Shown in pieces: positions 1 through 64,000 of a stretch of DNA of 64,000 nt. How positions within the stretch are numbered: position 1 is the stretch's first letter; the number at the start of each line of letters is the position of its first letter. Below the pieces are notes generated by a model, which had not been told where the DNA came from, did no database searches, and was given only the letters and a program-made list of their open reading frames with translations. Source of the DNA: Escherichia phage SelmaRatti. Position numbers and translations under genes: made by a program. The stretch lies in the sequence record MZ501103; one strand, written 5' to 3'.

Positions 1-221
1 CTAGCTAGCTGTTGGTTTATTTGCTCTACAGTAAGCTTAGCTTTATTACTACAATGTGGGCAACCACTACCCTTTCTTATATTATTTAGGTAAGCTTTCC
101 ATTGGTGGCCATTTAAGCATTTAAACATGGCTGGTGTTCTTATGTTAACCCATTCACTTACTATACTAAAGCCTCGTGACTCTAACTCTTTATTTATTTG
201 TTTTGCTGTTAACTTTTTCAC
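1..221 (-). CDS. T5orf172-type zinc-ribbon endonuclease-like paralog, partial (gene continues past window start)
   Basis: Minus-strand translation from GTG at 221 gives VKKLTAKQINKELESRGF...GHQWKAYLNNIRKGSGCPHCSN, the same GHxW/GCPxC repeat as 9649-10512 and 24387-25076. Confidence 0.45.
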   Translation of the reverse strand, partial: MKKLTAKQINKELESRGFSIVSEWVNIRTPAMFKCLNGHQWKAYLNNIRKGSGCPHCSNKAKLTVEQINQQLA

Positions 222-240
222 TATACTTTATATACAACAA

Positions 241-262
241 AGGAGAGCCGAAGCTCTCCTTT
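241..262. terminator. symmetric GC hairpin (AGGAGAGC-CGAA-GCTCTCCT) followed by T-run, bidirectional terminator candidate
   Basis: Perfect inverted repeat followed by TTTTCTTT; lies just beyond the stop of the minus-strand gene 269-559. Confidence 0.55.
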
Positions 263-268
263 TCTTTA

Positions 269-559
269 TTATTTTTTACCTACTGGCGTAGCTCTATCAA
301 GTTCACTAGACAATGAAGTGATACGTTTTACCTTATTTACCGGGATGAATCGGAAGCTATCATTAGTACGGCTAAATACTAGAATCTCGTCGTCTTTTGG
401 TTGGCGAATACGCTCCTGGGCGAATCGTTTACTGAGATACTTATCAGAAAAGTCCATAGTACCTTGAAGATACGTAGTACCTTTTTGACGTAATTTCTCA
501 TAATGAAGGTAGAACTCGTTATGAGCTTCACATGCGGAGATGATTTCTTGTTTATTCAT
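269..559 (-). CDS. hypothetical protein (96 aa)
   Basis: ORF in minus-strand gene array. Confidence 0.5.
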   Translation of the reverse strand: MNKQEIISACEAHNEFYLHYEKLRQKGTTYLQGTMDFSDKYLSKRFAQERIRQPKDDEILVFSRTNDSFRFIPVNKVKRITSLSSELDRATPVGKK

Positions 560-574
560 GCAAAAATCCCCTTA

Positions 575-985
575 TTACTTAGTGATAGCTCGGATTGCTT
601 CTGCCAGATGAGCAGCCGCTTTACCAGTCAGTTTGTCGATAATTGCATCATCCAGAAAATCTGGTGCTAGGCCAGCATCAGAGAATGCTGAACGAAGATC
701 GGCATGAGCTTGGGCTTTAGAAGTGCGAGAACCACCAGAAGCTTTTTCTCCAGTAGATGCGCTAGATTTAGAAGCAGAGCCAGCAGCTTTCTTGATGTAC
801 AAACCTGCTTTAGTCAGCTTCATACGAAAACCGTTCGGAGTTACACCATTTTCCTGGGCAATTTCGCTAACAATTTCCATGCTAACACCCGGACGTTCAT
901 CCTCTGGGAATTGCTCCATACGAGCAACGTATTCGGAAGACATTTTTTCGAACAGTTCATCAGTCCACTGAGTTGGAGTAGTCAT
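575..985 (-). CDS. hypothetical protein (136 aa)
   Basis: ORF; antisense ORFs 704-1006 and 723-971 considered spurious. Confidence 0.55.
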   Translation of the reverse strand: MTTPTQWTDELFEKMSSEYVARMEQFPEDERPGVSMEIVSEIAQENGVTPNGFRMKLTKAGLYIKKAAGSASKSSASTGEKASGGSRTSKAQAHADLRSAFSDAGLAPDFLDDAIIDKLTGKAAAHLAEAIRAITK

Positions 986-1091
986 ATTTTATATTTCCTT
1001 AATTAAGAATTAAACAGAATAGTTCTTTCAAACTATGAGAATATTATATCAAGAATTATAGGATTAAGCAACTGAAATTTTTCGGTAATTG

Positions 1092-1346
1092 CTACACATC
1101 TAGTTCAACAATCTCCCAATCGTCGGCCAGAGCCTCGTCTAGGGTAAGGTTTACTTGACGGATAAGTGGGGATTCCATACCGTTCTCCCACACATGTTCA
1201 GTCACTGTACCCTGCTCTACGTTAAATTCTAAAACCACTGTAAAGTGTTTATTATTTTCCCAGCTATCCCGCTGGAGATATTTTACATCCCCATCTTTCA
1301 GTAAATCTGTTAGCTTACTCACGGCGTTTTCCTTTTTCTTTATCAA
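1092..1346 (-). CDS. hypothetical protein (84 aa)
   Basis: ORF, overlaps upstream gene end. Confidence 0.4.
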   Translation of the reverse strand: MIKKKENAVSKLTDLLKDGDVKYLQRDSWENNKHFTVVLEFNVEQGTVTEHVWENGMESPLIRQVNLTLDEALADDWEIVELDV

Positions 1347-2019
1347 GTTTCAGGGCAGCCTTGACAGCTTCGTTAATCAACGTAATAATTTCTTCACGAG
1401 TCCATTTATATCCTAGAGATTTTACGTCAACCCCTAGCTTTTCCAGATGTTTAACAGAGGCCAACTCGTAATTCATATAGTGGACGTTCTGTTGTTTGCC
1501 TTCCGATAGAAGCCATACACGGTAACAACCAACAGGATTATCCATTGCTTTTTTGATTTCACCGATACACTGGTATCCAGGAACCCAAACAAGCTCACCA
1601 ACTGCAAATTCTTCTGCTACAGCATCATCAGGAATAATTGGAGGATTCAATGGATCTACAATATCGTTCAAACGAAGTAGAGCACCGTATCGTTCCAGAA
1701 CAGATTTAACCATTGCTACAGAGCGATAATTACGATCGGCAATTTCTTCGAAAGAATCACCAGATAAATACTGCTCAATAACGTTAGCTAACTCGATGCC
1801 TTCAATGAGTGTGCCACGTTTCTTTTTCTTCATTTCGGCAACTTGAATCTGGCGATCTTGCCACTCCTCAATCATCCTTTCCATAGTTGGATTGGACGAT
1901 ACGCCGAGCATTTCACATGCTGCTTTCTTAGTACCACCGTTCTCCAGATGCTCTATAACCTTTTTAAAGACTTCATCTGGGATTTCATGGATATGTTTCT
2001 TTCTACGAGAACCAGCCAT
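1315..2019 (-). CDS. hypothetical protein, possible HTH DNA-binding N-terminus (234 aa)
   Basis: ORF; N-terminal segment GGTKKAACEMLGVSSNPTMERMIEEW looks like a helix-turn-helix. Confidence 0.55.
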   Translation of the reverse strand: MAGSRRKKHIHEIPDEVFKKVIEHLENGGTKKAACEMLGVSSNPTMERMIEEWQDRQIQVAEMKKKKRGTLIEGIELANVIEQYLSGDSFEEIADRNYRSVAMVKSVLERYGALLRLNDIVDPLNPPIIPDDAVAEEFAVGELVWVPGYQCIGEIKKAMDNPVGCYRVWLLSEGKQQNVHYMNYELASVKHLEKLGVDVKSLGYKWTREEIITLINEAVKAALKLDKEKGKRRE

Positions 2020-2087
2020 ATTTAAACTCCTCTCTCAAATTTATGAATCTATTATACAGAAATTTTTTGAACTATGCAAATAAATTT

Positions 2088-2330
2088 TTATGATTCCTTG
2101 AGCAAAGAAGCAAGTTCAGCATAGACTTTATCTAATTCAAAGCCGATGCGAAGAGACACGTTTGTTTTCCGTTGTTTAAGTAACCACTCGGATATGTTAG
2201 GGATGCCAGCTAGTCTAGCAGGAACCACCCTACATAGCTTTTCCGAAGTGTCGTAAACAGGAAATTTATGTTCTTTTACTGGAAACTTCCTTGTTTCCCA
2301 TTTTTTATTCTTCACTGTCATTTCTAGCAC
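2088..2330 (-). CDS. hypothetical protein (80 aa)
   Basis: ORF. Confidence 0.4.
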   Translation of the reverse strand: MLEMTVKNKKWETRKFPVKEHKFPVYDTSEKLCRVVPARLAGIPNISEWLLKQRKTNVSLRIGFELDKVYAELASLLKES

Positions 2331-5094
2331 CTAGCTCCGCCATTGCTTCATCATGCATATGTTTCTCCTCATCAGTCATAAACTTATACGGGATTGGCAT
2401 ACACTCGATTTTACAATAAGTCCTGTACCAGTCTACAATATTCTCCGTGTTCATATCCTTGCCAATACCCATCATACCAAGATACATTCTTGCATATTTT
2501 GGGTTAGCACTCTGACCTGTTTTAAGGAAGAAATCTTTCTTCTTACCTTTCAGAGCTTCTATGAATGGTTTGATAGTGACATTTGAACACTTCTTAATAT
2601 CTTCCCAGAACATCTCGTGCATCTTATGGAAGAATGCAGCTCGATCATTAGGTTTATCCTTGATATATTGTTCAACATGCTCAACTGTTACATCTTTAAT
2701 AGACTCAAGATGATAGTAGCGAACAAGAAGTAGTTTAGCTTCATACGCATCTGCATGGCGTGGAGCACAATAATCAGGAGTTGAATACAAAATAGCTTTG
2801 ATTCGCTCTTCCGTATATTCCTTCCCAGCACCTTCGATAGTTCCCCAGCTTTCACTGAAAATATCAATAGTTGCACCCTGATCAAGCAAGTAATAGCGTA
2901 GAGTACTAGTATAGTTTCTAGATTCCAGCTCCCTGCGACGTGCATATAGTTGCTGTGCTAACTCCAGCCAACCCTCATCAATGTTATATTGCTCAGAACC
3001 TGCGGAGAATCCACTCGTAGATTTATCAATAAAATAATAGATATTCTGAGCACCACGGTCGCGCCTGATTGCTTGAAAACGCATGTTTGGCGCTTGGTTA
3101 CTGGTTCTAGTGATAACGAATACGTTATCAAAATAGTTGAAGTCAACACCACTAGTTACGGATGGACTACATAATAAGCAATCAATTTGTTGATCAATCA
3201 GCTCATTAGTTGTGTAATCCAGAATACGTCTAATATCCACATCAGACGTAGAATTTGAGTGGATTTCCTTAACTAACGCACCCGTATTACGACGTAATGC
3301 CATACCCTTCTCATTCAGCTCATCAGGGCCACAATCAGATACCAGAATAGATTTCTCACCCATCTCTAGAGAAGTCTGAAGTGCAACCCAAATACTGGAT
3401 TCATCAGGAAACTCATAAGCATGAGCTTTTGACAGCATTTTACGGTGATGATTATAAAATGCAACCGGTTTATCAAACTCGATCAAAGAACCATATGCTT
3501 CAATTGTTTCTGCACTAATATCACCATCTGATAATATAATGATTTTTGCAGTTGCAAGAATATCCCGAAGAACCTGAATACATTCACGACGTTGTTTAAC
3601 AACCGGGGCGAATAATAGGTCGTTCATTACTGCATCACATTCATCGATAAAGATTGCATCAATTTGACCAATAAAACTCTTGAACTTATGCAAAGAGTGA
3701 ATAGTTGTGGACATACGGTCAATAGCACCACGCTTAAAATTAAGCATATCTACAGACTTATCATATTGTCCTGCACTAAATTTCTTAGCATTGGAAGATA
3801 CTAGCGCTCTAGTATTTGTAACTGCTAAAAAGTTGCCAGGAAGAACACCTGCGTCCAGCCATTTAGTTACTGCCGTAGTTTTACCAGTACCAAGACTTGC
3901 CTTAACAAAGGTTATGTGGCCTTTTGGAGGCACAATGTTAATCTTCAGGTATGGAACTTCTGGTGGAGAATCCACTTCTAATTTCTTGAGTGGAACACCC
4001 TTCAGATTTAATGGAATCTCACGTTTAGAATTATTAACAAACGCTTTGAGAGCCTGCTTACGACCGTTATTAAAGTAATCTTGAATATTACGACTGTTAT
4101 CTTTAGTTGCAATATATTCAGATAAAGCGGGTTTAATCTCACGTTCTAGCCATGCGAAATCAACACCATCCTCTAATGCTCTATGGTATAGTTTAGGGAT
4201 AATACGCAAGTACACCCCATCCTCAGCTTCTTCCAATTCGCTGATAGTTTCTTCTACTTTATCAGACGCGATCTTTTTGCCTTTAATTTGGTCAAGTAAG
4301 GAATAGAATTCCTCTTTGAACTCCCCTCTAGTTGTTTCATAGTCAACCAGATTATTAGGCAAATTTACCTTCGAACCTTTAACATACACCAGACGTGGCT
4401 TACTATCCGCTTTAAACGGATCAACAATACCATCACTAAATAAAGGATCGGCAAAATAATGGAGCTGGACAGATGAATAATAAGCTAAGTCGGCAATGTC
4501 AAAACCGAATTTTTGCTTACTACTATCATTGATAGACGTAAATAAGAACTTTAACTGACCTTGAGTTACCTTGACGTTAGATTCTAGCATTAAGTGCATT
4601 CGGATACCTGGTTTTAGGCCAGCCGAAGACGATGCATGAGCAATAAACCCTGCATCAAGAGGAAACATGTCCTCACTAATACTATTCAACATCTTAATAA
4701 TGTGACGGGCCATGCCTACAAGATTAAACTTGTCGTACCCACCGGTATCTAGGATACCATCCACGTCCATAGCAATAATATTGCTAGGGTTAGACACATT
4801 AAAGTTACCTTTCTTACGTCGCACATTATTTTTAGGTGCAAGACATCGACCTCGTACCGCAACGATATGAGGGTCAGACGTTAAACGTCTCATAAGTGGT
4901 AACATTTCGGCAAGGCTTTGCGGGTCGTGCTCTTCTATTACATCAAATTTGAAGGGCATAGAGGCTGGTTTACCTTCTGGATGCTCTTTCGAGAATCGCT
5001 TGGCAAAGGTATAATCTTCCGCTTTGATTTCTCGCCAAATACCTGTTGCTAAATCACGAGAAAATCCGGCGTGACCTTGAAGAATAGAAAACAC
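2305..5094 (-). CDS. large P-loop ATPase, SF2-helicase-like, possible replication-initiation or origin-binding protein (929 aa)
   Basis: Walker A SLGTGKTT and DExD-like Walker B IFIDECD in the central region; 2.8-kb ORF. Confidence 0.6.
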   Translation of the reverse strand: MFSILQGHAGFSRDLATGIWREIKAEDYTFAKRFSKEHPEGKPASMPFKFDVIEEHDPQSLAEMLPLMRRLTSDPHIVAVRGRCLAPKNNVRRKKGNFNVSNPSNIIAMDVDGILDTGGYDKFNLVGMARHIIKMLNSISEDMFPLDAGFIAHASSSAGLKPGIRMHLMLESNVKVTQGQLKFLFTSINDSSKQKFGFDIADLAYYSSVQLHYFADPLFSDGIVDPFKADSKPRLVYVKGSKVNLPNNLVDYETTRGEFKEEFYSLLDQIKGKKIASDKVEETISELEEAEDGVYLRIIPKLYHRALEDGVDFAWLEREIKPALSEYIATKDNSRNIQDYFNNGRKQALKAFVNNSKREIPLNLKGVPLKKLEVDSPPEVPYLKINIVPPKGHITFVKASLGTGKTTAVTKWLDAGVLPGNFLAVTNTRALVSSNAKKFSAGQYDKSVDMLNFKRGAIDRMSTTIHSLHKFKSFIGQIDAIFIDECDAVMNDLLFAPVVKQRRECIQVLRDILATAKIIILSDGDISAETIEAYGSLIEFDKPVAFYNHHRKMLSKAHAYEFPDESSIWVALQTSLEMGEKSILVSDCGPDELNEKGMALRRNTGALVKEIHSNSTSDVDIRRILDYTTNELIDQQIDCLLCSPSVTSGVDFNYFDNVFVITRTSNQAPNMRFQAIRRDRGAQNIYYFIDKSTSGFSAGSEQYNIDEGWLELAQQLYARRRELESRNYTSTLRYYLLDQGATIDIFSESWGTIEGAGKEYTEERIKAILYSTPDYCAPRHADAYEAKLLLVRYYHLESIKDVTVEHVEQYIKDKPNDRAAFFHKMHEMFWEDIKKCSNVTIKPFIEALKGKKKDFFLKTGQSANPKYARMYLGMMGIGKDMNTENIVDWYRTYCKIECMPIPYKFMTDEEKHMHDEAMAELGARNDSEE

Positions 5095-5712
5095 AACAAT
5101 ACTCCTGTGTTGGTTAATCGAAAATCTTTTCTTTAGGACTATTCAGAAAGAATAGAACAACTATTACTACTATTTACGTAAACATCAATTATCATCAAGC
5201 AATATGAATAAGTTATCATATCTCAGTGCTGTGCTCTCTTCGCTCATATACAGAATAGAACCTAGGTCATTGGCCGCTAAGCCGATTCTATTTGTCCTCA
5301 CTATCCTATTGGTAGGTGACTACTGTACGTGCCGCCATTCGCTGCTCTTTTCGTTCGCACCCCCATATAAAGCTCTGCCTATATAACGAGCTAAATATGC
5401 ACGGTTTGGATTTACCTTTCCGAATTCAGGGTACACAGATCACTTAATTGAAGATTAACTAATGCAATATAAACACTAGTAACAGTTAAAACAACCCTTA
5501 ATGGGGCAGCCTAACTGTTCCGTATCGCGGATTGTAAACAAGAAAAATTAGCAAAATCAATTTTTACTAATGTCTCTCAATTCAATATAAATATTATATC
5601 AAGATTTTGAGCACCGTGCAAGTAAATTTTTCCCAAAGGTGCTATCAGTGTCTTTGAGTACAGAGAAAACCGAGCCAAAATGACTCGGTAATCAGAGTTC
5701 AGCTAGTAAAAA

Positions 5713-6105
5713 TCATTCATCATTTAGGCCTGGAACATAAATCCCAATACGGTTTAATTGTTCTTTAGCTTCTTTGAGAATATCTGGAGTGTACTCCCAA
5801 ATATCATCTTTCACCTGTAAAAGATGGGGCGAACAACCGTCATCAGGCACACGACATATGGCAAAACCACGTGGATGGAACAAAGAGAAATTTAGGGAAA
5901 CAATTAAACCCATAGAGGACAATTCATTCCAGTCCATCTCCCATTCCCCGGCATATCCAGACAGGAAAACGCCAGTGCAGGGATCATCTATTTGCTGCTC
6001 TGGAAAAGTGAAGGAGGCTTGCTTTACCCCCAACCAACGTTGTAGCAGCTTCTCAGCACGCTTCACCAAACTAGGATCAATCTGGCGCCAATATACTTGT
6101 TCCAT
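5713..6105 (-). CDS. hypothetical protein (130 aa), tandem paralog of 6115-6543
   Basis: ORF; shares segment ELxxMGLxxxLNxxLFxP with neighbour. Confidence 0.55.
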   Translation of the reverse strand: MEQVYWRQIDPSLVKRAEKLLQRWLGVKQASFTFPEQQIDDPCTGVFLSGYAGEWEMDWNELSSMGLIVSLNFSLFHPRGFAICRVPDDGCSPHLLQVKDDIWEYTPDILKEAKEQLNRIGIYVPGLNDE

Positions 6106-6114
6106 TCTGCCTCC

Positions 6115-6543
6115 TTAAGCAGTTAAACCTGGGATCATATACCCGAAACGGCGAAGTTTCTGAATCCCCTCATTCACTTCTTCCGGTGAGTAAGACCAAC
6201 CATAACGTTCATTAACCTGAAAACCAGGAGATTCACTAGTTTTATAGTTAACAACTAGGCGATGCTTAGCAGGCATAAACAGCTTATAGTTTAACGCAAA
6301 AACTAAGCCCATTTCGTCTAACTCTTTCCAGCCCACAATCTCTTCAAGACCATCCTCTACCTGCACAATTAAACCAATACAGGGGGCCTCATCAATATCA
6401 TCCTTAAAAGCAAAGGAGATTTCGTTATTCTCACACCATATTTTCAAAGAGTTAATAGCCTCATTATACAGGCTAGCTGGGAGAGTACGCCAAAAGTTAA
6501 CCAAAATTGGGTTAGCTTCTTTAGAGAATACATTATTGAACAT
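6115..6543 (-). CDS. hypothetical protein (142 aa), tandem paralog of 5713-6105
   Basis: ORF; WKELDEMGLVFALNYKLFMP similar to neighbour. Confidence 0.55.
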   Translation of the reverse strand: MFNNVFSKEANPILVNFWRTLPASLYNEAINSLKIWCENNEISFAFKDDIDEAPCIGLIVQVEDGLEEIVGWKELDEMGLVFALNYKLFMPAKHRLVVNYKTSESPGFQVNERYGWSYSPEEVNEGIQKLRRFGYMIPGLTA

Positions 6544-6545
6544 AT

Positions 6546-6995
6546 TTACACCTTAAATTGTTGTAAGGATTTACACATTTCAATATCTGGGCTAAATTCT
6601 AGCATATAGCTAACAGCTTTTAAATCTTGAAGATTTATCCCAGTCCTACCGTTGACTATAACCGTTGGATACTGATACATCATAGCACCAGCACGCTCAA
6701 TAAGGTCATCAACGTTAGTAGTCAAATTTACTACTTGACCAGGATATTTCTTATACCATTCCCCAATACGCAAGTGTGCAAGGTTAGGTTCAACAGTTTC
6801 TAGCTCTTCACGTCGCTTGTTGTAAAACATATGGGTTTTATGATAAAAGTTACCACGAAAGGCATGAATATTACATACCTCTTCTAAGTCATAATCATCC
6901 CACAATGCTTTACCACTAGCAGTATCAGTACGGAAGGCTCGTACACCACTTTCAACACTCAAACCTACACCACTGATAATAATTAATCTACGCAT
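6546..6995 (-). CDS. truncated Sir2-like (sirtuin N-terminal half) protein, probably non-catalytic (149 aa)
   Basis: ISGVGLSVESGVRAFR matches sirtuin GAGIS.ESGIP.FR; TTNVDDLIERAG matches TQNID.LHERAG; the expected catalytic His position reads VIVNG (Asn); no zinc-ribbon or C-terminal half. Confidence 0.45.
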   Translation of the reverse strand: MRRLIIISGVGLSVESGVRAFRTDTASGKALWDDYDLEEVCNIHAFRGNFYHKTHMFYNKRREELETVEPNLAHLRIGEWYKKYPGQVVNLTTNVDDLIERAGAMMYQYPTVIVNGRTGINLQDLKAVSYMLEFSPDIEMCKSLQQFKV

Positions 6996-7209
6996 TTTTC
7001 ACCTGTTCTCTAAAGTTTTGCCCAATACTGTCTAACAGCTCAGCTAATTCTTTATTGCCTTTCTCCATTAAGGTATTAGCAATAACTTCTAGCATAGTAG
7101 CGCAGGATTCAACACCATCCTTATAGCCAGTTTCCCAGTGCTGCATTAATGCGTTTTCCAAAGCGGTGTTTAAATCACTGCCTGGTAGCATCGGCTTCGA
7201 GAATGCCAT
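6988..7209 (-). CDS. hypothetical protein (73 aa)
   Basis: ORF. Confidence 0.45.
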   Translation of the reverse strand: MAFSKPMLPGSDLNTALENALMQHWETGYKDGVESCATMLEVIANTLMEKGNKELAELLDSIGQNFREQVKNA

Positions 7210-7381
7210 AAAGTTTCTCCTCTAGTTCCATAACACGATTTTCATAAGAGGCACGCAACTTTTCAATTGCCAGTGCACGCACTGTAACCTCATTAGAATT
7301 AATAGCTAATTGGGCCAGATCTTCTGTTTCCATACGTCCGTTGTAAATTAAGCGATATTTAAGATGTTTTACGTTTTTCAT
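7175..7381 (-). CDS. hypothetical protein (68 aa)
   Basis: ORF. Confidence 0.4.
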   Translation of the reverse strand: MKNVKHLKYRLIYNGRMETEDLAQLAINSNEVTVRALAIEKLRASYENRVMELEEKLYGILEADATRQ

Positions 7382-7773
7382 ACTTTTAGCTCCGCCCCAA
7401 TATCCTCATAGAAGTAATCGTAGTAAACTTGCTTAATATGATGCTTAATAACAGAGGAGAAATCCTCTGTGCCATTAGAGGTAACATTAAATACTTGTAA
7501 GTGGTTCCAATACACAAATTCTAGAGTCTCTTTTAAGTCTTCAGGTTCTTCGTATATAGGATTATAGACAGTAATATCTAATTCTTGCTCTACAAAGTCG
7601 CCTAGTAATGTAGGATACCCAATACCTTCTAGTAATGAGTAATCACCCGTAGCAGCAAAAATAGCTTCCTGAATAGTATCTACCCCTAAGTGATAATGTC
7701 CTAACTTAGATACAACAATAAATGGTTTTAGTTCCATATACCCTCCTCTCAAATTTATAAATCTATTATACAT
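7378..7773 (-). CDS. hypothetical protein (131 aa)
   Basis: ORF. Confidence 0.5.
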   Translation of the reverse strand: MYNRFINLRGGYMELKPFIVVSKLGHYHLGVDTIQEAIFAATGDYSLLEGIGYPTLLGDFVEQELDITVYNPIYEEPEDLKETLEFVYWNHLQVFNVTSNGTEDFSSVIKHHIKQVYYDYFYEDIGAELKV

Positions 7774-7835
7774 ATATTTTTAGCTGAAAGCAAATAAAAT
7801 AAAAGCCAGGTCGACTAGCAACCTGGCTGATTAGC

Positions 7836-9662
7836 TTATTTAAGATTTAAGTGTTTTACTCTACCAAGCACTTCTTTTTGTTTCCCAGAATTGAAAGGCC
7901 TACTGCCCGGGGATCCCAGGTACCCGCAAACCCTACGTGTAACCTCTATTTCTTCAGATCCACAACCCGGACATACAAACCCACGTTCAGAAGCAACAGA
8001 TTCACCCATATATCCGCAGTTGAAACACTCATCAATTGGTATATTAACACCAATATAATGGCTACATTCTAGCCCCTTATCCACCACATACTCAAGAGCT
8101 TTGTGGAACTTTTTCATTTGAGGTAGTTCCACAAATGATATATTACCACCATTAGCTATTTTGGTAAAATGAGCTTCGTACTCAAATTTAGTATCTGGGG
8201 CTACTTTCTCTCTTACGTCCAAATGGTGACTATTAGTAAGATAGCCTTTATCTGTTAACCAAGAATACTCTGGGAACCTACGTTCTAGTAATTTATTAAA
8301 ACGATTACATAGAGACTCACTAGGAGTAGCATACAAGCTAAACCCAAGATTAGTCTCATTAGCTTTAACTTCGCAACGATTTTTTAGGTGAGTGAGAACT
8401 TCCTCTGTAAATTCAATACAATCCCTATGGGTTTGTGGTAGACCAAACATTATTTGGCACATCTCATAGACCCCAATGTATCCAAGAGATACAGAAGATC
8501 TACCCTCAAAAATAGGCCATACATACTCTTCCCCATCTAAACGCACACCAAAACCCCCGTGCATATAAAGAATAGGGGCTTGTTTAGCCTTCACTTTCTT
8601 AAGTCTATTTAAGAAAAAATCATGAGCTTCAAAAGCCTCATCCACATATTTGTCCAGAATATCCCAGAAATCTTCAAAAACCCCATCTGCCTCAGCAGCA
8701 ACCATAGGTAGATTAATAGACACTACACCTAAATTATTGCGCCCTGCAATTTCTCCGGAGGGGATAGCAGATAAAAAGCTACGACAACCCATAGGTGCTT
8801 TAAAATCACCAGTAACAGCTACAACTTTCTCGTAACTTAAATAGTCCGGGTACATACGGGTAGCAGAACACTCAAGTGCTAGCTGTTTTATATCGTAGTT
8901 AGGGTCGCCTGGATTTTTATTTAACCCTTCTTTAACTGAGAATACTAGTTTAGGGAAGATAGGGGTTGACTCAGCAGCACCTAAACCTTTAATACGGTTT
9001 TGGAGGATGGCTTTCTGAATCATCCTTTCCTCCCACCCCTGTCCTAGCCCAAAGCCAAGCGTAACAAAAGGAGTCTGTCCATTAGAGTTAAATAATGAAT
9101 TAGTTTCATACTCTAGGGCTTGGAATGCGTCATAACACTCTTTTTCAGTAAGTTCAGTAGCATATACAGCAGCTTTCCTTTCATCCTTGAGCCAACGTAG
9201 ACCACGACCCAGATGTTTATTGTAAGACTTTCTGACATACGGGGCTAGAACCTCATCGATACGATCAATAGAGGTGCCACCATACTGAGCACCAGATACT
9301 TGGGCAATAATCTGAGCAGTGATTGCACATGCAGTAGTTATGGATTTAGGAGTTTCAATATTTGCATTACCAATTTTAGTACCATTCTTCAGCATGCTAC
9401 CAAGGTCTACTAAGCAACAGTTAGTGTACCCCTGTGCTCTGTAATCCATATCATGAATGTGTATCTTACCTAGATTATGGGCGTCTAACAGGTGTTTAGG
9501 TAACTCTTGCGATACTAAATACTTGTTAACTTCCCCAGCTAATAAGTCTCTTTGAGTATGGAACATCTCACTAGGTTTATTAGCATTATTATGCTGTAAA
9601 TCCTTATCCGCAGTTAGAGTGAGCAGACCTTTGCAATTCTCAATTAATTCATTCTCTGTCAT
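7836..9662 (-). CDS. nrdD: anaerobic ribonucleoside-triphosphate reductase (class III RNR)
   Basis: 608 aa; C-terminal glycyl-radical motif RVCGYLG preceded by Cys-rich zinc ribbon (CFNCGY...CPGCGS). Confidence 0.85.
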   Translation of the reverse strand: MTENELIENCKGLLTLTADKDLQHNNANKPSEMFHTQRDLLAGEVNKYLVSQELPKHLLDAHNLGKIHIHDMDYRAQGYTNCCLVDLGSMLKNGTKIGNANIETPKSITTACAITAQIIAQVSGAQYGGTSIDRIDEVLAPYVRKSYNKHLGRGLRWLKDERKAAVYATELTEKECYDAFQALEYETNSLFNSNGQTPFVTLGFGLGQGWEERMIQKAILQNRIKGLGAAESTPIFPKLVFSVKEGLNKNPGDPNYDIKQLALECSATRMYPDYLSYEKVVAVTGDFKAPMGCRSFLSAIPSGEIAGRNNLGVVSINLPMVAAEADGVFEDFWDILDKYVDEAFEAHDFFLNRLKKVKAKQAPILYMHGGFGVRLDGEEYVWPIFEGRSSVSLGYIGVYEMCQIMFGLPQTHRDCIEFTEEVLTHLKNRCEVKANETNLGFSLYATPSESLCNRFNKLLERRFPEYSWLTDKGYLTNSHHLDVREKVAPDTKFEYEAHFTKIANGGNISFVELPQMKKFHKALEYVVDKGLECSHYIGVNIPIDECFNCGYMGESVASERGFVCPGCGSEEIEVTRRVCGYLGSPGSRPFNSGKQKEVLGRVKHLNLK

Positions 9663-10512
9663 TGATTATTTCCTCGATAAACTTTATAGCTACTTTTGGT
9701 TCAATATTGAAGAATTCCGTAGCACCGTCAAAATCTTTGTACTGGCAATTCTGCTCTTTAAAGTAGTTATGGGCTAATTTTTCTATTAGAACTGCACCAC
9801 TATATTCTCCAATTTCAAATACTTTAATTATTTCCAAATCAGTAAGGTGGCTACTAGACCTAATATGTAGAAGTCTACGCTCTGGATTGTTAGATCTACC
9901 TATTTTAACTCCGTGTGATGGGCTATGCATAACATATATCTTAGTACTTTCTAAATCTCTATAACTACAGTAAGGACAACCATTCCCTCTTAATACAGAT
10001 CCTGGAGTAGCTTCCCACCTATGCCCTGCACCACAAAGAAAGGCGGTCTTAGTATTCGCATTACTATACTCACCCACTATTCTGATATTTCTGGCAGCAA
10101 GACGATCATTTATAGTATTAACACTAAGTTTCTGTTTATTAGCAGCACAAGATGGGCAGCCACTACCTCTATTAATTATACTATTAAGTGTAGTAGCCCA
10201 CTCATGACCACAAACACACCTAAATTTAGTATTTATATCAGCACTATTTTTATAGCCGTTCAACAATGTAATACCTCTGTCCTGTAATATAGTATTAATT
10301 TTATCAATATCTAGTTTACGGCTACTAATAGAGCAAGTATGACACTTGGTCTTTCCATTCCTAATGGCGTCAAATTTAGCTGTCCATTGATGACCGTATT
10401 CGCACTGATACGTATGCCTATACCTAGAATTTTGATATGGCTTATCCACCATAGTAAAACCACGCTCGGCTAGGCATTTATCTACTTCTTCTTGAGTTAA
10501 TTTTTTCGGCAT
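9649..10512 (-). CDS. T5orf172-type endonuclease-like protein with repeated zinc-ribbon modules
   Basis: Three repeats of GHxW...G.GCPxC plus C-terminal IYVMHS...KIGRSNNPERRL (GIY-YIG-like); start moved to Met15 (MPKKLTQEE) by paralog alignment and RBS GGAGA. Confidence 0.6.
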   Translation of the reverse strand: MPKKLTQEEVDKCLAERGFTMVDKPYQNSRYRHTYQCEYGHQWTAKFDAIRNGKTKCHTCSISSRKLDIDKINTILQDRGITLLNGYKNSADINTKFRCVCGHEWATTLNSIINRGSGCPSCAANKQKLSVNTINDRLAARNIRIVGEYSNANTKTAFLCGAGHRWEATPGSVLRGNGCPYCSYRDLESTKIYVMHSPSHGVKIGRSNNPERRLLHIRSSSHLTDLEIIKVFEIGEYSGAVLIEKLAHNYFKEQNCQYKDFDGATEFFNIEPKVAIKFIEEIINDRE

Positions 10513-10540
10513 TCCACTTCTCCACAGAATTTTTACACCT

Positions 10541-10569
10541 ATTATACTAAACATTATCCACTATGTCAA
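10541..10569 (-). promoter_or_regulatory. sigma70-type promoter (TTGACA-17-TATAAT) on minus strand
   Basis: Reverse complement reads TTGACATAGTGGATAATGTTTAGTATAAT upstream of the 10512 start. Confidence 0.55.
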
Positions 10570-10706
10570 TTAAAATTTTCTTTCGCCATCTAATACTGTA
10601 ATATTTCGCGTATAAATAAATGATTATCTAGTATCATATTTCTACCTTTATAAGCAAGTAAATTTTTTATTTAAAAGCAATATCATAGGTTTATTTAAAA
10701 TTATAC

Positions 10707-10735
10707 TTGCTTTTTGCTGTAAACCTTGTTATAAT
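10707..10735 (+). promoter_or_regulatory. T5-type early promoter (TTGCTT-17-TATAAT)
   Basis: ACTTGCTTTTTGCTGTAAACCTTGTTATAATAT upstream of phoH. Confidence 0.6.
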
Positions 10736-10811
10736 ATATTTGTAAGTTGATAAACAAGATCTCTTTGTTGATCCTCTGTTAGAAGCGAAGTACACTATAG
10801 GAGTGTTATTT

Positions 10812-11564
10812 ATGGGAAAAGCACGTCAAAAAAGAGAGAACCGCAATGGTTCAAGAAAGCGTGGCAACAAATATGAGAATAACGTAATTCAGGCTGATTT
10901 TTCTAATGATTACGCTAACCCAGTTGCTAAATCCCTAGTAGGTAAAAACCGAGAGCAAAAATCATATATCAATATGATCAAGAACAACACAGTGACTGTG
11001 GGTATTGGTGAGCCAGGTACTGGTAAAACCTTTATCCCGTCTGTTCTTGCAGCTCAGGAACTCGTAGACATTCACTCAGATATTGAGCAAGTGATTCTAG
11101 TCCGTCCTAATGAACCTCTAGGTAAGTCTCTTGGTATGCTTCCTGGTGATCTAGCAGAAAAGCTAGAGCCTTGGTTAGAGCCAATAGCTGATGGTATGAA
11201 ATGGGCCATCGGTGATCATGCCTATAATGGGTATGTCGAACGTCAGAAAATTAAATTTTTGGCTGTAGAACATGCTCGTGGCAGAACTTTCAACAACTCC
11301 TATGTAATTGTCGATGAAGCTCAGAATATTTCCGTTGAGGCAATGATTTGTCTCCTAACTCGTGTAGGACAAGACTGCCGTTTAATTATCTGTGGAGATA
11401 TAGCTCAGAAAGACATTAAAGGTGACTCAGGTCTAGCACTCCTTATGGAAGTCTATGAAAAATACGAAAATGCCCCATTCTCAATGATCGAATTGATTGA
11501 TAACGTTCGTTCTGTTGAGTCTAAAGCATTCTATGATATTTTTAAAGACATGGGGAAGGTGTAA
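10812..11564 (+). CDS. phoH: PhoH-like ATPase
   Basis: Walker A GEPGTGKTF; start placed at ATG 10812 after RBS AGGAG rather than the GTG at 10803. Confidence 0.8.
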   Translation: MGKARQKRENRNGSRKRGNKYENNVIQADFSNDYANPVAKSLVGKNREQKSYINMIKNNTVTVGIGEPGTGKTFIPSVLAAQELVDIHSDIEQVILVRPNEPLGKSLGMLPGDLAEKLEPWLEPIADGMKWAIGDHAYNGYVERQKIKFLAVEHARGRTFNNSYVIVDEAQNISVEAMICLLTRVGQDCRLIICGDIAQKDIKGDSGLALLMEVYEKYENAPFSMIELIDNVRSVESKAFYDIFKDMGKV

Positions 11565-11565
11565 T

Positions 11566-11763
11566 ATGGGAGACGTTGTACATCTACACCGAAAAACTAA
11601 AATACATCGTACTTCACTGAGTGCTGCTAATATGATTACACGTAAGGAAGGGGAAGAAAGTCCTAAGACTACCCTAGCGTGGAAAATTGTAACCTCAAAT
11701 CCAAATCGGCCCTTCAATTATAATGAACTAAGTACCTCAATAGATATTCTGCTGAGAACTTAA
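11566..11763 (+). CDS. hypothetical small protein (65 aa)
   Basis: ORF with RBS GGGGAAGGTG; the longer ORF-track version overlaps phoH. Confidence 0.4.
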   Translation: MGDVVHLHRKTKIHRTSLSAANMITRKEGEESPKTTLAWKIVTSNPNRPFNYNELSTSIDILLRT

Positions 11764-11907
11764 GTGGCCAAAAACTAGACTGACAACACAGAAGGCCTGG
11801 GTATGAAAATGCTCGGGCCTTTTCTATCAGAAAATTTTATTTGCCAAATGACTGAGAATAAAGTAAACTATTTCCTAAATCCTGATAACTATAAAAAGGA
11901 AAGCCAA

Positions 11908-14900
11908 ATGAGCCATCGCATTGAAAAAGTAATTAAACGTGACGGTACTGTAGAAGACTTTGCTCCTGAAAAACTCAATGGTTGGGCAGAGTATGGTTGC
12001 AAAACAGTTGATGTAAGTTGGTCAGCCATTACTATGGCTGCTCAAAAAACCCTACCTAAAGGGGTTGTAGATTCCGACACTCTTATGGACGCATTAATTA
12101 AAGCTGCTGAAAGTCTTATCAAAGATAACCCAGCATACGATGTGCCAGCAAAGGAATTACGTCTTGCGCAAATGCGTAAGCGCCTTTATGACTCTTTCGA
12201 ACCACCTTCTCTACGCTTCTTCCATGACCACATGGTTAGCGTAGGTACATGGGAAGACATGAGTGCATGGATTACCGATGAGCAATTTGAAGCTCTGAAT
12301 CAGGTTATCGACCATGATCGTGACCGTCTTTTTACTAGTGGTGGGCTGAAGCAGTTCTTTGATAAGTATTCACGTCGTAACATAGCCACTGGTGAAATTT
12401 ACGAAACCCCTCAATTCGCCTATATGGGTATGGCAATGGCGATGTTATCTCAACCTAACTGGACAATTCTAGATGCAATCGATCTCTACAATGCAATGTC
12501 GCTCCACAAGATCAACGTTCCTACGCCGCCATTGGTTGGCTTGCGCTCTAGTGACCGTGGATTTGCTAGTTGCTGCCTCGTGGATTCCACTGACACATTG
12601 GATTCAATCGACACAGCAGAGCACATCGTCTTCAAAATGGTCGCAGCCAGAGCGGGAATCGGGTATCATCTTGAAAGCAGATCAATTGCTGATCCGGTGC
12701 GAAATGGGGCATTCCCGCATTCCGGAAAACTGCCATATTATCGACACATTGACCGCTCAGTAAAGGCCAATACTCAGCAAACTCGTGGTGGTTCTGCTAC
12801 AGTGTCTTATCCATACTTCGACCCTGAAATCATTCAATTGATGCAGGTTAAGCAACAACGTGCTACAGATGAGAATAAAATCGATAAGATGGATTATTCT
12901 CTGAGCTTTAACAATCTTTTGTTAAAACGTTATCTTAAAAACGAAGATATTACGCTAATGTCATACTTCTATGCTCCAGAAGTTCATGAAGCGTTTTATA
13001 GTGATGACGAGGCTAAATTTGAAGAAATCTACGTGGCAGCGGAGAAACGTGTGGCATCTCTTACAAAAATCGACCACGAAGGAAAAACAGTTCCAGCAGC
13101 TCCTAAAGTCTCTGCAAAAGAAATCCTAGATACTTGGCTACGTATCCGAATGGAAACAGGACGTATGTACGCTCACCACATCGGGGAATCTAATCGTCAC
13201 GGTAACTTTCTTGATCCAATCCGTATGACTAACCTTTGTGTAGCTCCAGAAACAAAAATTTTAACCAAAAATGGTAACATAGAGATTATTGATTTAGTTG
13301 GTAAAGAAGTAGAGATTTGGAACGGGCAAGAATGGTCAACAGTTATCCCTGCTAAAACTGGGGAAGCTCAGGAGTTGATGAAAATCACATTCTCTGATGG
13401 ATCTACTATTGAATCTACTCTTTATCATAAGTTCTACCACCAGCCCAAATATGTAAGAGAGGATCGTAGTACCTCCTTCAAACAGGGTCTAGAAGAGGTA
13501 CGAGCAGTAGACTTGCAAGTAGGTATGAAAATGCCTAAATTTAGTAATCCTATTGTAGATCATGGAAATATGGTACTAAAATCTCCTTATACTAACGGTT
13601 TCTTCACTGGAGATGGAACTTATGGAAGACATGGAGAACCTAAGCTGTACTTCTATGAAAAAGGAGGCAAACTACCATTAGTGGATAAAATTGACGCAAA
13701 GATTCAGGGAAGTGGATTACTGGACAGCACAGGTAGACTGAGTTATATTGTTAAGTCTGATTTAATGCCGAAGTATTTTGTACCTGGCCCAGAATACACT
13801 ATTGATAGCCGTATCAAATGGTTAGAGGGATATTTAGATGCAGATGGCTGCATACAGAAAAATGGCACAACCCCTAGTATTGTGGTTGCTTCGGCAGAGC
13901 CTGATTTTCTAAGTAAAGTGAAGGATTTGTTACTAGAATTGGGGATTACTAGCAAGATTATTTTAGGACGCCAAGAAGGTGACTACGAGTTACCAGATGG
14001 TACTGGTAGTAGTAGTAAACTATACCACTGCAAGGAGACTAGTAGGCTTATTGTGGGGAGTAGTGGCTTCTGGAAACTTAAAGATTTAGGACTCTCTTTG
14101 GATAAAGAGAAACTCTTAAACCTAACACGCCCCAATAGAGACGCAACCCGTTTTGTAACTGTAACTAACGTTGAGTTTACTGGTCGTATTAGTGATACCT
14201 ATTGCTTTACAGAACCTAAATTAAACTTGGGTGTATTTAATGGCATTTTAGCTGGTAACTGTGTAGAGATTACTCAGCCTACACGCCCGTTCCACCACAT
14301 CACAGAGCTGTATAAGACAAAAGAGCAGCTTGATCAAATGAAGCCGGAGGATATTGGTGAAGTATCTCTGTGTAACTTAGGTGGTGTTGTACTTGGACGC
14401 ATGGAATCTCTGGCTGAGTGGGAAAAAACTTGCTACATCCTTCTGAAATTCGTTGATACAATTATTGAAATTCAGGATTATCCGTTCCCAACTATGGAAT
14501 ATACGGCTAAGAAACGTCGTAATGTTGGTATTGGCCTGATGAACGCAGCAGGTGCAATGGCAGCAGAAGGTCTGGCTTATGAAGGTATTGAAGCCCGTAA
14601 CTGGATTCACCGTGAGGCTGAAAAACTGTCTTACTTCCTGCATAAAGCCTCTGTACGCCTAGCTAAAGAACAGGGCGCATGTGAGTGGTTTGATCGTACT
14701 AAACCATCTAAAGGAATTCTGGTAATCGACACTTACAAGAAAACTGTTGATGAACTGGTATCCGTAGGTCTAGAAATGGATTGGGAATCTCTGCGTGCAG
14801 ATATTCTGAAATACGGTATGCGTAACTCTGTTCTGACTGCGCAGATGCCTGGAGAAAGCTCTTCTGTACTATTGGGTGTTACCAACTCAATTGAGCCACC

Positions 14901-15264
14901 TCGTAAGATTGTATCTATCAAGGGTAGTGCAGTGAATAAAGTAATTGCAATTGCTCCAGGTGCAACCGATTGGGATACTCTCATGAGCTATAAACTGGCC
15001 TATGATATTGATCGCACTGAGTGGATCAAGTGGAACGCCGTTTACCAAAAATTCTTGAGTCAGTCATCAAGTTTCCAGATGTATTATGATTACTCTAAAT
15101 TCGAGAATGAAATCATCCCTGGCCCAGTAGTAGTTCGTGACTTTATGACTGCGGTTAAGTATGGTATAAAAACCTGGTATTATGCTAACTTTAACACTGC
15201 GAATGGTGGAGGAGCTGGTGAAGAGGCGGCAACAGGTTGTGCATCAGGCGGTTGTCAGTTATAA
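11908..15264 (+). CDS. nrdA: ribonucleoside-diphosphate reductase large subunit (class Ia), intein-containing
   Basis: ATP-cone-like N-terminus after ATG 11908 (MSHRIEKVIKRDGT); active-site NLC/VEI split by an insert; exteins sum to about 777 aa. Confidence 0.85.
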   Translation: MSHRIEKVIKRDGTVEDFAPEKLNGWAEYGCKTVDVSWSAITMAAQKTLPKGVVDSDTLMDALIKAAESLIKDNPAYDVPAKELRLAQMRKRLYDSFEPPSLRFFHDHMVSVGTWEDMSAWITDEQFEALNQVIDHDRDRLFTSGGLKQFFDKYSRRNIATGEIYETPQFAYMGMAMAMLSQPNWTILDAIDLYNAMSLHKINVPTPPLVGLRSSDRGFASCCLVDSTDTLDSIDTAEHIVFKMVAARAGIGYHLESRSIADPVRNGAFPHSGKLPYYRHIDRSVKANTQQTRGGSATVSYPYFDPEIIQLMQVKQQRATDENKIDKMDYSLSFNNLLLKRYLKNEDITLMSYFYAPEVHEAFYSDDEAKFEEIYVAAEKRVASLTKIDHEGKTVPAAPKVSAKEILDTWLRIRMETGRMYAHHIGESNRHGNFLDPIRMTNLCVAPETKILTKNGNIEIIDLVGKEVEIWNGQEWSTVIPAKTGEAQELMKITFSDGSTIESTLYHKFYHQPKYVREDRSTSFKQGLEEVRAVDLQVGMKMPKFSNPIVDHGNMVLKSPYTNGFFTGDGTYGRHGEPKLYFYEKGGKLPLVDKIDAKIQGSGLLDSTGRLSYIVKSDLMPKYFVPGPEYTIDSRIKWLEGYLDADGCIQKNGTTPSIVVASAEPDFLSKVKDLLLELGITSKIILGRQEGDYELPDGTGSSSKLYHCKETSRLIVGSSGFWKLKDLGLSLDKEKLLNLTRPNRDATRFVTVTNVEFTGRISDTYCFTEPKLNLGVFNGILAGNCVEITQPTRPFHHITELYKTKEQLDQMKPEDIGEVSLCNLGGVVLGRMESLAEWEKTCYILLKFVDTIIEIQDYPFPTMEYTAKKRRNVGIGLMNAAGAMAAEGLAYEGIEARNWIHREAEKLSYFLHKASVRLAKEQGACEWFDRTKPSKGILVIDTYKKTVDELVSVGLEMDWESLRADILKYGMRNSVLTAQMPGESSSVLLGVTNSIEPPRKIVSIKGSAVNKVIAIAPGATDWDTLMSYKLAYDIDRTEWIKWNAVYQKFLSQSSSFQMYYDYSKFENEIIPGPVVVRDFMTAVKYGIKTWYYANFNTANGGGAGEEAATGCASGGCQL
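13237..14259 (+). mobile_element. intein with LAGLIDADG homing-endonuclease domain inside nrdA
   Basis: 341 aa in frame; starts with Cys after NL, ends in Asn followed by Cys of CVEI; motifs GFFTGDGT and LEGYLDADGC. Confidence 0.75.
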
Positions 15265-15272
15265 TAAAAACA

Positions 15273-15300
15273 AGGAGATCTTCGGGTCTCCTTTTTCTTT
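15273..15300 (+). terminator. rho-independent terminator after nrdA
   Basis: AGGAGA-TCTTCGGG-TCTCCT hairpin then TTTTTCTTT. Confidence 0.7.
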
Positions 15301-15310
15301 GAAATTTTAC

Positions 15311-15339
15311 TTGCTAATCGCTACCAGATTTGCTATAAT
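15311..15339 (+). promoter_or_regulatory. T5-type early promoter (TTGCTA-17-TATAAT)
   Basis: TTACTTGCTAATCGCTACCAGATTTGCTATAATATT upstream of nrdB. Confidence 0.65.
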
Positions 15340-15370
15340 ATTCCTGAAATAGTGAGAAAGAGGAAAATCA

Positions 15371-16516
15371 ATGACTACTTTACTAAACCTGAATTGGGAT
15401 CATACTAATGCTGACCTTTTCCTGGGAGATTCTCTCGGTATCGCAGATTATGTACGTGTAGCACATCCAGAACTAGAACGTCTGGCGTTATTAGCTCGCT
15501 CTCAATTTTGGACTGAAACTGAAATCAGTCTGGAAGCAGATAAGAAACAATGGCCTAATCTCCCACGAGAAATTCAGGAAATTACCCTCCTGAACTTAGC
15601 ATGGCAGACTCAAACAGATTCTTTCATTAGTCGCGCGCCTGAAGCAGCTATTATGCCGCTTGTAAGTCGTCCAGAATTGGAAGGCATGCTCAAACAGTGG
15701 AGCTATTTTGAAGACCTGCATAGTCGTGCTTATAGCAATATTATTCGTAATGTTCTGACTGATCCAGCAGAATTTATTGATTCTGTAACCAAAAACCAAG
15801 AAGCATTCGCACGCATCGCTGATTCTGTTGAACTATTCGATGAACTGTACCAGTTAGGTCAGTATTTCATCGCAGTACGCGATCATCGTGGTGACAATAC
15901 ATATCCAGAAACTGAGTTCCCTGAAGTTAAACGTGAAACTCAGGCTAAGCTATTAGACGCTTACTTTGCGATCTATGGTCTGGAAGCAATGCAGTTTTAC
16001 GCATCCTTTGCATGTACCTTTGCATTAGCAGAGAACGATATTCTGCAAGGTATTGCTAAAAATCTGCAATTAATCGCTAAAGATGAAGCTCTGCACACTC
16101 AGATGTCCAAAGCAATCATCCAGATTATGTTCCAGCAGTTTGACAAAGATCTGGTGGATGAAGCAGTGGCTAAAGCACCAGCACAGCTCCTGAAAACTCT
16201 GAAAACTGAAATTGAATGGGGTCACTTCATTTTCAAAGGTCGTAGTCTTATTGGCTTGAATGCAGAACTTCTAGAAGAATATCTGTACTTTGTGGGGCGT
16301 AATGCATTTATGCACATCGGTGTAGAATGGCCTAGTCATTTACCAGCAATCACTAAGAACCCCATTCCGTGGATCATGAACTGGCTGGATACCACTTCTT
16401 TACAGCCTGCTCCACAAGAAATCCAGATCGGTGCAGCATATCGTGTAGGTCAAGTCACCGAAACCTCTACTGATACTCTGAAAGATCTGGGTAATGAATT
16501 TGGAGATTTCTTATGA
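15371..16516 (+). CDS. nrdB: ribonucleoside-diphosphate reductase small subunit
   Basis: 381 aa directly downstream of nrdA; length and position typical of class Ia beta subunit. Confidence 0.8.
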   Translation: MTTLLNLNWDHTNADLFLGDSLGIADYVRVAHPELERLALLARSQFWTETEISLEADKKQWPNLPREIQEITLLNLAWQTQTDSFISRAPEAAIMPLVSRPELEGMLKQWSYFEDLHSRAYSNIIRNVLTDPAEFIDSVTKNQEAFARIADSVELFDELYQLGQYFIAVRDHRGDNTYPETEFPEVKRETQAKLLDAYFAIYGLEAMQFYASFACTFALAENDILQGIAKNLQLIAKDEALHTQMSKAIIQIMFQQFDKDLVDEAVAKAPAQLLKTLKTEIEWGHFIFKGRSLIGLNAELLEEYLYFVGRNAFMHIGVEWPSHLPAITKNPIPWIMNWLDTTSLQPAPQEIQIGAAYRVGQVTETSTDTLKDLGNEFGDFL

Positions 16517-17046
16517 TTACAGCAATGTATGCAGTTGGGCCGAATGGAGAGTTCGGCCTCCGAGGTAAACTTCCCTGGGGTTCCTTCAAAGAAGAACTAG
16601 ATGCTTTCTATTCTCAACTGGACGTGTTGAATCCAGATAACATCATCATTGGTGCGGGTACTTATTTAGCACTTCCAGAAGTTGTTCGGCAACGTATGAT
16701 TGGAGAATCTGACCTCTTTATTCGTGCGGATCGTCCTCTGCCTGATGATATTAAACATGGTATTTACACTCCAATTTCTAAGATTGGGGATACATTACCT
16801 ACATTCTTAAAAGATCAACAGACAGTGGTTTTAGGTGGCGCAACATTACTGTACGAAATGTATATTCATGGACATATTGAAAGTGCTTTTGTATCAACAA
16901 TCTTTAGTAATCAAAAACTAGAGGCAGATGTACATCTGGATAATATGATTCTAGATTACAACTATGAATCTACTCGTTTAGTTTACGCAACCGGCGCAAA
17001 CAGTGATAACAGCCTGCGATTTGTACAGGAATTGGTTACTTATTAA
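16513..17046 (+). CDS. frd: dihydrofolate reductase
   Basis: 177 aa; start overlaps nrdB stop (ATGA); N-terminus MITAMYAVGPNGEFGLRGKLPW is DHFR-like. Confidence 0.75.
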   Translation: MITAMYAVGPNGEFGLRGKLPWGSFKEELDAFYSQLDVLNPDNIIIGAGTYLALPEVVRQRMIGESDLFIRADRPLPDDIKHGIYTPISKIGDTLPTFLKDQQTVVLGGATLLYEMYIHGHIESAFVSTIFSNQKLEADVHLDNMILDYNYESTRLVYATGANSDNSLRFVQELVTY

Positions 17047-17879
17047 TGAAACAGTATATTGATTTAATTAATAAAGTTTTATCTGAGGGAACTCACGTGT
17101 CTGACCGGACAGGTGTAGGTACTATCTCTTCCCTAAATAATATTGTCTCTTTTGACCTTACTAAAGGGTTTCCAGCAGTAACAACAAAAGCACTAGCGTG
17201 GAAATCCGTGGTAGGGGAGTTGTTGTGGTTCCTCTCAGGATCCACTAACTTGTATGATCTAGAAGAGTATACTCATGGGACTAGAGGAGAGAAGCGTACT
17301 ATCTGGCATCCTAATTATGAAAAACAAGGGGTCGAAAAAGGCTACACTGAAGGTTATCTGGGATATATTTATGGGAAAACCTGGAGAGACTTCTTCGGCA
17401 CAGACCAGATTATGAAACTAATCGAGGATATCAAATCCGATACTTTTCATAATAGAAAAATGGTAGTCTCAGCATGGAATCCTGCAAAACTTGACGACGT
17501 TGTGCTTTCCCCCTGCCACGTAATGTTCTCCGTAAACCAAAGAGATGGACACCTACACTTAACATGGTACCAGGTTAGTTGTGATGTATTTCTGGGATTA
17601 CCATTTAATATAGCTAGCTATGCCTTACTCTGTCATATTTTAGCTGCACTCACAGGAAAGAAACCTGGGTCAGTAACGGGACATCTTGTGGACACTCATA
17701 TTTACTTAAATCACCTAGACCAAGTAAAGGAGCAAGTAACTAGAGAACCCCTGGAGCTACCTAGACTAGTGCTACCAAACTTCTCTTCCTTAGAAGATCT
17801 TCTGGCCCTAACACCCAAAGACTTTATCCTGGAAGAATATAAACATCACCCTAAATTAACTGGTAAAATGGCAGCATGA
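17046..17879 (+). CDS. thyA: thymidylate synthase
   Basis: 277 aa; catalytic-Cys region LSPCHVMFSVNQ and LGLPFNIASYALL. Confidence 0.85.
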   Translation: MKQYIDLINKVLSEGTHVSDRTGVGTISSLNNIVSFDLTKGFPAVTTKALAWKSVVGELLWFLSGSTNLYDLEEYTHGTRGEKRTIWHPNYEKQGVEKGYTEGYLGYIYGKTWRDFFGTDQIMKLIEDIKSDTFHNRKMVVSAWNPAKLDDVVLSPCHVMFSVNQRDGHLHLTWYQVSCDVFLGLPFNIASYALLCHILAALTGKKPGSVTGHLVDTHIYLNHLDQVKEQVTREPLELPRLVLPNFSSLEDLLALTPKDFILEEYKHHPKLTGKMAA

Positions 17880-18649
17880 TTTACATCTATAGTATAACTC
17901 AGTTATCTACTGGAAGACAGTACGTTGGATCGACTAAGGATATTGAGGCTAGAAAGCGTAAACATTTTTACTCACTAAGTAAGGGGAACCACCATAACGC
18001 TTTTCTACAGAGAGCTTATGATAAAACCGGAAAGCAAGACTTTGTATTTGACATCTTAGATACTACTGAAGAAGTAGATCAGCAGTTCCTACTAGAAGAA
18101 GAGTGGGCTAAGGAGCTGGGAGCAGAGTTCAACATAGGTAGTTACGGTGGTGGGGATAATCTCACAAATAATCCTCGAAGAGAGGAGATTATTAAGAGAA
18201 TTGGTGAGAGTGTTAGAAAGCATATAGCGTCCTTATCTGAAGAAGAAAGAAAAGCCCGGTGGAGTAGACCAGGTGAGCTAAACTATAACTGGAAGGGAGG
18301 AGTATCTACTCGCTCAAAAACATGTATTGATTGTGGTTCCCTACTAGCCCTTAATAACACTAATGGGGAGTACTGTAATAGTTGCAGGGATCGAACAGGT
18401 GAGAATAACCCCTTTTATGGGAAGAAGCATACTGAAGAGGCTCTGAGCAAGATGTCTCAGGCTTCTAAGCAGTACCAAGAAAGTATTAGAGAGGGAAAGA
18501 CACCCCTTCCTACCCACTTTAAGGCAGTACGTGTGGATGGTGTGGAATACGTTAGTATGAGTGCAGCAGCTATAGCATTGGGGTGTTCCACAGCGACTAT
18601 AGGTAATAGAGTTCGTTCACCTAAGTTCCCGACGTATGAGTTTGTATAA
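17876..18649 (+). CDS. GIY-YIG homing endonuclease
   Basis: N-terminal IYIYSITQLSTGRQYVGSTKDIEARKRKHF; overlaps thyA stop. Confidence 0.75.
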   Translation: MIYIYSITQLSTGRQYVGSTKDIEARKRKHFYSLSKGNHHNAFLQRAYDKTGKQDFVFDILDTTEEVDQQFLLEEEWAKELGAEFNIGSYGGGDNLTNNPRREEIIKRIGESVRKHIASLSEEERKARWSRPGELNYNWKGGVSTRSKTCIDCGSLLALNNTNGEYCNSCRDRTGENNPFYGKKHTEEALSKMSQASKQYQESIREGKTPLPTHFKAVRVDGVEYVSMSAAAIALGCSTATIGNRVRSPKFPTYEFV

Positions 18650-18658
18650 TTTAAATAG

Positions 18659-18682
18659 CCCTTCGGGGCTATTATATTTAAA
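18659..18682 (+). terminator. rho-independent terminator
   Basis: TAGCCC-TTCG-GGGCTA hairpin followed by T-rich tract. Confidence 0.65.
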
Positions 18683-18751
18683 TTTCATTTGCTTATTTAG
18701 TGAAATTTAAATATAATATACTCAATTAATAAACAAAGGATAAATACGAAT

Positions 18752-19261
18752 ATGATTAATCCAAAAGTAGCTAATGCCTATATTAAGTACAAAGAAGGGA
18801 CAGCTTCAAAAGAGCAGCTAAAGTTGCTGCTAGATGTAATAGCCCAAACGTTCCATTATATGGAACTACATGCACTAAATAGTGATGAGGACTGCCAGCT
18901 AGTCATTCGTTATGATGGAGTAGGTCAGGAAGAGGAATGGCCGGACTATCTAGCAGAGGAGATAGATAGTATAGAGTGTGATGAATCTTTAACTGCTGAG
19001 GAAACAGCACAGAAGGTTCAAAGAGTACTAGATGAATATTATAAAACCAAACCTAAGAGGGGTGCAACCTGTTCCATAGAAACTCTCACACCTTGTGAAG
19101 ATGATATTCAAGAGGTAACTGAGTGGTTCTCAGAGTTTAAAGAATATACCCACTACTTTAGTGAGCCAGCTTTTCTCTCACTATTAGCACTACCTAGAAT
19201 GTATAAACCAGCAGATAGTGAACCATCACATTGGCCTGAAGATACCTACGAAGGGGAATAA
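18752..19261 (+). CDS. hypothetical acidic protein (169 aa)
   Basis: ORF downstream of promoter-like TTTGCTT...TATAAT. Confidence 0.55.
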   Translation: MINPKVANAYIKYKEGTASKEQLKLLLDVIAQTFHYMELHALNSDEDCQLVIRYDGVGQEEEWPDYLAEEIDSIECDESLTAEETAQKVQRVLDEYYKTKPKRGATCSIETLTPCEDDIQEVTEWFSEFKEYTHYFSEPAFLSLLALPRMYKPADSEPSHWPEDTYEGE

Positions 19262-19263
19262 TA

Positions 19264-19740
19264 ATGTCGGTTTTCCACGTTTACACAGATGGGGCTTGTA
19301 AGGGTAATCCGGGTTTAGGTGCTTGGGGTTTCGTAGTTTATGATCCTAATGACGAACGTTTAGGTTCTAAGTCGGGTTTCAGCCCAAAAACTACAAATAA
19401 TGAAATGGAACTCACAGCTATTGTTGAAGTTCTGCGCTGGGCCACTAAGAATGATAAACGCCCAGTTATAATTTACACTGACTCTGCATACTGTAAAAAT
19501 GGTATGGAGAGTTGGGTATTTGCCTGGCAAAAGAAAGGATGGAAAAAAGCAGATGGTGAGGCCCCTCTTAATCTAGAACTATGGAAAGAGGCATTTTCTT
19601 TACTACAGAAATATATAAACTTCCATGACACTACGCCTACTTTTATAAAAGTCAAAGGTCACTCAGGGGACCCTAGAAATGATGAAGTAGATGCTCTATG
19701 TAACACAGTTATTACTGAGCAAGAACTTGCTGAGATGTAA
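19264..19740 (+). CDS. rnh: ribonuclease H
   Basis: VFHVYTDGACKGNPGLGAWGFVV and TNNEMEL RNase H1 motifs. Confidence 0.85.
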   Translation: MSVFHVYTDGACKGNPGLGAWGFVVYDPNDERLGSKSGFSPKTTNNEMELTAIVEVLRWATKNDKRPVIIYTDSAYCKNGMESWVFAWQKKGWKKADGEAPLNLELWKEAFSLLQKYINFHDTTPTFIKVKGHSGDPRNDEVDALCNTVITEQELAEM

Positions 19741-19760
19741 TAAATAAATTAAAAATCTTC

Positions 19761-19789
19761 TTGCTTAAAGCCCTCTAATTTAGTATAAT
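19761..19789 (+). promoter_or_regulatory. T5-type early promoter
   Basis: TTGCTT-17-TATAAT. Confidence 0.6.
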
Positions 19790-19816
19790 ATTCGTATTGA
19801 AAGTGAGGAGGGCTTT

Positions 19817-20095
19817 ATGCGAATTTATAACTCAAATTCATTAGGATTTAAACCGTTGAGAAAACGTGCACAATCACCTCGTCAAATAAGAAAGGCTAAT
19901 ATTGGTGAGCCAGAAACACGTCTCCCACCTCCTCCAGAACAACGTTTAGTTTATCTGGATGAAGAATTAGCTGAACGCGAAAGAAAAGCTCAAGAAGAGA
20001 TTGAGCGTAAGAAAATGTGTACTGCTCCAGCGTATAATAAAGGAGCGTATCAATATGTTTCCGATGCAGAACAAGCCAAGATGGTTGGTAGATAA
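19817..20095 (+). CDS. hypothetical protein (92 aa)
   Basis: ORF after promoter and RBS GAGGAGGG. Confidence 0.5.
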   Translation: MRIYNSNSLGFKPLRKRAQSPRQIRKANIGEPETRLPPPPEQRLVYLDEELAERERKAQEEIERKKMCTAPAYNKGAYQYVSDAEQAKMVGR

Positions 20096-20178
20096 TTTTT
20101 AAAAAATTCAGTTGCTAAACGCTTCAAATTCTCGTATAGTATACTTCATAAATTGATAAACAAAAAGGAAAACAAATA

Positions 20179-20694
20179 ATGGCTAAGCAGAAAAACGCAA
20201 AAACTCAAGCAGCTACTACAGTTAAAACTTTCCCGCAGACTGAGGCTAACCGCAAAGCTCGTCTGGAACGCCACCTGCGCAAGCACCCTACTGATGCTCA
20301 AGCTGCACAGGCACTGAATCGTCCGGCTCCTATTCGTCAAAAGCCGAAGGCTAAGAATGCTACTCGTTCTGTAGCCCGCCTTGTGACCTATGTACAGGGT
20401 TATGGTCACAAATCTGTTCCAGTAACACTGAGTTTCAATGCTGGAGCTGAATTGTTCTCTCGTAATGGCATGGCCATGAAAGATTATGAGAAAGCAGTTA
20501 ACCAGAAGCGTAAACCAACGGCAGATGTACTGCGTGATGCTCGTGGACAGTTTGGTTCTGTTAAGCCAAATATCTTCGGTGTAGAGTATAGCAAAGATAA
20601 CGTTCGTGCTCTGTGCTACGGTGTAGGGATTAAATTCACGGGCGATTCTGCTCGTAAATCTGCTAAACCAGCTCGTAAACGTAAAGCGAAGTAA
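20179..20694 (+). CDS. hypothetical basic protein (171 aa), possible nucleic-acid binder
   Basis: ORF; Lys/Arg-rich termini. Confidence 0.55.
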   Translation: MAKQKNAKTQAATTVKTFPQTEANRKARLERHLRKHPTDAQAAQALNRPAPIRQKPKAKNATRSVARLVTYVQGYGHKSVPVTLSFNAGAELFSRNGMAMKDYEKAVNQKRKPTADVLRDARGQFGSVKPNIFGVEYSKDNVRALCYGVGIKFTGDSARKSAKPARKRKAK

Positions 20695-20700
20695 TAGATA

Positions 20701-20726
20701 AGAGGGGCTTTCGCCCCTCTTAGTTT
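20701..20726 (+). terminator. rho-independent terminator
   Basis: AGAGGGGC-TTTC-GCCCCTCT hairpin then TAGTTT. Confidence 0.65.
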
Positions 20727-20735
20727 GGAGAAACT

Positions 20736-20957
20736 ATGCGTAATTTTGTAGTAAAGAATGATTTTAACCGTGCTAGCACTCATAAGTCTGCTAGAGATTA
20801 CACACGACTTTCTAGTCATGAGATAATGGATTTAGCAGTGGATGAGTTAGACTTAGATGACCTCTCTATGGAAGAGAACTGGGATGTCAGTGAAGATATG
20901 CTTCCTGGTTTTAAAGACCCCAAGAAGTGGGAGTCTATTAAAGAGACAACTCTTTAA
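20736..20957 (+). CDS. hypothetical protein (73 aa)
   Basis: ORF. Confidence 0.45.
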   Translation: MRNFVVKNDFNRASTHKSARDYTRLSSHEIMDLAVDELDLDDLSMEENWDVSEDMLPGFKDPKKWESIKETTL

Positions 20958-20985
20958 TAGTTTTCTACACAATAAAGGATAAGTT

Positions 20986-21687
20986 ATGAAAGTAAAACCA
21001 TTTGGTATGCTAGATATTGAATCTCTAGGAACTCCAGGAGATTGTGGTACTACTCATATTGTAATGCCTTCTTTCGCTTTTGTGGCTATGCACGGAATTG
21101 ATAAAGATCCTGGTCTAGTGTTTGTTACTTTAGATGTACAAGATCAGCTTAATTCTGGAGCTAAAGTTACGGCATCTACTCTAGCATTCTGGATGGATCA
21201 AGCTAAACATAGCCCGTCTGCTGTCCACATTATGGAAGCTATGAAGGAACGTAATCCAAAACTGATTGCCTTCCAAAATGGTAAACATTATTGCACTAAT
21301 AAATTAGGCTCAAACTATGCTGCCTTCTCTATGGCTAAAAACATTATGGAATCGGCTCTAGGAGAGAATGCTCTATACTACGGCAATGGCCCGGAGTTTG
21401 ATATGACTATCTACTCTGCAAATACGTTCCACGCGGGAACTCACGAAGAGGTAGTTCCGTGGAAATTCTGGAACTTAGGTAATGTTCGATCTATACGCAA
21501 TCTTTGGATGCAGGCTGGCTATAGTTATAAAGATCTAGAAGCCGAAGGTATTAGCTGGGCAATAGCTAAAATGGAGAAGATGGACACCATTCGTTATGGG
21601 ATCTATCCGGTTAAGCATGATCCAGCATTCGATGCCTTAGTTGAGAGCTATTGTATTGCAGCTATGATCGAAAAAATGAAAATTTGA
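20986..21687 (+). CDS. hypothetical protein (233 aa)
   Basis: ORF with RBS AAAGGA. Confidence 0.55.
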   Translation: MKVKPFGMLDIESLGTPGDCGTTHIVMPSFAFVAMHGIDKDPGLVFVTLDVQDQLNSGAKVTASTLAFWMDQAKHSPSAVHIMEAMKERNPKLIAFQNGKHYCTNKLGSNYAAFSMAKNIMESALGENALYYGNGPEFDMTIYSANTFHAGTHEEVVPWKFWNLGNVRSIRNLWMQAGYSYKDLEAEGISWAIAKMEKMDTIRYGIYPVKHDPAFDALVESYCIAAMIEKMKI

Positions 21688-21774
21688 TTTGCTTCCGGCT
21701 CCAAAATTCTGTATAATATATTCATAAATTTGAGAAAACAATAAAAAAAAGAAAACAATAAAAGGAAAACAAAT

Positions 21775-21957
21775 ATGCCAGTATCTAAAAATGTTCGTAA
21801 AAATGGTAAGAAAGCTACTCGTAACCTGGGTATCCGTCGTATGGCTGAACGTCAATCAGGTGTCCAGAAAATCTTTGATCTGCTAAATCGTGCTAATCCT
21901 AAAATTGATAACAGTAACGATACTGTTCTGCGCACTCTGCTGGCAATTGGTCTGTAA
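21775..21957 (+). CDS. hypothetical small basic protein (60 aa)
   Basis: ORF after T5-type promoter at about 21690-21725. Confidence 0.45.
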   Translation: MPVSKNVRKNGKKATRNLGIRRMAERQSGVQKIFDLLNRANPKIDNSNDTVLRTLLAIGL

Positions 21958-22010
21958 TAAACCAAGTTTAAACAAATTCAAATCTCAAATTTCATATAAG
22001 GAAGCAAATA

Positions 22011-22649
22011 ATGACTACTAGTATTTCTAAAACTCGCGCTCTGGCAACTATCAAATCTCTGGAAGCTAAAATCCGTAAAGCTACTGAACAACAGCTTCTG
22101 ATCGCTGTTGGTGAAGGTAAGGATAAAAATAAGGTTGTAGTTGGCGCTGCAATCGAAGTAGACGATCTGTCTGCTCGTATTAAGACTGATTTCCAGTCTC
22201 TGCTGGATATGATGTCCCAGCGTGATCGTATCAAAGCTGCTCTGATTAAAAGCAATGCTGAAACAATCGTTGAGATTGGCTCTCGTAAGATGACTGTTGC
22301 GGAAGCAATTGAAGCTAAGCGTTCTATGGAACTTAAAGCCCAACTGCTGGATAACATGCGTAAGCAGTTCCATGCCGCTACGGTTAAGTTTAATACGCAG
22401 AAAGCACAGTTTGATGCTAAATATGAGCGTTTGCAGGATAGCATGGCTACCCGCGATAAGAAAACTTCCGAAGATGAAGTTAAAATGCAGCTCAACCTGC
22501 TGGAACTCAAGAATACTCCATTCTTGATTGACCCGCTGGAACTGGAAAAGCTGATTAAGCAGCACGACGAGGAATACCAGGACTTTGCAACAAATGTTGA
22601 CTTTGTTCTGTCCGAGTCTAACGCCTCTACCTTTATTGAAGTAGAGTAA
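22011..22649 (+). CDS. hypothetical protein (212 aa)
   Basis: ORF with RBS AAGGAAG; antisense ORFs 21978-22790 and 21992-22510 rejected. Confidence 0.55.
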   Translation: MTTSISKTRALATIKSLEAKIRKATEQQLLIAVGEGKDKNKVVVGAAIEVDDLSARIKTDFQSLLDMMSQRDRIKAALIKSNAETIVEIGSRKMTVAEAIEAKRSMELKAQLLDNMRKQFHAATVKFNTQKAQFDAKYERLQDSMATRDKKTSEDEVKMQLNLLELKNTPFLIDPLELEKLIKQHDEEYQDFATNVDFVLSESNASTFIEVE

Positions 22650-23091
22650 TAATTTAAAAGCTAGTAAATCGGTAGACGAAAGCCCAAGCATCTTACCTCG
22701 CAGCAGCGGTTGAAATACGAGGTTAAATAAGACCGCTGACCATACTATAAAGTATAATCTATTGGAGATTATGTTTATTACATCAGACACTTAATCTGAC
22801 ACGTAAAAACAAAGCGTCGTTGATATTACCGACACAACTTCAAAGATCAACATTTAAGTATGAAAGCTGAAAAGTTTAAAGAACTCAAACTTCTAAACTT
22901 CTAAAGCTAAAAGATGCAAAGTATTCGTTGATGATTCAAACCCTAGATCAAAGGTACATGGCTCGTAAGATATGGCCTGTGGCGCCTCTAGGCTGTTTAT
23001 CGGTTTACTAGTTTCACAATTTAAAAATGTATTTGCTAATCTACTAAATTATATGTATAATATATTTTTAAATTGATGAAACGAGGCTATT

Positions 23092-23913
23092 ATGGGTAAA
23101 TTACAAAAACAAATACTACCATATATAGATTATATTCGAGAAATTATAAAATATAATCCTTATACCGGTAAATTATTTTATAAGCCTAATAAATACAAGA
23201 ATAAAACTTGGCACACCCTATATGCTGGGAGAGAAATATGTAGTAAGAACTCTAATGGGTACATCAGAGTTAGCTTGCTCTTAGGTAATAAACCCACAAT
23301 TATTTATGGGCACCGAATAGCGTGGTTGCTCCATTATGGTGAAGAGCCACCTGATATGATCGACCATATAAATACCATACCGTGGGATAACAGAATTCTT
23401 AATCTAAGAGAGACAAATTTTAAGTTAAATAGGATTAATACTGATAAAACCGTAGGTGTAGAACTCCTCTCCGAGGGTTTTGTGTATAGCATTACATTAG
23501 GTGGAAAGTTTTTCGTATCTCCTGGCTTCACCACTTTCGAACAAGCTAAAGGGGAAAGAGAAAAACTAGTAAATGGTTTATGTAATGCAGAAATTGGGAA
23601 GCAGACCAATATTCTAATAGACGATGTTAGAGATCTACCTGAAATGTCCATTATTTGTCGTACAGTTATAGGTGCGCTGGAACTATCAGATATGTTTAGT
23701 TTCACAGGATCCTATTTATTTATGGACTCAGATTTAGGGGATCCAGAGGTACAAGGAAAAGATTTATTAGATCATATACTATTTTTAGGTCAAAGACCAC
23801 TAAAAGTGGTTCTAGTAACATCTAATCCTGTTGACGCAGAGTACATGAGAGGAACCCTTACGTCTTATGGATACCGAGAAAATCCCAATAGATTAGAATA
23901 TGATCTATTTTAA
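23092..23913 (+). CDS. HNH homing endonuclease
   Basis: GHRIAWLLHYGEEPPDMIDHINTIPWDNRILNLRE HNH-type motif. Confidence 0.65.
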   Translation: MGKLQKQILPYIDYIREIIKYNPYTGKLFYKPNKYKNKTWHTLYAGREICSKNSNGYIRVSLLLGNKPTIIYGHRIAWLLHYGEEPPDMIDHINTIPWDNRILNLRETNFKLNRINTDKTVGVELLSEGFVYSITLGGKFFVSPGFTTFEQAKGEREKLVNGLCNAEIGKQTNILIDDVRDLPEMSIICRTVIGALELSDMFSFTGSYLFMDSDLGDPEVQGKDLLDHILFLGQRPLKVVLVTSNPVDAEYMRGTLTSYGYRENPNRLEYDLF

Positions 23914-23925
23914 GGAGTAAAAAGA

Positions 23926-24375
23926 ATGAAGGCAGCTTTGCTTTTAGTAGCTGCCCTTACCTTCAGCTTTAGTAGTCAGGCATCGCACGATGCAAAAGAA
24001 ATAGATTGCATTGCTAAAAATATCTATTTCGAAAGTCGTGGTGAGGGCATAAAGGGAATGACGGCGATTGCACATGTTACTAAAAACCGTGTAAACTCCG
24101 GTAAATTCCCAGATTCCTACTGTAAAGTATTATATCAGTCTAACCAGTTCTCTTGGGTATCTAAGAGACCAAAAGTTGATAAAACTGATGAGGCTTGGCA
24201 AACCGCCAAGAATTTAGCTAGAGTGATATACTACGTTGATTTACCACAAGATCCTACACATGGAGCACTATACTTCCATAGTGGTAAAGATAAACCTTAC
24301 TGGACAAAGAAGTTTAAGAAAACAACTAAGATTAAGGGACATACGTTTTATAAACCTGTTGTCACTAAAACTTAA
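23926..24375 (+). CDS. secreted SleB/CwlJ-like cell-wall hydrolase
   Basis: Signal peptide MKAALLLVAALTFSFSSQA; AKNIYFESRGEG...AIAHVTKNRV...FP.S.C.VLYQSNQFSWV. Confidence 0.75.
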   Translation: MKAALLLVAALTFSFSSQASHDAKEIDCIAKNIYFESRGEGIKGMTAIAHVTKNRVNSGKFPDSYCKVLYQSNQFSWVSKRPKVDKTDEAWQTAKNLARVIYYVDLPQDPTHGALYFHSGKDKPYWTKKFKKTTKIKGHTFYKPVVTKT

Positions 24376-24386
24376 AAATTTATTAA

Positions 24387-25076
24387 ATGAAAAAATTAAC
24401 ACAGGAAGAAGTAGAGAGTTACCTAGTTAGTAGAGGCTTATTCACTAATGATAAGTATACTAATACTAGGACTAAAATGCAGTTCTGTTGCACCTATGGA
24501 CATGTTTTTAATGCTACCCTAAATAATATTAGGAACGGAAGAGGTTGTCCCTACTGCTATGGAAATGTTAGGTACACTCAAGAACAAGTATCTGAATATT
24601 TGCGTAGTTTAGGATATTACACCATTACCAAATATATAAATAATAACTCTAAGCTACAACTTACTTGTAGTAAGGGGCATGTATGGATTACCACTTTTAG
24701 TGCCATAAAAAATATGGGTAATAGATGCCCTGAGTGCTCCAATATATGGAGCGATGGTGGGATACTTTATATAATAACTAGTTCATTAGGTACAAAAATA
24801 GGAATTACTAATTCTCCTGCTCGTAGGTTAAGGGATTTGATTACTGCATCCGGGGATCCCACAGCTAAGTATTATGGTCATTATACATATGGTAGCTCTT
24901 CTAAATCAGAAACCCTTGCTTTAGAGAAGAAGGCACATATGTATTTTAAAAGTCATAATTGTGGTTATAGTGGATTTGCTGGATCTACTGAATACTTTAA
25001 TATTTCCACCGAAGAGGCAGAAGAATTCCTCTTGAAAGAGGGGGCCACAATAGTACAGAAAGAGGGTGGTTTATGA
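24387..25076 (+). CDS. T5orf172-type endonuclease-like protein
   Basis: Paralog of 9649-10512: GH.W/GCPxC zinc ribbons plus ILYIITSSLGTKIGITNSPARRL. Confidence 0.6.
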   Translation: MKKLTQEEVESYLVSRGLFTNDKYTNTRTKMQFCCTYGHVFNATLNNIRNGRGCPYCYGNVRYTQEQVSEYLRSLGYYTITKYINNNSKLQLTCSKGHVWITTFSAIKNMGNRCPECSNIWSDGGILYIITSSLGTKIGITNSPARRLRDLITASGDPTAKYYGHYTYGSSSKSETLALEKKAHMYFKSHNCGYSGFAGSTEYFNISTEEAEEFLLKEGATIVQKEGGL

Positions 25077-25242
25077 AGAACTTGATCGTCATTGGTGTTA
25101 ATACTCGCGGTATTCGTACTACGAAAACTGTTAAAACTTCCAACGTTGCTGAGATCACTACGAACCCTAAGAAGTTTGATTTCGCTAAAGTCTCGGCAGT
25201 TATGACAGAACAATCTTTTAACCAAGCACTGGGAATTAAATA

Positions 25243-25686
25243 ATGGAAGAGAATATTCTAGATGTTTTGCGTAGGGCTTTGCAGGGATCTAAGGTTGATG
25301 GTTCTGATAAAGAAGTAGCTAAAAGCTACCAGACCATAATCGGAGATCTTCAGCGTGTTGATAAAGACTTCATTACTTCTGAACAGTTTGTATCTTATCT
25401 AAAAGCTCAACTGAAAAGCATTAATCAGACGAAAGCTAAACTTCACGGTCAAGACCTTGATAATTATAGCTTGCAGTCTGCTCAGTATGAATATATACTG
25501 AACAAATGGTTACAGCAGTATTTGCCACCTCAGTTATCTGATTCTGAGATTCGCAAATACTTTGCAGAATTAGTTAAGTTGAACCCTGGGATTACAAAAG
25601 GTATGCTGATGAAAGCGATTAAGGAAGAATTTCCTGGGCGTTATGATGGTGGTACTGCTGCTCAGATTGCTGGCGAATTTAATTAA
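25243..25686 (+). CDS. GatB/YqeY-domain protein
   Basis: C-terminal LPPQLSDSEIRKYFAELVKLNPGITKGMLMKAIKEEFPGRYDGGTAAQIAGE resembles YqeY. Confidence 0.55.
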   Translation: MEENILDVLRRALQGSKVDGSDKEVAKSYQTIIGDLQRVDKDFITSEQFVSYLKAQLKSINQTKAKLHGQDLDNYSLQSAQYEYILNKWLQQYLPPQLSDSEIRKYFAELVKLNPGITKGMLMKAIKEEFPGRYDGGTAAQIAGEFN

Positions 25687-25694
25687 AAATTTAC

Positions 25695-25723
25695 TTGCTA
25701 AATGCTTATAAATTCTGTATAAT
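25695..25723 (+). promoter_or_regulatory. T5-type early promoter
   Basis: TTGCTA-17-TATAAT followed by the recurrent CATAAATT box. Confidence 0.65.
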
Positions 25724-25800
25724 ATATTCATAAATTAGAGAGTAATTCTTCTCTAATTTATTAAATAGTGGGGTGTGGAAATCACTTATGTAGTAACACT

Positions 25801-25872
25801 GCCGTCCTAGTATAATTGGTATTATCAAGCCGTAACTGGTGGAAGATGTAGGTTCGAATCCTACGGTCGGTA
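25801..25872 (+). pseudogene. tRNA-like element, degenerate (no clean anticodon arm)
   Basis: Perfect T-arm GTAGG-TTCGAAT-CCTAC and 6/7 acceptor pairing, but D and anticodon stems do not fold canonically. Confidence 0.35.
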
Positions 25873-26375
25873 AGAACTGGATAACTGATGCTTTTAACGT
25901 AAAAGCTTCCGAGGTTAGTTGCGCACTGCCTAAACCACGCGGTAGTTGGTTCCAGACTAACCAACCAGTCTGCTGAATAGTTTTATTACGATTTAACTAT
26001 GTCCAGGCTAAAGAAGAACTTTAGAAGGTATTTCTAGGGTAGTGAAGTTCTTTCTCCATATCGGAGTAGTTTTTCAGGCTATCCACAAAGTGGGAAATGC
26101 TGACATGAGAGATGTCACTAATGGTGCACAATAGCACAGGTAATTCGCGATAACTCCTGTTGAGTAGCAGCAAAAGGCGGGAAGTCATGACCCCAAGCCT
26201 AACCGAGTCCTCAATATACCGCAGGACATAACCACTAAGTCACCCTGACTTAAACTGGAAAATAATAGACGTTACCGTATTTTGTCTTGAAATACTTAAT
26301 GAGTGAGACTTATGACTCTCCCGGTATCGTCTGTATTTTTAAGAGTTTTTACGAGAGTTCTTAAAAATACTTAAA

Positions 26376-26450
26376 CGGGGTGTAGTCTAAGGGAGAGGCA
26401 GGAGTCTTCTAAATTCCTTTATGCAGGTTCGAATCCTGTCACCTCGGCCA
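26376..26450 (+). tRNA. tRNA-Arg(TCT)
   Basis: Hand-folded cloverleaf: acceptor CGGGGTG/CACCTCG, anticodon loop CTTCTAA, T-loop TTCGAAT, encoded CCA. Confidence 0.65.
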
Positions 26451-26484
26451 ATTTTATTAACTGTAACTAAAACAAAGGAAATAT

Positions 26485-27432
26485 ATGTTTAATACTAAAA
26501 ATATGAAAGAACTAACTTCTGAGCAGAAAGTAATTCGTACTATTAAACGTTGGGGGATTGGTGCTGTAGTTGGTTTAGCAGGTTTAATCCTAGCTTTTAA
26601 TTCATATACTATTGTTTCTGATGGTACGGTTAAAACTCAAACATTCCTGGGTAAAGTAGACCCTAATCCAGTATTACCTGGTTTCCATATTGTAAACCCG
26701 TTTGCATCTTTCGATACTTTCAGTACAAAAGATATTGCTGTAAAATTAGATAAACTTCAGGTTCCTAGTCAGGATAAGTTTAAATCCACTGTTGACCTGA
26801 CTGTTATGTTACAATTTGATGGTTCTAAGGCACCGATCAACCGTATTAATGCAGGTACTCAGGATCAGGCTCTAGATAAGTACGTAACTGAAAAATTACT
26901 GTCCACTATTCGTGAGTTCGGTAAGTCTGTACCTAAAGCACAAGATTTATTTGATGCTAAAATTCAGGCTCAATTGCAAACTGCAATTCAACAGGAAGTT
27001 GAAGAGTATGCACGCCCATATGGTTACACAGTTAAGCAGGTATTCCTTCAGGATATTACTTTGCCACCGGTAATCATGGAACAGGTACAGAATACCAAAG
27101 TTCGTGAAGAACAGGTTAATGCTGCTAAAGCTGAATTAGCTCGTGTTGAACAGGAAGCACAGCAAAAAGTTAAACAAGCAGAAGCAGATCGTGAAGCTCG
27201 CAACAACCAAGCTATCGCTAATGAACGTGACGCAGATGCTAAACTGTACGCAGCTAAGAAAGAAGCTGAAGCTAACGCCGCACTGCAACGTACCATTACT
27301 CCTGAGATGATTCGTTGGAAACAACTGGAAGTTGAGATGATTCGTGCTCAGAAATATCAAGGTGGTGTGCCGCAGACTGTGGTTGGCACTGGTTACGATG
27401 GCCAGATGATTATGGATATGCGTAATAAGTAA
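26485..27432 (+). CDS. SPFH/band-7 (prohibitin/HflKC-like) membrane protein
   Basis: N-terminal TM helix, SPFH-like core, long Ala/Glu/Gln coiled coil. Confidence 0.7.
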   Translation: MFNTKNMKELTSEQKVIRTIKRWGIGAVVGLAGLILAFNSYTIVSDGTVKTQTFLGKVDPNPVLPGFHIVNPFASFDTFSTKDIAVKLDKLQVPSQDKFKSTVDLTVMLQFDGSKAPINRINAGTQDQALDKYVTEKLLSTIREFGKSVPKAQDLFDAKIQAQLQTAIQQEVEEYARPYGYTVKQVFLQDITLPPVIMEQVQNTKVREEQVNAAKAELARVEQEAQQKVKQAEADREARNNQAIANERDADAKLYAAKKEAEANAALQRTITPEMIRWKQLEVEMIRAQKYQGGVPQTVVGTGYDGQMIMDMRNK

Positions 27433-27571
27433 TATCCACGCGTAATATTCGAAGTAAGCCCTGTGTTTCCTGGAGAGCGCAGGCAATTAAATGAATTTAT
27501 ATAAAATTTTGCTTGTTTTTGCGCGTAAAATTTTATATAATATTTACTCAAATTTGGAAGAATACGTTAAC

Positions 27572-27943
27572 ATGAATACTAATAAGAAAGGAAATATAGG
27601 GCTAGGAAGTGCGATTGCTCACTTTACTAGTAAAGGTTTGATTGTTTCACTACCTTTAAATGACAGTCAAGATTACGATCTAATCGTAGATATGGGGGGT
27701 ACTCTAAATAAAGTTCAGGTGAAATATACCTCCCAAAAGGCACCCTCTGGTAGTTATATTCTAGCTATGAGAAGTACAAGTGGCACTTCTAGAGTAGCGT
27801 ATAAGACTCTTAATGAAACTAATATTGATTTAGTGTTTGTGTATACTGATCAGTATCAGTTGTTAATTCCAATTAAGAAATTAACTAATAAAAATCAAAC
27901 TACCCTTACTAAAGAATTAGTACAAGAATTCCGAGTTATATAA
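27572..27943 (+). CDS. hypothetical protein, possible PD-(D/E)xK-like fold (123 aa)
   Basis: Start moved to ATG 27572 downstream of a T5-type promoter; DYDLIVDMGG...KVQVK resembles D-x-D/E-x-K. Confidence 0.4.
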   Translation: MNTNKKGNIGLGSAIAHFTSKGLIVSLPLNDSQDYDLIVDMGGTLNKVQVKYTSQKAPSGSYILAMRSTSGTSRVAYKTLNETNIDLVFVYTDQYQLLIPIKKLTNKNQTTLTKELVQEFRVI

Positions 27944-27945
27944 AA

Positions 27946-28035
27946 GGAAGAATACGTTAAAAGGTAAACGAGCTGATTGCTAATCAGTAGCTCTGAAATA
28001 TAGCCTTGTGGGTTCGATTCCCACTTCTTCCGCCA
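27946..28035 (+). tRNA. tRNA-Ser(GCT), long variable arm
   Basis: Acceptor GGAAGAA/TTCTTCC, D-stem CGTT/AACG, anticodon loop TTGCTAA, T-arm GTGGG-TTCGATT-CCCAC, CCA encoded. Confidence 0.7.
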
Positions 28036-28041
28036 AACATA

Positions 28042-28116
28042 GGGTCGGTAGCTTAAAGTTAAAGCGGTGGCCTCATAAGCTAACGAGTAGGAGTTAGATT
28101 CTCCTCCGACCCACCA
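28042..28116 (+). tRNA. tRNA-Met or Ile2 (CAT)
   Basis: Acceptor GGGTCGG/CCGACCC, anticodon loop CTCATAA, unusual T-loop TTAGATT, CCA encoded. Confidence 0.6.
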
Positions 28117-28291
28117 AATTAAGGAAATAAGATGTATAGACATCCACCTCCGCCAACACGTCGTTCTAGAGAAGTTATCCTCATGGAATTGACTAAAAAC
28201 TTCAAGGCAACTCTTGAAGATAGAGATTTAGGCACAGATGAAGATGTTGATTTCATCTGTAAACTATTAAAAATGAAACTGGAGAAACAAC

Positions 28292-28498
28292 ATGGCTAAT
28301 CCTGAAATTACCGCACAACGTTTCATGCTTAAAGGCATGATTGCTGAGGCAGGTATGACTCAAGAAGTTGTAGATTTTCAAAAGCAATTCCTCAATATTC
28401 TCACTCAAGCCAAAGAGCTAGGAGAGAAAGAACATGGAGCAGCAATTATGGCTATATCTCTTATTAGTCTAGACTTGGCTGAAGAATCAGGAGTTTAA
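28292..28498 (+). CDS. hypothetical protein (68 aa)
   Basis: ORF with RBS GGAGAAA. Confidence 0.45.
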   Translation: MANPEITAQRFMLKGMIAEAGMTQEVVDFQKQFLNILTQAKELGEKEHGAAIMAISLISLDLAEESGV

Positions 28499-28528
28499 CT
28501 CCTCCAAGCAGAAATTTTAAAAATGTAC

Positions 28529-28558
28529 TTGCCTTTTGCTTTAAATTTCTGATATAAT
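28529..28558 (+). promoter_or_regulatory. T5-type early promoter
   Basis: TTGCCT-18-TATAAT then ATAAATTGATGAG. Confidence 0.6.
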
Positions 28559-28587
28559 AGTTATATAAATTGATGAGAGGAATCAGA

Positions 28588-28863
28588 ATGTCAAAACGTG
28601 TTACAGCAACTGGTATTGAAAGTGTAATCTGCAAATCCTGGGAAGACAGGGAAGGTGAGATTGAATGGCTTTATTTCTATGATGTAGAACTTCTACCGGA
28701 AGTTAAAGCTAAATGTATTGAAGCTGGTATGGCTCCTGATGCTACTGCTGATGTTGAGATTATCATGAATAAGCTAGAGGGTCTGGTAATCACTGTTAGT
28801 GATGAGGGCGAAGAAGTCTTCGAACTTCCGTTCTCCTTAACTGTCACTCCTAAGTTCGACTAA
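28588..28863 (+). CDS. hypothetical protein (91 aa)
   Basis: ORF; start at ATG 28588 after RBS GAGG. Confidence 0.5.
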   Translation: MSKRVTATGIESVICKSWEDREGEIEWLYFYDVELLPEVKAKCIEAGMAPDATADVEIIMNKLEGLVITVSDEGEEVFELPFSLTVTPKFD

Positions 28864-28991
28864 CTAATACAGCACTGAGCAAGTTCTTCAAAATTTTACT
28901 TGCTCAGTGCCATAAAACTTGATATAATAGTTATCTAATTTGGAAACATATTTAAAAGTGTTTAAACTAGTATTTGAATACTTTTAAATGT

Positions 28992-29075
28992 GCATCGTTG
29001 GCAGAATGGCTATTGCAGCGGTCTGTAAATCCGTGCCCTTCGGGGTTGGTGGTTCAAATCCATCACGATGCACCA
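28992..29075 (+). tRNA. tRNA-Tyr(GTA), long variable arm
   Basis: Acceptor GCATCGT/ACGATGC, anticodon loop CTGTAAA, variable hairpin GCCCTTCGGGGT, T-arm GGTGG-TTCAAAT-CCATC, CCA. Confidence 0.65.
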
Positions 29076-29434
29076 AATTAAAGGAGCTGCTGATGCATCC
29101 TGAAAACTTCTTTATTTACTGCGAGGATAAGTAGCTGAAACGTAGAATTAACAAAGTCTATCATTATCGTGCTAGTCAACAGCCTTATATATACGCTTTT
29201 GACGGTGATCACATTCCACTAGAACAATTATCCTGTGATTACATGATATTGAAGAACTTTGACGAGACAAAGATCTCAAGCGTTCATAATCGACAGAATC
29301 CATTAACGTGGAAATATAAGAAGAAAAAGAAAGGCATCAAATTCTTAAAAAATGTAGTTGCTTAGTTTCCAAAAGTTCTGTATAATAATTACATAAATTG
29401 AACTGGAGAAGCAACATGACAGAACAAGGTAAAT

Positions 29435-29507
29435 CGACCGTTGGCTGAATTGCTTAGGTGAAGGATTGCAAATCCTTTTTATGTGAGTTCAAATCTCATG
29501 CGGTCGT
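29435..29507 (+). tRNA. tRNA-Cys(GCA)
   Basis: Anticodon arm AAGGA-TTGCAAA-TCCTT, T-arm GTGAG-TTCAAAT-CTCAT, acceptor 6/7 pairs; D-arm irregular. Confidence 0.55.
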
Positions 29508-29517
29508 CTAAATTTTA

Positions 29518-29600
29518 GGGTCGTTAGCCAAGTGGTTTGGCGGCGGATTGTTAATCCGTGTCGAAAGACAACGTAGGTTCGATTCCTGCACCCGCTGCCA
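29518..29600 (+). pseudogene. tRNA-Asn(GTT)-like, aberrant (about 14-nt extra segment, non-pairing acceptor)
   Basis: D-arm GCCA/TGGC and anticodon arm GCGGA-TTGTTAA-TCCGT fold well, but 3-prime ACCCGCT does not pair with 5-prime GGGTCGT. Confidence 0.4.
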
Positions 29601-29620
29601 TCTTAATAGAGGATTTCGAA

Positions 29621-29785
29621 ATGAAAGTATTTCGATTAGTAGTAAGTGATCGACGTTCTAGCAAAGATCGTTCGAAGTATACCTTAGCCCACTATGGTAA
29701 AGATGAAAAAGAAGTAATGGTGGAGTTTGGGATTAATCATCGCTACTTAGAAGTTTACTCTATTAAGGAAGTTTATCCGTATTAA
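29621..29785 (+). CDS. hypothetical small protein (54 aa) between tRNA genes
   Basis: ATG 29621 after RBS AGAGGA; ORF-track start lies inside the upstream tRNA-like element. Confidence 0.4.
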   Translation: MKVFRLVVSDRRSSKDRSKYTLAHYGKDEKEVMVEFGINHRYLEVYSIKEVYPY

Positions 29786-29863
29786 GGGTCGTTAGCTCAA
29801 TTGGTTAGTAGCACTTGCCTTTTAAGCAATAGGTTGAAGGTTCGAGTCCTTCACTACCCACCA
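29786..29863 (+). tRNA. tRNA-Lys(TTT)
   Basis: Acceptor GGGTCGT/ACTACCC (one mismatch), anticodon loop CTTTTAA, T-arm GAAGG-TTCGAGT-CCTTC, CCA. Confidence 0.65.
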
Positions 29864-29870
29864 AATTTTT

Positions 29871-29944
29871 GCTCGGTTAGTTTAATGGGAGAACCCCGTC
29901 TTTACACGGCGGTTGCGATAGTTCGATTCTATCACCGAGTACCA
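29871..29944 (+). tRNA. tRNA-Val(TAC)
   Basis: Acceptor GCTCGGT/ACCGAGT, anticodon loop TTTACAC, T-arm GATAG-TTCGATT-CTATC, CCA. Confidence 0.6.
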
Positions 29945-29969
29945 ATTAACTCAAAATAAGGAATTGCAA

Positions 29970-30329
29970 ATGCAATTATCAAGCAAGATTCAAGGTTATT
30001 TCGGTCATGTGACAATGGAGTTCGCTATCTCTAAAGGTTGGGATTTCGAGCAAGATCTAGCTGAGTTCTACAAAGATATTGATCTGAACGTACCGTATAT
30101 GGGACTTTCTACTGGTCAGGAGATCACAGAAGCCGATGTATTCAAGGCAAGTCAAGGTGAGATAACACCTAGTTTTGCCACTTTTTGGAGTGGCTTCACA
30201 ATTAAAGAAGAAGCTCCAGATGATGATGTATTTATGCAAAGCATGCACTCTGGGAGTTCTGATATGTTATTTGTTAAAGATGTACGACATATCCAAGAAG
30301 TGGTAAAAACGTATTTGCAAAATGCTTAA
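29970..30329 (+). CDS. hypothetical protein (119 aa)
   Basis: ORF; ATG 29970 after RBS TAAGGAA. Confidence 0.5.
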   Translation: MQLSSKIQGYFGHVTMEFAISKGWDFEQDLAEFYKDIDLNVPYMGLSTGQEITEADVFKASQGEITPSFATFWSGFTIKEEAPDDDVFMQSMHSGSSDMLFVKDVRHIQEVVKTYLQNA

Positions 30330-30876
30330 TTTCTTGTTATAATATTTATATAAATTGATGCGAAAATAGCTGCCTAGATACCAGGTGTATGACGTCTACA
30401 CTAGCAGAGCTACCGAAAAAGAGATCCTCAGGATAAACGTCGTAGCAAAATTAGTCTGGTATCCATCAATTTAGTTCACTAAGGTATTAGCTCGACCTAG
30501 GACTGGCTGCCAAAAAGCACGACCCCTACGACTCGGGAGAAGTTCTAGATTAGTCCACTAGATTCAGCGGCAACTGAATAGTGTATCGGGTTTGTGAAGA
30601 GCGGCTATCCTCTACTGGCTAATGTATGAGGTTAGTACGCACACCGAGCTAATAGCCTTAGTAAACTAAAGAATTTGGGCGAATAGTGTCAGCGGGAGCA
30701 CACCAGACTTGCAATCTGGGAGGGAGGGTTCGAGCCACTCTTTGTCCACCAAATTAAAAAGAATGCGCGCGATTGACGGAATAGGTATACGTGTAAGCCT
30801 TAGAAGTTGAATTTTGAGGGTTCGAATCCCATCGAGGCGTAACTGCCTGGTGTGATAGAGGCATCATCTTATTATT

Positions 30877-30967
30877 GGAAGAGCAAATCGAATTGGCGAC
30901 GAAAACCGCTGGGAAAGTGGCTGACTGGTAAAACGGCTTGAGAGTTCAAATCTCTCCTCTTCCGCCA
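30877..30967 (+). tRNA. type-II-length tRNA-like gene, anticodon unresolved (possibly Ser or Leu)
   Basis: Perfect acceptor GGAAGAG/CTCTTCC and T-arm GAGAG-TTCAAAT-CTCTC with CCA; internal arms not resolved by hand. Confidence 0.45.
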
Positions 30968-30979
30968 AACAATTTATAA

Positions 30980-31074
30980 GGTAGGTCAATCCAACGGCTG
31001 GCGATGGACTCCGACTTGAAATCGGTTGATCGTAGTGATACGGTGTAAGGGTTCGATCCCCTTACCTACCTCCA
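30980..31074 (+). tRNA. tRNA-Ser(TGA)-like, long variable arm
   Basis: Acceptor GGTAGGT/ACCTACC, T-arm AAGGG-TTCGATC-CCCTT, anticodon stem-loop CCGA-CTTGAAA-TCGG, CCA. Confidence 0.55.
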
Positions 31075-31440
31075 AATCTTGAAGTATGCCGGAATCGGTA
31101 GACGGGGCTTCCTAAAGGGCGTAAGGGGAACATCCACTCCTCATAAGATACCCGAAAACGAGGCTGAGATAAATGGTCTATCTCGTGAAGGTTCAAGTCC
31201 TTCTGCTTCTTGATACCTCTATGGCTCAAAGTGTAACGGTGCTATTTGATGCTCTTAGTAAGACTTTCCCGACATGCGTTCGGGGGTAAGCTGCTAAGAC
31301 TAGAGTAGAAGAGTTTCGGAGAGCCGCCACAATTGAAAATTCGTACTCGTCTTGAGCTGCGTGCAATAGGAGATAACTTGATTAGTATTCTAGAACATGC
31401 TAATTGAGGAAGGTTTCTCTAACCCTGCGAGTTTTCAATT

Positions 31441-31531
31441 GTGGCTATATCATAATTGGTTAATGATCCTGATTGTGAATCAGGCCTTCCAAGCCTCGCT
31501 GAGTAGGGTTCGATTCCCTCTAGCAGCTCCA
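31441..31531 (+). tRNA. tRNA-His(GTG)-like with unusually long extra arm
   Basis: D-arm TCAT/ATGA, anticodon arm CCTGA-TTGTGAA-TCAGG, T-loop TTCGATT, CCA; 19-nt variable region and one acceptor mismatch. Confidence 0.45.
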
Positions 31532-31548
31532 ACTTTAAGGAAACATTT

Positions 31549-31770
31549 ATGCACGTTTTTGAGTTTAGTGATAAAAGTAACAATAAACGAGTTATTGTTA
31601 TTGGAGAAACATACCGAGCTTATGAACAAACTGACGGCTCTGTTATCTTGAATGATGAGAAAGCTGGTTTCAGTTTCTATCCTGACGAACCTTATGAAGA
31701 GTTTCGTACTAAGTTTCTTTTACCAGACTGGCTAGCAGTAGCCGAGCAACGAGAATCCAAAGATGGCTGA
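31549..31770 (+). CDS. hypothetical protein (73 aa)
   Basis: ORF with RBS AAGGA immediately after tRNA-like gene. Confidence 0.5.
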   Translation: MHVFEFSDKSNNKRVIVIGETYRAYEQTDGSVILNDEKAGFSFYPDEPYEEFRTKFLLPDWLAVAEQRESKDG

Positions 31771-32285
31771 TAATCTAAAATTAAGGTTGACAAACAAAAG
31801 AAATACGTTGAGGTTGAATTAGGCGAATAACGCTTAAAGCTAACTTTCGAGTTTCTTCAGCAGTTGGCTATGACAGTTATGACTGATAAGTCTCCTGTTA
31901 TTGAAAAAGAAATCCCGTTGAAATAATGGGATCATCGCTCTTAAAGCATTGCCGGAGATGCAACGGTCTTGTAAACCGTGGAACGGGCGTGACAGCAGGA
32001 AGTAGACTGCAACTCCATGCTATCCAGGAGTATAAATGTAGAAGCTAAGACTTTAGATAGCCATTGTCTTAGCGTGAGCAATCACGTAGTTGCAACAGAC
32101 CAGGGGGATCGCAACGTTAAAATCAAAGCTCCTGTACTTATTAAACTTAATGGGACTATCAATCCACAAGCCGGACTACGAGCGATTATCGGGTATTCAC
32201 TTAATAAGCAAGCCTGCCTTCCAGTTTTTATCTTGCTTCTGGGTTAACAAAAAGCTGAGCCAAATTCTAACATCAGGGAGATCTA

Positions 32286-32654
32286 ATGAAAGCGTATCAA
32301 AACCTTAAATCTGGCGTAATTAACATTGTTCATAACAATCAGATCATTCAACTATGTTCTAAAGATGGTGAACTTAAACAGAAAGTTCTAGTCGAAGATC
32401 TAGAAGGTATCACACCTCACTTTGACCCTGAGGCCTTTCGCATTGTAGATGTGGAAGTGATTCCTCAAATCGAGGGAGGTCAGCACCTAAATGTCAATGT
32501 GTTAAGTCGTGATCAGCTTTTGGATGCACAGAAACATCCTGAAAAATACCCTCAATTAACTATCCGTGTTTCAGGGTATGCTGTACGTTTTAACTCACTG
32601 ACGCGTGAACAGCAGAACGACGTTATTAGTCGTACATTTACTCAGGCGATGTAA
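32286..32654 (+). CDS. GrcA/YfiD-like autonomous glycyl-radical cofactor
   Basis: [11 protein letters not shown]...[36 protein letters not shown] matches the PFL C-terminal glycyl-radical domain. Confidence 0.8.
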
Positions 32655-32735
32655 TGGGGCTTGGATACGGTTTCTACGAACTACGTAAGGTAGTCGAGCA
32701 AACTCCATTTATCTCCCAAGTTTTAGGAGAAATGT

Positions 32736-32981
32736 GTGGATCGAGCATTAAGACGTCATCACCGGCAACGTGTAAAGAACAACCGCAAGAAGTATTGGAC
32801 AGTCTTCCCACATGAAGAAAGCCCTAAGCGGTTAGGTATTATCACTACTACTCCTTGCATCTGTTCTTGTTGGATGTGCGGGAATCCTCGCAAACACTTT
32901 AAGAATAGTAAAGCAGGGATGAAAACCTCGGAGATTAGGAAAATGGTGGATGGTAAGCTTTGGCGTGATCATGTGAAATAG
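32736..32981 (+). CDS. hypothetical Cys-rich basic protein (81 aa), GTG start
   Basis: RBS AGGAG 6 nt before GTG; CICSCWMCG cluster. Confidence 0.45.
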   Translation: MDRALRRHHRQRVKNNRKKYWTVFPHEESPKRLGIITTTPCICSCWMCGNPRKHFKNSKAGMKTSEIRKMVDGKLWRDHVK

Positions 32982-33240
32982 TTTGCTCTTTTTCCTGATG
33001 ATGATGTATCATGTATGGCAGTGAAGCCTTGAGCCTTGAGCTTTCGCTTTAATGCATTGTGAAATTTTTATAGATTCACAATGACATTAAGGCCACGCTC
33101 CACCGAAAGGTGATAATGGCAAGAGATTTGGATGAGGCTCGACAGGAAACTGTCGGGCCTTTTCTATATACAGGTAAATAATTTATGTATAACAAAATTC
33201 ATCCACATTAGGTTAATTTAAAAGACTTAATGGAGGTAAT

Positions 33241-33588
33241 ATGAGCCGTACTTATCGTAGACAATCTGGTGATCAGTGGTGGAAGTCTAAAGCTAATTAC
33301 ACCCAGGGATATACTTTCCTCAAAGCAAGTGGCTACTACATTCGTGTTATTTATGCTAAATCCTGGGATGAGGTAGAACAGGAAATGGAAGAAGCAACCA
33401 TTAGTAATGAGAAAAAGGATGGTTATAACTGGAATTCTGTTAGTAAGAATGTTAAGTGGCATTCTAATAAAATGGTTCGTCAAGGAAATCGTCAAGAACT
33501 CCACCGCGTGATGAAAGATCCAGAAAATTATGACTATAATCGCGATCATGACATGCGTAAGCGTGGATTATGGTGGTGCTATGATTGA
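33241..33588 (+). CDS. hypothetical protein (115 aa)
   Basis: ORF with RBS GGAGG. Confidence 0.5.
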   Translation: MSRTYRRQSGDQWWKSKANYTQGYTFLKASGYYIRVIYAKSWDEVEQEMEEATISNEKKDGYNWNSVSKNVKWHSNKMVRQGNRQELHRVMKDPENYDYNRDHDMRKRGLWWCYD

Positions 33589-34102
33589 GAACAAAATGGA
33601 AGAATGGAAAATCATCGAGAATTTTCCATCTTATGAGGTTTCTAGCTTAGGTAGGGTTAGAAACTTAAAAACAGGAAAAATCCGAAAACCCGTAGTACAT
33701 CACAGTGGATACTTACAACTAAACCTAGTAAAGAAAGATGGGTCTAAAAAGACTGTGTATATCCATAGGGTAGTGGCCTTTGCTTTCTGCAATCCTCCTA
33801 AAAACTGGAAAGAATTAACTGTCAATCATAAAGATGGAAATAAGGAAAATGTAGAGGCTACTAACCTAGAGTGGATTAGTATGTCAGATAATTTAAAACA
33901 CACAAGACTTACTGGTTTAAATCATATAGATGGTGAAATGAACGGTAGGGCTTTATTAACAGCAGAACAGGTTCTTTGGATACGGAATGTTTATATACCC
34001 AGGGACAAGGAATTTGGGCAGAAAGCCCTTGCAGAAAAATTCAATGTTAGCAAAGCCACTATAAGCCATATAATAACACGTAGGACTTGGACAGAAATTT
34101 AA
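33581..34102 (+). CDS. HNH homing endonuclease
   Basis: ELTVNHKDGNKENVEATNLEW HNH motif; start at ATG 33581 overlapping upstream stop. Confidence 0.65.
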   Translation: MIENKMEEWKIIENFPSYEVSSLGRVRNLKTGKIRKPVVHHSGYLQLNLVKKDGSKKTVYIHRVVAFAFCNPPKNWKELTVNHKDGNKENVEATNLEWISMSDNLKHTRLTGLNHIDGEMNGRALLTAEQVLWIRNVYIPRDKEFGQKALAEKFNVSKATISHIITRRTWTEI

Positions 34103-34170
34103 ATAATTCATTTGCTAAACCTCTCTTTTCTTGCTATAATATGTTTATAAATTGATGAGAGAGGTTTGAA

Positions 34171-34452
34171 ATGAAAACTCGTCTAGATTGTGCTGTTCAT
34201 GTTCTTGAACATGATGTTGTGGGAACCTGTATGTCTTACCACGAAGCAGGTCGCTTAATTAAAGAACGTGTGGCAGATGTGTGCGGATTGAAGATTACTG
34301 TTAAGGAAGCTGATGATCTTTTAGGTCAAGCACTAGAGAAAACCGAAATGTTTCTCTGCGATTCTTGTTCTTGGTGGTGTGAAGCTCACGAACGTTCTTT
34401 CAACGATTATGATGTATGTCGTGATTGTAGTGGGGAGGATGAAGATGAATAA
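34171..34452 (+). CDS. hypothetical Cys-rich acidic protein (93 aa)
   Basis: ORF after T5-type promoter; CDSCSWWCEAH and CRDC pairs. Confidence 0.5.
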   Translation: MKTRLDCAVHVLEHDVVGTCMSYHEAGRLIKERVADVCGLKITVKEADDLLGQALEKTEMFLCDSCSWWCEAHERSFNDYDVCRDCSGEDEDE

Positions 34453-34744
34453 GTTTATTATTGCACTGATGATCTCCGCAGTTAGTTTCGGTTCTCTGGC
34501 ATCTACCAAAGTTTCTATGAAAAACGGGAATGTTAGGATACAACAGAACGGCATTATTACCGAGTATGGTAAAGTTCGTGATGTTAAAGAACGTAATGGT
34601 AAAGTAGAAATCTATACTAATAAAAACTTCTCTACTCCAGCCGTTACTATTAGCAAACACGGTGAAATAACCACTCAACGTACTAATAGCTCCGGTTCTT
34701 TTACTTGTCGTTATGATTGCGACTTTGAAGGTGAAGATGAATAA
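34445..34744 (+). CDS. secreted protein with signal peptide (99 aa)
   Basis: MNKFIIALMISAVSFGSLA signal-peptide-like N-terminus. Confidence 0.5.
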   Translation: MNKFIIALMISAVSFGSLASTKVSMKNGNVRIQQNGIITEYGKVRDVKERNGKVEIYTNKNFSTPAVTISKHGEITTQRTNSSGSFTCRYDCDFEGEDE

Positions 34745-35132
34745 TTTAGACCCTAGAATTAAATTTGCTATTACAGAAATCCAAGATCAAATTGATGAGG
34801 ACTTCACTGTTTGGTCAAGGTCTGGTAATGGAGAATATTGCCAGCTTTATAGCATGAAAATGGGTATCTCAATTGAGCTTAATATCAACTCTGAAGGTAG
34901 AGTAGAAGCCCAACCTATGTTTAGTATTCCAGGCTTCTCTGGATTTGTTGCAGGTATGAAATTGTGTCTACCAAATAACCATCTTCATCGAGTTATTTGT
35001 CAACTAGAGACTATTAAACACTTCTTACCAGAAGATAACATTAATGACCACTACCATGAAGTAGTAGCAGCTCATATGATGAAAGAATGCAAACGTCGGA
35101 GAGAAGAACGTGAAAAAGCTAAACATCAATAG
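34737..35132 (+). CDS. hypothetical protein (131 aa)
   Basis: ORF; start inferred at ATG 34737. Confidence 0.45.
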   Translation: MNNLDPRIKFAITEIQDQIDEDFTVWSRSGNGEYCQLYSMKMGISIELNINSEGRVEAQPMFSIPGFSGFVAGMKLCLPNNHLHRVICQLETIKHFLPEDNINDHYHEVVAAHMMKECKRRREEREKAKHQ

Positions 35133-35406
35133 CACAGTGCAGATTCCAGCAACTAAGGATATTTTAACATTCCTACGTAGTGAAAACACTCAGTTTTGGC
35201 ACGACTATATTCAGGAAAATAAAAATAATCCAGATATAGTGGCTTTTGCCAAAAAACGTATTGGTGAATATAAAGATCCAGAGATTAAAGATGGGATGAT
35301 TACCATGCAATTATGGATAGCTATGAAAACCTTTGGACCCACTATGAGTCTAGGATTTACTCCACTGTTTACTAATATTCTAATTAATGAAAAGGATCTG
35401 AAATGA
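35110..35406 (+). CDS. hypothetical protein (98 aa)
   Basis: ORF. Confidence 0.45.
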   Translation: MKKLNINSTVQIPATKDILTFLRSENTQFWHDYIQENKNNPDIVAFAKKRIGEYKDPEIKDGMITMQLWIAMKTFGPTMSLGFTPLFTNILINEKDLK

Positions 35407-35687
35407 TTATCTCTCCGTTTGCTCTTTGGTTCGTCATTGGCTCTGTGGTTGCTATTTACAGCTGTGTTGACGATGTGTTCTTCTCGAAAAACAAGGCTGT
35501 ATTATTAGAGCATCTGTGGCGAACTTCCCCAGATACTTTAATCTTCTTTGGTGCGGAAAAGGGATACAAGATCGCCCTAGTGATATTTATTATAATTGAC
35601 ACATTATTAGGGCCAGTAGCTCTCTACGGATTCTATCGTAAAACCCGCAAGATGAAACAACTCAAAGCTAAATACTTTGGGAAGTAA
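35403..35687 (+). CDS. hypothetical membrane protein (94 aa)
   Basis: Two hydrophobic helices. Confidence 0.5.
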   Translation: MIISPFALWFVIGSVVAIYSCVDDVFFSKNKAVLLEHLWRTSPDTLIFFGAEKGYKIALVIFIIIDTLLGPVALYGFYRKTRKMKQLKAKYFGK

Positions 35688-35797
35688 AGAATTCGCGTAG
35701 GACCGAGTTGCGTCACCTGCAACTGTTACGGATAAGGGAGTCGTGCCCCTTAGTGCGGTAAGTGGTGAGTTGGTCGCTGACCTTAACTGGAGATGAT

Positions 35798-36142
35798 ATG
35801 ACTATAGTATTAATTCTTGTTACCACTTGGTTTTTAATTGGTGCTGGGTATGCAGTAGATGTACTTAGACATTTGGACGAATATTCTGCTGAATGGTTCA
35901 TCAAATACCTTCGTATCGACAACAAGGAACATGAATTTAAAGATGAAAAGCAGAAAAAGGCAGTAGAGAAAATGACAGCCAAAGAATGTTTATTCTACAT
36001 GCGTATTATAGGATTCTTTGGGTTATTAATTGCTGGCCCAATTGGTTCTACTATTGCTCCGTACAAAGAAACAGTTGCTGACATCAAATTATGGAGAAAT
36101 GCAGGGGTACTACGCAAAGCTAGAGAAACTAATATTACATAA
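35798..36142 (+). CDS. hypothetical membrane protein (114 aa)
   Basis: ATG 35798; MTIVLILVTTWFLIGAGYAV TM helix. Confidence 0.5.
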   Translation: MTIVLILVTTWFLIGAGYAVDVLRHLDEYSAEWFIKYLRIDNKEHEFKDEKQKKAVEKMTAKECLFYMRIIGFFGLLIAGPIGSTIAPYKETVADIKLWRNAGVLRKARETNIT

Positions 36143-36296
36143 GATTGACACTAAGTCAACTTACTAGCAAAAGCAAATAATGACAAAGCCCAGCCTGCAC
36201 TTTTGCGACTGGGCTATTTTTGTAATAAAATTTTAGTTGCATAGATGCCCAAACTTTTGTATAATATACTCATAGATTGAGGCAATAGGATTAAAT

Positions 36297-36995
36297 ATGA
36301 GAATCATTTCTAAATTCGCAGATGTGTATGATTTGCAGAACAGTTTGTTTGATCCCGATCGTGTTTGGGAGCGTAAAACTGAAGAGTTACTAGTTAAGGT
36401 AACTGATGATGCAGAAAAGAACATTGTGCATACTCGCCAAGTATTTCGTGAGGGTTCACTATCTTTCCGTGGTGACTTCGAATACTTCGTAAACCCACTG
36501 TTTATTGCAGGTGAAGTTTACTGGCTACACGAGCTGTACTGCTGGCACCCAGCATTTAGTTTCAAAACGTTCAACCTCGACACTATGTTCGATAAAATGG
36601 AAGAGATGGGATTGCATGCTCGCTCCTACTTAATGGATAAGAGTCGTGGAGATGTTCGTGAAACAATGCGTGATTTGCTCGTTGAAGCAAAACCTAAAGC
36701 AGAACGTATCTTGTCCGAACTGCGTGTACCGATTGCATATGTGAAAGGTATTAAGAAGAACGATAACGATGATGTTCGTAACTTCGTGATTCAGACTAAC
36801 ATTCGTTTCCATCAGTCAGGTATTCCGTGGCAGGAAATTGAAAGTAACTTATACCGTTTACACCAGATGATCGAGCAATATATCTGGGGCGTGTTAGGAA
36901 CCGGTGAACCAAATACTATTACGATTTCCGATAAGGATCGCTTAGCTGCACATGGATTTGATACGATTACATCATTCAGGAATATGAAAAGATGA
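36297..36995 (+). CDS. hypothetical protein (232 aa)
   Basis: ORF after T5-type promoter near 36245-36275. Confidence 0.55.
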   Translation: MRIISKFADVYDLQNSLFDPDRVWERKTEELLVKVTDDAEKNIVHTRQVFREGSLSFRGDFEYFVNPLFIAGEVYWLHELYCWHPAFSFKTFNLDTMFDKMEEMGLHARSYLMDKSRGDVRETMRDLLVEAKPKAERILSELRVPIAYVKGIKKNDNDDVRNFVIQTNIRFHQSGIPWQEIESNLYRLHQMIEQYIWGVLGTGEPNTITISDKDRLAAHGFDTITSFRNMKR

Positions 36996-37435
36996 TAAAA
37001 AACTTTATTAGTTCCCTATGGCAAGGTAAGTGGTATATCCTGGGAGCAGGTCTAGCGATAGGCATCGGGTTCGGTGCTTATCACTTAGTAGATAAAGTGG
37101 AGACTCTAGCAGGAGATCTTGCGGTAGCTACTAAAAAGATTACGTCCCTAGAGACTTCCCTTAATAATATGAAAGCTGAGAGTAAACTTCGTGAAACTCG
37201 TATGAATCAGTATTTCACAATGAATAATGTTTCCCAAGCAGATCTAGACAAGAAGATTAATCAGCTTGATAAGGCACTTAGTCGTCAAGATATTATAGCT
37301 GCAAAGCCTGGATTGGTTACATTAATTGCTAAAAAGCAGAGTAAAGAATTTGAGGAGAGATTAGCATGTCTTTCTGGAAGTGTGGAATACTGCTCGCAGC
37401 CGCAATCACAATCACAGGCTGTGCACAAGAAATAA
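36992..37435 (+). CDS. i-spanin (Rz-like) candidate
   Basis: N-terminal TM helix then coiled coil; 3-prime end overlaps the lipoprotein gene in another frame. Confidence 0.6.
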   Translation: MIKNFISSLWQGKWYILGAGLAIGIGFGAYHLVDKVETLAGDLAVATKKITSLETSLNNMKAESKLRETRMNQYFTMNNVSQADLDKKINQLDKALSRQDIIAAKPGLVTLIAKKQSKEFEERLACLSGSVEYCSQPQSQSQAVHKK

Positions 37436-37719
37436 AGCCAGAACCTACACATGAGCTACCAACAGCTCACGTAGATTGGCCTAAAGGACTTCAACCTTGT
37501 AGCTTTGACTTTAAGTTTGAAAAGAAATTAGCTACAAATGGGGAAGATGGCGTAGTAGTAGTCGTACCATATAAAGATTGGAATATGTTGGCAAAATGCC
37601 GTGAGGCAGAATATTCATATATTTCACGGCTGACAAGTATGGTTTGCTTCTATCGCCAAGATTTACAAGAAAAACGTTGCTTAGTTTACTATCCACCAAT
37701 TAACAATAGGAAAGATTAA
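37366..37719 (+). CDS. o-spanin (Rz1-like) lipoprotein candidate
   Basis: Signal peptide with lipobox ITGC; gene overlaps upstream TM/coiled-coil gene. Confidence 0.6.
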   Translation: MSFWKCGILLAAAITITGCAQEIKPEPTHELPTAHVDWPKGLQPCSFDFKFEKKLATNGEDGVVVVVPYKDWNMLAKCREAEYSYISRLTSMVCFYRQDLQEKRCLVYYPPINNRKD

Positions 37720-38471
37720 TGTCAGTATTAGTCGGTTTACATGGCGAGGCAGGTGCGGGAAAAGATACCGTTGCAAAATTAATTATCGATTGGTGTAATA
37801 ACACGTATCCAACGTGTTTATCCAGTCGTTACAGTTTTGCTAAGCCCGTTTATGAACTTGCATCCGTAATTCTCGGTGTAACTCCAGAGTTTCTAGGAGA
37901 GCGCAGGGGAAAAGAGGTTGACCAATGGTTTACGGTCACACAATCTCAATTGGAGCGAGCCAGAGATGTGTGGTTTAAGTACGGTATCGATAAGTTTGAA
38001 GACTTCTCGTACGTTTGGCCTATTTTTGAGGAAAAATATCTTAATCCTCAACAACTTATCTCAGAGAATAAAGAAGACGGACTTTATAGTTTATTTATTT
38101 CTCCGAGAAAAATGTTACAGCTCGTAGGAACAGAGCTAGGAAGGCAGCTGGTGCATGAACGCATTTGGCTCATAATTCTGGAGCAATCCATCGCTAAAGA
38201 CGACCCAGATGTCGCCGTAATAACAGATGTGAGATTCCCCAATGAAGGAGAGTTACTAAGAGAAACAAACCATTTAGATATGGATTCTTTGATATTAAAT
38301 GTAGTACCCGCTGAGCAGAAGTTCACTATTAAATCAGATCATCCATCTGAAAGTGGTATTCCTGCAAAATATATTACTCACGAATTAGTTAATAAATTCG
38401 ATGGTATCAATAACCTTAAACTAGAAGTTTATAACTTCTGTGACTTAGAGCTAAAACCACTAGTTGGATAA
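37719..38471 (+). CDS. deoxynucleoside monophosphate kinase-like P-loop kinase
   Basis: P-loop GEAGAGKDT near N-terminus; 250 aa. Confidence 0.6.
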   Translation: MSVLVGLHGEAGAGKDTVAKLIIDWCNNTYPTCLSSRYSFAKPVYELASVILGVTPEFLGERRGKEVDQWFTVTQSQLERARDVWFKYGIDKFEDFSYVWPIFEEKYLNPQQLISENKEDGLYSLFISPRKMLQLVGTELGRQLVHERIWLIILEQSIAKDDPDVAVITDVRFPNEGELLRETNHLDMDSLILNVVPAEQKFTIKSDHPSESGIPAKYITHELVNKFDGINNLKLEVYNFCDLELKPLVG

Positions 38472-38483
38472 TCAAGGATCGCT

Positions 38484-39080
38484 ATGACTAATAAAAAAGA
38501 AGAAAAGACTAACCTGTTTCACTCCATTCGCCAATCTAATGAGTATACCTTTTTCTTTGATGAAGAATTAGGTCCGCCGGATGAATACCGTGATTTATCA
38601 ATGGTACTTATGCAAGCAAATGAGAACGACGAAATTAATCTGATGATTAATGGTCCAGGTGGTTATGTTGATACTGCTGCACAGTTATCTAACTTAATTG
38701 CTAATTGCCGTGGAACAGTTATAGGGCATCTGGTTGGTCCTAGTGCTTCTGCTTACTGCACAATCTTCCTATCTTGCCACGGTTGGGTAGTACATCCGCA
38801 TGCTACGCTAATGGGACACACGTTCTCTGGGGGGTTCTGCGAGAAAGGTCAAGAAATCAAGAAAGCCTATGAATCTTACAACAAGTTCGTAGAAGATATG
38901 ATGCTAGATGTCTACTATCCATTCTTCTCAATAGATGAAATCGACGAGATGGTAAAAGACAACAAAAATATCTATCTAGATAGCAAGGAAATCCATAAGC
39001 GTATTGAAATCTTGGCAAAATATCGATCTGAGCAATATAATAAAGCCCAGTTACCTCAATTCGAGGAGCATAAAGAATAG
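38484..39080 (+). CDS. ClpP/S14-S49-like serine peptidase homolog
   Basis: MINGPGGYVDTAAQLSNLIANCRGTVIGHLVGPSASAYCTIF resembles the ClpP INSPGG core. Confidence 0.55.
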   Translation: MTNKKEEKTNLFHSIRQSNEYTFFFDEELGPPDEYRDLSMVLMQANENDEINLMINGPGGYVDTAAQLSNLIANCRGTVIGHLVGPSASAYCTIFLSCHGWVVHPHATLMGHTFSGGFCEKGQEIKKAYESYNKFVEDMMLDVYYPFFSIDEIDEMVKDNKNIYLDSKEIHKRIEILAKYRSEQYNKAQLPQFEEHKE

Positions 39081-39092
39081 TAAGTAGTTTTA

Positions 39093-39124
39093 AGCCAGGG
39101 TTTAACGACCCTGGCTTTTCTTTT
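39093..39124 (+). terminator. rho-independent terminator
   Basis: AGCCAGGG-loop-CCCTGGCT hairpin then TTTCTTTT. Confidence 0.7.
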
Positions 39125-39145
39125 AAGAAAAATAAGGAAAAATAA

Positions 39146-39682
39146 ATGTTAACACAGAAGGAATTAAAAAGAAAGATAGAGTACAACCCAGAAACAGGAG
39201 AGTTCTTTAGGAAGCTGAAAAGTGGTAAAAAGTTAATAAATAATAGACCTAACAAAGATGGGTATATTTTAATAGGAGTTGCAGGGGGTGGAGTGCCACA
39301 ACAACTAGCCCATCGATTAGCTTTCCTTTACATGACTGGAAAAATACCAAAAATCGTTGACCATATTAATAGAAATACAGGAGATAATCGTTGGTGTAAT
39401 CTTAGAGACGCTACTCCACAACAAAACAGCAGAAATAGAAAGTCTAATAATAAGTCAGGATACTTAGGTGTATTTTGGAGTAAGGTTGCACAAAAATGGC
39501 AAGTACAAGTAACTGGATCAAACGAAGAGCTAGTATACGGAGGGTTATTCGAATACTTGGAACTGGATAAAGCAGTCGAAAAAGCAAATGAGCTAAGATT
39601 ACAGTACCATGGTTCTAGGGCAATGGTAGAGGTTTTCGATAATACACGACCGTTACCGCCTATTAAGGGATTAAATATGTGA
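39146..39682 (+). CDS. HNH homing endonuclease with AP2-like DNA-binding domain
   Basis: VDHINRNTGDNRWCNLRDATPQQN HNH motif; paralogs at 41873, 45342, 60574. Confidence 0.7.
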   Translation: MLTQKELKRKIEYNPETGEFFRKLKSGKKLINNRPNKDGYILIGVAGGGVPQQLAHRLAFLYMTGKIPKIVDHINRNTGDNRWCNLRDATPQQNSRNRKSNNKSGYLGVFWSKVAQKWQVQVTGSNEELVYGGLFEYLELDKAVEKANELRLQYHGSRAMVEVFDNTRPLPPIKGLNM

Positions 39683-39811
39683 TCCAACCCCCGGATATAA
39701 AGTATACTTGACATTACGCAAAAAATTTTGTGCTCCAGAAGTGATCTTTAAAAACACATTGTAATTTTCCTCCAAAATTAGTATAATGGTATTGGTTAGA
39801 GGAGGTTACAA

Positions 39812-40468
39812 TTGGAAAAGTTCTTACAATTATTAACGGTACTGCTCCAAGAAGCGAAAGATCCAGCATCGCTTCTTAAACGTCTGCTAACTATCTTAGT
39901 TGCTGTCATTATTTTCTTGTTTGTAAGTAACACTAGCGAGGTGATGTCATTTTTAAAGACTTTCTCCACGTCTTCGGTTTTACAGGATGTTCAAACCCAA
40001 AGGATAGATAACTTTCCTAATGTAGCACGAGAAAAGAGCATGGTACTCTTTTCTCAAACGGGTGCGGATGCTGTTTTTGTCGTCAAGTATAAACCCGATG
40101 CCATTAATGATTATTCTAACATTATTGCATGGGAAAGCAATGCGCAATTAGATAGGGCTGACTTGGCCGATAAAGCGGTAAATAAAACGTCTGAGCTATA
40201 TAGACGTCACTTGGAAGGCTTTAACTACGCATCGGATTTAAGTGTAAAAGTAAATAAATACATGGGGTTAAATATACCTGCGTTTAAGAACGTTACTTTT
40301 AATTACATATACACTTGTCCGTATTTCAATCTAAACAATATCTATGCTGGATATATTGGTATTGCTTGGAAAGATAATCCTGTAGATGCAGCCGATTCTG
40401 AACAGTTCAAGGAATATTTAGCAAAGCTCTGTTCCCCACAACAGAGATCTTTAGGTAGGTCAATATGA
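39812..40468 (+). CDS. holin candidate (218 aa)
   Basis: TM segment LLTILVAVIIFLFV; directly upstream of and overlapping the endolysin gene. Confidence 0.55.
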   Translation: MEKFLQLLTVLLQEAKDPASLLKRLLTILVAVIIFLFVSNTSEVMSFLKTFSTSSVLQDVQTQRIDNFPNVAREKSMVLFSQTGADAVFVVKYKPDAINDYSNIIAWESNAQLDRADLADKAVNKTSELYRRHLEGFNYASDLSVKVNKYMGLNIPAFKNVTFNYIYTCPYFNLNNIYAGYIGIAWKDNPVDAADSEQFKEYLAKLCSPQQRSLGRSI

Positions 40469-40878
40469 GTTTTAAATTTGGTAAAAATAGCGAAAAACAA
40501 TTAGCTACTGTTAAGCCAGAGCTACAAAAAGTAGCTCGTAGGGCTTTAGAATTATCTCCATATGATTTCACGATCGTACAGGGTATTCGTACAGTAGCAC
40601 AAAGTGCCCAGAATATTGCTAATGGTACTTCATTTTTAAAAGATCCTAGTAAAAGCAAGCATATTACTGGGGATGCTCTTGATTTTGCTCCATATATTAA
40701 TGGCAAAATTGATTGGAATGACTTAGAAGCATTTTGGGCAGTTAAAAAGGCTTTTGAACAAGCTGGTAAAGAGCTAGGCATTAAACTTCGTTTTGGTGCT
40801 GATTGGAATGCTTCGGGAGACTATCACGATGAAATAAAACGTGGTACCTATGATGGCGGTCATGTAGAACTAGTTTAA
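40465..40878 (+). CDS. endolysin, M15-family L-alanyl-D-glutamate peptidase-like
   Basis: 137 aa; HITGDALDF and DGGHVEL zinc-peptidase motifs. Confidence 0.75.
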   Translation: MSFKFGKNSEKQLATVKPELQKVARRALELSPYDFTIVQGIRTVAQSAQNIANGTSFLKDPSKSKHITGDALDFAPYINGKIDWNDLEAFWAVKKAFEQAGKELGIKLRFGADWNASGDYHDEIKRGTYDGGHVELV

Positions 40879-40888
40879 TTAATAACTT

Positions 40889-40914
40889 AGGCGGGAATAT
40901 TCCCGCCTTTTTAG
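40889..40914 (+). terminator. rho-independent terminator
   Basis: GGCGGGA-ATAT-TCCCGCC hairpin then TTTTT. Confidence 0.7.
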
Positions 40915-40955
40915 GCAAAGGGGGCTTTAATAATTTTTGAAGATAGGAGAAAGCC

Positions 40956-41372
40956 ATGTTTGCAGAACTATTCACTATGATGCTGCTAGGTATCTGGAAA
41001 ATAAGTCTAGTAGTATTCGTTTTAATGATAGTCTTTACTATCCTTGCATTAACTACCCGAAATAGCTTATTAATAAAGGTTATTCACGGACTAGAGTATA
41101 TAATTATGGGTTCATTCGGCGTTTGTAAATGCAATTGCCATAGAGATACGAAATATTGTTGGTTATGGATGGAACTAGAGAATCCTATATCCATAGCTTT
41201 GGCTGTTTCATTCGGTATGATTCTTATGGCCCTTACTCTAGCATTAATACCTTTGATGTTAGCTGGAGGAGTTACAGCGTATTTCACCCTTTTCTCCCCA
41301 ATAACTATGTACTCAATTTACCCAATAACTATGTATCTAGTTAGGAAAAGATTTATACATGTAGTAGATTAA
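40956..41372 (+). CDS. hypothetical polytopic membrane protein (138 aa)
   Basis: Several hydrophobic helices. Confidence 0.5.
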   Translation: MFAELFTMMLLGIWKISLVVFVLMIVFTILALTTRNSLLIKVIHGLEYIIMGSFGVCKCNCHRDTKYCWLWMELENPISIALAVSFGMILMALTLALIPLMLAGGVTAYFTLFSPITMYSIYPITMYLVRKRFIHVVD

Positions 41373-41447
41373 GATAAAAAAGTAGTTGACTTTTAGCCCT
41401 AGTTATTATATAATATATACATAAATTAGTTAAGAGAGGTATATATT

Positions 41448-41876
41448 ATGTCTGATCGTTTCTACACTCAAATGGCTGAACATTTTCGTATACCACATTA
41501 CGAGCTAAACATTGCACTCCGTGATCATGACTCTCCTGAGTACAAAAAGCTCGAAAAGAAAGCGGAAAAATCTATTGATACAAAGGTAGGTGCATCTATG
41601 TCTAAGGGCAAAAAGTTAACTCGTCTTGATCTTAATAAAATTTTAACTGAACTTTTGGGTACTGATATTGAAGGTGCTAAATTACCGCTTCTTGTACTAG
41701 AGACTATGATTAAAAAGGTCAAAAATAAAGAGTATAAAAAGGTAGAAGTCCCAGAAGGAAGATTGAAGGCTCCTTATCAGGAAGCATTAACCGAGTGTTT
41801 GGGTGTAAATCTTGATCTGAGCACCGCAACCGTAAAAACTATGAAAAACTTCTTAGAGGCCATTAATAAATTGTGA
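41448..41876 (+). CDS. hypothetical protein (142 aa)
   Basis: ORF after T5-type promoter. Confidence 0.5.
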   Translation: MSDRFYTQMAEHFRIPHYELNIALRDHDSPEYKKLEKKAEKSIDTKVGASMSKGKKLTRLDLNKILTELLGTDIEGAKLPLLVLETMIKKVKNKEYKKVEVPEGRLKAPYQEALTECLGVNLDLSTATVKTMKNFLEAINKL

Positions 41877-42379
41877 TTACTATGGAAAGATTATTAGAGG
41901 TACTAGAATATCATGAAGATGGTACTCTAACCTGGAAACCTAGACCGGAAGGTACAAGAGGTTGGAATACTAGCCTTAACAATATGCCTGCTGGGTCTAT
42001 TAATGCTGATGGCTATCTAATGCTCTCTATTGATGGAGAACGAATACTTGCGCATAGAGCAATCTTCTTTATGCACAAAGGCTATTTACCTGATATAGTA
42101 GATCATGATGATACCAATACGCTAAACAATCGTATTGGTAACTTAATAGAAGCTACAAAAGCTCAAAATGCTTTTAATAGGAAATCGGCTAATAAAAATA
42201 ACCTATTGGGATTAAAAAACATATCTCAAAGAGGGAAGTCTTTTAGAGTAAAAATCTCTAGGGCAGGAATCAATTATATGAAAACGTGCAGTTCTTTGGA
42301 AGAAGCAATTGCATGGAGAGATAAAAAACTAGAAGAACTCCACGGTGAGTTTGCCAGCAAAGGAAATAAAAATGTCTAA
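41873..42379 (+). CDS. HNH homing endonuclease (AP2-like)
   Basis: IVDHDDTNTLNNRIGNLIEATKAQN; paralog of 39146 and 45342. Confidence 0.65.
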   Translation: MITMERLLEVLEYHEDGTLTWKPRPEGTRGWNTSLNNMPAGSINADGYLMLSIDGERILAHRAIFFMHKGYLPDIVDHDDTNTLNNRIGNLIEATKAQNAFNRKSANKNNLLGLKNISQRGKSFRVKISRAGINYMKTCSSLEEAIAWRDKKLEELHGEFASKGNKNV

Positions 42380-42662
42380 ATTAGTCTATCTATTAAAAGG
42401 TTCCACTTGTAACCCATGTAAACTTTTCGAACCAGTATTTGATAAAGTAGTCAGCGACTATAATTTGGAAATCCATAAAGAGACTGATAATACAGAATTA
42501 ATGCAGAAATTTGGTGTGCGCCAAGTTCCTGTAGTAGTTCTGGCAGATCGCTTACCTAATGGTCGAGTAGAAGCTAACCATATTTTGATTGGACGTCAGC
42601 TTCGTAAAGAAACTATGCACGAAGCTATTAAAAATTTCCTGGATGATAACCCAGAGGATTAA
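42372..42662 (+). CDS. thioredoxin-fold protein (CxxC)
   Basis: GSTCNPCKLFEP active-site-like motif; start at ATG 42372. Confidence 0.55.
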   Translation: MSKLVYLLKGSTCNPCKLFEPVFDKVVSDYNLEIHKETDNTELMQKFGVRQVPVVVLADRLPNGRVEANHILIGRQLRKETMHEAIKNFLDDNPED

Positions 42663-42668
42663 TAAACA

Positions 42669-42700
42669 AAGCCTGATCAGCTAAGATCAGGCTTTTATTT
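42669..42700 (+). terminator. rho-independent terminator
   Basis: AAGCCTGATC-loop-GATCAGGCTT hairpin then TTTATTTT. Confidence 0.7.
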
Positions 42701-42759
42701 TACTTGCTTTTTACTAAAAATTTTGGTATAATACTTATATAAATTGATAGGAGGATTAA

Positions 42760-43005
42760 ATGTTAGCAGAGCAAGCAAAACGTTTAGCTAGGATAAATAG
42801 AGTTGCACTCTTTAAGAGCCGAAAGAAAACGTATAGATGGGTTGAGCGGAGGATAGTATCTTCTGTAGAGGCTGGGGGTTCTTTTATACAATTTAATCGT
42901 GATGAAATTAGTTATGAAGCTATAAAAGCCCTCTATAAAGATGGTTATACTCTCCAATTATCTAATGAGTATGGCACAACTATTTTAACTGTTATTTGGG
43001 AATAA
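42760..43005 (+). CDS. hypothetical protein (81 aa)
   Basis: ORF after T5-type promoter. Confidence 0.5.
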   Translation: MLAEQAKRLARINRVALFKSRKKTYRWVERRIVSSVEAGGSFIQFNRDEISYEAIKALYKDGYTLQLSNEYGTTILTVIWE

Positions 43006-43007
43006 TT

Positions 43008-43871
43008 ATGAAAAAAGAATTTAATGTGCATAAAACACTAGTAGTACCTGATGATGTTAATTTATTCTTTGTTGGTGATATTCATGGATGCAACGATTTA
43101 CTAGAAGATGCACTACAATTAGCTGGCTATAACGGCAAGAAAGACTGCGTTGTATGCGTGGGGGATTTAATTGATCGAGGCACGCAGAACCTACAAGTTT
43201 TAGCCAAATTCCTGTATAATCCACGCTTTATCAGTGTCCGTGGAAACCACGACCAGTTTATGATTGTGGGAGATTGGGCTAACTGGATGTATAATGGTGG
43301 TATGTGGGCTATGAATGAACTAGATGCAGATACCATTAAAAATATTGCCGAAGATATGGCTGAAAAACTTCCAGTATTTCTGACTGTGCTGCATCGTGGC
43401 AAGAAATTTGGTGTTGTTCATGGTGGTGTACCTTTTACATACAAAGAATGTGGTAACGAAGTAGAAACCCAAGTATGGGATAATCTTATTGCGCAAGTAG
43501 AAGCAGCTAAGGAAGACCCACATGACCATCCGGGATACCATGTTGAACCATATTTATGGGATCGAGATGTAATCCAAGAAATAGGCTTCTACTTGTCCAA
43601 AAATGGTGAGGAACACCCATATTTCCAGCGTTATGCAGGATTTAAAGAAAAATACATGGTAGAAGTGCCAGAAGTTAAGGGGGTAGATTTTGTGTTCCAC
43701 GGACACACTGGGGTTCCTTACCCACTTCTTTATAAAAACCGTGTTTATCTTGATACTGGCGGTGTTTTCAACGGGCAGTTGACGGTTGCGCAAGTTAATG
43801 ATGAAACTGGCAAAATCACAACATTTACCACGCTTCGCGAAGATAGCTGTGGCATACAGAGGATTCTTTAA
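43008..43871 (+). CDS. Ser/Thr protein phosphatase (calcineurin-like metallophosphatase)
   Basis: GDIHG, GDLIDRG and GNHD motifs. Confidence 0.8.
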   Translation: MKKEFNVHKTLVVPDDVNLFFVGDIHGCNDLLEDALQLAGYNGKKDCVVCVGDLIDRGTQNLQVLAKFLYNPRFISVRGNHDQFMIVGDWANWMYNGGMWAMNELDADTIKNIAEDMAEKLPVFLTVLHRGKKFGVVHGGVPFTYKECGNEVETQVWDNLIAQVEAAKEDPHDHPGYHVEPYLWDRDVIQEIGFYLSKNGEEHPYFQRYAGFKEKYMVEVPEVKGVDFVFHGHTGVPYPLLYKNRVYLDTGGVFNGQLTVAQVNDETGKITTFTTLREDSCGIQRIL

Positions 43872-44392
43872 TGAAAGTCTGCTTTTGGAGCGATCTACAC
43901 TTAGGACATGAAAATATTACTAAATTCAGACCAATCTTCTCTACTATGGAAGAGCATGATGAATTTATTATGGATACTATTACATCCATGAAAGATAAGC
44001 GTACAGTATTTTATATTTTAGGGGATGCATTTGTATCTAGAAATGGTTTGGAGAAATTCGAAAAACTCTTTAGTAATGTTAGAACTACATTAGTTTTGGG
44101 GAACCACGACTTAGAACGAGAAGGGTTATCTTTCAAAGACTTAGTGGGAGTTGTAGATAACGTACAATCCCTAGTTAAGTATAAAAACTTTTGGCTTTCC
44201 CATGCTCCAGTACATCCAGAAGAGTTAAGGGGCAAGAAGAACTTACATGGGCATACTCACTTTGAGTTAATGGGGGACCACCGTTATATTAACGTTTGTG
44301 TAGAGTATGCAAAATCACCAGTACGCCTGGAAGACATCATGAATGGTAAGTACACTTCTCATGATAAAACTAGCTGGATGTTAAATGTCTAA
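43871..44392 (+). CDS. metallophosphoesterase
   Basis: SDLHLGH, GDAF, GNHD and GHTH motifs. Confidence 0.65.
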   Translation: MKVCFWSDLHLGHENITKFRPIFSTMEEHDEFIMDTITSMKDKRTVFYILGDAFVSRNGLEKFEKLFSNVRTTLVLGNHDLEREGLSFKDLVGVVDNVQSLVKYKNFWLSHAPVHPEELRGKKNLHGHTHFELMGDHRYINVCVEYAKSPVRLEDIMNGKYTSHDKTSWMLNV

Positions 44393-44500
44393 GTATATAG
44401 CTGAGGTTATTATTAAACGAATTATACAGGCGATAGCAATACTTATAATCATTTGTATTGCTATTGGCACAGGATTAGGCATTTTAATTGAAAGTTTTAT

Positions 44501-44529
44501 TTGCTAAAATGCCTAAGTTTCTGTATAAT
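44501..44529 (+). promoter_or_regulatory. T5-type early promoter
   Basis: TTGCTA-17-TATAAT then TTTATAAATTGATGAG. Confidence 0.65.
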
Positions 44530-44559
44530 TACTTTATAAATTGATGAGAAGGAATCAAA

Positions 44560-44991
44560 ATGAACAAAGTTGATAAAGCTCTAGTTTTCGCAGCAGCAGA
44601 TAAGTTTGAACAAGTTAAGGCAACTTTCCGAACCTTGTTCCAGTCTTACGTTCAGGATAAGTCTAATCCTATCTCTGAACGTTTGATGGTCTGGGAATGT
44701 CATGCATGCAATGCCTTATTAATTGCTGATTATCGTAGCGATATAGATAAAGATCTGTGCGAAATTCTTATCGCTGAGGAGGCAGAACGTTATCAGTTAA
44801 TCTCTTTCCAAGATTTGGCAGAGCATATCATTCCCGATGATCTTTGGGATAAATACTATGGTGATCCTGAAGATGAAGGAATGACTCCAGAAGCATGCAT
44901 TGAGCTGATCTGCAAAGATCATCCTGAAATTGCAGAGAAATTTGAAAAAGTTTTTGCTTCTGAGTTCTCCGGCGTTGTTAACGATTGGTAA
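44560..44991 (+). CDS. hypothetical acidic protein (143 aa)
   Basis: ORF. Confidence 0.5.
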   Translation: MNKVDKALVFAAADKFEQVKATFRTLFQSYVQDKSNPISERLMVWECHACNALLIADYRSDIDKDLCEILIAEEAERYQLISFQDLAEHIIPDDLWDKYYGDPEDEGMTPEACIELICKDHPEIAEKFEKVFASEFSGVVNDW

Positions 44992-45051
44992 GTAATTAAA
45001 AAATTCAGTTGCTTTAAGCCTTAAAATTCTGTATAATAAGTTCATAAATTA

Positions 45052-45345
45052 ATGAGAGAGGAAATTCTAATGGAAAACATGACTAAAGACTTCGACGCCT
45101 CTAACCTTACCAAGACTGAAATGGCCAATGTATTAGCAATTCTTCTCGACATGCAAGGATTTGAGGGGCAACTGATGAAAATGTCCATCCCAGCAATGAA
45201 AAAGATGTATGATTCTCTTAATAAGAACGCTATGGCCTTTAACTTAGCGAAACAAGAGGCACGATTTGCTAAAGAGCATCAAGCAGTGGCAGAACGCCGA
45301 GCAGCTAGCTTTGAGCGTGAAGTCAAGCAATTAAAGAAAAAATGA
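45052..45345 (+). CDS. hypothetical protein (97 aa)
   Basis: ORF after T5-type promoter. Confidence 0.5.
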   Translation: MREEILMENMTKDFDASNLTKTEMANVLAILLDMQGFEGQLMKMSIPAMKKMYDSLNKNAMAFNLAKQEARFAKEHQAVAERRAASFEREVKQLKKK

Positions 45346-45878
45346 TAACACAAGAAAGATTAAAAGAGCTATTTGAATACCGCCAGGAAACGGGCGAGTT
45401 TATAAGGAAAGTCAGTAGAGGGCGAGGTAAAGCAGGTAGTATTGCTGGTAGTCCTGATAAGGATGGTTATATATTTATTGGAATAAATAGAAAAAGATAT
45501 GCAGCCCATAGATTAGCCTTTTTGTATATGGAGGGGTATATTCCAAATCTAGTACACCACTTAAATAATATAAGAAAAGATAATAGATGGTGTAATTTAA
45601 AAGATTGTACGTCCCAAGAGAATAATCGTAGCAAAATCGCTCAATCTAATTCGGGGTACTTAGGAATTACTTGGAAAAAAGATAGACAACAATGGAGAGT
45701 CCAGGTCAGAAGCGCCGAAAGTATTACAGTACACGGAGGCTACTTTAGGTATCTAGATTTAGAGTTGGCAGTTCAAAGAGCTAATGAACTACGTTTAGAA
45801 CTACATGGGGCTAACGCTGTTATAGAAACTTTTGATCATACAAAACCCTTACCTACTTTAGAGGAATTAAATAAATGA
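45342..45878 (+). CDS. HNH homing endonuclease (AP2-like)
   Basis: LVHHLNNIRKDNRWCNLKDCTSQENN; paralog of 39146. Confidence 0.7.
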   Translation: MITQERLKELFEYRQETGEFIRKVSRGRGKAGSIAGSPDKDGYIFIGINRKRYAAHRLAFLYMEGYIPNLVHHLNNIRKDNRWCNLKDCTSQENNRSKIAQSNSGYLGITWKKDRQQWRVQVRSAESITVHGGYFRYLDLELAVQRANELRLELHGANAVIETFDHTKPLPTLEELNK

Positions 45879-46156
45879 TTACAGAAATTTTAATTGGGTT
45901 ACTAATTCTTACTACGCTAGTAGCGATTGGTGGAGTTATTGGGGTTGTAAACGCACGAAAAAACATGGAAAGTATGCTCATTACTAATGATGGATTACAC
46001 CACCGTTTGCTAGAGCAAGAGCAAGATATTGAATTAGCACAAAGACGCTCAGATATTCTTAAAGAAAAATTAAATAATATAGAAGCAATAATTGGGAATA
46101 ATAAATTACCCGCTAAAGTAATGCGTACACAGATAATCACGGAGATTAAAAAATGA
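45875..46156 (+). CDS. hypothetical membrane protein (93 aa)
   Basis: N-terminal TM helix. Confidence 0.45.
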   Translation: MITEILIGLLILTTLVAIGGVIGVVNARKNMESMLITNDGLHHRLLEQEQDIELAQRRSDILKEKLNNIEAIIGNNKLPAKVMRTQIITEIKK

Positions 46157-46395
46157 TGTTTATTCTAGCATTTTATATAATCGTGGTAGGGGTTCTAGTT
46201 ACTAAGTACCATACATGGGCACCAAAGAATGTAGCTAAGGTAGCATTATTTGTTATTCCAGTTCCCCTTGTTATATTTTCTATGCTACTAGTGATGTTAA
46301 TCGGTAAAGTGACGAAGACCGATGTTAAGCGCATTGCTGACGAATTGCAACAGTCCTGTGATATGATTGAGGATATTATTAAAGATGAAACTTAA
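46153..46395 (+). CDS. hypothetical membrane protein (80 aa)
   Basis: Two TM helices. Confidence 0.45.
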   Translation: MMFILAFYIIVVGVLVTKYHTWAPKNVAKVALFVIPVPLVIFSMLLVMLIGKVTKTDVKRIADELQQSCDMIEDIIKDET

Positions 46396-46711
46396 TTTCA
46401 ATGAGTTAAATACTTTGCATGAGCTGTTACAGTTTGTAAATAATAATATTAGTATTCCAGATGATACACTAGAAGTTCTCATGTTAATAGAGAAAAAGGT
46501 AGGGGTTGAAATTGAGGATTCTTGGAAACCACTTTCTACATTAACACCTCTCAAAATGAAGGTGGTTGTTAAAAATATTGAAACTGGAGAAGAACGTGAG
46601 ATGGTTCGTACAGAACTAGCGAATAGTTACTCTCCAACGTCTGTAGTGATGCAACATGATGGTGTTTCCGAAGTTCTACAGACAGCTAATTACGTATGGC
46701 GTCTCCCATGA
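46367..46711 (+). CDS. hypothetical protein (114 aa)
   Basis: ORF; true start may be the internal Met. Confidence 0.45.
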   Translation: MRILLKMKLNFNELNTLHELLQFVNNNISIPDDTLEVLMLIEKKVGVEIEDSWKPLSTLTPLKMKVVVKNIETGEEREMVRTELANSYSPTSVVMQHDGVSEVLQTANYVWRLP

Positions 46712-46810
46712 TTGATTTAGTACCAATTACTGCTGGGCTAATAGCATTATTAGTGCTAGCAGTTTTCATTATTGTGGAGCAGGCCAAAGTAATAAGGAGA
46801 CTTAAAAACA

Positions 46811-47011
46811 ATGATAAAACGTATTGTTTATCAGACACCAAAGATTGTAACTGAGTATTTTGTATTACTGCCTCAGATTGTATTTCTAACAGCATTATTT
46901 AATATACTTTTTCGACATCTAGGAATAACGGAAAATATATTCTATACTTCTGGGTTACTTCCTTTTATGTACGAAGGCATCATTATGGCAATTAACGGGG
47001 TTCGTAAATGA
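46811..47011 (+). CDS. hypothetical small membrane protein (66 aa)
   Basis: Hydrophobic ORF; an unlisted 49-aa TM ORF lies at 46708-46857. Confidence 0.4.
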   Translation: MIKRIVYQTPKIVTEYFVLLPQIVFLTALFNILFRHLGITENIFYTSGLLPFMYEGIIMAINGVRK

Positions 47012-47469
47012 CAGCACTACAACAACTACAGAATTACTGGTTTGATAACCAATTTAACGATCTCTTCATCCAGTTGTTTGTCGAAACGAACGGACGCTTC
47101 AACTACCGATTCTTTAATAAGTTTCACGAAACAAAATTCTCACATACAGAAATTAATGCAGCAATCCAAGACCTAACTGGTTCTAAAGTAATTCAGTATC
47201 GTGAAGTAGACTTCACACCAGATTGTTTTGGGTTTGAATTGTTTAAGAAAGCGTATAAATTTGGTAAGTTTGAGGATGCTCGTCAATGGGTTCATGATTT
47301 CTGGTACAACACCGATATTGTCCCTAGTCGCGTGCTGATTCTTAACTGGATTGCTAAGCAACATCCACCTAAAACGCAATCATCCTTCTTACCGACTGAC
47401 ACAGGAAACCTCTACCATGACAGAAAAGAAAAATCCATTATTGGAGCAGATGAAGGAGTGGGAGAGTAA
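47008..47469 (+). CDS. hypothetical protein (153 aa)
   Basis: ORF. Confidence 0.5.
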   Translation: MTALQQLQNYWFDNQFNDLFIQLFVETNGRFNYRFFNKFHETKFSHTEINAAIQDLTGSKVIQYREVDFTPDCFGFELFKKAYKFGKFEDARQWVHDFWYNTDIVPSRVLILNWIAKQHPPKTQSSFLPTDTGNLYHDRKEKSIIGADEGVGE

Positions 47470-47788
47470 TATTGAAACTGGTCTAATAGACGGTGAAGAT
47501 ATTGTCAACTCCATGCTAGAAGTAACAGTAGATAATATTAATCCTATTTTGGCTGGAGAAACCTCAGATCTTATAGGACTCTCTAGCACATTTGATTCTT
47601 TGGCTAAATTAGCTTTAGACGATGAAGAGATAACTAAAGAAGATCTCGCTACAGCTATGAATATGGCTATTAATGCTTACATCGGTAAACGTACTGATGA
47701 ACTTGGTAAACAGATCAATAAGCGTGATGCTACGCTAGGTCTTATGGAAACGGCCACTATGTTAAGAAGTGGTAAACAACTTCATTAA
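47351..47788 (+). CDS. hypothetical acidic protein (true start probably internal Met near 47417)
   Basis: ORF overlapping upstream gene. Confidence 0.45.
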   Translation: MLSNIHLKRNHPSYRLTQETSTMTEKKNPLLEQMKEWESNIETGLIDGEDIVNSMLEVTVDNINPILAGETSDLIGLSSTFDSLAKLALDDEEITKEDLATAMNMAINAYIGKRTDELGKQINKRDATLGLMETATMLRSGKQLH

Positions 47789-47794
47789 TTTTAG

Positions 47795-47828
47795 GAGGCC
47801 AGAACAACTAAGTCCTGGCCTTTTATGT
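47795..47828 (+). terminator. rho-independent terminator
   Basis: GGCCAG-loop-CTGGCC hairpin then TTTTATGTTTT. Confidence 0.65.
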
Positions 47829-47844
47829 TTTCAAGGAACTTCAA

Positions 47845-48048
47845 ATGCAAGTATATGTCCTTACTAGAGATATAAATGAGTATAATCAGGATGGTGAGTA
47901 TTTTGTAAAAGTATTCGCTGAAAAGCCAAGTAAACAACAATTATTAGATGCGGGGGTACCCGAAGACCAGGCTAAGTGTATACTACAAGATAAAGAGTTT
48001 ACCGGGGATGCTTACGAATGTTTCTACCTTAACTGTGAGACTATTTAA
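47845..48048 (+). CDS. hypothetical protein (67 aa)
   Basis: ORF. Confidence 0.45.
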   Translation: MQVYVLTRDINEYNQDGEYFVKVFAEKPSKQQLLDAGVPEDQAKCILQDKEFTGDAYECFYLNCETI

Positions 48049-48490
48049 TATGAGAGAGAAAGTAAATGAATTATTAATCGAGGAAGCTAACAACTTTCCA
48101 ATAAATAGATTCATTAAATCGGATGGATCTATTAATAGAACTAAGATTAAGCAGCTACATCCCGACTTTCAACAAGAAGCACTAAACCTTATATTTATCA
48201 AGAAAGCTGTTGCAGTTCATGGAGCTTTCTTTGGGTATGAACGTGTAAATTATAAGACAATGCAACAGCAAGTCGAGATCTACTGCCCGGACCATGATGG
48301 TTATTACTGGCAAACTGCTAGATCTCATTTAGAAGGGCACGGTTGTCGACTGTGTGCACACAAGGTTGTGCAGCGTGTCACGGATTATGGAACTTATACC
48401 GTGCCATCATGTTACCATAAATTTGTAATTGACGATAATCATATAGTTTGGTATAATAAGTTTTCAAAGTTAAGAATGGAGATAAAATAA
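47948..48490 (+). CDS. hypothetical protein with Cys/His cluster (true start probably Met near 48050)
   Basis: CPDHDGYYWQTARSHLEGHGCRLCAHK putative zinc-binding segment. Confidence 0.45.
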   Translation: MRGYPKTRLSVYYKIKSLPGMLTNVSTLTVRLFNMREKVNELLIEEANNFPINRFIKSDGSINRTKIKQLHPDFQQEALNLIFIKKAVAVHGAFFGYERVNYKTMQQQVEIYCPDHDGYYWQTARSHLEGHGCRLCAHKVVQRVTDYGTYTVPSCYHKFVIDDNHIVWYNKFSKLRMEIK

Positions 48491-48670
48491 TGGAAACACT
48501 TTTTTAATGCTCGTAGGTTCGTTAGTAGTTATATTAGCACTTCTACTAATCTGCAATATTCTTAATAATAAGAATTTAGAGTTAAAGTGTGAGAACCAAA
48601 TCCTTAATCGTGAACTTACACAATATAATGTAGCAGCTCGCAAGCTGTTAGACAAACTGGAGAATAAATA

Positions 48671-49282
48671 ATGTTTACACAACAAACCATTAAAGTAGTA
48701 GCAGATCATGAACTCGACACATGGGATTACAGCTTTAAAGATCTGACTGCTACAGTACAGTTTAAATCTATGCAACTGTCGTTTTTGCACACTGATCTTC
48801 AAGGTTGTAAAGAGTTTCAGGCTAAGCTCATCGATGCTCGTAAGATTTTTGGTACGGCTCGCATCCCGGCTGATAACCTGATTAATGCACTAATCGATGC
48901 AGGGTACAAACTCGTGAAGACCGAGGTGAACCGCCCTAGTACTCCAGTGACTATTAGAGATCCGTGGCAGTCAGGGACAATCTCAATGCTGAATAACTCC
49001 GATAAAAGATTAATGTCGGATATGCACAATGTTCATTGTGGTGGTGTGGTAAGCAATACGCAATCATATAAGTTTGGTGAAGATTGCGGCCCTTCTGTAC
49101 AGCTGCAACATACCCAAGAGGCTTTTGAATCTGATATGCGAAGCGTAGCACCTGAGGATGCTGGAGTTTCTAGGAGTTCTGTTTGTACTATTCATTTTAA
49201 TAATCTTAGGCCTGGGAATATAAATGATACTATCCTTGAAGCGTTGGGGGCTGCTCTTAATGAAGATAAGAGAGGTAGTTAA
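48671..49282 (+). CDS. hypothetical protein (203 aa)
   Basis: ORF. Confidence 0.5.
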   Translation: MFTQQTIKVVADHELDTWDYSFKDLTATVQFKSMQLSFLHTDLQGCKEFQAKLIDARKIFGTARIPADNLINALIDAGYKLVKTEVNRPSTPVTIRDPWQSGTISMLNNSDKRLMSDMHNVHCGGVVSNTQSYKFGEDCGPSVQLQHTQEAFESDMRSVAPEDAGVSRSSVCTIHFNNLRPGNINDTILEALGAALNEDKRGS

Positions 49283-49629
49283 TGATATTTGGTAAAACAA
49301 AAATAACTTCTGCTGGTGACGATTTAATTACTCTTAGTCTCTACTATAAAGATGAAAATGTAGAATTAGAAACATTAGAGTATATTCTAATAACTACTAA
49401 TAAGCCAAAAATAGGAGAGTTATTTGATATAATATCTATAGTCTCTGCTAGGGAAGATATTCCAAGTATAACACCAAAGAATATAGCTCACTTAGCACAA
49501 CAATTAGGAATCCTATGGTATAAAGTAGATCTTCCAGCTAAAGAAAGAACCAAAGGAACCTTTGCAGAAGTTGCAAGAAAACCTAAGCCAGAAAAGAAAG
49601 AAACAGGGGAGCAAGCGTCTGATATATGA
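49282..49629 (+). CDS. hypothetical protein (115 aa)
   Basis: ORF. Confidence 0.5.
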   Translation: MIFGKTKITSAGDDLITLSLYYKDENVELETLEYILITTNKPKIGELFDIISIVSAREDIPSITPKNIAHLAQQLGILWYKVDLPAKERTKGTFAEVARKPKPEKKETGEQASDI

Positions 49630-50339
49630 TTAAAGAAGCTGAAAAATTAAAACGTCTCATCCAGTTAGCGCGTGGTGCTACACAAAAGAGTCTTTCACAG
49701 CTAACTGATGAAGAAAAATATGCAGTAATGTTTTTAGGAGATCATTATCCTGCTAAGTGGGATAAGGGTAAGATCAAATATGATCGTGATGCAAAACAAG
49801 TAGTTTGGTCAGGCTCATATGTAGAGGTGAATAAAGCATTAAAGGCTTTAGATCCTGCAGCAAAAGGTTTCTCTTCTAATGCTATTCATATTCTAATTGA
49901 TGAAGATCTCCCAAGATTTAAGGAAGCATCATTTAAAGAAGCATTAGCTAGCGAAGATCTTATTCCTTTCAAACATGGCAAATATGCACATCTTCCTCCA
50001 CTAGAAAAAGAGAAACCAACTCTAGTTAAAGATGAAGTTTATCGTGGGATTGGCACAATGCTAGCGAGTTTGACTGTAGCTCTCCATAAAGATCTAGAGT
50101 TAACGCCCTTAGAAAATGCTGTGCATTTCATGTGCCATAAATATGAGGATACATTTAAAGAACTATGTAAGTCGCTAGGAATGCCAAGTTACACGATATT
50201 AAACTACGCTCCTGAGTATACTAGAGCAGCTCGCGGAACTATGGATTACGATGATACAGGATCAACTGCTTCCTATTTAGCAACTTATATCTACTTCGCA
50301 TCCTTAGGTATCAAACTCAAATCCAAGAAGGAGGAATAA
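49626..50339 (+). CDS. hypothetical protein (237 aa)
   Basis: ORF. Confidence 0.55.
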   Translation: MIKEAEKLKRLIQLARGATQKSLSQLTDEEKYAVMFLGDHYPAKWDKGKIKYDRDAKQVVWSGSYVEVNKALKALDPAAKGFSSNAIHILIDEDLPRFKEASFKEALASEDLIPFKHGKYAHLPPLEKEKPTLVKDEVYRGIGTMLASLTVALHKDLELTPLENAVHFMCHKYEDTFKELCKSLGMPSYTILNYAPEYTRAARGTMDYDDTGSTASYLATYIYFASLGIKLKSKKEE

Positions 50340-50356
50340 AAGTTAACAAAATTTTC

Positions 50357-50386
50357 TTGACAACTCATTGCGGCACATGTTATAAT
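50357..50386 (+). promoter_or_regulatory. sigma70-type promoter (TTGACA-18-TATAAT)
   Basis: TTCTTGACAACTCATTGCGGCACATGTTATAATAATC; no ORF follows. Confidence 0.65.
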
Positions 50387-50393
50387 AATCTCA

Positions 50394-50560
50394 TAGATTA
50401 ACAACTACTCTAGTTGATTAACTCTAGGGGCGATGATTATTACACGAATGTCTCGTATAGCTTGCGGCTGAGCAACAGCGGTATGACGGCATGAGTACTC
50501 ACGTAATTAATCACGCGCCCCCAGGAGAGACTCTCATGAAATTGGGGGTCTCTTTTTCTT
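50394..50560 (+). ncRNA. candidate small non-coding RNA (about 165 nt) bounded by promoter and terminator
   Basis: Strong promoter at 50357-50386 and terminator hairpin AGAGAC...GTCTCT plus TTTTTCTTT at 50525-50560, with no ORF of 20 codons or more between. Confidence 0.45.
50525..50560 (+). terminator. rho-independent terminator
   Basis: GAGAGACTC-loop-GGGGGTCTCT then TTTTTCTTT. Confidence 0.65.
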
Positions 50561-50639
50561 TATATTATTTAAATATTTAAATATTTTTAATGGCAATATC
50601 TGTGTTCAAGATGATACACCGGTTGCCGCTCATCTGCTA

Positions 50640-51300
50640 GGATGGCACAACACTTTCTAGTAGACTCCTAAGTTTCTAGGAAAACTCTCACTTTCTAGGG
50701 CAGTTTCTCTCCAACGTTACATATCCTAGGCCGGTTTTCCTATACAGGGCGGTTATGGGGAGGGCGGTTATTTCTAGAAGACATTTTTTGAAAACATTTT
50801 TCCAGAAATTACTGTCGGATTTGCACCTTGTGTTTCTAGAAATTTATGGTCGGATTTGCACAATCGCCTAAGTTTTTAGGAACATATAATCTCCTGAAAA
50901 TGGCAGCATTATTTCGGGCCGAAGGCCCATGATTGCCTGAGTTTTTAGGGCCACAGAAATTTTCACTTGTCAAGCTATTTTGCCCCATTTTGCTAATAAA
51001 ATTTTACTTTTTCTGCACCTATCTCAAATTAACCCAAATTATCTCAACTCTTCCCCAAAATCCCCGCAAATCGGGTGCCCCGCACCAAACATGCGCCCCT
51101 CTCACAGTTCCCTCAAATTTCTCTCGCTATCTCACCTTCACTACAAACCTATACAATCACACACCATCTCATCGAAGTCACAAAAATTTCATCGGATTCG
51201 CACAGCTCAACACATGTCGGATTTGCACATACTCTAGCTAATTCCACAGGATTCGAACGCAGTTCGTGATTGCTGGAGTTTTTAGGGAGACAGATTCGTC
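50640..51300. repeat. dispersed short repeat family, about 8 copies of (A/G)GTTT(C/T)TAGG
   Basis: Copies near 50646, 50663, 50684, 50774, 50833, 50871, 50942, 51283. Confidence 0.55.
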
Positions 51301-51415
51301 ACTCTCACGAATTTATAAATTTTTTTCGGGTCGGATTTGCACACTACCAAAAATTGTCGGATTTGCACATACATGCCCGCACGTAACACCCGTGGAGCAT
51401 TGTCGGATTTGCACA
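50814..51415. repeat. iteron-like direct repeats, 7 copies of GTCGGATTTGCACA
   Basis: Copies at 50814, 50849, 51192 (variant TCGGATTCGCACA), 51216, 51330, 51356, 51402, all same orientation. Confidence 0.8.
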
Positions 51416-51420
51416 AAAGC

Positions 51421-51438
51421 GCAGGGCAATTGCCCTGC
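51421..51438. repeat. perfect 18-bp palindrome GCAGGGCAATTGCCCTGC
   Basis: Exact reverse-complement symmetry. Confidence 0.8.
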
Positions 51439-51443
51439 TCGCC

Positions 51444-51615
51444 TGAATGCGAATGATAATGAGAATCAATCTCGTTTAAAAAGCTGAATGCGAATGATAA
51501 TGATTCGCATTTAAGAAAGGGAATGAGAACTATTCAAGAAGTGAAATGATTCTCATTTAAAAAGTGGAGTGATTATCGGTTAGCTAGTGAAATGCGAATG
51601 ATAATGATTCGCATT
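51444..51615. repeat. three copies of AATGCGAATGATAATGA, two forming palindromes AATGCGAAT-N7-ATTCGCATT
   Basis: Copies at 51444, 51485, 51591; related half-sites AATGATTCTCATT at 51543. Confidence 0.75.
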
Positions 51616-51648
51616 TAAAAATGGAAGTGAGAAACACTATTATTTAAG

Positions 51649-51730
51649 TTATCCACAGACTTATCAACAGCACGATTTGACTTGACAGAATCCTAGCCAT
51701 TTTGAGGCGTTATTAACAGACTTATCCACA
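51649..51730 (+). promoter_or_regulatory. cluster of DnaA-box-like 9-mers (TTATCCACA x2, TTATCAACA, TTATTAACA)
   Basis: Exact consensus TTATCCACA at 51649 and 51722; one-mismatch boxes at 51661 and 51710. Confidence 0.6.
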
Positions 51731-51738
51731 GCTTATCC

Positions 51739-51758
51739 TACTGTATAAATATACAGTA
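51739..51758. promoter_or_regulatory. LexA-box-like palindrome TACTGTATAAATATACAGTA
   Basis: CTGT-N8-ACAG with AT-rich spacer, matching the SOS-box consensus. Confidence 0.6.
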
Positions 51759-51998
51759 TTCCTATGTAGTGAATAATTCTAATATAGGCCTAAAACGTCC
51801 TGAATCGCATTCTAACGCGTTTAATTTTGGTGGAGGTATTTTAATATGGGGAAATTTGAGGAAGGCCATAAAAGGTGGGGCCAGTAGTTGCGCCCCGTGA
51901 TTATTAGTGGTAGATATATTTTTGCCAATAGCGGCGGATACTGTCGCCACCAGCGGAATCATTCACAGCCTCAACATTACCCGCGAAAATATATAATC

Positions 51999-52343
51999 TC
52001 ATTGTGCCACCTTTCGAAACGCTATTTCAATACTATCCGCAGTGGATTGAATATATGCGCCTTTCATTATCAGGCGCTCGGTGCATATCTTGCGAAAAAT
52101 GTTGATAAAATCATCTTCATTTTCTGCAATTAATGCCTCACCCATAACCTGAACGTCACAAGACCCAAAAGTTAAAAATTGAAACGCTAGTTCACGGGCG
52201 ACAACGGCAGAAATTTTATAATGCGCCTTACCCTCATAAATATTAACCACGCCTTTATAAACTGGTGAAAGCTGATTTAAATAGTTTGCTAATAATGCCG
52301 GACGGCAATTAGCAACAAAACGATTGCCCTCATAAATAACCAT
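51999..52343 (-). CDS. hypothetical protein (114 aa), last gene of the inverted-repeat-flanked module
   Basis: ORF with strong SD GGGAGG. Confidence 0.55.
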   Translation of the reverse strand: MVIYEGNRFVANCRPALLANYLNQLSPVYKGVVNIYEGKAHYKISAVVARELAFQFLTFGSCDVQVMGEALIAENEDDFINIFRKICTERLIMKGAYIQSTADSIEIAFRKVAQ

Positions 52344-52466
52344 TTTATAACCTCCCGATCAGATAGCCTGATAAAAGCATAAAGATACCCAACGAAAGAG
52401 GGTCATTCTTAAATAAGGTGGCGATAAAACCGCCAGCCATTGCAAGGAGAACAACAATAACGCTTT

Positions 52467-52679
52467 TCATAGTACCCCACGAAACGCAGCGTAAAAGGTG
52501 GCAAAATGTTTAACCGTTTCAGCGATCACGTTGCCGCGCTTATCAAATTTTTTCTCGGTAACACGAAAGGCATTTTTGTTACGTGCTACATATTCGATTT
52601 TACAATCTGGACGCTCGAACGTGTTAACATCCACCAGCTTAAAGCCTTTCGAACGTGCAAGAGAAACGTTGCGTATCAT
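52467..52679 (-). CDS. hypothetical basic protein (70 aa)
   Basis: ORF with SD AAGGAG. Confidence 0.5.
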   Translation of the reverse strand: MIRNVSLARSKGFKLVDVNTFERPDCKIEYVARNKNAFRVTEKKFDKRGNVIAETVKHFATFYAAFRGVL

Positions 52680-52681
52680 TT

Positions 52682-52864
52682 TTATTCTCCTTTACTAATC
52701 ATGCAGCCCAGCAGATAAGAAAATACAGCAATGCCAGCGCCAATAGTAACCATTGGTTTTGTATTTACTAAACCGCAATAAGAATCTTGAATACCATAAG
52801 CGGTGGCGAAAAGAGTCAGAATAGCGCCCAAGATACCCGCCAGAATAGCTCGAAAAATAACCAT
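52682..52864 (-). CDS. small two-helix membrane protein (60 aa)
   Basis: MVIFRAILAGILGAILTLFATAYG and VTIGAGIAVFSYLLGCMI hydrophobic helices; SD AGGGGA. Confidence 0.5.
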   Translation of the reverse strand: MVIFRAILAGILGAILTLFATAYGIQDSYCGLVNTKPMVTIGAGIAVFSYLLGCMISKGE

Positions 52865-52913
52865 TTTTATTTCCCCTAGTTAGTGGGTGATACTGTATAT
52901 CCCCCGTTATTAC

Positions 52914-53144
52914 TTACATTAAAATAATTTTTGCAGCTTGTTTTTTGGTGCAATGTTCCGCTTTCAATTCATCCAGCAAAAAACCAGCCGTTGGCTGATC
53001 AATTTGATCATTATCATAAAGCGCCTGAATGGTAGTGTAAGTTTTAGCAATGCCGTATTCTTGCACCATTTCATGAATGATGACGCGGTTAGATACCCAG
53101 CCTTGCGCGGTGAACAGATGACTAGCAGAAGAATAAGCAACCAT
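52914..53144 (-). CDS. hypothetical protein (76 aa)
   Basis: Start set at the Met preceded by SD GGAGG rather than the longer ORF-track start at 53201. Confidence 0.5.
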   Translation of the reverse strand: MVAYSSASHLFTAQGWVSNRVIIHEMVQEYGIAKTYTTIQALYDNDQIDQPTAGFLLDELKAEHCTKKQAAKIILM

Positions 53145-53261
53145 TTTAAGCCTCCAAATTTTTGGGAAAATTTTCAGTCCACCGTTTCGGTGTAAAGGCA
53201 TTATAACAAAAAAGGCCGCCGATTATGGCGACCTTTACAAAACTTTACATTAGGTTAATTA

Positions 53262-54236
53262 TTACTCGCTTTCGCTGTTTTGGGTAAAGGTGGAAATATC
53301 AATACCTTTCACCATTTCATCAATCATTTCAGCGATATTAAAACTTTGCACCATTTCCAGCATTGCCGCCTCCATAGCCGCTCCTGCTACCGCTTTCGCT
53401 TTCGCATTAGTCGGGGCGTACTGGTCAACCGCTACACTCAGCAGGTTAGCGATCACTACACGACCAATCGGCGTATCAATATACCCTTTAATCATAAACG
53501 GTGCTTTTTTAGCCGCTACTTTCGTAATTTGAGTCAGTGCAATTTTACCCGCTTCCAGTTTTGCAGCGTTTACAACAGCAGACTTATTGGCGGCAACGAT
53601 AGAAGATACTTTAGTCATGATATTTCCTTTATTTTCAGTAGTTTGAGTGCTAGAATTTACAGCATATTTTTTCGTGTTGTCAATAGGCTGATTTTCCTCC
53701 TTCCAGAAGGAAAAGCCCGCGCTTTCGATAACCCCATCATATATGTATGGGTATATTTCCGACGGTAGCAAAAAATTGCCATCATCATCAAAGGCCATTA
53801 CAGCCGCCAGACGATAACCGTCACTAATTGACCGATTCCAGCCAACGGATAAATAACTCCAAAATGAATCAAGAAAGTTTTCAACGTCATAAAGGTCCTT
53901 ATCATAAGGCTCATAATTTTCTATCGAAAAAGCTTCTAAGCCCACCCCAGTATCATAGGCTTTTACTGTGCTACCTTTTACAATTATAAAATCAGCATCC
54001 AGCCCCCTACTAGAAAGTAGGTGATTATCTCGATTATATAAAACAAGCGTTGCCCCTTGCTTGTACAGTTGCAAAAAACTACTCATATCATAGGCGTCAT
54101 ATTCATCAAAAAAGTTTTGATGAATAGTTTCAGCCTTGTTAACAAAGTGTTTGATGATGGATGTTCTGCTACCATCCAGCAGGTTACACAGCGAACTTTT
54201 TAAGACGGCTGCGTTATCTGGTTTATATAGCCTCAT
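53262..54236 (-). CDS. hypothetical protein (324 aa) with Ala/Lys-rich amphipathic helical C-terminus
   Basis: SD GGGAGG; C-terminal 130 aa of repeated amphipathic/hydrophobic helices (GRVVIANLLSVAVDQ, AVAGAAMEAAMLEMV). Confidence 0.6.
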   Translation of the reverse strand: MRLYKPDNAAVLKSSLCNLLDGSRTSIIKHFVNKAETIHQNFFDEYDAYDMSSFLQLYKQGATLVLYNRDNHLLSSRGLDADFIIVKGSTVKAYDTGVGLEAFSIENYEPYDKDLYDVENFLDSFWSYLSVGWNRSISDGYRLAAVMAFDDDGNFLLPSEIYPYIYDGVIESAGFSFWKEENQPIDNTKKYAVNSSTQTTENKGNIMTKVSSIVAANKSAVVNAAKLEAGKIALTQITKVAAKKAPFMIKGYIDTPIGRVVIANLLSVAVDQYAPTNAKAKAVAGAAMEAAMLEMVQSFNIAEMIDEMVKGIDISTFTQNSESE

Positions 54237-54351
54237 TTGTTGGCCTCCCTCGTTAATCGGTAGAAGAATGATAATGGTATTTTCTTTCTAGGGCAAGTAT
54301 TATTTTACCTTTTTATTTTCCTTGCCTAACGCCTAGTTTTATGCTAACCGC

Positions 54352-54423
54352 GCAGCGGTGTAATAAAGAGCAAAACACGGCGAAGCCACCAGGCCGACGC
54401 GTCGAGGCTTTACTTTAATATTA
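54352..54423 (-). promoter_or_regulatory. structured 5-prime leader candidate (long imperfect inverted repeat) upstream of the 324-aa gene
   Basis: GCAGCGGTGTAATA pairs with TATTACACCGCAGC across about 45 nt containing the palindrome GACGCGTC. Confidence 0.35.
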
Positions 54424-54497
54424 CACCGCAGCGTTTTGCTCGTTAGAAAGCGATTTAGGCCGCGTAAAATTGATTGCAGTTGTTAACACTACCTTTC

Positions 54498-54517
54498 TAC
54501 CCTGTATATTTATACAG
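54498..54517. promoter_or_regulatory. LexA-box-like palindrome CCCTGTATATTTATACAGTA
   Basis: CTGT-N8-ACAG; reverse complement nearly identical to the box at 51739. Confidence 0.6.
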
Positions 54518-54526
54518 TAGGAAAAC

Positions 54527-54596
54527 CTGTGGATAAGCCCTTATATCACCACCTATTGTGTCAAATCATTTTGTGCTGTGGATAACTTTGTGGATA
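54527..54596 (-). promoter_or_regulatory. cluster of three DnaA-box consensus 9-mers (TGTGGATAA on plus strand)
   Basis: Exact TTATCCACA on minus strand at 54527-54535, 54576-54584, 54588-54596. Confidence 0.65.
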
Positions 54597-54635
54597 ACTT
54601 AAATGATAGTGGTTCTCACTTAAACCGATAGTTTC

Positions 54636-54716
54636 TTATAGTTATTATTATAGTAGTGATTATTTTTATAGTTATTATTTTTATAGTTATTATTTTTATA
54701 GTTATTATTTCTATTT
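54636..54716. repeat. AT-rich tandem repeat, about 4 units of ATAGTTATTATTTTT
   Basis: Head-to-tail units; roughly 90 percent A+T; 40 bp from the DnaA-box cluster. Confidence 0.75.
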
Positions 54717-55453
54717 AATTTATAAGTATATTATATAATATGAAATAGTTAGTTGGCTAATGAGATTTTCCGGGATTAGTAGTCTGCTAATAGTTCAGGC
54801 TGTTACAATCCACCAGCATGATTATCATCCTAGCAATTATTAGTCTGCTATCTTTCTAATACACAACAACAAATAAAAGTCAATTAATTTATTTCATAAA
54901 ATAACTCAATGCCCCTTGATTTTAAAAAGTCAATACCTTTTACAACTATTTTTCAATTTTGCTTTTGTTAAATATTTGTTAAATCGAAAATGAGCCGCCT
55001 AAAACGCCCTAGAAAGCGGTAAAATTTTCAGGTATGCCATTGCATAGCCTACCCTCGTTTATCGTCACCACGAGCTTTTTAGATTTTGTCAAGTAGGGGA
55101 GAGCAAATATAAATGAAAAAATTACTTGCCTATTTGCTTTGTTTTGTGGTATTCGCGCGCCCGTTTCTTTTAATTTTAGGCCGTCACCGCACGCCATCCG
55201 GTGAATCGTGTCTTTACGTTTCTTTACAAAAATAAGGTTGCGCCATTTTCGGGAATCCCCTATTATTTATCACGTAGGGCGGCAATGACGAACTACACGG
55301 CGGGAAGTTTACCGCCGCGCTCTTTAAAAATTGGGTATATCTTAAAGTCTATCGGCGGTAAACTTATCTATTATAAGGAATCGACGATATGAAACAAACT
55401 TTATTAATCACCGGTAAACCAGCCAAAAATTGGATGGCAATACTAGAAAGCTG

Positions 55454-55481
55454 TTGACAATAGCTCAACAATCCGTAAAAT
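55454..55481 (+). promoter_or_regulatory. sigma70 promoter (TTGACA-16-TAAAAT), pre-early operon P1
   Basis: Near-consensus -35 and -10 elements. Confidence 0.6.
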
Positions 55482-55587
55482 ATCGATTCACGCAGTACAA
55501 GAAAGGTAGCCAGCAAGGTTTAGAAATGGTCTGGCGAAATATTATGATTGACTTGAAAGAAAATCATAAAAAACTGCAAAAAATTGT

Positions 55588-55616
55588 TTGACAACCTAGC
55601 CGATAGGCTTTAAGAT
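55588..55616 (+). promoter_or_regulatory. sigma70 promoter (TTGACA-17-TAAGAT), pre-early operon P2
   Basis: Consensus -35 with 17-bp spacer, about 140 bp upstream of first pre-early ORF. Confidence 0.6.
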
Positions 55617-55754
55617 GTACCCCGTAGTAACTGCTCTTTAACGACTTGGAAAACGATAATGTTTAGGCTAACTCCTAGTGGATTTTTTCTTATTATCTGC
55701 TACTTTCTAGCAGATAATGCGGAACAATCCATCAAATAACTTGGAGTTTATACC

Positions 55755-56006
55755 ATGAAAAACGTTATTACCGCGCCTAAAATTGGTCAATCCGTCTTCA
55801 TTCCTTTCGTTACTAAAACGGATGAATTAACCGGAAAAGCCGAACGTATTAAAGGTGCGGCGCTTATGCCGTTCGATACAATCGATGCGGTATACGCTGA
55901 AACGGAACGTAGTAACAACGGAAAAACTATTTATAGCGTTCGGGTTAAATCTGGCGACGCTGTAAAGGTTGTTCAACGTAACGAAAAATGGGAAGCCGTA
56001 GCGTAA
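55755..56006 (+). CDS. hypothetical pre-early protein (83 aa)
   Basis: ORF with conserved TGGAGTT RBS context. Confidence 0.55.
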   Translation: MKNVITAPKIGQSVFIPFVTKTDELTGKAERIKGAALMPFDTIDAVYAETERSNNGKTIYSVRVKSGDAVKVVQRNEKWEAVA

Positions 56007-56100
56007 TAGTGTTACTTTATATTCCTCTGTTTCAGGGGAATATAATAATTAACATTAGGTTAATCTAATCCCTTAAATTAAATTAATTGGAGTTATAATC

Positions 56101-56517
56101 ATGGCTAACGTTAAAACCGAAAAATCTGCAAAATTCGCATGGAATGAAGAAAACACCCAGCAGGCTGTTACCATGTATCAGCAGCTCATCAATGAAAACG
56201 GCTTGGAGTTCGCCAACAGCGACGGCCTGAGAGAGATCGCAAAAGCAGTGGGCGCGGCTTCTCCCGTATCCGTTCGGTCAAAATTGTCCAGAGCGAAAGT
56301 CTATCAAAAAAGCGATAAGCCTCGCAAGGTTGGCGGCGGCAGTTCAATTCGCAAGGCGCACTATGTACGCGTTATTGCAAAACATGCTATTGATTCCGGC
56401 ATTATCAAAGACGCTGACGATTTAGCAAGCCTTGAAATCGCAAAATTGGAAACGCTGGACGCCGTGGCGCAACTATTGGGCGTTGCCGATGAAGTAAAGC
56501 AGGCCGCAGGTGAATAA
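56101..56517 (+). CDS. hypothetical pre-early protein (138 aa)
   Basis: ORF with TGGAGTTATAATC-ATG context. Confidence 0.55.
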   Translation: MANVKTEKSAKFAWNEENTQQAVTMYQQLINENGLEFANSDGLREIAKAVGAASPVSVRSKLSRAKVYQKSDKPRKVGGGSSIRKAHYVRVIAKHAIDSGIIKDADDLASLEIAKLETLDAVAQLLGVADEVKQAAGE

Positions 56518-56574
56518 ATTTAATTAGCTGGGAATATTCCCCGCTATAATTTCCCTTTGACTGGAGTTATTAAA

Positions 56575-56772
56575 ATGATCTTTTACCCCACTGAATCGCT
56601 AATTTTAGGCTTATTTATTATGGCGGCCTCATTATTATTTGCTTATTTTCAAAATGATTTAGATTCGTATTATTTTAAGCGAAAAGCTAAATTGGCAAAG
56701 CGTTTAGGTCTGATTTGTTTTATTGCCGCCATTGCTCTTGGTGTAAGTTCAAGCCTAATGCCTATTAGTTAA
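56575..56772 (+). CDS. small membrane protein (65 aa)
   Basis: ATG 56575 after CTGGAGTT RBS; two TM helices. Confidence 0.5.
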   Translation: MIFYPTESLILGLFIMAASLLFAYFQNDLDSYYFKRKAKLAKRLGLICFIAAIALGVSSSLMPIS

Positions 56773-56869
56773 ATATTGCAAATTATAACGCCACTCATTT
56801 GCGGCGTTATATCTGGCAATATTTGCCAATAACAAACGTTTTTAATCCCTTCAATGGAGTTTTATTACT

Positions 56870-58534
56870 ATGGTTATTTCCGCAGAAAAACAAATCCAGA
56901 TTCTCAACCTTGCCGCTGATTTTAATTTTTATGGTAAACGTCTGCGCGCTACTAAGCTGGAAGTTTGTGACGATATATCAAAAGCTGTTTATGATACGCC
57001 GAAACATTCCACCGCTATTTGTGACTGGCTGGAAGCAAATAAGCCAGCGAAACCGAAAGCGGCAAAAGCTGAAAAGGCGATTAAAAACGATGATCGCCCC
57101 GAAGCGGCTGGGATTGTTTCTAGTACGGTGGAGCAATGGGAAGTAAAACAAGGTAAACGCTTTATTATTACATCGATTCAGAATAATACGTTCCCACATA
57201 AAAACTTTTTAGCCTCGCTTGAACAATATGCCCAGTTTATCGGCGCTGATTTGCTTGTTTCTAAGTATATTTATAATAAAAACGGATTCCAAAATGGAGA
57301 AGGGGCAGACGGTATCAAATATGATTCCGCATTTGATAAATATATCTGCGAGAAAAATGTATTTTTAAACAATCGCCGTTTTGCTTTCATGGCTGAAATT
57401 AATGTTTTGCCAACCGCAGATTATCCGCTTTCTGGATTCGCTGAAACTGCAACGGCTTTAAATATTGAAGGGCTGGCAATTGGTCACGCTAAAATTACCG
57501 CCGAAAGCGTGCCAGCTTTAAAAGGTGGAGTAGTGCGCCGTATGTATTCAACCGGAACGGCAACGTTAAAAAACTACATTCAGCAGAAAGCAGGACAAAA
57601 GGCCGGGGCGCTGCATAATTTCGGGGCGCTTATTGTTGAGTTCGACGACGACGGGGAATTTTTTGTTCGCCAGCTTGAAACGATGGACGAAAGCGGCGTT
57701 TTTTACGATTTGAATATTTACGCCACTCCCACCGGATGCTATGAAACAACGGGGCACGTTTTAGGTTTACAATATGGCGATATTCACGCCGAAAAATTAG
57801 ATGATGATTGTGCCGTTGCGTCATGGGCTGGCGAAAATAGCTTGCTTGATATTTTAAAGCCTAAATATCAGTTTGTGCATGACGTGCATGATTTTACATC
57901 GCGCAATCACCACAACCGCGCGTCTGGTGTATTCCTAGCGAAACAGTATGCAGCCGGACGTGATAAAGTTCTGGATGATCTCATCGACACGGGGCGCGTG
58001 CTGGAATCAATGGAACGCGATTTCTCGCAAACAATCATCGTGGAGTCTAACCATGATCTGGCGCTTTCCCGCTGGCTGGATGATCGTAATGCTAACATTA
58101 AAGACGACCCAGCAAACGCGGAACTATATCACCGCCTTAATGCTGCAATCTATGAAGCTATTGCAGAAAAAGACGACACTTTCAACGTGCTAGATTATGC
58201 GCTGCGCAAGGTTGCAGGCTGTGAATTTAACGCCATTTTCCTTACTACTGATCAATCTTTCAAGATTGCAGGCATTGAATGCGGCGTACACGGTCACAAT
58301 GGCATTAACGGAAGCCGTGGCAATCCGAAACAGTTTAAGAAATTGGGCAAATTAAACACCGGACACACTCACACGGCTAGTATTTACGGCGGCGTATATA
58401 CCGCTGGCGTGGCTGGTTCCCTTGATATGGGTTACAACGTTGGCGCGTCAAGCTGGACGCAAACGCATTTAATTACCTATGCGAACGGCCAGCGCACTTT
58501 GATTGACTTTAAAAACGGCAAATTTTTCGCGTAA
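56870..58534 (+). CDS. A1: A1-like pre-early protein, SbcD/Mre11-like metallophosphoesterase
   Basis: 554 aa; phosphoesterase motifs GDIH, HDVHD, ESNHD, GVHGHNG, GHTHT; position in pre-early operon upstream of dmp. Confidence 0.6.
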   Translation: MVISAEKQIQILNLAADFNFYGKRLRATKLEVCDDISKAVYDTPKHSTAICDWLEANKPAKPKAAKAEKAIKNDDRPEAAGIVSSTVEQWEVKQGKRFIITSIQNNTFPHKNFLASLEQYAQFIGADLLVSKYIYNKNGFQNGEGADGIKYDSAFDKYICEKNVFLNNRRFAFMAEINVLPTADYPLSGFAETATALNIEGLAIGHAKITAESVPALKGGVVRRMYSTGTATLKNYIQQKAGQKAGALHNFGALIVEFDDDGEFFVRQLETMDESGVFYDLNIYATPTGCYETTGHVLGLQYGDIHAEKLDDDCAVASWAGENSLLDILKPKYQFVHDVHDFTSRNHHNRASGVFLAKQYAAGRDKVLDDLIDTGRVLESMERDFSQTIIVESNHDLALSRWLDDRNANIKDDPANAELYHRLNAAIYEAIAEKDDTFNVLDYALRKVAGCEFNAIFLTTDQSFKIAGIECGVHGHNGINGSRGNPKQFKKLGKLNTGHTHTASIYGGVYTAGVAGSLDMGYNVGASSWTQTHLITYANGQRTLIDFKNGKFFA

Positions 58535-58591
58535 TTAAATTATTTCCCTAGCGGCTTGAAATATAGCCGCTATTATAGGAGCTAAATTAGA

Positions 58592-58849
58592 ATGAAAGTT
58601 ACATTACCCAAAACATTGGACGAAAAAGTATTCATTTCACCGGATGAAATGGAATCCGGTGAAGTTTACAGCTTCGGGCCTATCCTAGCCGCCAAAACTA
58701 ATACGGATGGCATTATTACGGTCAATTATCGTGATAATGATATTGTTCCTTTTGAAGATGATGACGCTTTTTATGAGTGGCTAATCGTTAATAATTTACC
58801 CGTAGACGGTGAATTAACGCCATATCAAATGCAAATTATCATTAAATAA
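58592..58849 (+). CDS. hypothetical pre-early protein (85 aa)
   Basis: ORF with RBS AGGAG. Confidence 0.5.
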   Translation: MKVTLPKTLDEKVFISPDEMESGEVYSFGPILAAKTNTDGIITVNYRDNDIVPFEDDDAFYEWLIVNNLPVDGELTPYQMQIIIK

Positions 58850-58860
58850 AGGTATCAATA

Positions 58861-59151
58861 ATGAAAATTAATTTACCTAGTAGTGAGTTTTCCCCTAAAT
58901 CCCTTTTATTAGATGATATTATTAATCAATATTCTTACATAAACGGGGAAGTATATCGCGCTTGTTCTGACTTCCTAGATTATCCCGATTATCCAATCTA
59001 TAAGGGTGATTTCATTATACCTGTTTATAATGGTGTGCTAGTAGTATGTAAAGCTGGGGCTATTGTTATAGATAGCTGCACATTATCACAAGAAACGTTT
59101 AAAGTGCCGATAGAGTTAACTAATTATTCTACTAGTATCACAGTACAATAA
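58861..59151 (+). CDS. hypothetical pre-early protein (96 aa)
   Basis: ORF. Confidence 0.5.
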   Translation: MKINLPSSEFSPKSLLLDDIINQYSYINGEVYRACSDFLDYPDYPIYKGDFIIPVYNGVLVVCKAGAIVIDSCTLSQETFKVPIELTNYSTSITVQ

Positions 59152-59187
59152 ATTAAGTCCCTTATTAAATTAATTGGAGTCATAAAC

Positions 59188-59583
59188 ATGGATAAATCTA
59201 ACCGTATCCCATTCGATCGCGCTCAGTCTTCTATTGTTCTGGTTTATTCTAATGGTGAACGTTACCACGTCGAGGCGGGGCACGTTATTGGTGAATTGCT
59301 AGACTTTAACGAGGCGCTACAGGTTACTACTTTCGCCTATACCACGGGCAAGGCAGCAAGCCGCATTAAAGCGAAAGGCGTTTATATTGATACCATGAAA
59401 CAAGAAACCATCATTATTGACGCTGTAAAATCAGGTCTAGCCTTTGCAGTAGTCGCACCTTGCCCCGCTTGCCTCGATGATCAATTGATTAGCGCAAAAG
59501 TATATACTTGTGCGGGTATTCGTTCCAATGTATCCGGTGAGGATGTTAGTTTTATCGCTGATGCGTTGGCTTATGGTCTTTAA
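59188..59583 (+). CDS. hypothetical pre-early protein (131 aa), possible A2-like partner
   Basis: ORF with TTGGAGTCATAAAC-ATG context; A2 assignment is positional guess only. Confidence 0.45.
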   Translation: MDKSNRIPFDRAQSSIVLVYSNGERYHVEAGHVIGELLDFNEALQVTTFAYTTGKAASRIKAKGVYIDTMKQETIIIDAVKSGLAFAVVAPCPACLDDQLISAKVYTCAGIRSNVSGEDVSFIADALAYGL

Positions 59584-59596
59584 TAGTTAATTTATT

Positions 59597-59620
59597 ATTG
59601 CCCGCTGATAAATAGCGGGC
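59597..59620 (+). terminator. hairpin, weak terminator or attenuator
   Basis: TTGCCCGCT-loop-AGCGGGCAA without a strong T-run. Confidence 0.35.
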
Positions 59621-59663
59621 AATGCTGAATTAATCTAATCCCTTAAATGGAGAACGTAACAAA

Positions 59664-60398
59664 ATGAATCAAGTTAAAACGAATATTACCCGCAATTTCC
59701 CGCATATTTCCCGCGTCATGATTTGGGACTTAGACGGCACTATCGTTAATTCATTCCATCGCGTAGCGCCTTGCTTTGATGATAACGGGAATCTAGATTT
59801 AAATAAGTATTCCCGCGAAGCCTGCAAACATAATTTAATAATGCAAGATACTTTATTGCCGCTTGTTACATATATGCGCCAGTGCATGAATGACGCAAAT
59901 ACTTTAAACATTATCTGTACAGCTCGACTGATGAGAAAGTCGGACTATTATTATTTGCGTAAACAAGGCTTACGAGGGGGTGTGAATAGTAATATCCGTG
60001 TATTTTCCCGCGATACACTACACAAATATTTTAAAGCTGATAAGGTTAGCGAAATATACCACAGCAAAGACGCAGTATATAAATCTTATTATTTTGAATT
60101 ATTTAAACAGTTATATCCGAACGCTGATTTTACAATGATTGATGATCATAAAGGCGTGCTATCAGCGGCGGCATCATACGGATTTAAAACGCTGGACGCG
60201 CAAGCCGTTAACGATATTCTATCAATCGGCGTGGCATTGATAGGTGAAACCTTTATCGATGAATCTCTTGAGGATGATAATGATTATCAGTTCCTAGCCG
60301 ACCGTCTGCAATTATGTTGGGAAGGTATGACCGAGGAAGAACGCGCAGAATATAGTTGCAGCCCGCAACAATATATTGAGAAACTAAAAGTTGCGTAA
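59664..60398 (+). CDS. dmp: 5-prime-deoxyribonucleotidase, HAD-family (Dmp-like)
   Basis: 244 aa; HAD motif I in VMIWDLDGTIVNS. Confidence 0.7.
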   Translation: MNQVKTNITRNFPHISRVMIWDLDGTIVNSFHRVAPCFDDNGNLDLNKYSREACKHNLIMQDTLLPLVTYMRQCMNDANTLNIICTARLMRKSDYYYLRKQGLRGGVNSNIRVFSRDTLHKYFKADKVSEIYHSKDAVYKSYYFELFKQLYPNADFTMIDDHKGVLSAAASYGFKTLDAQAVNDILSIGVALIGETFIDESLEDDNDYQFLADRLQLCWEGMTEEERAEYSCSPQQYIEKLKVA

Positions 60399-60417
60399 TA
60401 ATTAAAGTTGAAATTGT

Positions 60418-60451
60418 TTCACCCTGCAATTAAAATGGTTGCAGGGTGAAA
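60418..60451. terminator. long hairpin between convergent dmp and HNH genes
   Basis: TCACCCTGCAA-loop-TTGCAGGGTGA. Confidence 0.45.
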
Positions 60452-60573
60452 TAGTTAGCAGGGTAATAGTAACGGGGGTGGCGGTTAGGAGACTAAGTAT
60501 TCTCCCACTAGCCACTGCACCCACCCACGCGTACGTAATCCAAAGAATTTGGTAAAAGTCATTTTAGTGCTAA

Positions 60574-61071
60574 TTAATTATGATTTGCAAACTCGCCGTG
60601 ATAATGCTCCCTGGCTTTTTTAAGCTCTTTTTCAGCCTGCTCAATGGTTTTAAAAGTTCCTACGGTAATTCTATTGCCATTTACACGTAGTTTTGCTTCG
60701 AACTTTTCCTCCCCACGTTTATATACCCCCTTAACTCCGGTAGATTCATTTTTCCATCCCGAAGAGTTTTTGCCATTCTCTGCATTTGTTGCTTTACGCA
60801 GGTTATTCCACCTATTGTTGAAAGGGTCTTGATCTTTATGATCAATGAGAAACTCACTAGGATCTTCTCCTGTCATGTATAGATACGCTACCAGATGGGC
60901 CTTATATAACCCATTACTGCCCATTGATAGGGATATTCCTGAGCTATTTCTACTGCCTGCTGGCTTACCTTTACGACTCCCTGAGTTCCAAGTAAATATA
61001 CCCGTCTCTGGATCATAATCAAATTTCTTCTGGTATTCTGCTAAGGGGAGTAGAGGTTTATGATTTGCCAT
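60574..61071 (-). CDS. HNH homing endonuclease (AP2-like)
   Basis: LIDHKDQDPFNNRWNNLRKATNAEN HNH motif. Confidence 0.7.
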   Translation of the reverse strand: MANHKPLLPLAEYQKKFDYDPETGIFTWNSGSRKGKPAGSRNSSGISLSMGSNGLYKAHLVAYLYMTGEDPSEFLIDHKDQDPFNNRWNNLRKATNAENGKNSSGWKNESTGVKGVYKRGEEKFEAKLRVNGNRITVGTFKTIEQAEKELKKAREHYHGEFANHN

Positions 61072-61255
61072 CTATCTTGAATCTCCTCCGAGAACTTCTT
61101 GAATCATCATTCCACTCCCACTCGAACTCCGCACGTTTCTCGTCAAACTTCCGCTCCCTTTCCGCAGTATATTTACGATGCTTGTTAATAGCCGCAGTCA
61201 TTCCGAAAACTCCCGCGAGTATCCCAATAATAAAAGCAATTATAATACTAAACAT
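61058..61255 (-). CDS. small membrane protein (65 aa)
   Basis: N-terminal TM helix MFSIIIAFIIGILAGVFGMTAAI. Confidence 0.45.
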   Translation of the reverse strand: MFSIIIAFIIGILAGVFGMTAAINKHRKYTAERERKFDEKRAEFEWEWNDDSRSSRRRFKIDGKS

Positions 61256-61442
61256 CTAATTCCCTCTCAATTTGCAGAATACGGGTGCTGTCACAACGTT
61301 GCAGTAGTACTAGCTTTTCTAGAGTAACTTGTTGTTGTTTTACTTGAGCTTCTAGAGTTTTTAAGCGGAGATACACGATACGAGAGACAATGAAGATTGC
61401 CCAGACTAATATTACTATTAGTGTAACTGCCATTTCCATCAT
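61248..61442 (-). CDS. small membrane protein (64 aa)
   Basis: TM helix VTLIVILVWAIFIVS; overlaps neighbours. Confidence 0.45.
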   Translation of the reverse strand: MMEMAVTLIVILVWAIFIVSRIVYLRLKTLEAQVKQQQVTLEKLVLLQRCDSTRILQIERELDV

Positions 61443-61850
61443 TTACGTTTCTCCGTTAATAAAGTTTCAATTCTAGCTAAGTGATTATCTAAGATACATT
61501 GCCCAATAATCACAATCCCTAGCAACGCAATAAGTACCCATTCCATTAAATCCACCCCGCCATAGCTGCTAACCAAAAACCTGCGAAAATAAAGAATAGG
61601 ATAGTTCCGAACCCAAAGCTATTAATCCAGCTATCGTACACTTCTCCACGTCTGCTCTTTCTTTTGTTTGACATATCTTTCATGCTCCTATAAATATGGT
61701 ATTTAAAATATTCTATAATTTGTGCATAACCAACCGTGCCTGTGAACTCCTAAAAGGACTTCTACTTTTCTTACATAGTGGTTTCTGCCAATATACCATC
61801 CAAAAAATAAAAAATTTAGTTTACTTGGATGTCTTTTTGCTTTATACTAA

Positions 61851-62117
61851 TTACAGGTAGTTAGATTGCTCTAGTTTAAATTTACAATCACCATATTTAA
61901 GATCAAACTGACTGAGATCCCACCACCCAAACTTAGTACGGAGCTGTACTACTGGAAAGCGATCTCCCTTAATACGAACTTTTTGAACCTTGAGGCCGTA
62001 ATGTTCCTCTCCCGCACCTCCAAAAGATTTTACAAATCCCGTACAAAATGGTTTGGGGGCAGGTGCACAACCAGATAACATAACTGCGGCAACTAGTGCA
62101 ATTACAAACTTTTTCAT
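61851..62117 (-). CDS. llp: Llp-like lipoprotein (receptor-blocking superinfection-exclusion candidate)
   Basis: 88 aa; signal peptide with lipobox LSGC; divergent from the receptor-binding protein gene. Confidence 0.55.
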   Translation of the reverse strand: MKKFVIALVAAVMLSGCAPAPKPFCTGFVKSFGGAGEEHYGLKVQKVRIKGDRFPVVQLRTKFGWWDLSQFDLKYGDCKFKLEQSNYL

Positions 62118-62202
62118 ATTTATCTCTCCATTTCTATTTTATGAATATATTATAGCAAAGTAGAGAGATAAAAGCAAATACATTTTTATAATAGGAGATT
62201 AT

Positions 62203-63990
62203 ATGGGTTTTTTCGCTGGAAAATATAGTGATGGTAAGACCGTACTATCTTTAAATACTGAATCTGGGGGTGACATTAATGCCCACAAAACTCCTAATGC
62301 CAATACTATATTTCATTCTGATATGCCATTTGTTCTAGTTGAGAGTACGTATGAGAGTGCGTTAAGTAATGCTGGTAATGGGTTCTTTGTATGCCAAATG
62401 CCTTCTGTAATAGCCAATTTAAAGAGTAATGACCCTGGTATGGTTATACTAACCGCTGTTGAGATAAATGGTACACATAGAGCTTTTCTTAATGGTACTC
62501 AATCCCAGGTTGGACAATTTCTTACATTTTTTGAAGATCTCTCTATTGGCAGGGCTGGTGCTGAATTAGGTCTTACGTCAGCTTTTGCATCTGGTAATAG
62601 CTTAGCACATGGTACTTATACTTATAACTCCAGTCTAGGCCATGAAGAGTCAATAGCTAGGCAAGGTACTGGTGGTACTATATCACAGGCTTCTGGGTTT
62701 AACTTATACAGACCAAAAGGGGCGTACGCCGGTGAAGCTATAGGCAGAGCATGGACTTTAGCAGGATTTCCAGCAGGAGCGTCTACAGTACCTATAGACG
62801 GTGGTAATGCTGACTACTGGCACCCTAATTGGCAAGCCCCTATAGGAGCCGCTTATAGAGGACATAATTGGTTTTACGTTTGTAACTCTAATATACGTGG
62901 TTATGTAGGTAAAAAGGGCACAGTACCAGCTAATGTTAACTTATTGTATCAATCTCCTACTTACCCTGATAAGGTTTATATATGTAAAGGTTCAACATCT
63001 AACCTAGCAGCACAGGCCGCTAAGAAAGTGTATGTGCAGGATTGGTATAACATAACTCCTACCAAAGTTATTTGGTATGTACTTAATTTGAGGTATTCTA
63101 ACGGTAATATGGGTGTATCTGGTAACCCATTTACCGGATCAGATATACTTATAACTCCATCTAATTTTACTATAAAAGGGGTTAGTCTACCAAATACTGG
63201 ATATAAGTTTATCAACCAAAATGCTTTTGGTAATTTAGGCTATAGACCAGATATGGAGTACATTGGAAATAATGCAGCGTACACTGGAGCCTTTGGAGAC
63301 ACCACTGCGCGTTGTGAAATTGTAGGATCTAGTAACGGATCTTTATGGTCTCCTGTAGATTATGGAGGGGCTAAGTCTCAGATTAGTATTTACAAGTTCG
63401 GAGCTGGTAAGCAATGGTACGTAAACTCAAGTAATAACACTATAGGTAATGAGCATGGAGCTGTGTGGAGTCCTAGTACTGTACCTTTAAGACTATTTCC
63501 TAATAATGTTGCTAGTACCTACGTTGGTGATGATATAACCCCAGCGTATCCTGGAGCAGGTAACTACTATACGGCTCTAGCTACCATAGGACTAGGATTA
63601 CCTAATGCTAACGCAACGGTAATATTAACTACGGAAGTTATTATGGGTAATATTAATACGGCTGGAGGAGCCATACGCACATACGGTGGTACTGCTTGGC
63701 AAGTACAAGGAAGAAGACAGCATAGTTACACGGAAGGTGATGGAATATTCCATCAAATATTAACCTTACCTCCTGGATACTTAGTCCCTTATCACTCCAC
63801 TACTGCATACAGTTATACTCAAACTTGGGCAAGTAGACCTGATGAGTTAACATTTAGAAGAAACGGATATATTTATACTATTAAAAATCTAGGAAATGGT
63901 AATGCTGAATTGGGCGTAATTATTCATGCTGCTGAGGCTGCAGCTATTTTCCTACCTAGATTAAGAGTAACAGTTCAACGCCTTACCTAA
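62203..63990 (+). CDS. oad: receptor-binding tail protein, pb5/Oad-like
   Basis: 595 aa; N-terminus MGFFAGKYSDGKTVLSLNTESGGD; Gly/Asn/Tyr-rich; adjacent divergent lipoprotein. Confidence 0.55.
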   Translation: MGFFAGKYSDGKTVLSLNTESGGDINAHKTPNANTIFHSDMPFVLVESTYESALSNAGNGFFVCQMPSVIANLKSNDPGMVILTAVEINGTHRAFLNGTQSQVGQFLTFFEDLSIGRAGAELGLTSAFASGNSLAHGTYTYNSSLGHEESIARQGTGGTISQASGFNLYRPKGAYAGEAIGRAWTLAGFPAGASTVPIDGGNADYWHPNWQAPIGAAYRGHNWFYVCNSNIRGYVGKKGTVPANVNLLYQSPTYPDKVYICKGSTSNLAAQAAKKVYVQDWYNITPTKVIWYVLNLRYSNGNMGVSGNPFTGSDILITPSNFTIKGVSLPNTGYKFINQNAFGNLGYRPDMEYIGNNAAYTGAFGDTTARCEIVGSSNGSLWSPVDYGGAKSQISIYKFGAGKQWYVNSSNNTIGNEHGAVWSPSTVPLRLFPNNVASTYVGDDITPAYPGAGNYYTALATIGLGLPNANATVILTTEVIMGNINTAGGAIRTYGGTAWQVQGRRQHSYTEGDGIFHQILTLPPGYLVPYHSTTAYSYTQTWASRPDELTFRRNGYIYTIKNLGNGNAELGVIIHAAEAAAIFLPRLRVTVQRLT

Positions 63991-64000
63991 AGGAGGAAAT

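What the first reader, a model, noticed from the sequence alone, without database searches (positions are those of the whole stretch)
51718..54600. 2.8-kb five-gene module bracketed by inverted repeats that each pair a LexA-box-like palindrome with DnaA-box clusters
Seen in sequence: 51721-51756 (CTTATCCACAG-CTTATCC-TACTGTATAAATATACAG) and the reverse complement of 54501-54536 (CTTATCCACAG-GTTTTCC-TACTGTATAAATATACAG) are about 36-bp inverted repeats. Each holds a CTGT-N8-ACAG palindrome fitting the SOS-box consensus fused to an exact DnaA box, with more DnaA boxes outside (51649-51718; 54576-54596). Between them five minus-strand ORFs with strong GGAGG-type RBSs form an operon: a 324-aa protein with an amphipathic helical C-terminus, a 76-aa protein, a 60-aa two-helix membrane protein, a 70-aa basic protein and a 114-aa protein, none recognised. 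Inference: a cargo module wired to host LexA and DnaA; a bacteriocin-like toxin/immunity set, an anti-defence set or an invertible segment are all possible.
Basis: partly seen in the sequence, partly recalled or inferred. Interest (0 to 1): 0.85.

Follow-up and report, generated by a model that had tools for sequence, protein, structure and literature searches.

The report
T5 phage pre-early repeats, LexA-like sites
This is the already described right half of the first-injected DNA of a T5-like phage: host-takeover genes flanked by the known DnaA-box inverted repeats. The one apparently unreported point is that each repeat also carries a family-wide conserved, near-perfect binding site for the host SOS repressor LexA.

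Summary
The window is a Tequintavirus; one protein is 100% identical to a protein of phage SelmaRatti/Bas34. The region 51.4-54.9 kb lies in the terminal repeat, the first-step-transfer (FST) DNA.

The two inverted repeats are T5's IRC-spacer-IRD (Repeat Region 2) and IRD'-spacer-IRC' (Repeat Region 3, the start of the injection-stop region). Their DnaA boxes have been described since 1987. The ORFs are the T5 pre-early genes 011-016. These are dispensable in the laboratory and several are toxic to the host. The 70-aa protein belongs to the family of the Ung-dependent nickase.

The CTGT-N8-ACAG palindrome is T5's annotated "palindrome D". It matches the LexA consensus at 19/20 positions (left copy) and 17/20 (right copy). 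It is conserved out to Proteus and Vibrio T5-like phages, next to a pair of DnaA boxes. Its rare changes are one-sided, which argues against selection for a hairpin. I found no paper calling it a LexA site.

It does not sit on the cargo promoter, and a relative recorded on DH5α (a recA1 strain) keeps both boxes. An SOS switch is therefore unlikely. A cis-acting docking site for host proteins is my best inference, and it is untested.

The parts
51625..51771 (.). Left inverted-repeat arm. It is the homologue of T5 IRD'-spacer-IRC' (Repeat Region 3, the proximal part of the injection-stop region).
   Evidence: Inverted repeats I1 and I2. Aligned with T5, BF23 and 27 other distinct arms. T5 annotation. 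Described by Davison 2020.
51739..51758 (.). LexA-operator-like 20-mer TACTGTATAAATATACAGTA (core CTGT-N8-ACAG at 51741-51756). Same 20-mer as T5 'palindrome D', on the opposite strand of the T5 map (central AA vs TT).
   Evidence: One mismatch to the LexA consensus, 0.01 hits expected by chance. T5 sequence. CTG..CAG is intact in 37 of 37 genomes on this side.
51649..51657 (+). DnaA box TTATCCACA (outer pair, box a).
   Evidence: Mean column conservation 98%.
51661..51669 (+). DnaA-like box TTATCAACA (outer pair, box b, 3 bp after box a).
   Evidence: Davison 2020 calls this type a 'DnaA*' box.
51710..51718 (+). DnaA-like box TTATTAACA (inner pair, box c).
51722..51730 (+). DnaA box TTATCCACA (inner pair, box d), 8 bp before the LexA-like 20-mer.
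54487..54621 (.). Right inverted-repeat arm. It is the homologue of T5 IRC-spacer-IRD (Repeat Region 2). It carries a 12-bp deletion that removes one DnaA box.
   Evidence: T5 annotation.
54500..54519 (.). LexA-operator-like 20-mer CCCTGTATATTTATACAGTA (core at 54502-54517).
   Evidence: CTG..CAG is intact in 33 of 39 genomes on this side.
54528..54536 (-). DnaA box TTATCCACA.
54577..54597 (-). Pair of DnaA boxes TTATCCACA (54577-54585 and 54589-54597), 3 bp apart.
54268..54296 (-). Promoter-like site TTGCCC-17-TATCAT with an A-rich upstream tract, just upstream of the first gene. It is the positional equivalent of T5P4, the promoter upstream of T5 gene 011.
   Evidence: T5 annotation. The promoter upstream of gene 011 is described as experimentally characterised in bioRxiv 10.64898/2026.04.02.716235.
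53262..54236 (-). 324-aa protein of family DUF7566 (T5 gene 011 type; this gene is split into ORF011 and ORF012 in the T5 record AY587007).
53200..53236 (-). Terminator-like hairpin (53211-53236) followed by the extended -10-like sequence TGTTATAAT (53208-53200). This is the boundary between two transcription units.
   Evidence: T5 has a terminator plus promoter T5P5 at the equivalent place. The TGTTATAAT was read directly.
52914..53144 (-). 76-aa protein, phrog_5145 (equivalent to ORF013 of AY587007).
52682..52864 (-). 60-aa protein with two transmembrane helices, phrog_5607 (equivalent to ORF014 of AY587007).
   Evidence: A T5 pre-early protein with two transmembrane domains is toxic and lytic when expressed alone.
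52467..52679 (-). 70-aa basic protein, phrog_4227, the family annotated 'endonuclease nicking abasic sites generated by host uracil glycosylase Ung' (T5.015 type).
   Evidence: PHROG E=1.2e-50. 98.6% identical to the T5 and BF23 proteins. RefSeq annotation of SPC35_0012. Function as described.
52345..52470 (-). 41-aa ORF, phrog_19184.
51999..52343 (-). 114-aa protein, phrog_4379 (equivalent to ORF016 of AY587007).
51870..51897 (-). GC-rich hairpin followed by a T-run after the last gene. It is the positional equivalent of the terminator predicted in BF23.
   Evidence: Read. BF23 annotation. It was not picked up by the scanner because the loop is too long.
51443..51630 (.). Injection-stop-type palindromic repeats (GAATGCGAATGATAATGATTCGCATT), the homologues of T5 DRC / palindromes E-I. 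They lie outside the module but are contiguous with the left arm.
   Evidence: Repeat families D2, D6, D8 and I3. T5 annotation.

Best explanation
This region is the right-hand half of the first-step-transfer (pre-early) DNA in the terminal repeat of a T5-like phage.

The genes are the rightward pre-early genes (T5 011-016). [quoted passage not shown]

The two ~147-bp inverted arms are T5's IRC-spacer-IRD and IRD'-spacer-IRC'. Each arm is a composite array of sites for host DNA-binding proteins. It has two pairs of DnaA boxes and, at the edge facing the genes, a near-consensus LexA operator.

My best inference is that pre-existing host DnaA and LexA load onto these arrays as the DNA enters. 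The resulting nucleoprotein complexes would act in cis. They would mark both ends of the rightward pre-early unit, and the left arm (T5's right-hand Repeat Region 3) would form the first part of the injection-stop region. They would not act as an SOS-inducible switch for the cargo.

What is shown: identity with the T5 elements, the motif matches, their non-randomness, their family-wide conservation, and their position relative to promoters.

What is inferred: that LexA and DnaA actually bind, and what that binding does.
For: Identity with T5:
- The region is 86-89% identical to the left terminal repeat of BF23, SPC35 and many other Tequintavirus genomes.
- The arms align with the T5 IRC/IRD and IRD'/IRC' repeats.
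- Davison 2020 describes these repeats, their paired DnaA boxes 3 bp apart, and the variable coding region between them.

LexA match:
- 19/20 and 17/20 matches to the consensus TACTGTATATATATACAGTA. The consensus is as quoted in PMC8072944.
- 0.01 such hits are expected by chance in the window.

Conservation:
- When arms are located through their DnaA/spacer part only, both arms are present in all 39 informative Tequintavirus loci.
- CTG-N10-CAG is intact in 37/37 genomes on the injection-stop side and 33/39 on the other side.
- The box persists next to a DnaA-box pair, 7-9 bp away, in Sugarlandvirus, Pantoea phage AAS21, Proteus phage 1 (A1 protein 42% identical) and Vibrio phage pVp-1 (A1 32% identical). 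In these phages the flanking DNA no longer aligns.

Pattern of change:
- The half-site variants seen are CTGG and CCAG, and most other changes fall in the centre.
- Every change affects one half only and none is compensated. This fits a dimeric protein site, not a selected hairpin.

Position:
- In T5 the order of entry is LexA box (9330), DnaA boxes (to 9462), palindromic repeats (to 9631), then the 7.9% nick and shear point.
- The array is therefore the last DNA to enter before the pause.
Against: - No binding data exist for LexA or DnaA on this DNA. The BF23 paper states that experimental studies of these sites are lacking.
- In six genomes the LexA-like box of the right arm (Repeat Region 2 side) has one decayed half-site (ACAA or ATGT), and two Vibrio loci show no box there at all. 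That copy is therefore not indispensable.
- Proteins bound to DNA that is already inside the cell do not obviously stop DNA that is still being pushed in.
- From my own recollection, not checked here, T5 DNA transfer has been reported not to need metabolic energy. That would rule out models in which transcription pulls the DNA in.
- The putative recognition helix of the phage DNA-binding protein A2 is invariant across the family. A phage protein could therefore be the true ligand of one of the conserved motifs.
Confidence: 0.5

Rival explanations
1. The palindrome, and perhaps the DnaA-like boxes, are recognised by a phage protein rather than by LexA. The obvious candidate is the dimeric DNA-binding protein A2 acting with A1, both of which are required for second-step transfer. 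On this view the arms are where A1/A2 act to release the paused DNA, and the match to the LexA consensus is incidental or reflects competition for the site.
For: - A2 is essential for second-step transfer and binds double-stranded DNA.
- Its helix-turn-helix recognition helix (S54, V58, R59, K61, L62) is invariant or nearly so across 26 sequences, including the Vibrio and Proteus phages. This parallels the invariance of the DNA motif.
- The AF2 model (pLDDT 83) has a three-helix DNA-binding domain.
Against: - A chance match to the host LexA consensus at 19 of 20 positions is very unlikely.
- The pause occurs before any phage protein has been made, so the stop itself cannot depend on A2.
Confidence: 0.2
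2. One reading: the boxes are true SOS operators, so that the cargo genes (or the divergent A2-A1 operon) are repressed by LexA and induced by DNA damage.
For: - The right box lies in the intergenic region between the divergent pre-early gene sets.
- A promoter-like site on the + strand (TTAACA-16-TATATT, 54483-54510) has its -10 element inside the box.
- In Proteus and some Vibrio T5-like phages the equivalent box lies 2-9 bp upstream of a TTGACA/TTGGCA hexamer pointing towards A2-A1.
Against: - The box is about 210 bp upstream of the promoter-like site of the first cargo gene, and the other box lies downstream of the operon's terminator.
- The -35 element of the + strand site is missing in T5 and in several relatives. 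Where the centre of the box reads AAAT, the -10 becomes TATAAA.
- Pre-early genes are expressed within minutes in ordinary, uninduced cells.
- ESCO40, whose recorded host is DH5α (recA1, from my own knowledge), keeps both boxes.
Confidence: 0.1
3. The arms matter mainly as recombination substrates. As conserved inverted flanks they would allow the cargo segment to be inverted or swapped between co-infecting phages.
For: - The cargo between the boxes ranges from 1.7 to 4.0 kb and differs in gene content between relatives. Davison also notes this.
- The DUF7566 gene and the following gene lie on the opposite strand relative to A2 in Sugarlandvirus, compared with Tequintavirus and AAS21.
- The asymmetric centre of the palindrome is only ever AA or TT. 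It therefore appears to flip as a unit rather than through point-mutation intermediates.
Against: - No recombinase is encoded in or beside the segment.
- All 39 informative Tequintavirus loci share one orientation.
- Recombination alone does not explain why specific protein-site motifs are the conserved positions. The spacers between the motifs diverge more, with between-arm consensus agreement of 0.59 in the spacer against 1.00 in the consensus DnaA boxes.
Confidence: 0.12
4. The palindromes act as DNA structures (a cruciform, or a hairpin near the nick) that jam DNA passage, with no protein involved.
For: The injection-stop region is rich in palindromes, and the literature invokes secondary structure as one possibility.
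Against: - All 13 distinct variant 20-mers that differ within the paired positions change one arm only. None shows a compensatory change.
- The centre is never a perfect palindrome.
- A 9-bp AT-rich stem would be weak.
Confidence: 0.05

Closest known systems
T5 Repeat Regions 2 and 3 (IRC-spacer-IRD and IRD'-spacer-IRC') and the injection stop signal. Sources: Heusterspreute 1987 and Wang 2005, as summarised by Davison 2020, bioRxiv 10.1101/866236.
   Same: This is the same element by homology. It has the same position in the terminal repeat, the same paired DnaA boxes 3 bp apart, the same 131-bp core, the same variable coding region between the arms, and the same palindrome D.
   Different: The right arm in this phage lacks one DnaA box because of a 12-bp deletion. 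The published descriptions I could read treat palindrome D as an unexplained palindrome or a possible restriction site, and they never mention LexA or SOS.
T5 pre-early genes 011-016, including the Ung-dependent nickase T5.015.
   Same: The proteins are 85-99% identical to the T5 and BF23 orthologues for the small proteins (60-aa protein 70% to BF23). The order and orientation are the same, and there is an internal terminator plus promoter in the same place.
   Different: DUF7566 is one 324-aa ORF here, but it is split into ORF011 and ORF012 in AY587007. A 41-aa ORF is present here and in BF23 and SPC35, but it is not annotated in T5.
Canonical E. coli/Salmonella SOS boxes (LexA operators of recA, sulA, umuDC and colicin genes).
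   Same: The 20-bp motif is the same, and the match is closer to the consensus than most chromosomal operators. The variants tolerated here (CTGG, CCAG) are those seen in genuine boxes, from my own knowledge.
   Different: Genuine operators overlap or closely follow a promoter. These boxes do not do so consistently. No damage-inducible gene is attached to them.
DnaA-box clusters outside promoters (oriC, datA, DARS).
   Same: They are also clustered, closely spaced consensus and near-consensus DnaA boxes in one orientation. The right arm is additionally next to AT-rich tandem repeats.
   Different: T5 replication origins map elsewhere, and the replication genes are not yet in the cell at this stage. 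The pairing with a LexA operator is not a feature of oriC, datA or DARS, from my own knowledge.
Use of host LexA by temperate phages and mobile elements (coliphage 186 tum, CTXphi, GIL01). This comparison rests on my own knowledge.
   Same: A phage genome carries consensus LexA operators.
   Different: Those elements use LexA to couple induction to DNA damage. T5-like phages are strictly lytic, and the boxes here lie at the edges of a cis-acting repeat rather than on a switch promoter.

Membership tests
T5-type FST inverted repeats (IRC-spacer-IRD / IRD'-spacer-IRC') | Located in the terminal repeat of a T5-like phage, between the A2-A1-dmp side and the end of the repeat. | tested here: met
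   The A2, A1 and T5p007 homologues lie at 55755-58534. The region maps to terminal-repeat coordinates ~5.1-9.3 kb of BF23 and SPC35.
T5-type FST inverted repeats (IRC-spacer-IRD / IRD'-spacer-IRC') | Two arms of ~131 bp or more in inverted orientation, flanking the rightward pre-early genes. | tested here: met
   Arms at 51625-51771 and 54487-54621, 82-85% complementary. They are alignable with the T5 arms.
T5-type FST inverted repeats (IRC-spacer-IRD / IRD'-spacer-IRC') | Eight DnaA or DnaA-like boxes, arranged as four pairs with 3-bp spacing, two pairs per arm. | tested here: met
   The left arm has both pairs. The right arm has one complete pair plus one single box, because of the 12-bp deletion. 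The total is seven, as in T5 itself.
LexA operator (SOS box) | Match to CTGT-N8-ACAG / TACTG(TA)5CAGTA. | tested here: met
   19/20 and 17/20 matches, with 0.01 hits expected by chance.
LexA operator (SOS box) | Overlaps or abuts the promoter of the regulated gene. | tested here: inconclusive
   The box is about 210 bp from the promoter-like site of the first cargo gene, and the other copy lies after the terminator. A weak, poorly conserved promoter-like site overlaps the right box. In Proteus and Vibrio relatives a box abuts a -35-like hexamer.
LexA operator (SOS box) | Bound by LexA, with the adjacent genes induced by DNA damage. | not testable with these tools
   This needs EMSA, footprinting or ChIP, plus expression data. 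No report was found in the library.
DnaA-box cluster | Multiple TTATNCACA 9-mers clustered beyond chance. | tested here: met
   All 5 exact TTATCCACA boxes in 64 kb lie in the arms, with 0.72 expected and 0/100 shuffles reaching 5. The looser pattern TTWTNCACA is not enriched window-wide (10 found against 7.5 expected), so the signal is the clustering of the exact box.
Programmed invertible segment (Hin/Gin/Cin type) | A site-specific recombinase is encoded in or beside the segment. | tested here: not met
   None of the ORFs matches a recombinase family in Pfam or PHROGs.
Programmed invertible segment (Hin/Gin/Cin type) | Both orientations are found among close relatives or within populations. 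| tested here: not met
   All 39 informative Tequintavirus loci have the genes on the strand opposite to A2. Only the distant Sugarlandvirus lineage is inverted.
SOS-regulated bacteriocin/immunity/lysis operon | A colicin-type toxin domain with immunity and lysis genes, behind a promoter carrying LexA boxes. | tested here: not met
   [not shown]

The most novel reading that the evidence does not exclude
The injection-stop region of T5-like phages may be an array of operators for abundant, pre-existing host DNA-binding proteins. The array would comprise a consensus LexA operator, four DnaA boxes and, in the enterobacterial members, Fur-box-like palindromes. These proteins, loaded onto the entering DNA, would be the long-sought host component that holds the genome at the 8% pause until A1/A2 release it. 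LexA would then be a previously unrecognised host factor in two-step DNA transfer by a strictly lytic phage.
Probability: 0.15. Interest if true: 0.75.

Novelty: new member of a known kind. Interest (0 to 1): 0.4.

Why it matters
How T5 stops DNA injection at 8% and then restarts it has been open since the 1960s. Papers from 2023 to 2026 still call the mechanism poorly understood and list only repeats, palindromes and DnaA boxes.

Recognising that the most conserved palindrome is a consensus LexA operator, kept next to a DnaA-box pair across the whole family, adds a concrete and cheaply testable host factor to that question. If LexA turns out to be irrelevant, the finding reduces to a correct re-description of a known region.

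They are the T5 pre-early host-takeover genes.

Tried and rejected
- A classical SOS-regulated promoter. Promoter scans in this window and in Proteus and Vibrio relatives give no geometry that is conserved across the family.
- Hairpin or cruciform selection. All variants are one-sided, so this was rejected.
- A known RNA in the intergenic regions. Rfam gives nothing below E=0.06, and both hits are far below their gathering scores.
- The T5 PN25 promoter sequence, recalled from memory. It was not found in the window with up to 3 mismatches.
- Davison 2015 (PMC4743489), the main review. It is not held in the library, so I cannot exclude that it mentions LexA.
- A circularity in my own analysis. 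My first conservation table selected arms by requiring CTGT-N8-ACAG, which made the "100% conserved arms" result circular. I redid the analysis with anchors outside the box. That revealed CTGG/CCAG variants and six decayed copies on the right-arm side.
- SOS-triggered restart of transfer (A1-driven DNA damage leading to LexA cleavage). This is unlikely because a relative whose recorded host is recA1 DH5α keeps both boxes.

Full report
**What the region is.** A megablast of 51400-54900 finds 456 phage records. Nearly all are Tequintavirus or Epseptimavirus genomes at 86-89% identity, and wherever the records are annotated the match falls in the left terminal repeat, also called the first-step-transfer DNA. 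The annotated BF23 and SPC35 records place the match between the A2/A1 operon and the end of the terminal repeat. The A2, A1 and T5p007 homologues lie just to the right in the window, at 55755-58534. The 324-aa protein is 100% identical to bas34_0151 of Escherichia phage SelmaRatti, so the window very probably comes from that phage. Relative to the standard T5 map the window is reverse-complemented.

**The repeats are known.** The T5 record AY587007 annotates inverted repeats C and D at 6022-6152. It annotates D' and C' at 9332-9462, and "palindrome D" at 9330-9349. The window's arms align with these. Davison's 2020 preprint describes the following:
- The 131-bp IRC-spacer-IRD and IRD'-spacer-IRC' repeats.
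- Their eight DnaA or DnaA-like boxes, arranged in pairs 3 bp apart and first noted in 1987.
- Their conservation in 25 T5-like phages.
- The highly variable coding region between them.
- A proposal that membrane-bound DnaA holds the DNA at the injection stop signal.

The BF23 paper (2023) and two 2026 papers repeat this description and say that the mechanism remains untested or poorly understood.

**The observation itself.** The quoted sequences are correct, apart from a one-base offset on the right arm. The arms are longer than stated, about 147 nt each. The signal is far beyond chance:
- Two hits to the 20-mer LexA consensus with up to 3 mismatches, against 0.01 expected.
- All five exact TTATCCACA boxes in the 64 kb lie inside the arms, against 0.72 expected.
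- The right arm carries a 12-bp deletion that removes one box.

**The genes.** All six real ORFs belong to known phage families:

| ORF | Family |
|---|---|
| 324 aa | DUF7566 / phrog_4263 |
| 76 aa | phrog_5145 |
| 60 aa, two transmembrane helices | phrog_5607 |
| 70 aa | phrog_4227 (Ung-dependent abasic-site nickase, T5.015 type) |
| 114 aa | phrog_4379 |

- The small proteins are mostly 85-99% identical to their T5 and BF23 orthologues.
- A mechanical 66-aa ORF at 51762-51962 has no family and overlaps the terminator hairpin, so I do not count it as a gene.
- A 2026 preprint reports that 13 of the 17 T5 pre-early genes are dispensable. It also reports that 011, 013 and 015 are toxic when expressed alone, and that a promoter upstream of 011 was characterised experimentally.
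- The genes form two transcription units, separated by a terminator-like hairpin plus TGTTATAAT, as annotated in T5.
- An AF2 model of DUF7566 (pLDDT 81) shows an alpha/beta N-terminal domain and a helical C-terminal domain. There is no informative structural match.
- The C-terminal ~120 residues form a widespread module, with 673 cluster representatives, many carrying other N-termini.

**The LexA-like palindrome.** The left copy, TACTGTATAAATATACAGTA, differs at one central position from the consensus used for Salmonella and E. coli. It is the same 20-mer as T5's palindrome D, on the opposite strand of the T5 map, so the central AA/TT is flipped. I collected relatives in two ways:
- Forty loci came from IMG/VR through the A2 protein.
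- More distant Demerecviridae came through the A1 protein.

My first table selected arms by requiring the motif, so its result was circular. I then located the arms by their DnaA/spacer part alone. The results are as follows.
- Both arms are present in all 39 informative Tequintavirus loci.
- CTG-N10-CAG is intact in 37 of 37 genomes on the injection-stop side and in 33 of 39 on the other side.
- The exceptions have one decayed half-site (ACAA in four Tequintavirus genomes, ATGT in two Vibrio phages).
- Two further Vibrio loci (Cody and L055) show no box at all on the A2 side. Cody instead has two on the injection-stop side.
- The box also persists in Sugarlandvirus, Pantoea phage AAS21, Proteus phage 1 and Vibrio phage pVp-1. 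There the flanks no longer align and A1 is only 32-42% identical. On the injection-stop side it always lies 7-9 bp from a pair of DnaA boxes.
- The half-site variants are CTGG and CCAG, and most other changes are central.
- Every change is one-sided, with no compensatory partner.
- The central dinucleotide is always AA or TT, never AT or TA. It therefore seems to flip as a unit.

This pattern fits a site for a dimeric protein and argues against selection for a hairpin. None of the papers I could search links LexA or SOS to T5-like first-step DNA. The 16-mer and 20-mer strings also occur in no paper in the library. Davison 2015, Wang 2005 and Heusterspreute 1987 could not be read.

**What it probably does.** A classical SOS switch is unlikely, for four reasons:
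- The right box lies about 210 bp upstream of the promoter-like site for the first gene.
- The left box lies beyond the terminator.
- The one promoter-like site that overlaps a box is weak and not conserved.
- ESCO40, whose recorded host is DH5α (recA1, from my own knowledge), retains both boxes. This makes LexA cleavage unlikely to be required for growth.

In T5 the order of entry is LexA box, then four DnaA boxes, then palindromic repeats, then the 7.9% nick and shear point. The composite array is thus the last DNA to enter before the pause. The pause happens without any new protein synthesis. That last point is established T5 biology, taken from my own knowledge and consistent.

My best inference is therefore that the arms are cis-acting docking sites for pre-existing host DnaA and LexA. 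They would bound the rightward pre-early unit and form part of the stop region. This extends Davison's DnaA proposal by one more host protein. It is inference only. The mechanism by which bound proteins would hold the DNA is not explained, and the right-hand copy is dispensable in some phages.

**Rivals.**
- The phage protein A2 could be the ligand. Its putative recognition helix is invariant across the family. However, it has a GcrA/Myb-type fold rather than a LexA-type fold, and it is not present when the pause begins.
- The arms may also serve recombination. The cargo length varies from 1.7 to 4.0 kb. The DUF7566 gene and its neighbour are inverted relative to A2 in Sugarlandvirus. Against this, no recombinase is present and Tequintavirus shows a single orientation.

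**Verdict.** The region and its genes are already described for T5, and this phage is another member of that group. The LexA-operator reading of palindrome D is well supported at the sequence level and appears unreported, but it is functionally untested.

Noticed in passing
window 51443-51630 (also 60270-60294): The palindromic injection-stop repeats (GAATGCGAATGATAATGATTCGCATT) resemble the Fur-box consensus GATAATGATAATCATTATC. Eight of the 53 sites in the window with >=13/19 matches fall in this 190-bp stretch, and the best scores 16/19. Shuffles of the segment give a mean of 0.13 such sites. Similar sites (14-16/19) lie beside the left arm in T5, BF23, Sugarlandvirus, Pantoea AAS21 and Proteus phage 1, but not in Vibrio T5-like phages. 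The copies are repeats of one another, so they are not independent evidence. Davison 2020 does not mention Fur.
   Followed up: partly
L041, L042, L046 (Sugarlandvirus) compared with window 53262-54236: The DUF7566 gene and the following 164-aa gene lie on the same strand as A2 in Sugarlandvirus, but on the opposite strand in Tequintavirus and Pantoea AAS21. The segment between the inverted repeats was therefore inverted at least once during family evolution.
   Followed up: yes
L048, L049, L053, L056-L058 (Proteus and Vibrio T5-like phages), beside the A2-side LexA-like box: In these phages the A2-side box is followed within 2-9 bp by TTGACA or TTGGCA. About 15 bp further on there is a conserved alternating purine-pyrimidine tract (TGYTACRCRYRCGCG). 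This takes the place of the DnaA boxes seen in Tequintavirus. It could be a promoter or a Z-DNA-prone element.
   Followed up: no
window 54345-54440: There is a large imperfect hairpin between the right arm and the promoter of the first gene. As RNA it folds at -56.8 kcal/mol, z = -2.3. It corresponds to the T5 'inverted repeat B'' region. There is no Rfam match.
   Followed up: partly
window 54633-54729: Five tandem copies of a 15-bp AT-rich unit (TTTTTATAGTTATTA) lie about 35 bp beyond the outer DnaA-box pair of the right arm. The layout superficially resembles DnaA boxes next to an AT-rich unwinding element at a replication origin.
   Followed up: no
window 50806-51415: There are at least five copies of TGTCGGATTTGCAC (the T5 'direct repeat D' type) between the stop-region palindromes and the estimated end of the terminal repeat at ~50950. 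Their function is unknown.
   Followed up: no
window 53262-54236 compared with L003 (T5 AY587007) 1918-2924: DUF7566 is one 324-aa ORF here and in BF23 and SPC35. In this T5 record it is split into ORF011 and ORF012 by a frame change near residue 230. The C-terminal ~120 residues form a widespread helical module found with many different N-termini (673 cluster representatives).
   Followed up: partly
window 51745-51752 and 54506-54513; all related loci: The centre of the LexA-like palindrome is always ATAAATAT or ATATTTAT. These are reverse complements of each other. The two single-step intermediates (ATATATAT, the perfect consensus, and ATAATTAT) do not occur among the 76 tabulated copies. 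The two arms of one genome can carry either combination. This suggests that the centre flips as a unit, by gene conversion or palindrome-mediated inversion.
   Followed up: partly
[not shown]
   Followed up: partly

What the first reader, a model, noticed from the sequence alone, without database searches (positions are those of the whole stretch)
54527..54720. Origin-like architecture: three consensus DnaA boxes beside an AT-rich tandem repeat
Seen in sequence: three exact TTATCCACA boxes on the minus strand (54527-54596) lie 40 bp from about four tandem units of ATAGTTATTATTTTT (54636-54716, roughly 90 percent A+T). Established knowledge: DnaA-box clusters next to AT-rich repeats are the hallmark of oriC-type origins. 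Inference: a DnaA-dependent origin, a DnaA-titrating sink, or a DnaA-regulated promoter region for the divergent pre-early and module operons.
Basis: partly seen in the sequence, partly recalled or inferred. Interest (0 to 1): 0.6.

Follow-up and report, generated by a model that had tools for sequence, protein, structure and literature searches.

The report
Known T5 DnaA-box repeat, not origin
The three DnaA boxes are real, but they belong to an already described, conserved non-coding repeat in the first-injected DNA of T5-like phages, not to a replication origin, and the AT-rich repeat beside them is a variable minisatellite.

Summary
Three exact TTATCCACA boxes lie at 54528-54597 (minus strand). 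A 15-bp AT-rich tandem array (5.3 copies, 90% A+T) starts 38 bp away.

The window is a T5-like phage. The locus lies in the terminal-repeat pre-early region, between the divergent gene-011 and 007-A2-A1-dmp operons. The boxes are T5's annotated "IRC-spacer-IRD" element (Repeat Region 2). Its inverted partner is at 51627-51758, in the injection-stop region. DnaA boxes there have been published since 1987 and were compared across 25 phages in 2020. Their function is still untested.

The origin reading is not supported:
- The AT array varies from 1 to about 9 units among relatives, and Serratia phage Slocum lacks it.
- The partner copy has no AT array.
- There is no GATC in the region, and box spacing is 3 bp.
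- Published mapping puts T5 origins mid-genome.

New here: each copy carries a near-consensus LexA-type palindrome at a fixed distance from the boxes. This composite recurs across Demerecviridae, including Vibrio phages whose A1 is about 32% identical. That favours binding sites for conserved host proteins, acting in cis on the first-transferred DNA.

The parts
54500..54519 (.). LexA/SOS-box-type palindrome CCCTGTATATTTATACAGTA (core CTGT-N8-ACAG), Region-2 copy. Equivalent to the palindrome inside T5 inverted repeat D.
   Evidence: 3 mismatches to TACTGTATATATATACAGTA, with 0.01 hits expected in the window. Nearly invariant in 30 Region-2 copies.
54528..54536 (-). DnaA box TTATCCACA. It is the fusion product of the usual box pair A/B; a 12-bp deletion specific to this phage removed one box.
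   Evidence: The alignment shows a 12-bp gap only in the window row. Box offsets are 26/75/87 here against 26/38/87/99 in 50 of 57 copies.
54537..54576 (.). 40-bp spacer. Its length is fixed across relatives but its sequence is only moderately conserved. It contains TGTCAA.
   Evidence: spacer identity between the two copy types is 0.54, with almost no indels.
54577..54585 (-). DnaA box C, TTATCCACA.
54589..54597 (-). DnaA box D, TTATCCACA, 3 bp from box C (12-bp period). It is the best conserved box.
   Evidence: Box D identity is 0.95-0.96 in all comparisons.
54598..54619 (.). Conserved 22-bp tail CTTAAATGATAGTGGTTCTCAC (end of T5 inverted repeat C). It is not explained by DnaA or LexA. It is related to the palindromic repeats next to the partner copy.
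   Evidence: In the anchor-free sample most tail columns are at least 95% conserved. Tail identity is 0.86-0.97. Weak Fur-consensus-like hit at 54604-54618.
54636..54714 (.). AT-rich 15-bp tandem array (unit TATAGTTATTATTTT, 5.3 copies). A copy-number-variable minisatellite, not part of the conserved module.
   Evidence: 1 to about 9 units and 50-221 bp among relatives. No array in Slocum.
54715..54761 (.). Semi-conserved AT-rich block ending in TAGTTGGCTAAT. It carries promoter-like hexamers on the minus strand (TAGCCA, 18 bp, TATAAT; 54759 to 54730). Unverified.
   Evidence: 10 of 12 match. The block and the 18-bp spacing are retained in T5, Bf23, HASG4 and others. No experimental promoter is reported here.
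51627..51758 (.). Inverted partner copy (T5 IRD'-spacer-IRC', Repeat Region 3, the injection-stop region). Parts: tail 51627-51648; boxes TTATCCACA 51649-51657, TTATCAACA 51661-51669, TTATTAACA 51710-51718, TTATCCACA 51722-51730 (all plus strand); LexA-type palindrome TACTGTATAAATATACAGTA 51739-51758.
   Evidence: (inverted repeats I1, I2, I4). 77% identity to the Region-2 copy over 132 bp.
54268..54296 (-). Probable P11-type pre-early promoter for the gene-011 homologue (TTGCCC, 17 bp, TATCAT). Context only; about 200 bp from the module.
   Evidence: Position matches T5P4 in AY587007. P11 was detected by primer extension in T5 and is described as experimentally characterised.
53262..54236 (-). 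Homologue of T5 pre-early gene 011 (DUF7566), first gene of the leftward operon. Context only.
   Evidence: PF24450, E = 5e-108; 63% identity to T5 ORF011.
55755..58534 (+). Rightward pre-early operon: 007 homologue (DUF7177, 55755-56006), A2 (56101-56517), A1 (56870-58534). dmp follows at 59664-60398. Context only.

Best explanation
The locus is this phage's copy of a known, conserved, non-coding cis element of T5-like phages. In T5 it is called 'IRC-spacer-IRD' and lies in Repeat Region 2 of the terminal repeat, between the two divergent pre-early operons. It is one of two inverted copies. The other copy is at window 51627-51758, in the injection-stop region.

Each copy is a fixed-geometry module with these parts: a LexA-type palindrome, two DnaA boxes 3 bp apart, a 40-bp spacer, two more DnaA boxes, and a 22-bp conserved tail. 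This phage lost one box through a 12-bp deletion.

Most likely mechanism (inferred, not shown): the module is a landing pad for conserved host DNA-binding proteins. These are DnaA on the boxes and probably LexA on the palindrome. It would act in cis on the first-step-transfer DNA, organising, anchoring or pausing it during two-step genome delivery, and possibly insulating transcription.

It is not a replication origin. The AT-rich 15-mer array is an expanded minisatellite next to the module, not a functional partner of it.

Confidence by step: identity of the element about 0.95; not an origin about 0.85; host-protein platform acting on first-step-transfer DNA about 0.45.
For: Identity:
- The window is a T5-like phage.
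- The locus aligns to T5's annotated IRC, IRD and IRB' repeats.
- Its inverted partner is present.
- Davison's preprint describes exactly this pair of 131-bp inverted repeats, with paired DnaA boxes 3 bp apart, in 25 T5-like phages.

Selection on the sites:
- In 58 unique copies collected through the A1 protein, so with no DNA-anchor bias, box offsets from the palindrome are identical in 50 of 57 copies.
- The arms are 0.86-0.96 identical between the two copy types. The spacer is 0.54 and the flanks 0.40-0.44.

Depth of conservation:
- Two oppositely oriented clusters of exact DnaA boxes, each beside a LexA-type palindrome, recur in Klebsiella, Serratia, Pectobacterium, Proteus and Vibrio phages.
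- They are far above Markov expectation there: 2-5 exact boxes against 0.1-0.2, and 1-2 palindromes against less than 0.01.
- In the Vibrio phages A1 is about 32% identical and A2 is 37%, and the surrounding DNA no longer aligns.
- Exact retention of motifs that match invariant host-protein specificities favours host factors over a fast-evolving phage protein.

Against an origin:
- The AT array has 1 to about 9 units in relatives and is absent in Slocum.
- The partner copy has no array.
- There is no GATC in 54237-55754 or 50340-51998, against 5-6 expected in each.
- Origins are reported mid-genome, and replication genes are on second-step DNA. Multiple internal origins are reported, and T5 has its own candidate initiator helicase, D2.

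Link to DNA transfer: the partner copy lies next to the first-step-transfer shear point. A minor first-step-transfer band of about 5.85 kb, close to this element in T5, was reported by Rhoades, as cited.
Against: - No binding or genetic test exists. Papers from 2023 and 2026 still call the role unproven.
- Conservation extends beyond what DnaA and LexA explain: the GTC linkers, the GGATAA stretch, TGTCAA in the spacer, and the 22-bp tail.
- About a third of the variation within the boxes is at position 6, giving TTATCAACA and TTATTAACA, which lie outside the stringent DnaA consensus.
- The box spacing of 3 bp differs from the 2-bp arrays of oriC (recalled, not tested here).
- It is unclear how cytoplasmic proteins bound to DNA that has already entered could stop further entry.
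- The two copies are in opposite orientations, which constrains any orientation-dependent mechanism.
- The 12-bp deletion here, and deletions in T5 itself, show that not every box in the Region-2 copy is essential.
Confidence: 0.6

Rival explanations
1. Transcriptional control or insulation. DnaA and/or LexA bound at the module would regulate or insulate the divergent pre-early promoters. At the partner copy they would act as a roadblock that stops read-through from the gene 011-017 operon into the injection-stop region.
For: The module lies between divergent operons. A promoter-like element with conserved spacing (54759 to 54730, minus strand) would transcribe through the module. The partner copy lies just downstream of the leftward operon and its terminators. 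DnaA-box complexes are known to block RNA polymerase in an orientation-dependent way (established knowledge, recalled). Pre-early transcription is shut off in a regulated way.
Against: The nearest experimentally known promoter (P11) has its -35 element about 200 bp from the palindrome and about 230 bp from the nearest box. No sigma-70 promoter with a good match overlaps the boxes or the palindrome consistently across relatives. Pre-early shut-off is attributed to A1.
Confidence: 0.2
2. Phage-protein target. The module would be recognised by phage pre-early proteins such as A2, a DNA-binding protein, or an A1-A2 complex. It could be the site where second-step transfer is released or where the DNA is cut, as in Davison's restriction-site model. 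The resemblance to host-factor sites would then be incidental.
For: Conserved positions extend beyond the DnaA and LexA motifs, into the linkers and the tail. A1 and A2 are required for second-step transfer. The module is found only in T5-like phages, not in E. coli genomes or plasmids.
Against: A2 and A1 have diverged to 37-41% and about 32% identity in Vibrio and Proteus phages, yet the 9-mers and the palindrome are retained exactly. Co-evolving phage protein-site pairs usually drift. The motifs match two independent host consensus sequences at 9 of 9 and 17-19 of 20 positions.
Confidence: 0.12
3. One reading: a DnaA-dependent, oriC-like replication origin in which the boxes recruit DnaA and the AT-rich 15-mer array is the unwinding element.
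For: Clustered consensus boxes lie 38 bp from the most AT-rich 100 bp of the window. Strong outer boxes paired with weaker inner boxes recall origin design. Electron microscopy of T5 reported multiple origins.
Against: The AT array is hypervariable, reduced to about one unit in T5 and Epseptimavirus, and absent in Slocum, while the boxes are conserved. The partner copy has no array. There is no GATC in the region. The 15-bp period is not in helical phase. Origins are reported near the genome centre, and replication genes are not expressed during first-step transfer. T5 has its own origin-binding-type helicase, D2. The AT array lies on the opposite side of the TGTGGATAA-oriented boxes compared with R1 and the unwinding element in E. 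coli oriC (my recollection of the oriC sequence).
Confidence: 0.05
4. DnaA-titrating sink, datA-like, that depletes host DnaA.
For: Several high-affinity boxes per genome: about 7-8 per terminal repeat, with two repeats.
Against: There are far too few sites to titrate the cellular DnaA pool at the first-step-transfer stage. The host chromosome is degraded within minutes anyway. The fixed geometry and the co-conserved palindrome and tail are not needed for titration.
Confidence: 0.03

Closest known systems
T5 'IRC-spacer-IRD' (Repeat Region 2) and its partner 'IRD'-spacer-IRC'' (Repeat Region 3, injection-stop signal region). Annotated in AY587007, analysed by Davison (bioRxiv 10.1101/866236), DnaA boxes first noted in 1987.
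   Same: Same genomic position: in the terminal repeat, between the gene-011 operon and the 007-A2-A1-dmp operon. It aligns directly to the T5 element. It has an inverted partner about 2.9 kb away, DnaA boxes in pairs 3 bp apart, and a fixed spacer.
   Different: This phage's copy has a 12-bp deletion that leaves 3 boxes rather than 4, and an unusually expanded AT-rich 15-mer array beside it. The published descriptions I could read do not mention that the palindrome matches the LexA box, and they do not include Vibrio phages.
E. coli oriC (DnaA boxes plus AT-rich 13-mer unwinding element)
   Same: Clustered TTATCCACA boxes, including consensus and weaker variants, lie close to very AT-rich repeated DNA.
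   Different: The AT repeat is not conserved among relatives. There is no GATC. Box spacing is 3 bp and all four boxes of a copy point the same way. No IHF consensus is present. A second copy has no AT region. No evidence of initiation exists, and the literature places origins elsewhere.
Iteron-type plasmid and phage origins (P1 oriR, F oriS, pSC101)
   Same: DnaA boxes sit in tandem next to short direct repeats and AT-rich DNA.
   Different: The repeats are 15 bp (or about 30-bp double units) with 1 to about 9 copies and are not in helical phase. No Rep-type initiator gene is adjacent; the neighbours are DUF7566, DUF7177, A2 and A1.
Non-origin DnaA-box clusters (datA, DARS, dnaA and mioC promoters)
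   Same: A small cluster of high-affinity boxes outside an origin, which could assemble a DnaA oligomer for a non-initiation purpose.
   Different: It is phage-borne and duplicated in inverted orientation. It is coupled at a fixed distance to a LexA-type palindrome and a conserved tail. No IHF site is present. Its function is unknown.
SOS operators (LexA boxes, consensus TACTG(TA)5CAGTA)
   Same: The palindrome next to the boxes matches the 20-bp consensus at 19 of 20 positions in the partner copy and 17 of 20 here. From memory, that is closer than many chromosomal operators.
   Different: It does not demonstrably overlap a promoter. It occurs in a strictly virulent phage. LexA binding is untested.

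Membership tests
T5-type IRC-spacer-IRD element (Repeat Region 2 of the first-step-transfer DNA) | Located in the terminal repeat between the divergent pre-early operons, upstream of the gene-011 homologue | tested here: met
T5-type IRC-spacer-IRD element (Repeat Region 2 of the first-step-transfer DNA) | Sequence homology to the T5 element, and an inverted partner in the injection-stop region | tested here: met
   aligns to T5 6022-6156 and 9332-9463; inverted arms at 51625-51691/54555-54621 and 51721-51771/54487-54537.
T5-type IRC-spacer-IRD element (Repeat Region 2 of the first-step-transfer DNA) | Two pairs of DnaA or DnaA-like boxes, each pair separated by 3 bp, with a fixed spacer between the pairs | tested here: met
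   The pair at 54577/54589 is intact and the 40-bp spacer is intact. The other pair is reduced to one box by a 12-bp deletion. Davison reports similar losses in the Region-2 copy of T5 itself.
oriC-type DnaA-dependent origin | Cluster of DnaA boxes | tested here: met
oriC-type DnaA-dependent origin | Adjacent AT-rich unwinding element conserved as a partner of the boxes | tested here: not met
   The array has 1 to about 9 units and spans 50-221 bp among relatives. Slocum has none, and the partner copy has none.
oriC-type DnaA-dependent origin | GATC (Dam/SeqA) clustering and an IHF site, as in enterobacterial oriC | tested here: not met
   Zero GATC in 54237-55754 against 5 expected. No WATCARNNNNTTR match in 54400-54800.
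oriC-type DnaA-dependent origin | Replication actually initiates there and depends on DnaA | not testable with these tools
   Literature only: origins are reported near the genome centre, with multiple internal origins. The 1976 electron-microscopy paper was not available.
Iteron-type origin (P1 oriR, F oriS, pSC101) | Phased iterons of about 19-22 bp and a cognate Rep gene nearby | tested here: not met
   15-bp units with variable copy number. Neighbouring genes are DUF7566, DUF7177, A2 and A1, with no Rep-family hit.
LexA (SOS) operator | CTGT-N8-ACAG palindrome with an AT-rich centre, close to TACTG(TA)5CAGTA | tested here: met
   Conserved in all relatives examined.
LexA (SOS) operator | Bound by LexA and overlapping a regulated promoter | not testable with these tools
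   No conserved promoter overlaps the palindrome. Binding needs an experiment.
DnaA-regulated promoter | Boxes overlapping or immediately flanking the core promoter | tested here: inconclusive
   P11 is more than 200 bp away. A promoter-like site at 54759-54730 is unverified.

The most novel reading that the evidence does not exclude
The conserved core of the T5-family injection-stop elements is a composite operator for two host proteins, LexA and DnaA, placed on the first DNA to enter the cell. LexA occupancy, followed by LexA loss once phage-induced host-DNA destruction triggers RecA activation, together with DnaA binding, would act as a checkpoint. That checkpoint would time either the release of the paused genome (second-step transfer) or the shut-off of pre-early genes. 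The LexA-box identity of the palindrome, and the conservation of the composite out to Vibrio phages, are not mentioned in any paper I could search.
Probability: 0.12. Interest if true: 0.75.

Novelty: already known. Interest (0 to 1): 0.35.

Why it matters
How T5 stops and restarts genome delivery after 8% of the DNA has entered is a question more than 60 years old. The repeat elements carrying these DnaA boxes are the leading cis-acting candidates, but nobody has tested them.

For this scan the value is mainly corrective. The locus should not be catalogued as a phage origin.

A secondary value is a sharper, testable description of the element. It is a fixed-geometry composite of a LexA-type palindrome and DnaA boxes, retained across Demerecviridae that infect Gammaproteobacteria. 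It suggests simple experiments with dnaA and lexA host mutants, footprinting, and box-mutant phages.

Tried and rejected
- Rfam scan of 50300-56200 at a permissive threshold. Only sub-threshold chance hits, so no known RNA family.
- Search for the module in E. coli genomes and in plasmids. No match, so it was not borrowed from a host or plasmid origin.
- Six metagenomic contigs with A1 homologues at 41-48% identity. They have no box clusters or palindromes. A1 also occurs outside T5-like phages, for example inside the replication module of a Rhizobium Autographiviridae phage. These contigs are therefore not informative negatives.
- IHF consensus in both copies. None found.
- Sequence-only promoter assignment around the AT array. 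This was ambiguous: a conserved minus-strand promoter-like site exists, but no experimental promoter is reported there.
- Fur-box reading of the palindromes beside the partner copy. It is suggestive at 2 mismatches or fewer (5 hits against 0.83 expected), but not significant at 3 mismatches, and it rests on a recalled consensus. I kept it as a side note only.
- The 1976 electron-microscopy paper on T5 origins and Davison's 2015 review could not be retrieved. Origin positions therefore rest on secondary citation.
- A literature search for host dnaA or dnaB dependence of T5 found nothing usable. My recollection that T5 grows independently of host dna genes other than gyrase is unverified here.

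Full report
OBSERVATION
Exact TTATCCACA occurs on the minus strand at 54528-54536, 54577-54585 and 54589-54597. The stated coordinates are one base off. The 64-kb window has only five exact boxes against 0.72 expected, and no shuffle out of 100 reaches five. All five lie in two clusters, the second at 51649-51730 on the plus strand. A 15-bp tandem repeat occupies 54636-54714, with 5.3 copies and 87% matches. It starts 38 bp after the last box and is 90% A+T. Window 54642-54741 is the most AT-rich 100 bp in the window. No open reading frame of note crosses the region.

CONTEXT
The window is a T5-like phage. Best hits are Salmonella and Escherichia Tequintavirus at 87-89% identity. It is oriented opposite to the standard T5 map. 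The locus lies in the terminal repeat, which is the first-step-transfer (FST), pre-early DNA.
- To the left, on the minus strand, is the homologue of T5 gene 011 (53262-54236; DUF7566; 63% identical to T5 ORF011).
- To the right, on the plus strand, are the 007 homologue, A2, A1 and dmp.
- T5's own record annotates inverted repeats C, D and B' and putative pre-early promoters at the equivalent position.

WHAT THE BOXES BELONG TO
Window 54487-54621 is an inverted copy of window 51625-51771 (77% identity over 132 bp). This is the pair that Davison calls IRC-spacer-IRD (Repeat Region 2) and IRD'-spacer-IRC' (Repeat Region 3, the candidate injection-stop signal).
- He reports two pairs of DnaA or DnaA-like boxes per copy, 3 bp apart, conserved in 25 T5-like phages.
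- He proposes that membrane-bound DnaA holds the DNA at the stop.
- He considers an origin unlikely, because T5 origins map near the genome centre and replication genes are on second-step DNA.
- Papers from 2023 and 2026 repeat that DnaA boxes mark this region and that their role is untested.
The core of the finding is therefore already in the literature.

ANATOMY AND CONSERVATION
I collected copies from GenBank relatives and IMG/VR contigs in two ways. The first used a DNA anchor outside the motifs. The second, free of any DNA-anchor bias, used the A1 protein. Read in the window's plus orientation for the Region-2 copy, the module is:
- a palindrome, (T/C)(A/C)CTGTATATTTATACAGTA;
- GGATAAsC;
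- box A, then GTC, then box B;
- a 40-bp spacer containing TGTCAA;
- box C, a 3-bp linker, then box D;
- the tail CTTAAATGATAGTGnTTCTCAC.

Box offsets from the palindrome are identical (26/38/87/99) in 50 of 57 copies. The window's Region-2 copy has a private 12-bp deletion that fuses boxes A and B, which is why it shows three boxes rather than four.

Between the two copy types the arms are 0.86-0.96 identical. The spacer is 0.54 and the flanks are 0.40-0.44. The copies are therefore not being homogenised. Specific sites and their spacing are under selection.

Outer boxes A and D are mostly consensus. Inner boxes B and C of the Region-3 copy are TTATTAACA or TTATCAACA. Variation within the 9-mers concentrates at positions 5, 6 and 3. 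Positions 5 and 3 are the degenerate positions of the DnaA consensus. Position 6 is not.

THE AT-RICH ARRAY
Between conserved anchors, this segment ranges from 50 to 221 bp and holds 1 to about 9 units.
- T5 and its closest relatives have about one degenerate unit.
- Epseptimavirus has one unit.
- Bf23 has three.
- One lineage has about nine.
- Some lineages have double units of about 30 bp.
- Serratia phage Slocum has no AT array beside its module.
- The partner copy in this window has none.
The array is a hypervariable minisatellite that happens to be expanded in this phage. What is semi-conserved is a single unit plus an AT-rich block ending in TAGTTGGCTAAT. That block carries a promoter-like site on the minus strand with conserved 18-bp spacing. 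No experimental promoter is reported there. The characterised pre-early promoters are P_H22 and P_D/E20, near hdi, and P11, upstream of gene 011. A P11-like site lies at 54296-54268, about 200 bp from the module.

ORIGIN HYPOTHESIS
One defining feature is met: clustered boxes. The others that I could test are not met.
- The AT element is not a conserved partner of the boxes.
- There is no GATC at all in 54237-55754 or in 50340-51998, against 5-6 expected in each and 3.1 per kb window-wide.
- There is no IHF consensus.
- Box spacing is 3 bp and all boxes of a copy point the same way.
- There are no phased iterons and no Rep gene nearby.
- The module exists in a second, inverted copy at the point where DNA transfer stops.
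- Published mapping and the timing of replication-gene expression also argue against it.
I put the origin reading at about 5%. A titration sink is less likely still. A purely promoter-proximal regulatory role is weakened by the distances to known promoters.

A FEATURE NOT IN THE PAPERS I COULD SEARCH
The palindrome in each copy is a near-consensus LexA (SOS) box.
- 51739-51758, TACTGTATAAATATACAGTA, has one mismatch to TACTG(TA)5CAGTA.
- 54500-54519 has three mismatches.
- Together they are 2 hits against 0.01 expected.
- The palindrome is almost invariant across all copies.
- Davison's preprint never mentions LexA or SOS. Two full-text searches found no paper that links LexA to T5-like phages. 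Subscription-only papers, including the 1987 and 2005 primary descriptions, could not be checked.

The composite of a LexA-type palindrome with DnaA boxes 12 bp apart, in two oppositely oriented copies in the pre-early region, recurs in more distant relatives:
- Klebsiella phage Kpn02 and Serratia phage Slocum;
- Pectobacterium phage My1 and Proteus phage 1;
- Vibrio phages pVp-1 and Cody.
In these loci there are 2-5 exact boxes against 0.1-0.2 expected, and 1-2 palindromes against less than 0.01. In the Vibrio phages A1 is about 32% identical and A2 is 37%. The intervening DNA and the spacing differ, and Vibrio phages were not in Davison's set. Exact retention of two motifs that match invariant host-protein specificities, while the phage's own DNA-binding proteins diverge, favours host-factor sites. 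This is an inference.

MECHANISM
Shown:
- the identity of the element;
- its duplication in inverted orientation;
- the fixed geometry;
- site-level selection;
- family-wide conservation;
- the non-conservation of the AT array.

Inferred: DnaA binds the boxes, with strong outer sites nucleating the weaker inner sites, and LexA probably binds the palindrome. Together they would form a nucleoprotein complex on first-step-transfer DNA that acts in cis on two-step delivery, or on the organisation or insulation of that DNA. Two published observations tie the module to DNA transfer. The partner copy sits just inside the shear point. A minor first-step-transfer fragment was reported close to the Region-2 position.

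Unexplained:
- the equally conserved tail, linkers and TGTCAA;
- how proteins bound inside the cell could arrest entry;
- why two inverted copies are needed.

VERDICT
The origin interpretation is not supported. The AT repeat is incidental. There is moderate residual interest, because the element's function is an open problem and the LexA-type component gives a new, cheap experimental handle.

Noticed in passing
window 51739-51758 and 54500-54519; also L087 about 515 and 6002, L088 about 2207, L089 2659 and 6610, L090 5340 and 8878, L091 6730 and 9513, L092 586: A near-consensus LexA/SOS-box palindrome (CTGTATA[AT][AT]TATACAG) sits at a fixed distance from the DnaA boxes in both copies. It is conserved from T5-like coliphages to Vibrio phages. 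No searchable paper on T5 mentions it.
   Followed up: yes
window 51454-51468, 51495-51509, 51599-51613; 60275-60289: The palindromic repeats beside the Region-3 copy (AATGCGAATGATAATGATTCGCATT) are 2 mismatches from the Fur-box 7-1-7 consensus TGATAATnATTATCA. A perfect TGATAATGATTATCA lies inside the dmp gene. There are 5 hits with 2 mismatches or fewer, against 0.83 expected. The module's conserved tail belongs to the same sequence family. The consensus is recalled from memory, so this is only a curiosity. FhuA, the receptor of T5 itself, is Fur-regulated.
   Followed up: partly
window 50814-51415: About seven copies of GTCGGATTTGCACA (T5 'direct repeat D') straddle the end of the terminal repeat. 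Each contains ATTTGCACA, one mismatch from the relaxed DnaA consensus TTWTNCACA.
   Followed up: no
window 54237-55754 and 50340-51998: Both non-coding repeat regions contain no GATC at all, against 5-6 expected in each from base composition and 3.1 per kb across the window. The pre-early coding parts are also somewhat depleted.
   Followed up: partly
window 54528-54536: A 12-bp deletion private to this phage fuses two DnaA boxes of the Region-2 copy into one. All other Tequintavirus and Epseptimavirus copies examined keep the 12 bp.
   Followed up: yes
window 54351-54445: A long imperfect hairpin (arms 54351-54365/54419-54433 and 54364-54382/54427-54445) lies between the P11-like promoter and the module. 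It contains a small terminator-like stem on the minus strand at 54391-54378. It partly overlaps the equivalent of T5 inverted repeat B'.
   Followed up: no
window 54750-54761, 54780-54791, about 54838-54850: The motif TAGT(T/C)(G/T)GCTAAT repeats just right of the AT array. It is also present in T5 and, in a related form, in Slocum. It could be a -35-like element or a protein site.
   Followed up: no
window 55333-55356 / 55599-55622 and 55454-55616: A 24-nt inverted repeat (92% complementary), equivalent to T5 IRA/IRA', brackets the two best sigma-70 matches of the region: TTGACA-16-TAAAAT at 55454-55481 and TTGACA-17-TAAGAT at 55588-55616. These probably correspond to the strong pre-early promoters near hdi.
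   Followed up: no
window 60399-64000: Sequence continues for 3.6 kb beyond dmp, which is where a T5 genome should end. The source record is therefore probably a circularly permuted or repeat-collapsed assembly with a single copy of the terminal repeat.
   Followed up: no
L091 6620-6760, L092 480-620: In Vibrio phages the Region-3-like module is more compact. A second LexA-type half-palindrome (ATGTATAAATATACAGT) is fused directly to a third DnaA box.
   Followed up: partly

What the first reader, a model, noticed from the sequence alone, without database searches (positions are those of the whole stretch)
55454..60400. Pre-early operon with tandem host-type promoters, a conserved translation-initiation context and a repeated 19-mer
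Seen in sequence: consensus-like sigma70 promoters at 55454 and 55588 precede a plus-strand operon whose ORFs nearly all start with the context TGGAGTT(A/T)TAA-N-ATG (55741, 56087, 56562, 56857, 59176). The 19-mer TTAATCTAATCCCTTAAAT occurs twice (56066 and 59626), each time just upstream of a gene start. The operon encodes an A1-like metallophosphoesterase and a Dmp-like HAD nucleotidase plus five unassigned proteins. Established knowledge: T5 pre-early genes are read by unmodified host polymerase and include host-shutoff and anti-restriction functions. Inference: the unassigned ORFs are candidate anti-defence proteins, and the 19-mer is a candidate translational or RNA-processing operator.
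Basis: partly seen in the sequence, partly recalled or inferred. Interest (0 to 1): 0.5.

Follow-up and report, generated by a model that had tools for sequence, protein, structure and literature searches.

The report
T5-type pre-early operon control signals
This is the well-known "first-injected" operon of a T5-like phage. Its repeated 19-mer is two copies of a short conserved box placed before nearly every gene, and the operon's leaders carry ribosomal-RNA-type BoxA signals, which I could not find described for T5.

Summary
The promoters at 55454 and 55588 exist and correspond to T5 P-H22 and P-D/E20. The 19-mer is exact at 56060 and 59630, not 56066 and 59626. The TGGAGTY/AT-rich/ATG context occurs only at five gene starts of this operon in the 64 kb.

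The locus is the left pre-early (first-step-transfer) operon of a Tequintavirus: 009, hdi, 007, A2, 005, A1, 003-like, an extra ORF, 002, dmp.

The 19-mer is not a unit. Relatives conserve only a 12-nt "C-box" (AATCCCTTWAAT) at a fixed distance 5' of GGAG before A2, 005, A1 and dmp (29/29 each). Proteus and Klebsiella relatives have a similar box. Each junction also has a hairpin conserved as structure, with compensatory changes and no U-tract.

New here: two rRNA-type BoxA elements, at 55319-55329 (perfect consensus, invariant in 29/29) and at 55633-55643 (16 nt after the P-D/E20 -10). The "strong promoter then BoxA" layout recurs in Klebsiella, Proteus and Vibrio relatives.

Best reading: host Nus-factor-modified transcription plus an operon-specific translation-initiation module. 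The C-box partner is unknown. The anti-defence roles proposed for the ORFs remain untested.

The parts
55238..55266 (+). Candidate third promoter 'P009': TTGCGC-17-TATTAT
   Evidence: In 29 aligned relatives the hexamers have pairwise identity 0.98 and 1.0 while the spacer is 0.67, which is the neutral level. It falls below the scan threshold (-35 is 3/6). A homologous TTGCAC-16-TATATT is present in Proteus phage Stubb. Inferred, not mapped.
55298..55317 (+). boxB-like hairpin CGGCGG-N8-CCGCCG directly 5' of BoxA-1
   Evidence: Seen in the sequence and predicted by RNAfold. The stem is kept while the loop differs in L010, L012 and Klebsiella L047. The order hairpin then BoxA matches the E. coli rrnH leader.
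55319..55329 (+). BoxA-1 GCTCTTTAAAA
   Evidence: Perfect match to the published consensus GYTCTTTAANA (PMC5725501). All 11 columns are invariant in 29/29 relatives. 13 nt are identical to the E. coli 16S-23S spacer BoxA. It lies inside the annotated 'T5.009' ORF, which is not conserved as coding.
55285..55392 (+). T5.009-like ORF (35 codons), probably a non-coding leader
   Evidence: In relatives the ORF is 16-56 aa with frameshifts. The ATG is absent in L008, L033, L034 and Klebsiella L047, yet the nucleotides are the most conserved of the region.
55389..55591 (+). hdi (T5.008) homolog, frameshifted in this window
   Evidence: The reading frame stops after 22 codons and the remainder continues in the ORF 55430-55591. 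24 relatives have an intact 67-aa Hdi.
55454..55481 (+). Promoter equivalent to T5 P-H22
   Evidence: 11/12. The T5 annotation places P-H22 at 4799-4873. Hexamers have pairwise identity 0.93 against 0.74 for the spacer. It is a pre-early promoter in vivo in T5 (PMC7472727).
55588..55616 (+). Promoter equivalent to T5 P-D/E20; its -35 overlaps the hdi stop codon
   Evidence: 10/12. Hexamers have pairwise identity 0.99. The bioRxiv preprint describes P-D/E20 as partly overlapping hdi. The coordinates in the T5 record (4338-4664) do not cover this site, so the naming is inferred.
55633..55643 (+). BoxA-2 GCTCTTTAACG, 16 nt after the -10 of P-D/E20
   Evidence: 10/11 to the consensus. AACTGCTCTTTAAC is 14 nt identical to the rrnH leader. 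Relatives with the same short leader have perfect versions (L008 GCTCTTTAACA, L032 and L033 GCTCTTTAAAA).
55693..55717 (+). Leader hairpin before the T5.007 homolog
   Evidence: RNAfold. Present with stem variants in relatives.
55755..56006 (+). T5.007 homolog (DUF7177)
   Evidence: The SD context TGGAGTT is at 55742.
56018..56044 (+). Intercistronic hairpin 007|A2 (12 bp, no U-tract)
   Evidence: 100% of cells are paired, 4 of 10 pairs show double changes, and one pair shows UA, CG, AU and GC. 0 of 500 shuffles reach the covariation score.
56060..56078 (+). 19-mer copy 1. Its 5' TTAAT(C) is the 3' arm of a small hairpin (56048-56064); its 3' part is the C-box AATCCCTTAAAT (56067-56078)
   Evidence: CCC is present in 29/29 relatives, 16-17 nt before GGAG.
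56088..56094 (+). SD context TGGAGTT of A2
56101..56517 (+). A2 DNA-binding protein
   Evidence: PHROG 1725, E = 2e-50. Synteny with T5.006.
56527..56546 (+). Intercistronic hairpin A2|005
   Evidence: A second, unrelated spacer allele in relatives has a different hairpin but again TTCCCTTAAATCAGGAG.
56550..56568 (+). C-box TTTCCCTTT plus TGGAGTT of the T5.005 homolog
   Evidence: CCC in 29/29.
56575..56772 (+). T5.005 homolog, small membrane protein
   Evidence: PHROG 4820.
56784..56828 (+). Two intercistronic hairpins 005|A1
56844..56861 (+). C-box AATCCCTTCAAT plus TGGAGTT of A1
   Evidence: CCC lies exactly 6 nt before GGAG in 29/29 relatives. The box is kept although the sequence just 5' of it exists as two unrelated alleles.
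56870..58534 (+). A1
   Evidence: PHROG 1745, E = 1e-243. 92-96% aa identity to T5-like A1.
58543..58581 (+). TTTCCCT, then a hairpin (58549-58572), then AGGAG of the T5.003-like ORF
58592..58849 (+). T5.003-slot ORF (PHROG 8297)
58861..59151 (+). Extra 96-aa ORF, a rare accessory cassette
   Evidence: No Pfam or PHROG hit. tblastn finds it in only 4 distinct T5-like phages. It has no C-box and a weak SD.
59155..59181 (+). C-box AAGTCCCTTATT plus TGGAGTC of the T5.002 homolog
   Evidence: CCC in 24/28.
59188..59583 (+). T5.002 homolog
   Evidence: PHROG 4576.
59597..59623 (+). Intercistronic hairpin 002|dmp
   Evidence: A-U to G-C compensation occurs, and relatives carry four non-homologous hairpin alleles at this site.
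59630..59652 (+). 19-mer copy 2 (C-box 59637-59648) abutting GGAG of dmp
   Evidence: CCC 6 nt before GGAG in 29/29.
59664..60398 (+). dmp, deoxynucleoside-5'-monophosphatase
60417..60451 (+). Perfect 13-bp-core hairpin after dmp, close to the terminal-repeat boundary
   Evidence: RNAfold -28.9 kcal/mol for 60390-60470. The same hairpin is present in T5.

Best explanation
The region is the left pre-early (first-step-transfer) operon of a T5-like phage, and three layers of cis signals control it.

(1) Transcription. Host sigma-70 RNA polymerase starts at P-H22 and P-D/E20, and probably at an upstream 'P009'. The transcripts carry rRNA-operon-type BoxA elements at 55319 and 55633. By inference, NusB-S10 binds them, together with NusA, NusG and SuhB. 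This would make the polymerase fast and resistant to Rho and to pausing across the 5-kb operon.

(2) mRNA structure. Every intercistronic spacer has a hairpin that is conserved as structure and lacks a U-tract. These are not terminators. They are inferred to act as mRNA-stabilising or cistron-insulating elements.

(3) Translation. Most cistrons carry the same initiation module: C-box AATCCCTTWAAT, a 0-10 nt A/T-rich gap (6-17 nt from the CCC run to GGAG), (T)GGAG(TY), 6-11 nt of mostly A/T, then ATG. The 19-mer is simply two C-boxes that share extra flanking identity.

I take the C-box to be a cis-acting RNA element of the ribosome-binding region. Most likely it is an upstream enhancer or standby pyrimidine patch for the 30S subunit and protein S1. 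This would let each cistron be translated independently on RNA made by an uncoupled, fast polymerase.

Shown: identity of the operon, the motifs, and their specificity and conservation. Inferred: Nus binding, the antitermination effect, and the enhancer role.
For: Identity. About 89% nt identity over 92% of the region to many Tequintavirus genomes, with A2-A1-dmp synteny and matching PHROG families.

BoxA.
- 55319-55329 fits GYTCTTTAANA perfectly, including the critical C4.
- It is invariant in 29/29 relatives, whereas third codon positions are 0.65-0.78 identical.
- 13-14 nt are identical to the E. coli rrnH BoxAs, and 19 nt in relative L008.
- In 28 distinct T5-like loci, all but one of the BoxA 9-mer (GYTCTTTAA) matches lie on the sense strand 1.2-1.8 kb upstream of A1.
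- The other exact or near-exact matches in the window lie inside coding sequence: 9752 is antisense to a gene and 34592 is within an open reading frame.
- A strong promoter followed by BoxA 16-30 nt after the -10 recurs where the sequence is otherwise unalignable: Klebsiella GlastoCabaret, Proteus Stubb (three such + strand promoters, a fourth BoxA behind a weaker one, and one on the divergent operon) and Vibrio 70E35-1.

Hairpins. Compensatory changes, replacement by non-homologous hairpins, and none scored as an intrinsic terminator.

C-box.
- The composite TCCCTT-N2-16-GGAG-N4-12-ATG occurs 5 times in the window, all in this operon, against 0.1 expected.
- In T5 a CCC run lies at -45 to -9 in 7/7 operon genes, against 12/77 early genes and 2/7 right-operon genes. 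My hypergeometric estimate from these counts (left-operon versus early genes) is p of about 1e-5.
- GGAGT occurs in 5/7 operon genes against 3/77 early genes.
- CCC is present in 29/29 relatives for A2, 005, A1 and dmp, with a fixed spacing at each junction.
- It is retained when the flanking spacer alleles are unrelated.
- It is present before A2, A1 and dmp of Proteus phage Stubb (TTTCCCT...AGGAG), although A1 there is only 42% identical.
Against: - There are no binding, reporter or transcript data. Nus recruitment and its direction of effect are inferred. At suhB a BoxA represses translation rather than acting purely as an antiterminator (PMC5725501).
- BoxA-2 has G instead of A at position 11. 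The T5-type long leader has only a 10/11 suhB-like GTTCTTTAAAT, which is degraded to GTTCCTTAAAT in at least five relatives.
- P009 is a weak consensus match and is unmapped.
- Nothing positive supports the enhancer reading of the C-box. Complementarity to 16S rRNA is no better than for shuffled sequences.
- In-silico folding suggests the CCC can instead pair weakly with the SD.
- The right pre-early operon lacks the box, so it is not a general pre-early signal.
Confidence: 0.6

Rival explanations
1. The C-box or 19-mer is an operator for a trans-acting factor. A phage-encoded or host RNA-binding repressor or endoribonuclease would recognise AAUCCCUU next to the SD and coordinately shut off or process the left-operon mRNAs, as T4 RegA or RegB do for T4 early mRNAs.
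For: Sequence rather than structure is conserved. The orientation and the position relative to the SD are fixed, and the box is specific to the operon. The uniform GGAG SD recalls the RegB target (my own knowledge). A1-dependent shutoff of pre-early expression is known (annotation).
Against: No candidate regulator was identified. The right pre-early operon, which belongs to the same temporal class, lacks the box. The published shutoff model is transcriptional, with A1 acting on RNA polymerase. The spacing from box to SD varies from 6 to 17 nt between junctions.
Confidence: 0.2
2. The C-box is a weak cis anti-SD clamp. UCC(C) pairs with GGA(G) of the SD, tuning or delaying initiation, for example until an upstream ribosome or a helicase opens the pairing.
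For: RNAfold pairs the box with the SD at 005, A1, 003-like, 002 and dmp. An in-silico CCC-to-AAA change raises P(SD unpaired) from 0.10 to 0.62 (003), 0.42 to 0.66 (002), 0.33 to 0.66 (dmp) and 0.15 to 0.31 (005).
Against: Only 2-4 base pairs form, with loops of 6-18 nt. No effect is predicted at A2 and almost none at A1. A true anti-SD (CUCC) is never seen. Changes next to the box or the SD (GGAGC, TTATCCC, TAGTCCC) are not compensated.
Confidence: 0.1
3. The C-boxes are BoxA variants (UCCCUUUAA against GCUCUUUAA). They would re-load or retain NusB-S10 at each cistron, or act like the suhB BoxA that lies 6 nt from an SD and represses translation.
For: The two share CUUUAA with the critical C4, followed by A/T-rich sequence and then the SD. 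In Proteus phage Stubb a true BoxA occupies the same position, 8 nt before the SD of the divergent operon's first gene. The suhB precedent is in PMC5725501.
Against: G1 and U3 of the consensus are replaced in every copy, and position 3 is always C, so this is a distinct, selected motif and not a drifting BoxA. Matches to BoxA with 3 mismatches are expected by chance; even 1-mismatch matches number 30 against 19 expected.
Confidence: 0.07
4. There is no dedicated function. The similar initiation regions, including the 19-mer, are leftovers of cassette duplication or gene conversion inside a recombining operon, and the BoxA matches are chance or reflect coding constraint of T5.009.
For: The A2 and 002 initiation regions share about 30 nt, and the A2 and dmp regions share 19 nt, beyond any plausible functional core. 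The operon is mosaic, with spacer alleles, variable cassettes and leader alleles.
Against: The C-box survives replacement of all surrounding sequence and is found in a genus whose A1 is 42% identical. BoxA-1 is invariant while the T5.009 ORF is broken or lacks a start in several relatives. BoxA recurs behind unrelated promoters in four other phage groups.
Confidence: 0.08

Closest known systems
Bacteriophage T5 left pre-early (FST) operon with promoters P-H22 and P-D/E20
   Same: Same gene order (009, hdi, 007, A2, 005, A1, 003 slot, 002, dmp). Same two promoters at the same places relative to hdi. 86-93% nt identity. The same hairpins and C-boxes are present in T5 itself.
   Different: hdi is frameshifted. 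hegG is absent. There is an extra 96-aa ORF between the 003 slot and 002. The leader is the short 170-nt allele, with BoxA directly after P-D/E20, instead of the 235-nt T5 leader.
E. coli rrn operon BoxA antitermination signal (NusB-S10, NusA, NusG, SuhB)
   Same: The sequence fits GYTCTTTAANA. 13-19 nt are identical to the rrnH leader and spacer BoxAs. A hairpin lies just 5' of BoxA-1, as boxB does in rrn. The elements sit close behind very strong promoters.
   Different: They precede protein-coding genes of a virulent phage. No boxC-like sequence was seen. Function was not tested.
Lambda nut sites (boxA plus boxB, with protein N)
   Same: A phage early operon carries a BoxA near its promoter to modify host RNA polymerase.
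   Different: The order is hairpin then BoxA, not BoxA then boxB. No N-like protein is evident among the operon's annotated products (not specifically searched). The BoxA is of the full rrn type rather than the shortened lambda type CGCTCTTA (my own knowledge).
suhB 5'-UTR BoxA (Baniulyte et al. 2017, PMC5725501)
   Same: A BoxA a few nucleotides upstream of an SD in an mRNA. This shows that a box at that position can control translation and Rho termination.
   Different: The C-boxes fail the BoxA consensus at positions 1 and 3. The true BoxAs here are 60-110 nt from the next start codon.
Upstream translational boxes (T7 gene 10 epsilon, cspA upstream box)
   Same: A short conserved box about 5-15 nt 5' of the SD in highly expressed mRNAs (my own knowledge).
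   Different: Those were proposed to pair with 16S rRNA. The C-box shows no complementarity to 16S rRNA above shuffled controls.
T7 early operon with RNase III sites between cistrons; T4 PeSL regulatory cassettes
   Same: A stem-loop plus expression signals repeated at cistron boundaries of an early phage operon, with boundaries that coincide with mosaic cassette exchange (my own knowledge).
   Different: The stems here are 9-13 bp, too short for classical RNase III substrates. No promoter is associated with them.

Membership tests
T5-type left pre-early (FST) operon | Synteny A2 - small membrane ORF - A1 - variable slot - 002 - dmp, with homologous proteins | tested here: met
T5-type left pre-early (FST) operon | Location in the long terminal repeat next to the genome end | tested here: met
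   Relatives annotate this stretch as the terminal repeat. Homology to the physical left end of T5 stops about 110-125 nt after dmp. The window itself reads through, which implies a collapsed or right-hand repeat copy.
T5-type left pre-early (FST) operon | Promoters P-H22 and P-D/E20 inside or overlapping hdi | tested here: met
BoxA (NusB-S10 binding site) | Match to GYTCTTTAANA with C at position 4 | tested here: met
   55319-55329 matches 11/11 and 55633-55643 matches 10/11, both with C4.
BoxA (NusB-S10 binding site) | Sense orientation in a transcribed leader downstream of a promoter | tested here: met
   BoxA-2 lies 16 nt after the -10 of P-D/E20. BoxA-1 lies 52 nt after the candidate P009 -10 and downstream of other + strand promoter-like sites. 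Transcription of BoxA-1 is inferred.
BoxA (NusB-S10 binding site) | Evolutionary conservation beyond the neutral rate and across unalignable relatives | tested here: met
BoxA (NusB-S10 binding site) | Binding of NusB-S10 and Nus-dependent change in termination or translation | not testable with these tools
   Needs EMSA or ITC, ChIP, and reporters in nusB or nusE mutants.
Lambda-type nut site | BoxA followed by a boxB hairpin, plus an N-type arginine-rich antiterminator protein | tested here: not met
   The hairpin precedes BoxA-1 and no boxB follows either BoxA. The annotated products of the operon include no N-like protein, though no dedicated search was made.
Intrinsic (rho-independent) terminators, for the intercistronic hairpins | GC-rich stem immediately followed by a U-tract | tested here: not met
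   No intergenic hairpin of the operon is scored by the terminator scan. The tails are mixed A/T.
RNase III processing sites, for the intercistronic hairpins | About 20 bp or more of (interrupted) double-stranded RNA | tested here: not met
   Stems are 9-13 bp. Only the post-dmp hairpin approaches 20 bp. Cleavage itself is not testable here.
BoxA, for the C-box | Match to GYTCTTTAANA | tested here: not met
   The position matrix of 119 unique instances gives T at position 1 and C at position 3 with no drift towards G or T.
16S-complementary upstream translational enhancers (epsilon or upstream-box type), for the C-box | Complementarity to 16S rRNA above chance | tested here: not met
   Duplex energies against E. 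coli rrsH fall within the shuffled distributions (fraction of shuffles at or below the observed energy 0.17-0.73).
Known RNA families (Rfam) | Covariance-model match | tested here: not met
   Only three sub-threshold chance hits in 54200-60700.

The most novel reading that the evidence does not exclude
T5-family phages encode no N-like antiterminator. Instead they place rRNA-operon BoxA signals directly behind their very strong pre-early promoters. This would convert unmodified host RNA polymerase into an rrn-type, Nus-factor-loaded, Rho-resistant fast elongation complex during the first minutes of infection. Under this reading the annotated gene T5.009 is really this RNA signal. The operon also carries a previously unrecognised C-box initiation element that lets each cistron be translated on such uncoupled transcripts.
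Probability: 0.5. Interest if true: 0.7.

Novelty: new variant of a known kind. Interest (0 to 1): 0.55.

Why it matters
T5 is a classic model whose pre-early phase is expressed entirely by unmodified host polymerase from 8% of the genome. How a 5-kb operon is read completely and quickly has not been explained.

- **BoxA.** A functional BoxA would reveal a host dependency on Nus factors. It would extend BoxA control from rRNA, lambdoid phages and a few cellular mRNAs to a large family of virulent phages. It would also call for re-annotating T5.009 as an RNA signal. That might explain why that locus has resisted cloning and deletion, a difficulty the authors attributed to the strong promoters there.
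- **C-box and hairpins.** The cassette of C-box, SD and hairpin is a compact, portable expression module that marks cassette boundaries in a mosaic operon. It could guide phage engineering and the search for accessory, possibly anti-defence, genes in the variable slot.

Tried and rejected
1. 16S rRNA pairing of the C-box or 19-mer (an epsilon-like idea recalled from memory). RNAduplex against E. coli rrsH gave nothing above shuffled controls. Rejected.
2. Intercistronic hairpins as intrinsic terminators. None has a U-tract and none is scored by the scan. Rejected.
3. The 19-mer as a conserved unit. Relatives conserve only ATCCCTT plus the SD, and the 5' half varies. Rejected.
4. A C-box/SD mini-helix. 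It is predicted in silico, but variants are not compensated. Kept only as a minor rival.
5. Distant A1-encoding environmental contigs L040-L045. They have neither the C-box nor a leader BoxA, so they were uninformative.
6. Rfam scan of 54200-60700. Only chance sub-threshold hits.
7. Scan of viral contigs with AATCCCTT-N2-17-TGGAGTT. The 120 or more hits appear to be almost all in unrelated contigs, i.e. chance matches at that database size. Uninformative.
8. Other BoxA-like matches in the window. 9752(+) and 34592(-) lie inside coding sequence. 54361-54371(-) is the tail of a terminator-like hairpin upstream of the T5.011 promoter. None was counted as a BoxA.
9. Literature searches for BoxA or Nus factors together with T5 found nothing relevant. 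Older subscription papers, such as the T5 genome paper and Davison 2015, could not be read, so prior description cannot be excluded.

Full report
**What the region is.** Window 55400-60450 matches 471 phage records. 288 of them cover most of it at 80-90% identity, and the listed hits are T5-like phages of Escherichia, Salmonella and related hosts. Annotation of chee24 and of T5 itself shows this is the left pre-early, first-step-transfer operon in the terminal repeat. It is read here in the reverse of the T5 map.
- ORFs in window coordinates:
  - T5.009-like 55285-55392
  - hdi (T5.008) from 55389
  - T5.007 homolog 55755-56006
  - A2 56101-56517
  - T5.005 homolog 56575-56772
  - A1 56870-58534
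  - a T5.003-slot ORF 58592-58849
  - an extra ORF 58861-59151
  - T5.002 homolog 59188-59583
  - dmp 59664-60398
- A1 is 92-96% identical to A1 of 37 T5-like contigs.

**Check of the observation.**
- Both promoters are present at the stated coordinates. The 55454 site corresponds to T5 P-H22, which the T5 record annotates inside hdi. The 55588 site has its -35 overlapping the hdi stop codon. That matches the published description of P-D/E20 as partly overlapping hdi (bioRxiv 10.64898/2026.04.02.716235). P-H22 is a pre-early promoter in vivo (PMC7472727). The tandem promoters are therefore real but already known.
- The 19-mer is exact twice, at 56060 and 59630, not at the coordinates given. 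It is far above chance.
- TGGAGTT or TGGAGTC lies 12-15 nt before the ATG of five operon genes. No other TGGAGT in the 64 kb has the look of a ribosome site.
- In T5, GGAGT occurs at 5/7 left-operon starts against 3/77 early genes.

**The 19-mer is part of a broader element.**
- Upstream regions of the operon genes share (A/T)TCCCTT followed by an A/T-rich gap and GGAG.
- The composite TCCCTT-N2-16-GGAG-N4-12-ATG occurs five times in the window, all in this operon, against 0.1 expected. In the first 50 kb of T5, four strict and two loose copies all lie in T5.007 to dmp.
- A census of annotated T5 starts gives a CCC run at -45 to -9 in 7/7 left-operon genes, 12/77 early genes (several of these are tRNA T-arms) and 2/7 right pre-early genes.
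- I aligned 28 distinct relatives. CCC is present before A2, 005, A1 and dmp in 29/29 sequences. The spacing is fixed at each junction: 6 nt to GGAG at A1 and dmp, 16-17 at A2, 7-8 at 005.
- The matrix anchored on CCC reads AATCCCTTWAAT.
- The box is kept where everything around it has been replaced. There are two unrelated A2|005 spacer alleles, two alleles just 5' of the A1 box, and four non-homologous hairpin alleles before dmp.
- The 5' half of the 19-mer is not conserved. At the A2 junction it is simply the 3' arm of a small hairpin.
- Proteus phage Stubb, whose A1 is 42% identical, has TTTCCCT(TT)-A/T-AGGAG before A2, A1 and dmp. Klebsiella phage GlastoCabaret has C-runs plus A-rich sequence plus CTGGAGA. 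A Vibrio relative and environmental A1 loci show it weakly or not at all.

**Hairpins.**
- Every spacer has a stem-loop.
- For the 007|A2 hairpin, 100% of cells pair and four of ten pairs show double changes. One pair occurs as UA, CG, AU and GC. No shuffle reaches the observed covariation.
- The hairpins have no U-tract and are not scored as terminators. Their 9-13 bp stems are short for RNase III.
- I infer that they stabilise or insulate cistrons.

- The leader after P-D/E20 reads GTAGTAACTGCTCTTTAACGAC. The stretch inside 'T5.009' reads CCGCCGCGCTCTTTAAAAATTGGG.
- The published BoxA consensus is GYTCTTTAANA, with C4 critical (PMC5725501). 55319-55329 fits it perfectly and 55633-55643 fits 10/11.
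- From E. coli K-12 itself, the rrnH leader BoxA is AACTGCTCTTTAACAATTT and the spacer BoxA is TGCTCTTTAAAAATCTGG. The window therefore shares 14 and 13 contiguous nucleotides with them, and relative L008 shares 19.
- BoxA-1 is invariant in 29/29 sequences, while third codon positions are 0.65-0.78 identical.
- In 28 distinct T5-like loci, all but one of the matches lie on the sense strand at the head of the operon.
- The other matches in the window lie inside coding sequence.
- A strong promoter followed by BoxA recurs in sequence that is otherwise unalignable:
  - Klebsiella: TTGACA-17-TATTAT, then 21 nt, then BoxA.
  - Proteus Stubb: three near-perfect promoters each followed by BoxA after 16-22 nt, a fourth BoxA behind a weaker promoter-like site, and one BoxA in the divergent operon 8 nt before its SD.
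  - Vibrio: TTGACA-17-TACATT, then 30 nt, then BoxA.
- A GC hairpin abuts BoxA-1 on its 5' side, as boxB does in rrn.
- Upstream lies TTGCGC-17-TATTAT, with conserved hexamers and a neutral spacer.
- The T5.009 ORF that contains BoxA-1 is not maintained. It varies from 16 to 56 aa, carries frameshifts, and has no ATG in L008, L033, L034 or the Klebsiella phage.
- No paper in the searchable library links BoxA or Nus factors with T5. Older subscription literature was not readable.

**Mechanism.**
- Shown: the motifs, their specificity to the operon, and their conservation.
- Established knowledge: NusB-S10 binds BoxA RNA and, with NusA, NusG and SuhB, forms complexes that resist Rho and speed elongation on rrn operons. 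At suhB the same complex represses translation (PMC5725501).
- Inference: pre-early transcripts load this complex, which gives complete and fast synthesis of the 5-kb operon. Because such polymerases outrun ribosomes, each cistron needs an autonomous initiation region and protection of the naked RNA. The C-box/SD module and the hairpins fit that need.
- The specific partner of the C-box is unknown. Pairing to 16S rRNA is not supported. Weak pairing to the SD is predicted but not supported by compensation. It fails the BoxA consensus consistently.
- I favour an upstream enhancer or standby site for the 30S subunit and S1, at roughly one chance in three. An operator for a trans-acting factor is the main rival.

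**The ORFs.**
- The PHROG or Pfam assignments are 007 (DUF7177), A2, the 005 membrane protein, A1, the 003-slot ORF, 002 and dmp.
- The extra 96-aa ORF has no family. It occurs in only four distinct T5-like phages, in the slot that holds zero to two different cassettes in relatives.
- T5 002, 003, 005 and 007 are reported dispensable, and none is among the seven pre-early genes found toxic on ectopic expression. Anti-defence roles remain conjecture.

**Verdict.**
- The locus and its promoters are already known.
They are better described as an operon-specific, family-conserved C-box/SD module with structured spacers.
- The rrn-type BoxA elements appear to be undescribed and are the most interesting result. 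They are supported by sequence, position and cross-genus recurrence, but they are functionally untested.

Noticed in passing
window 55389-55591: hdi, the FtsZ-targeting host division inhibitor (T5.008), is frameshifted. It stops after 22 codons, apparently because an A-run near 55424 is one base shorter than in T5. The rest of the protein is in the ORF 55430-55591. 24 relatives have an intact 67-aa Hdi. This is either a pseudogene or a homopolymer sequencing error.
   Followed up: partly
window 55285-55392: The annotated small gene T5.009 is probably not protein-coding. In relatives the ORF is 16-56 aa with frameshifts or no ATG, yet this is the most conserved DNA of the region and it holds a hairpin plus BoxA.
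   Followed up: yes
window 55238-55266: Candidate unannotated promoter TTGCGC-17-TATTAT, preceded by the conserved TTTCTTTACAAAAATAAGG. Both hexamers are conserved and the spacer is neutral. A homologous arrangement heads both divergent pre-early operons of Proteus phage Stubb.
   Followed up: partly
window 55617-55754: The leader after P-D/E20 is the short 170-nt allele shared with a group that is only about 78% identical (L008, L032-L034), not the 235-nt T5-type leader. This indicates mosaic recombination inside the operon head.
   Followed up: partly
window 58861-59151: A 96-aa ORF with no Pfam or PHROG family. It is found in only four distinct T5-like phages (85% and 59% aa identity). It sits in a variable slot between A1 and 002 that in other phages holds a different small ORF or a larger unrelated insert.
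   Followed up: partly
window 59597-59623 and homologous sites in L003, L014, L032: The hairpin before dmp exists as four non-homologous sequence alleles among relatives, all followed by the same C-box and SD. The structure is conserved while the sequence is replaced.
   Followed up: yes
window 60417-60525: A strong hairpin follows dmp, and homology to the physical left end of T5 stops at about 60505-60525. This is the presumed terminal-repeat boundary, so the window reads from the repeat straight into unique DNA.
   Followed up: partly
window 60574-61071 (- strand): A 165-aa ORF just outside the repeat has an HNH-like motif (IDHKDQDPFNNRWNNLR) and looks like a homing endonuclease. This is judged from the sequence only.
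   Followed up: no
window 54361-54391 (- strand): GCTCTTTATTA is a BoxA-like 10/11 match, but it forms the T-rich tail of a short terminator-like hairpin upstream of the T5.011 promoter. It was not counted as a BoxA.
   Followed up: partly
L048 (Proteus phage Stubb) 1549-1559 (- strand): A perfect BoxA lies 8 nt before the SD of the first gene of the divergent pre-early operon. This geometry resembles the translation-repressing suhB BoxA.
   Followed up: no
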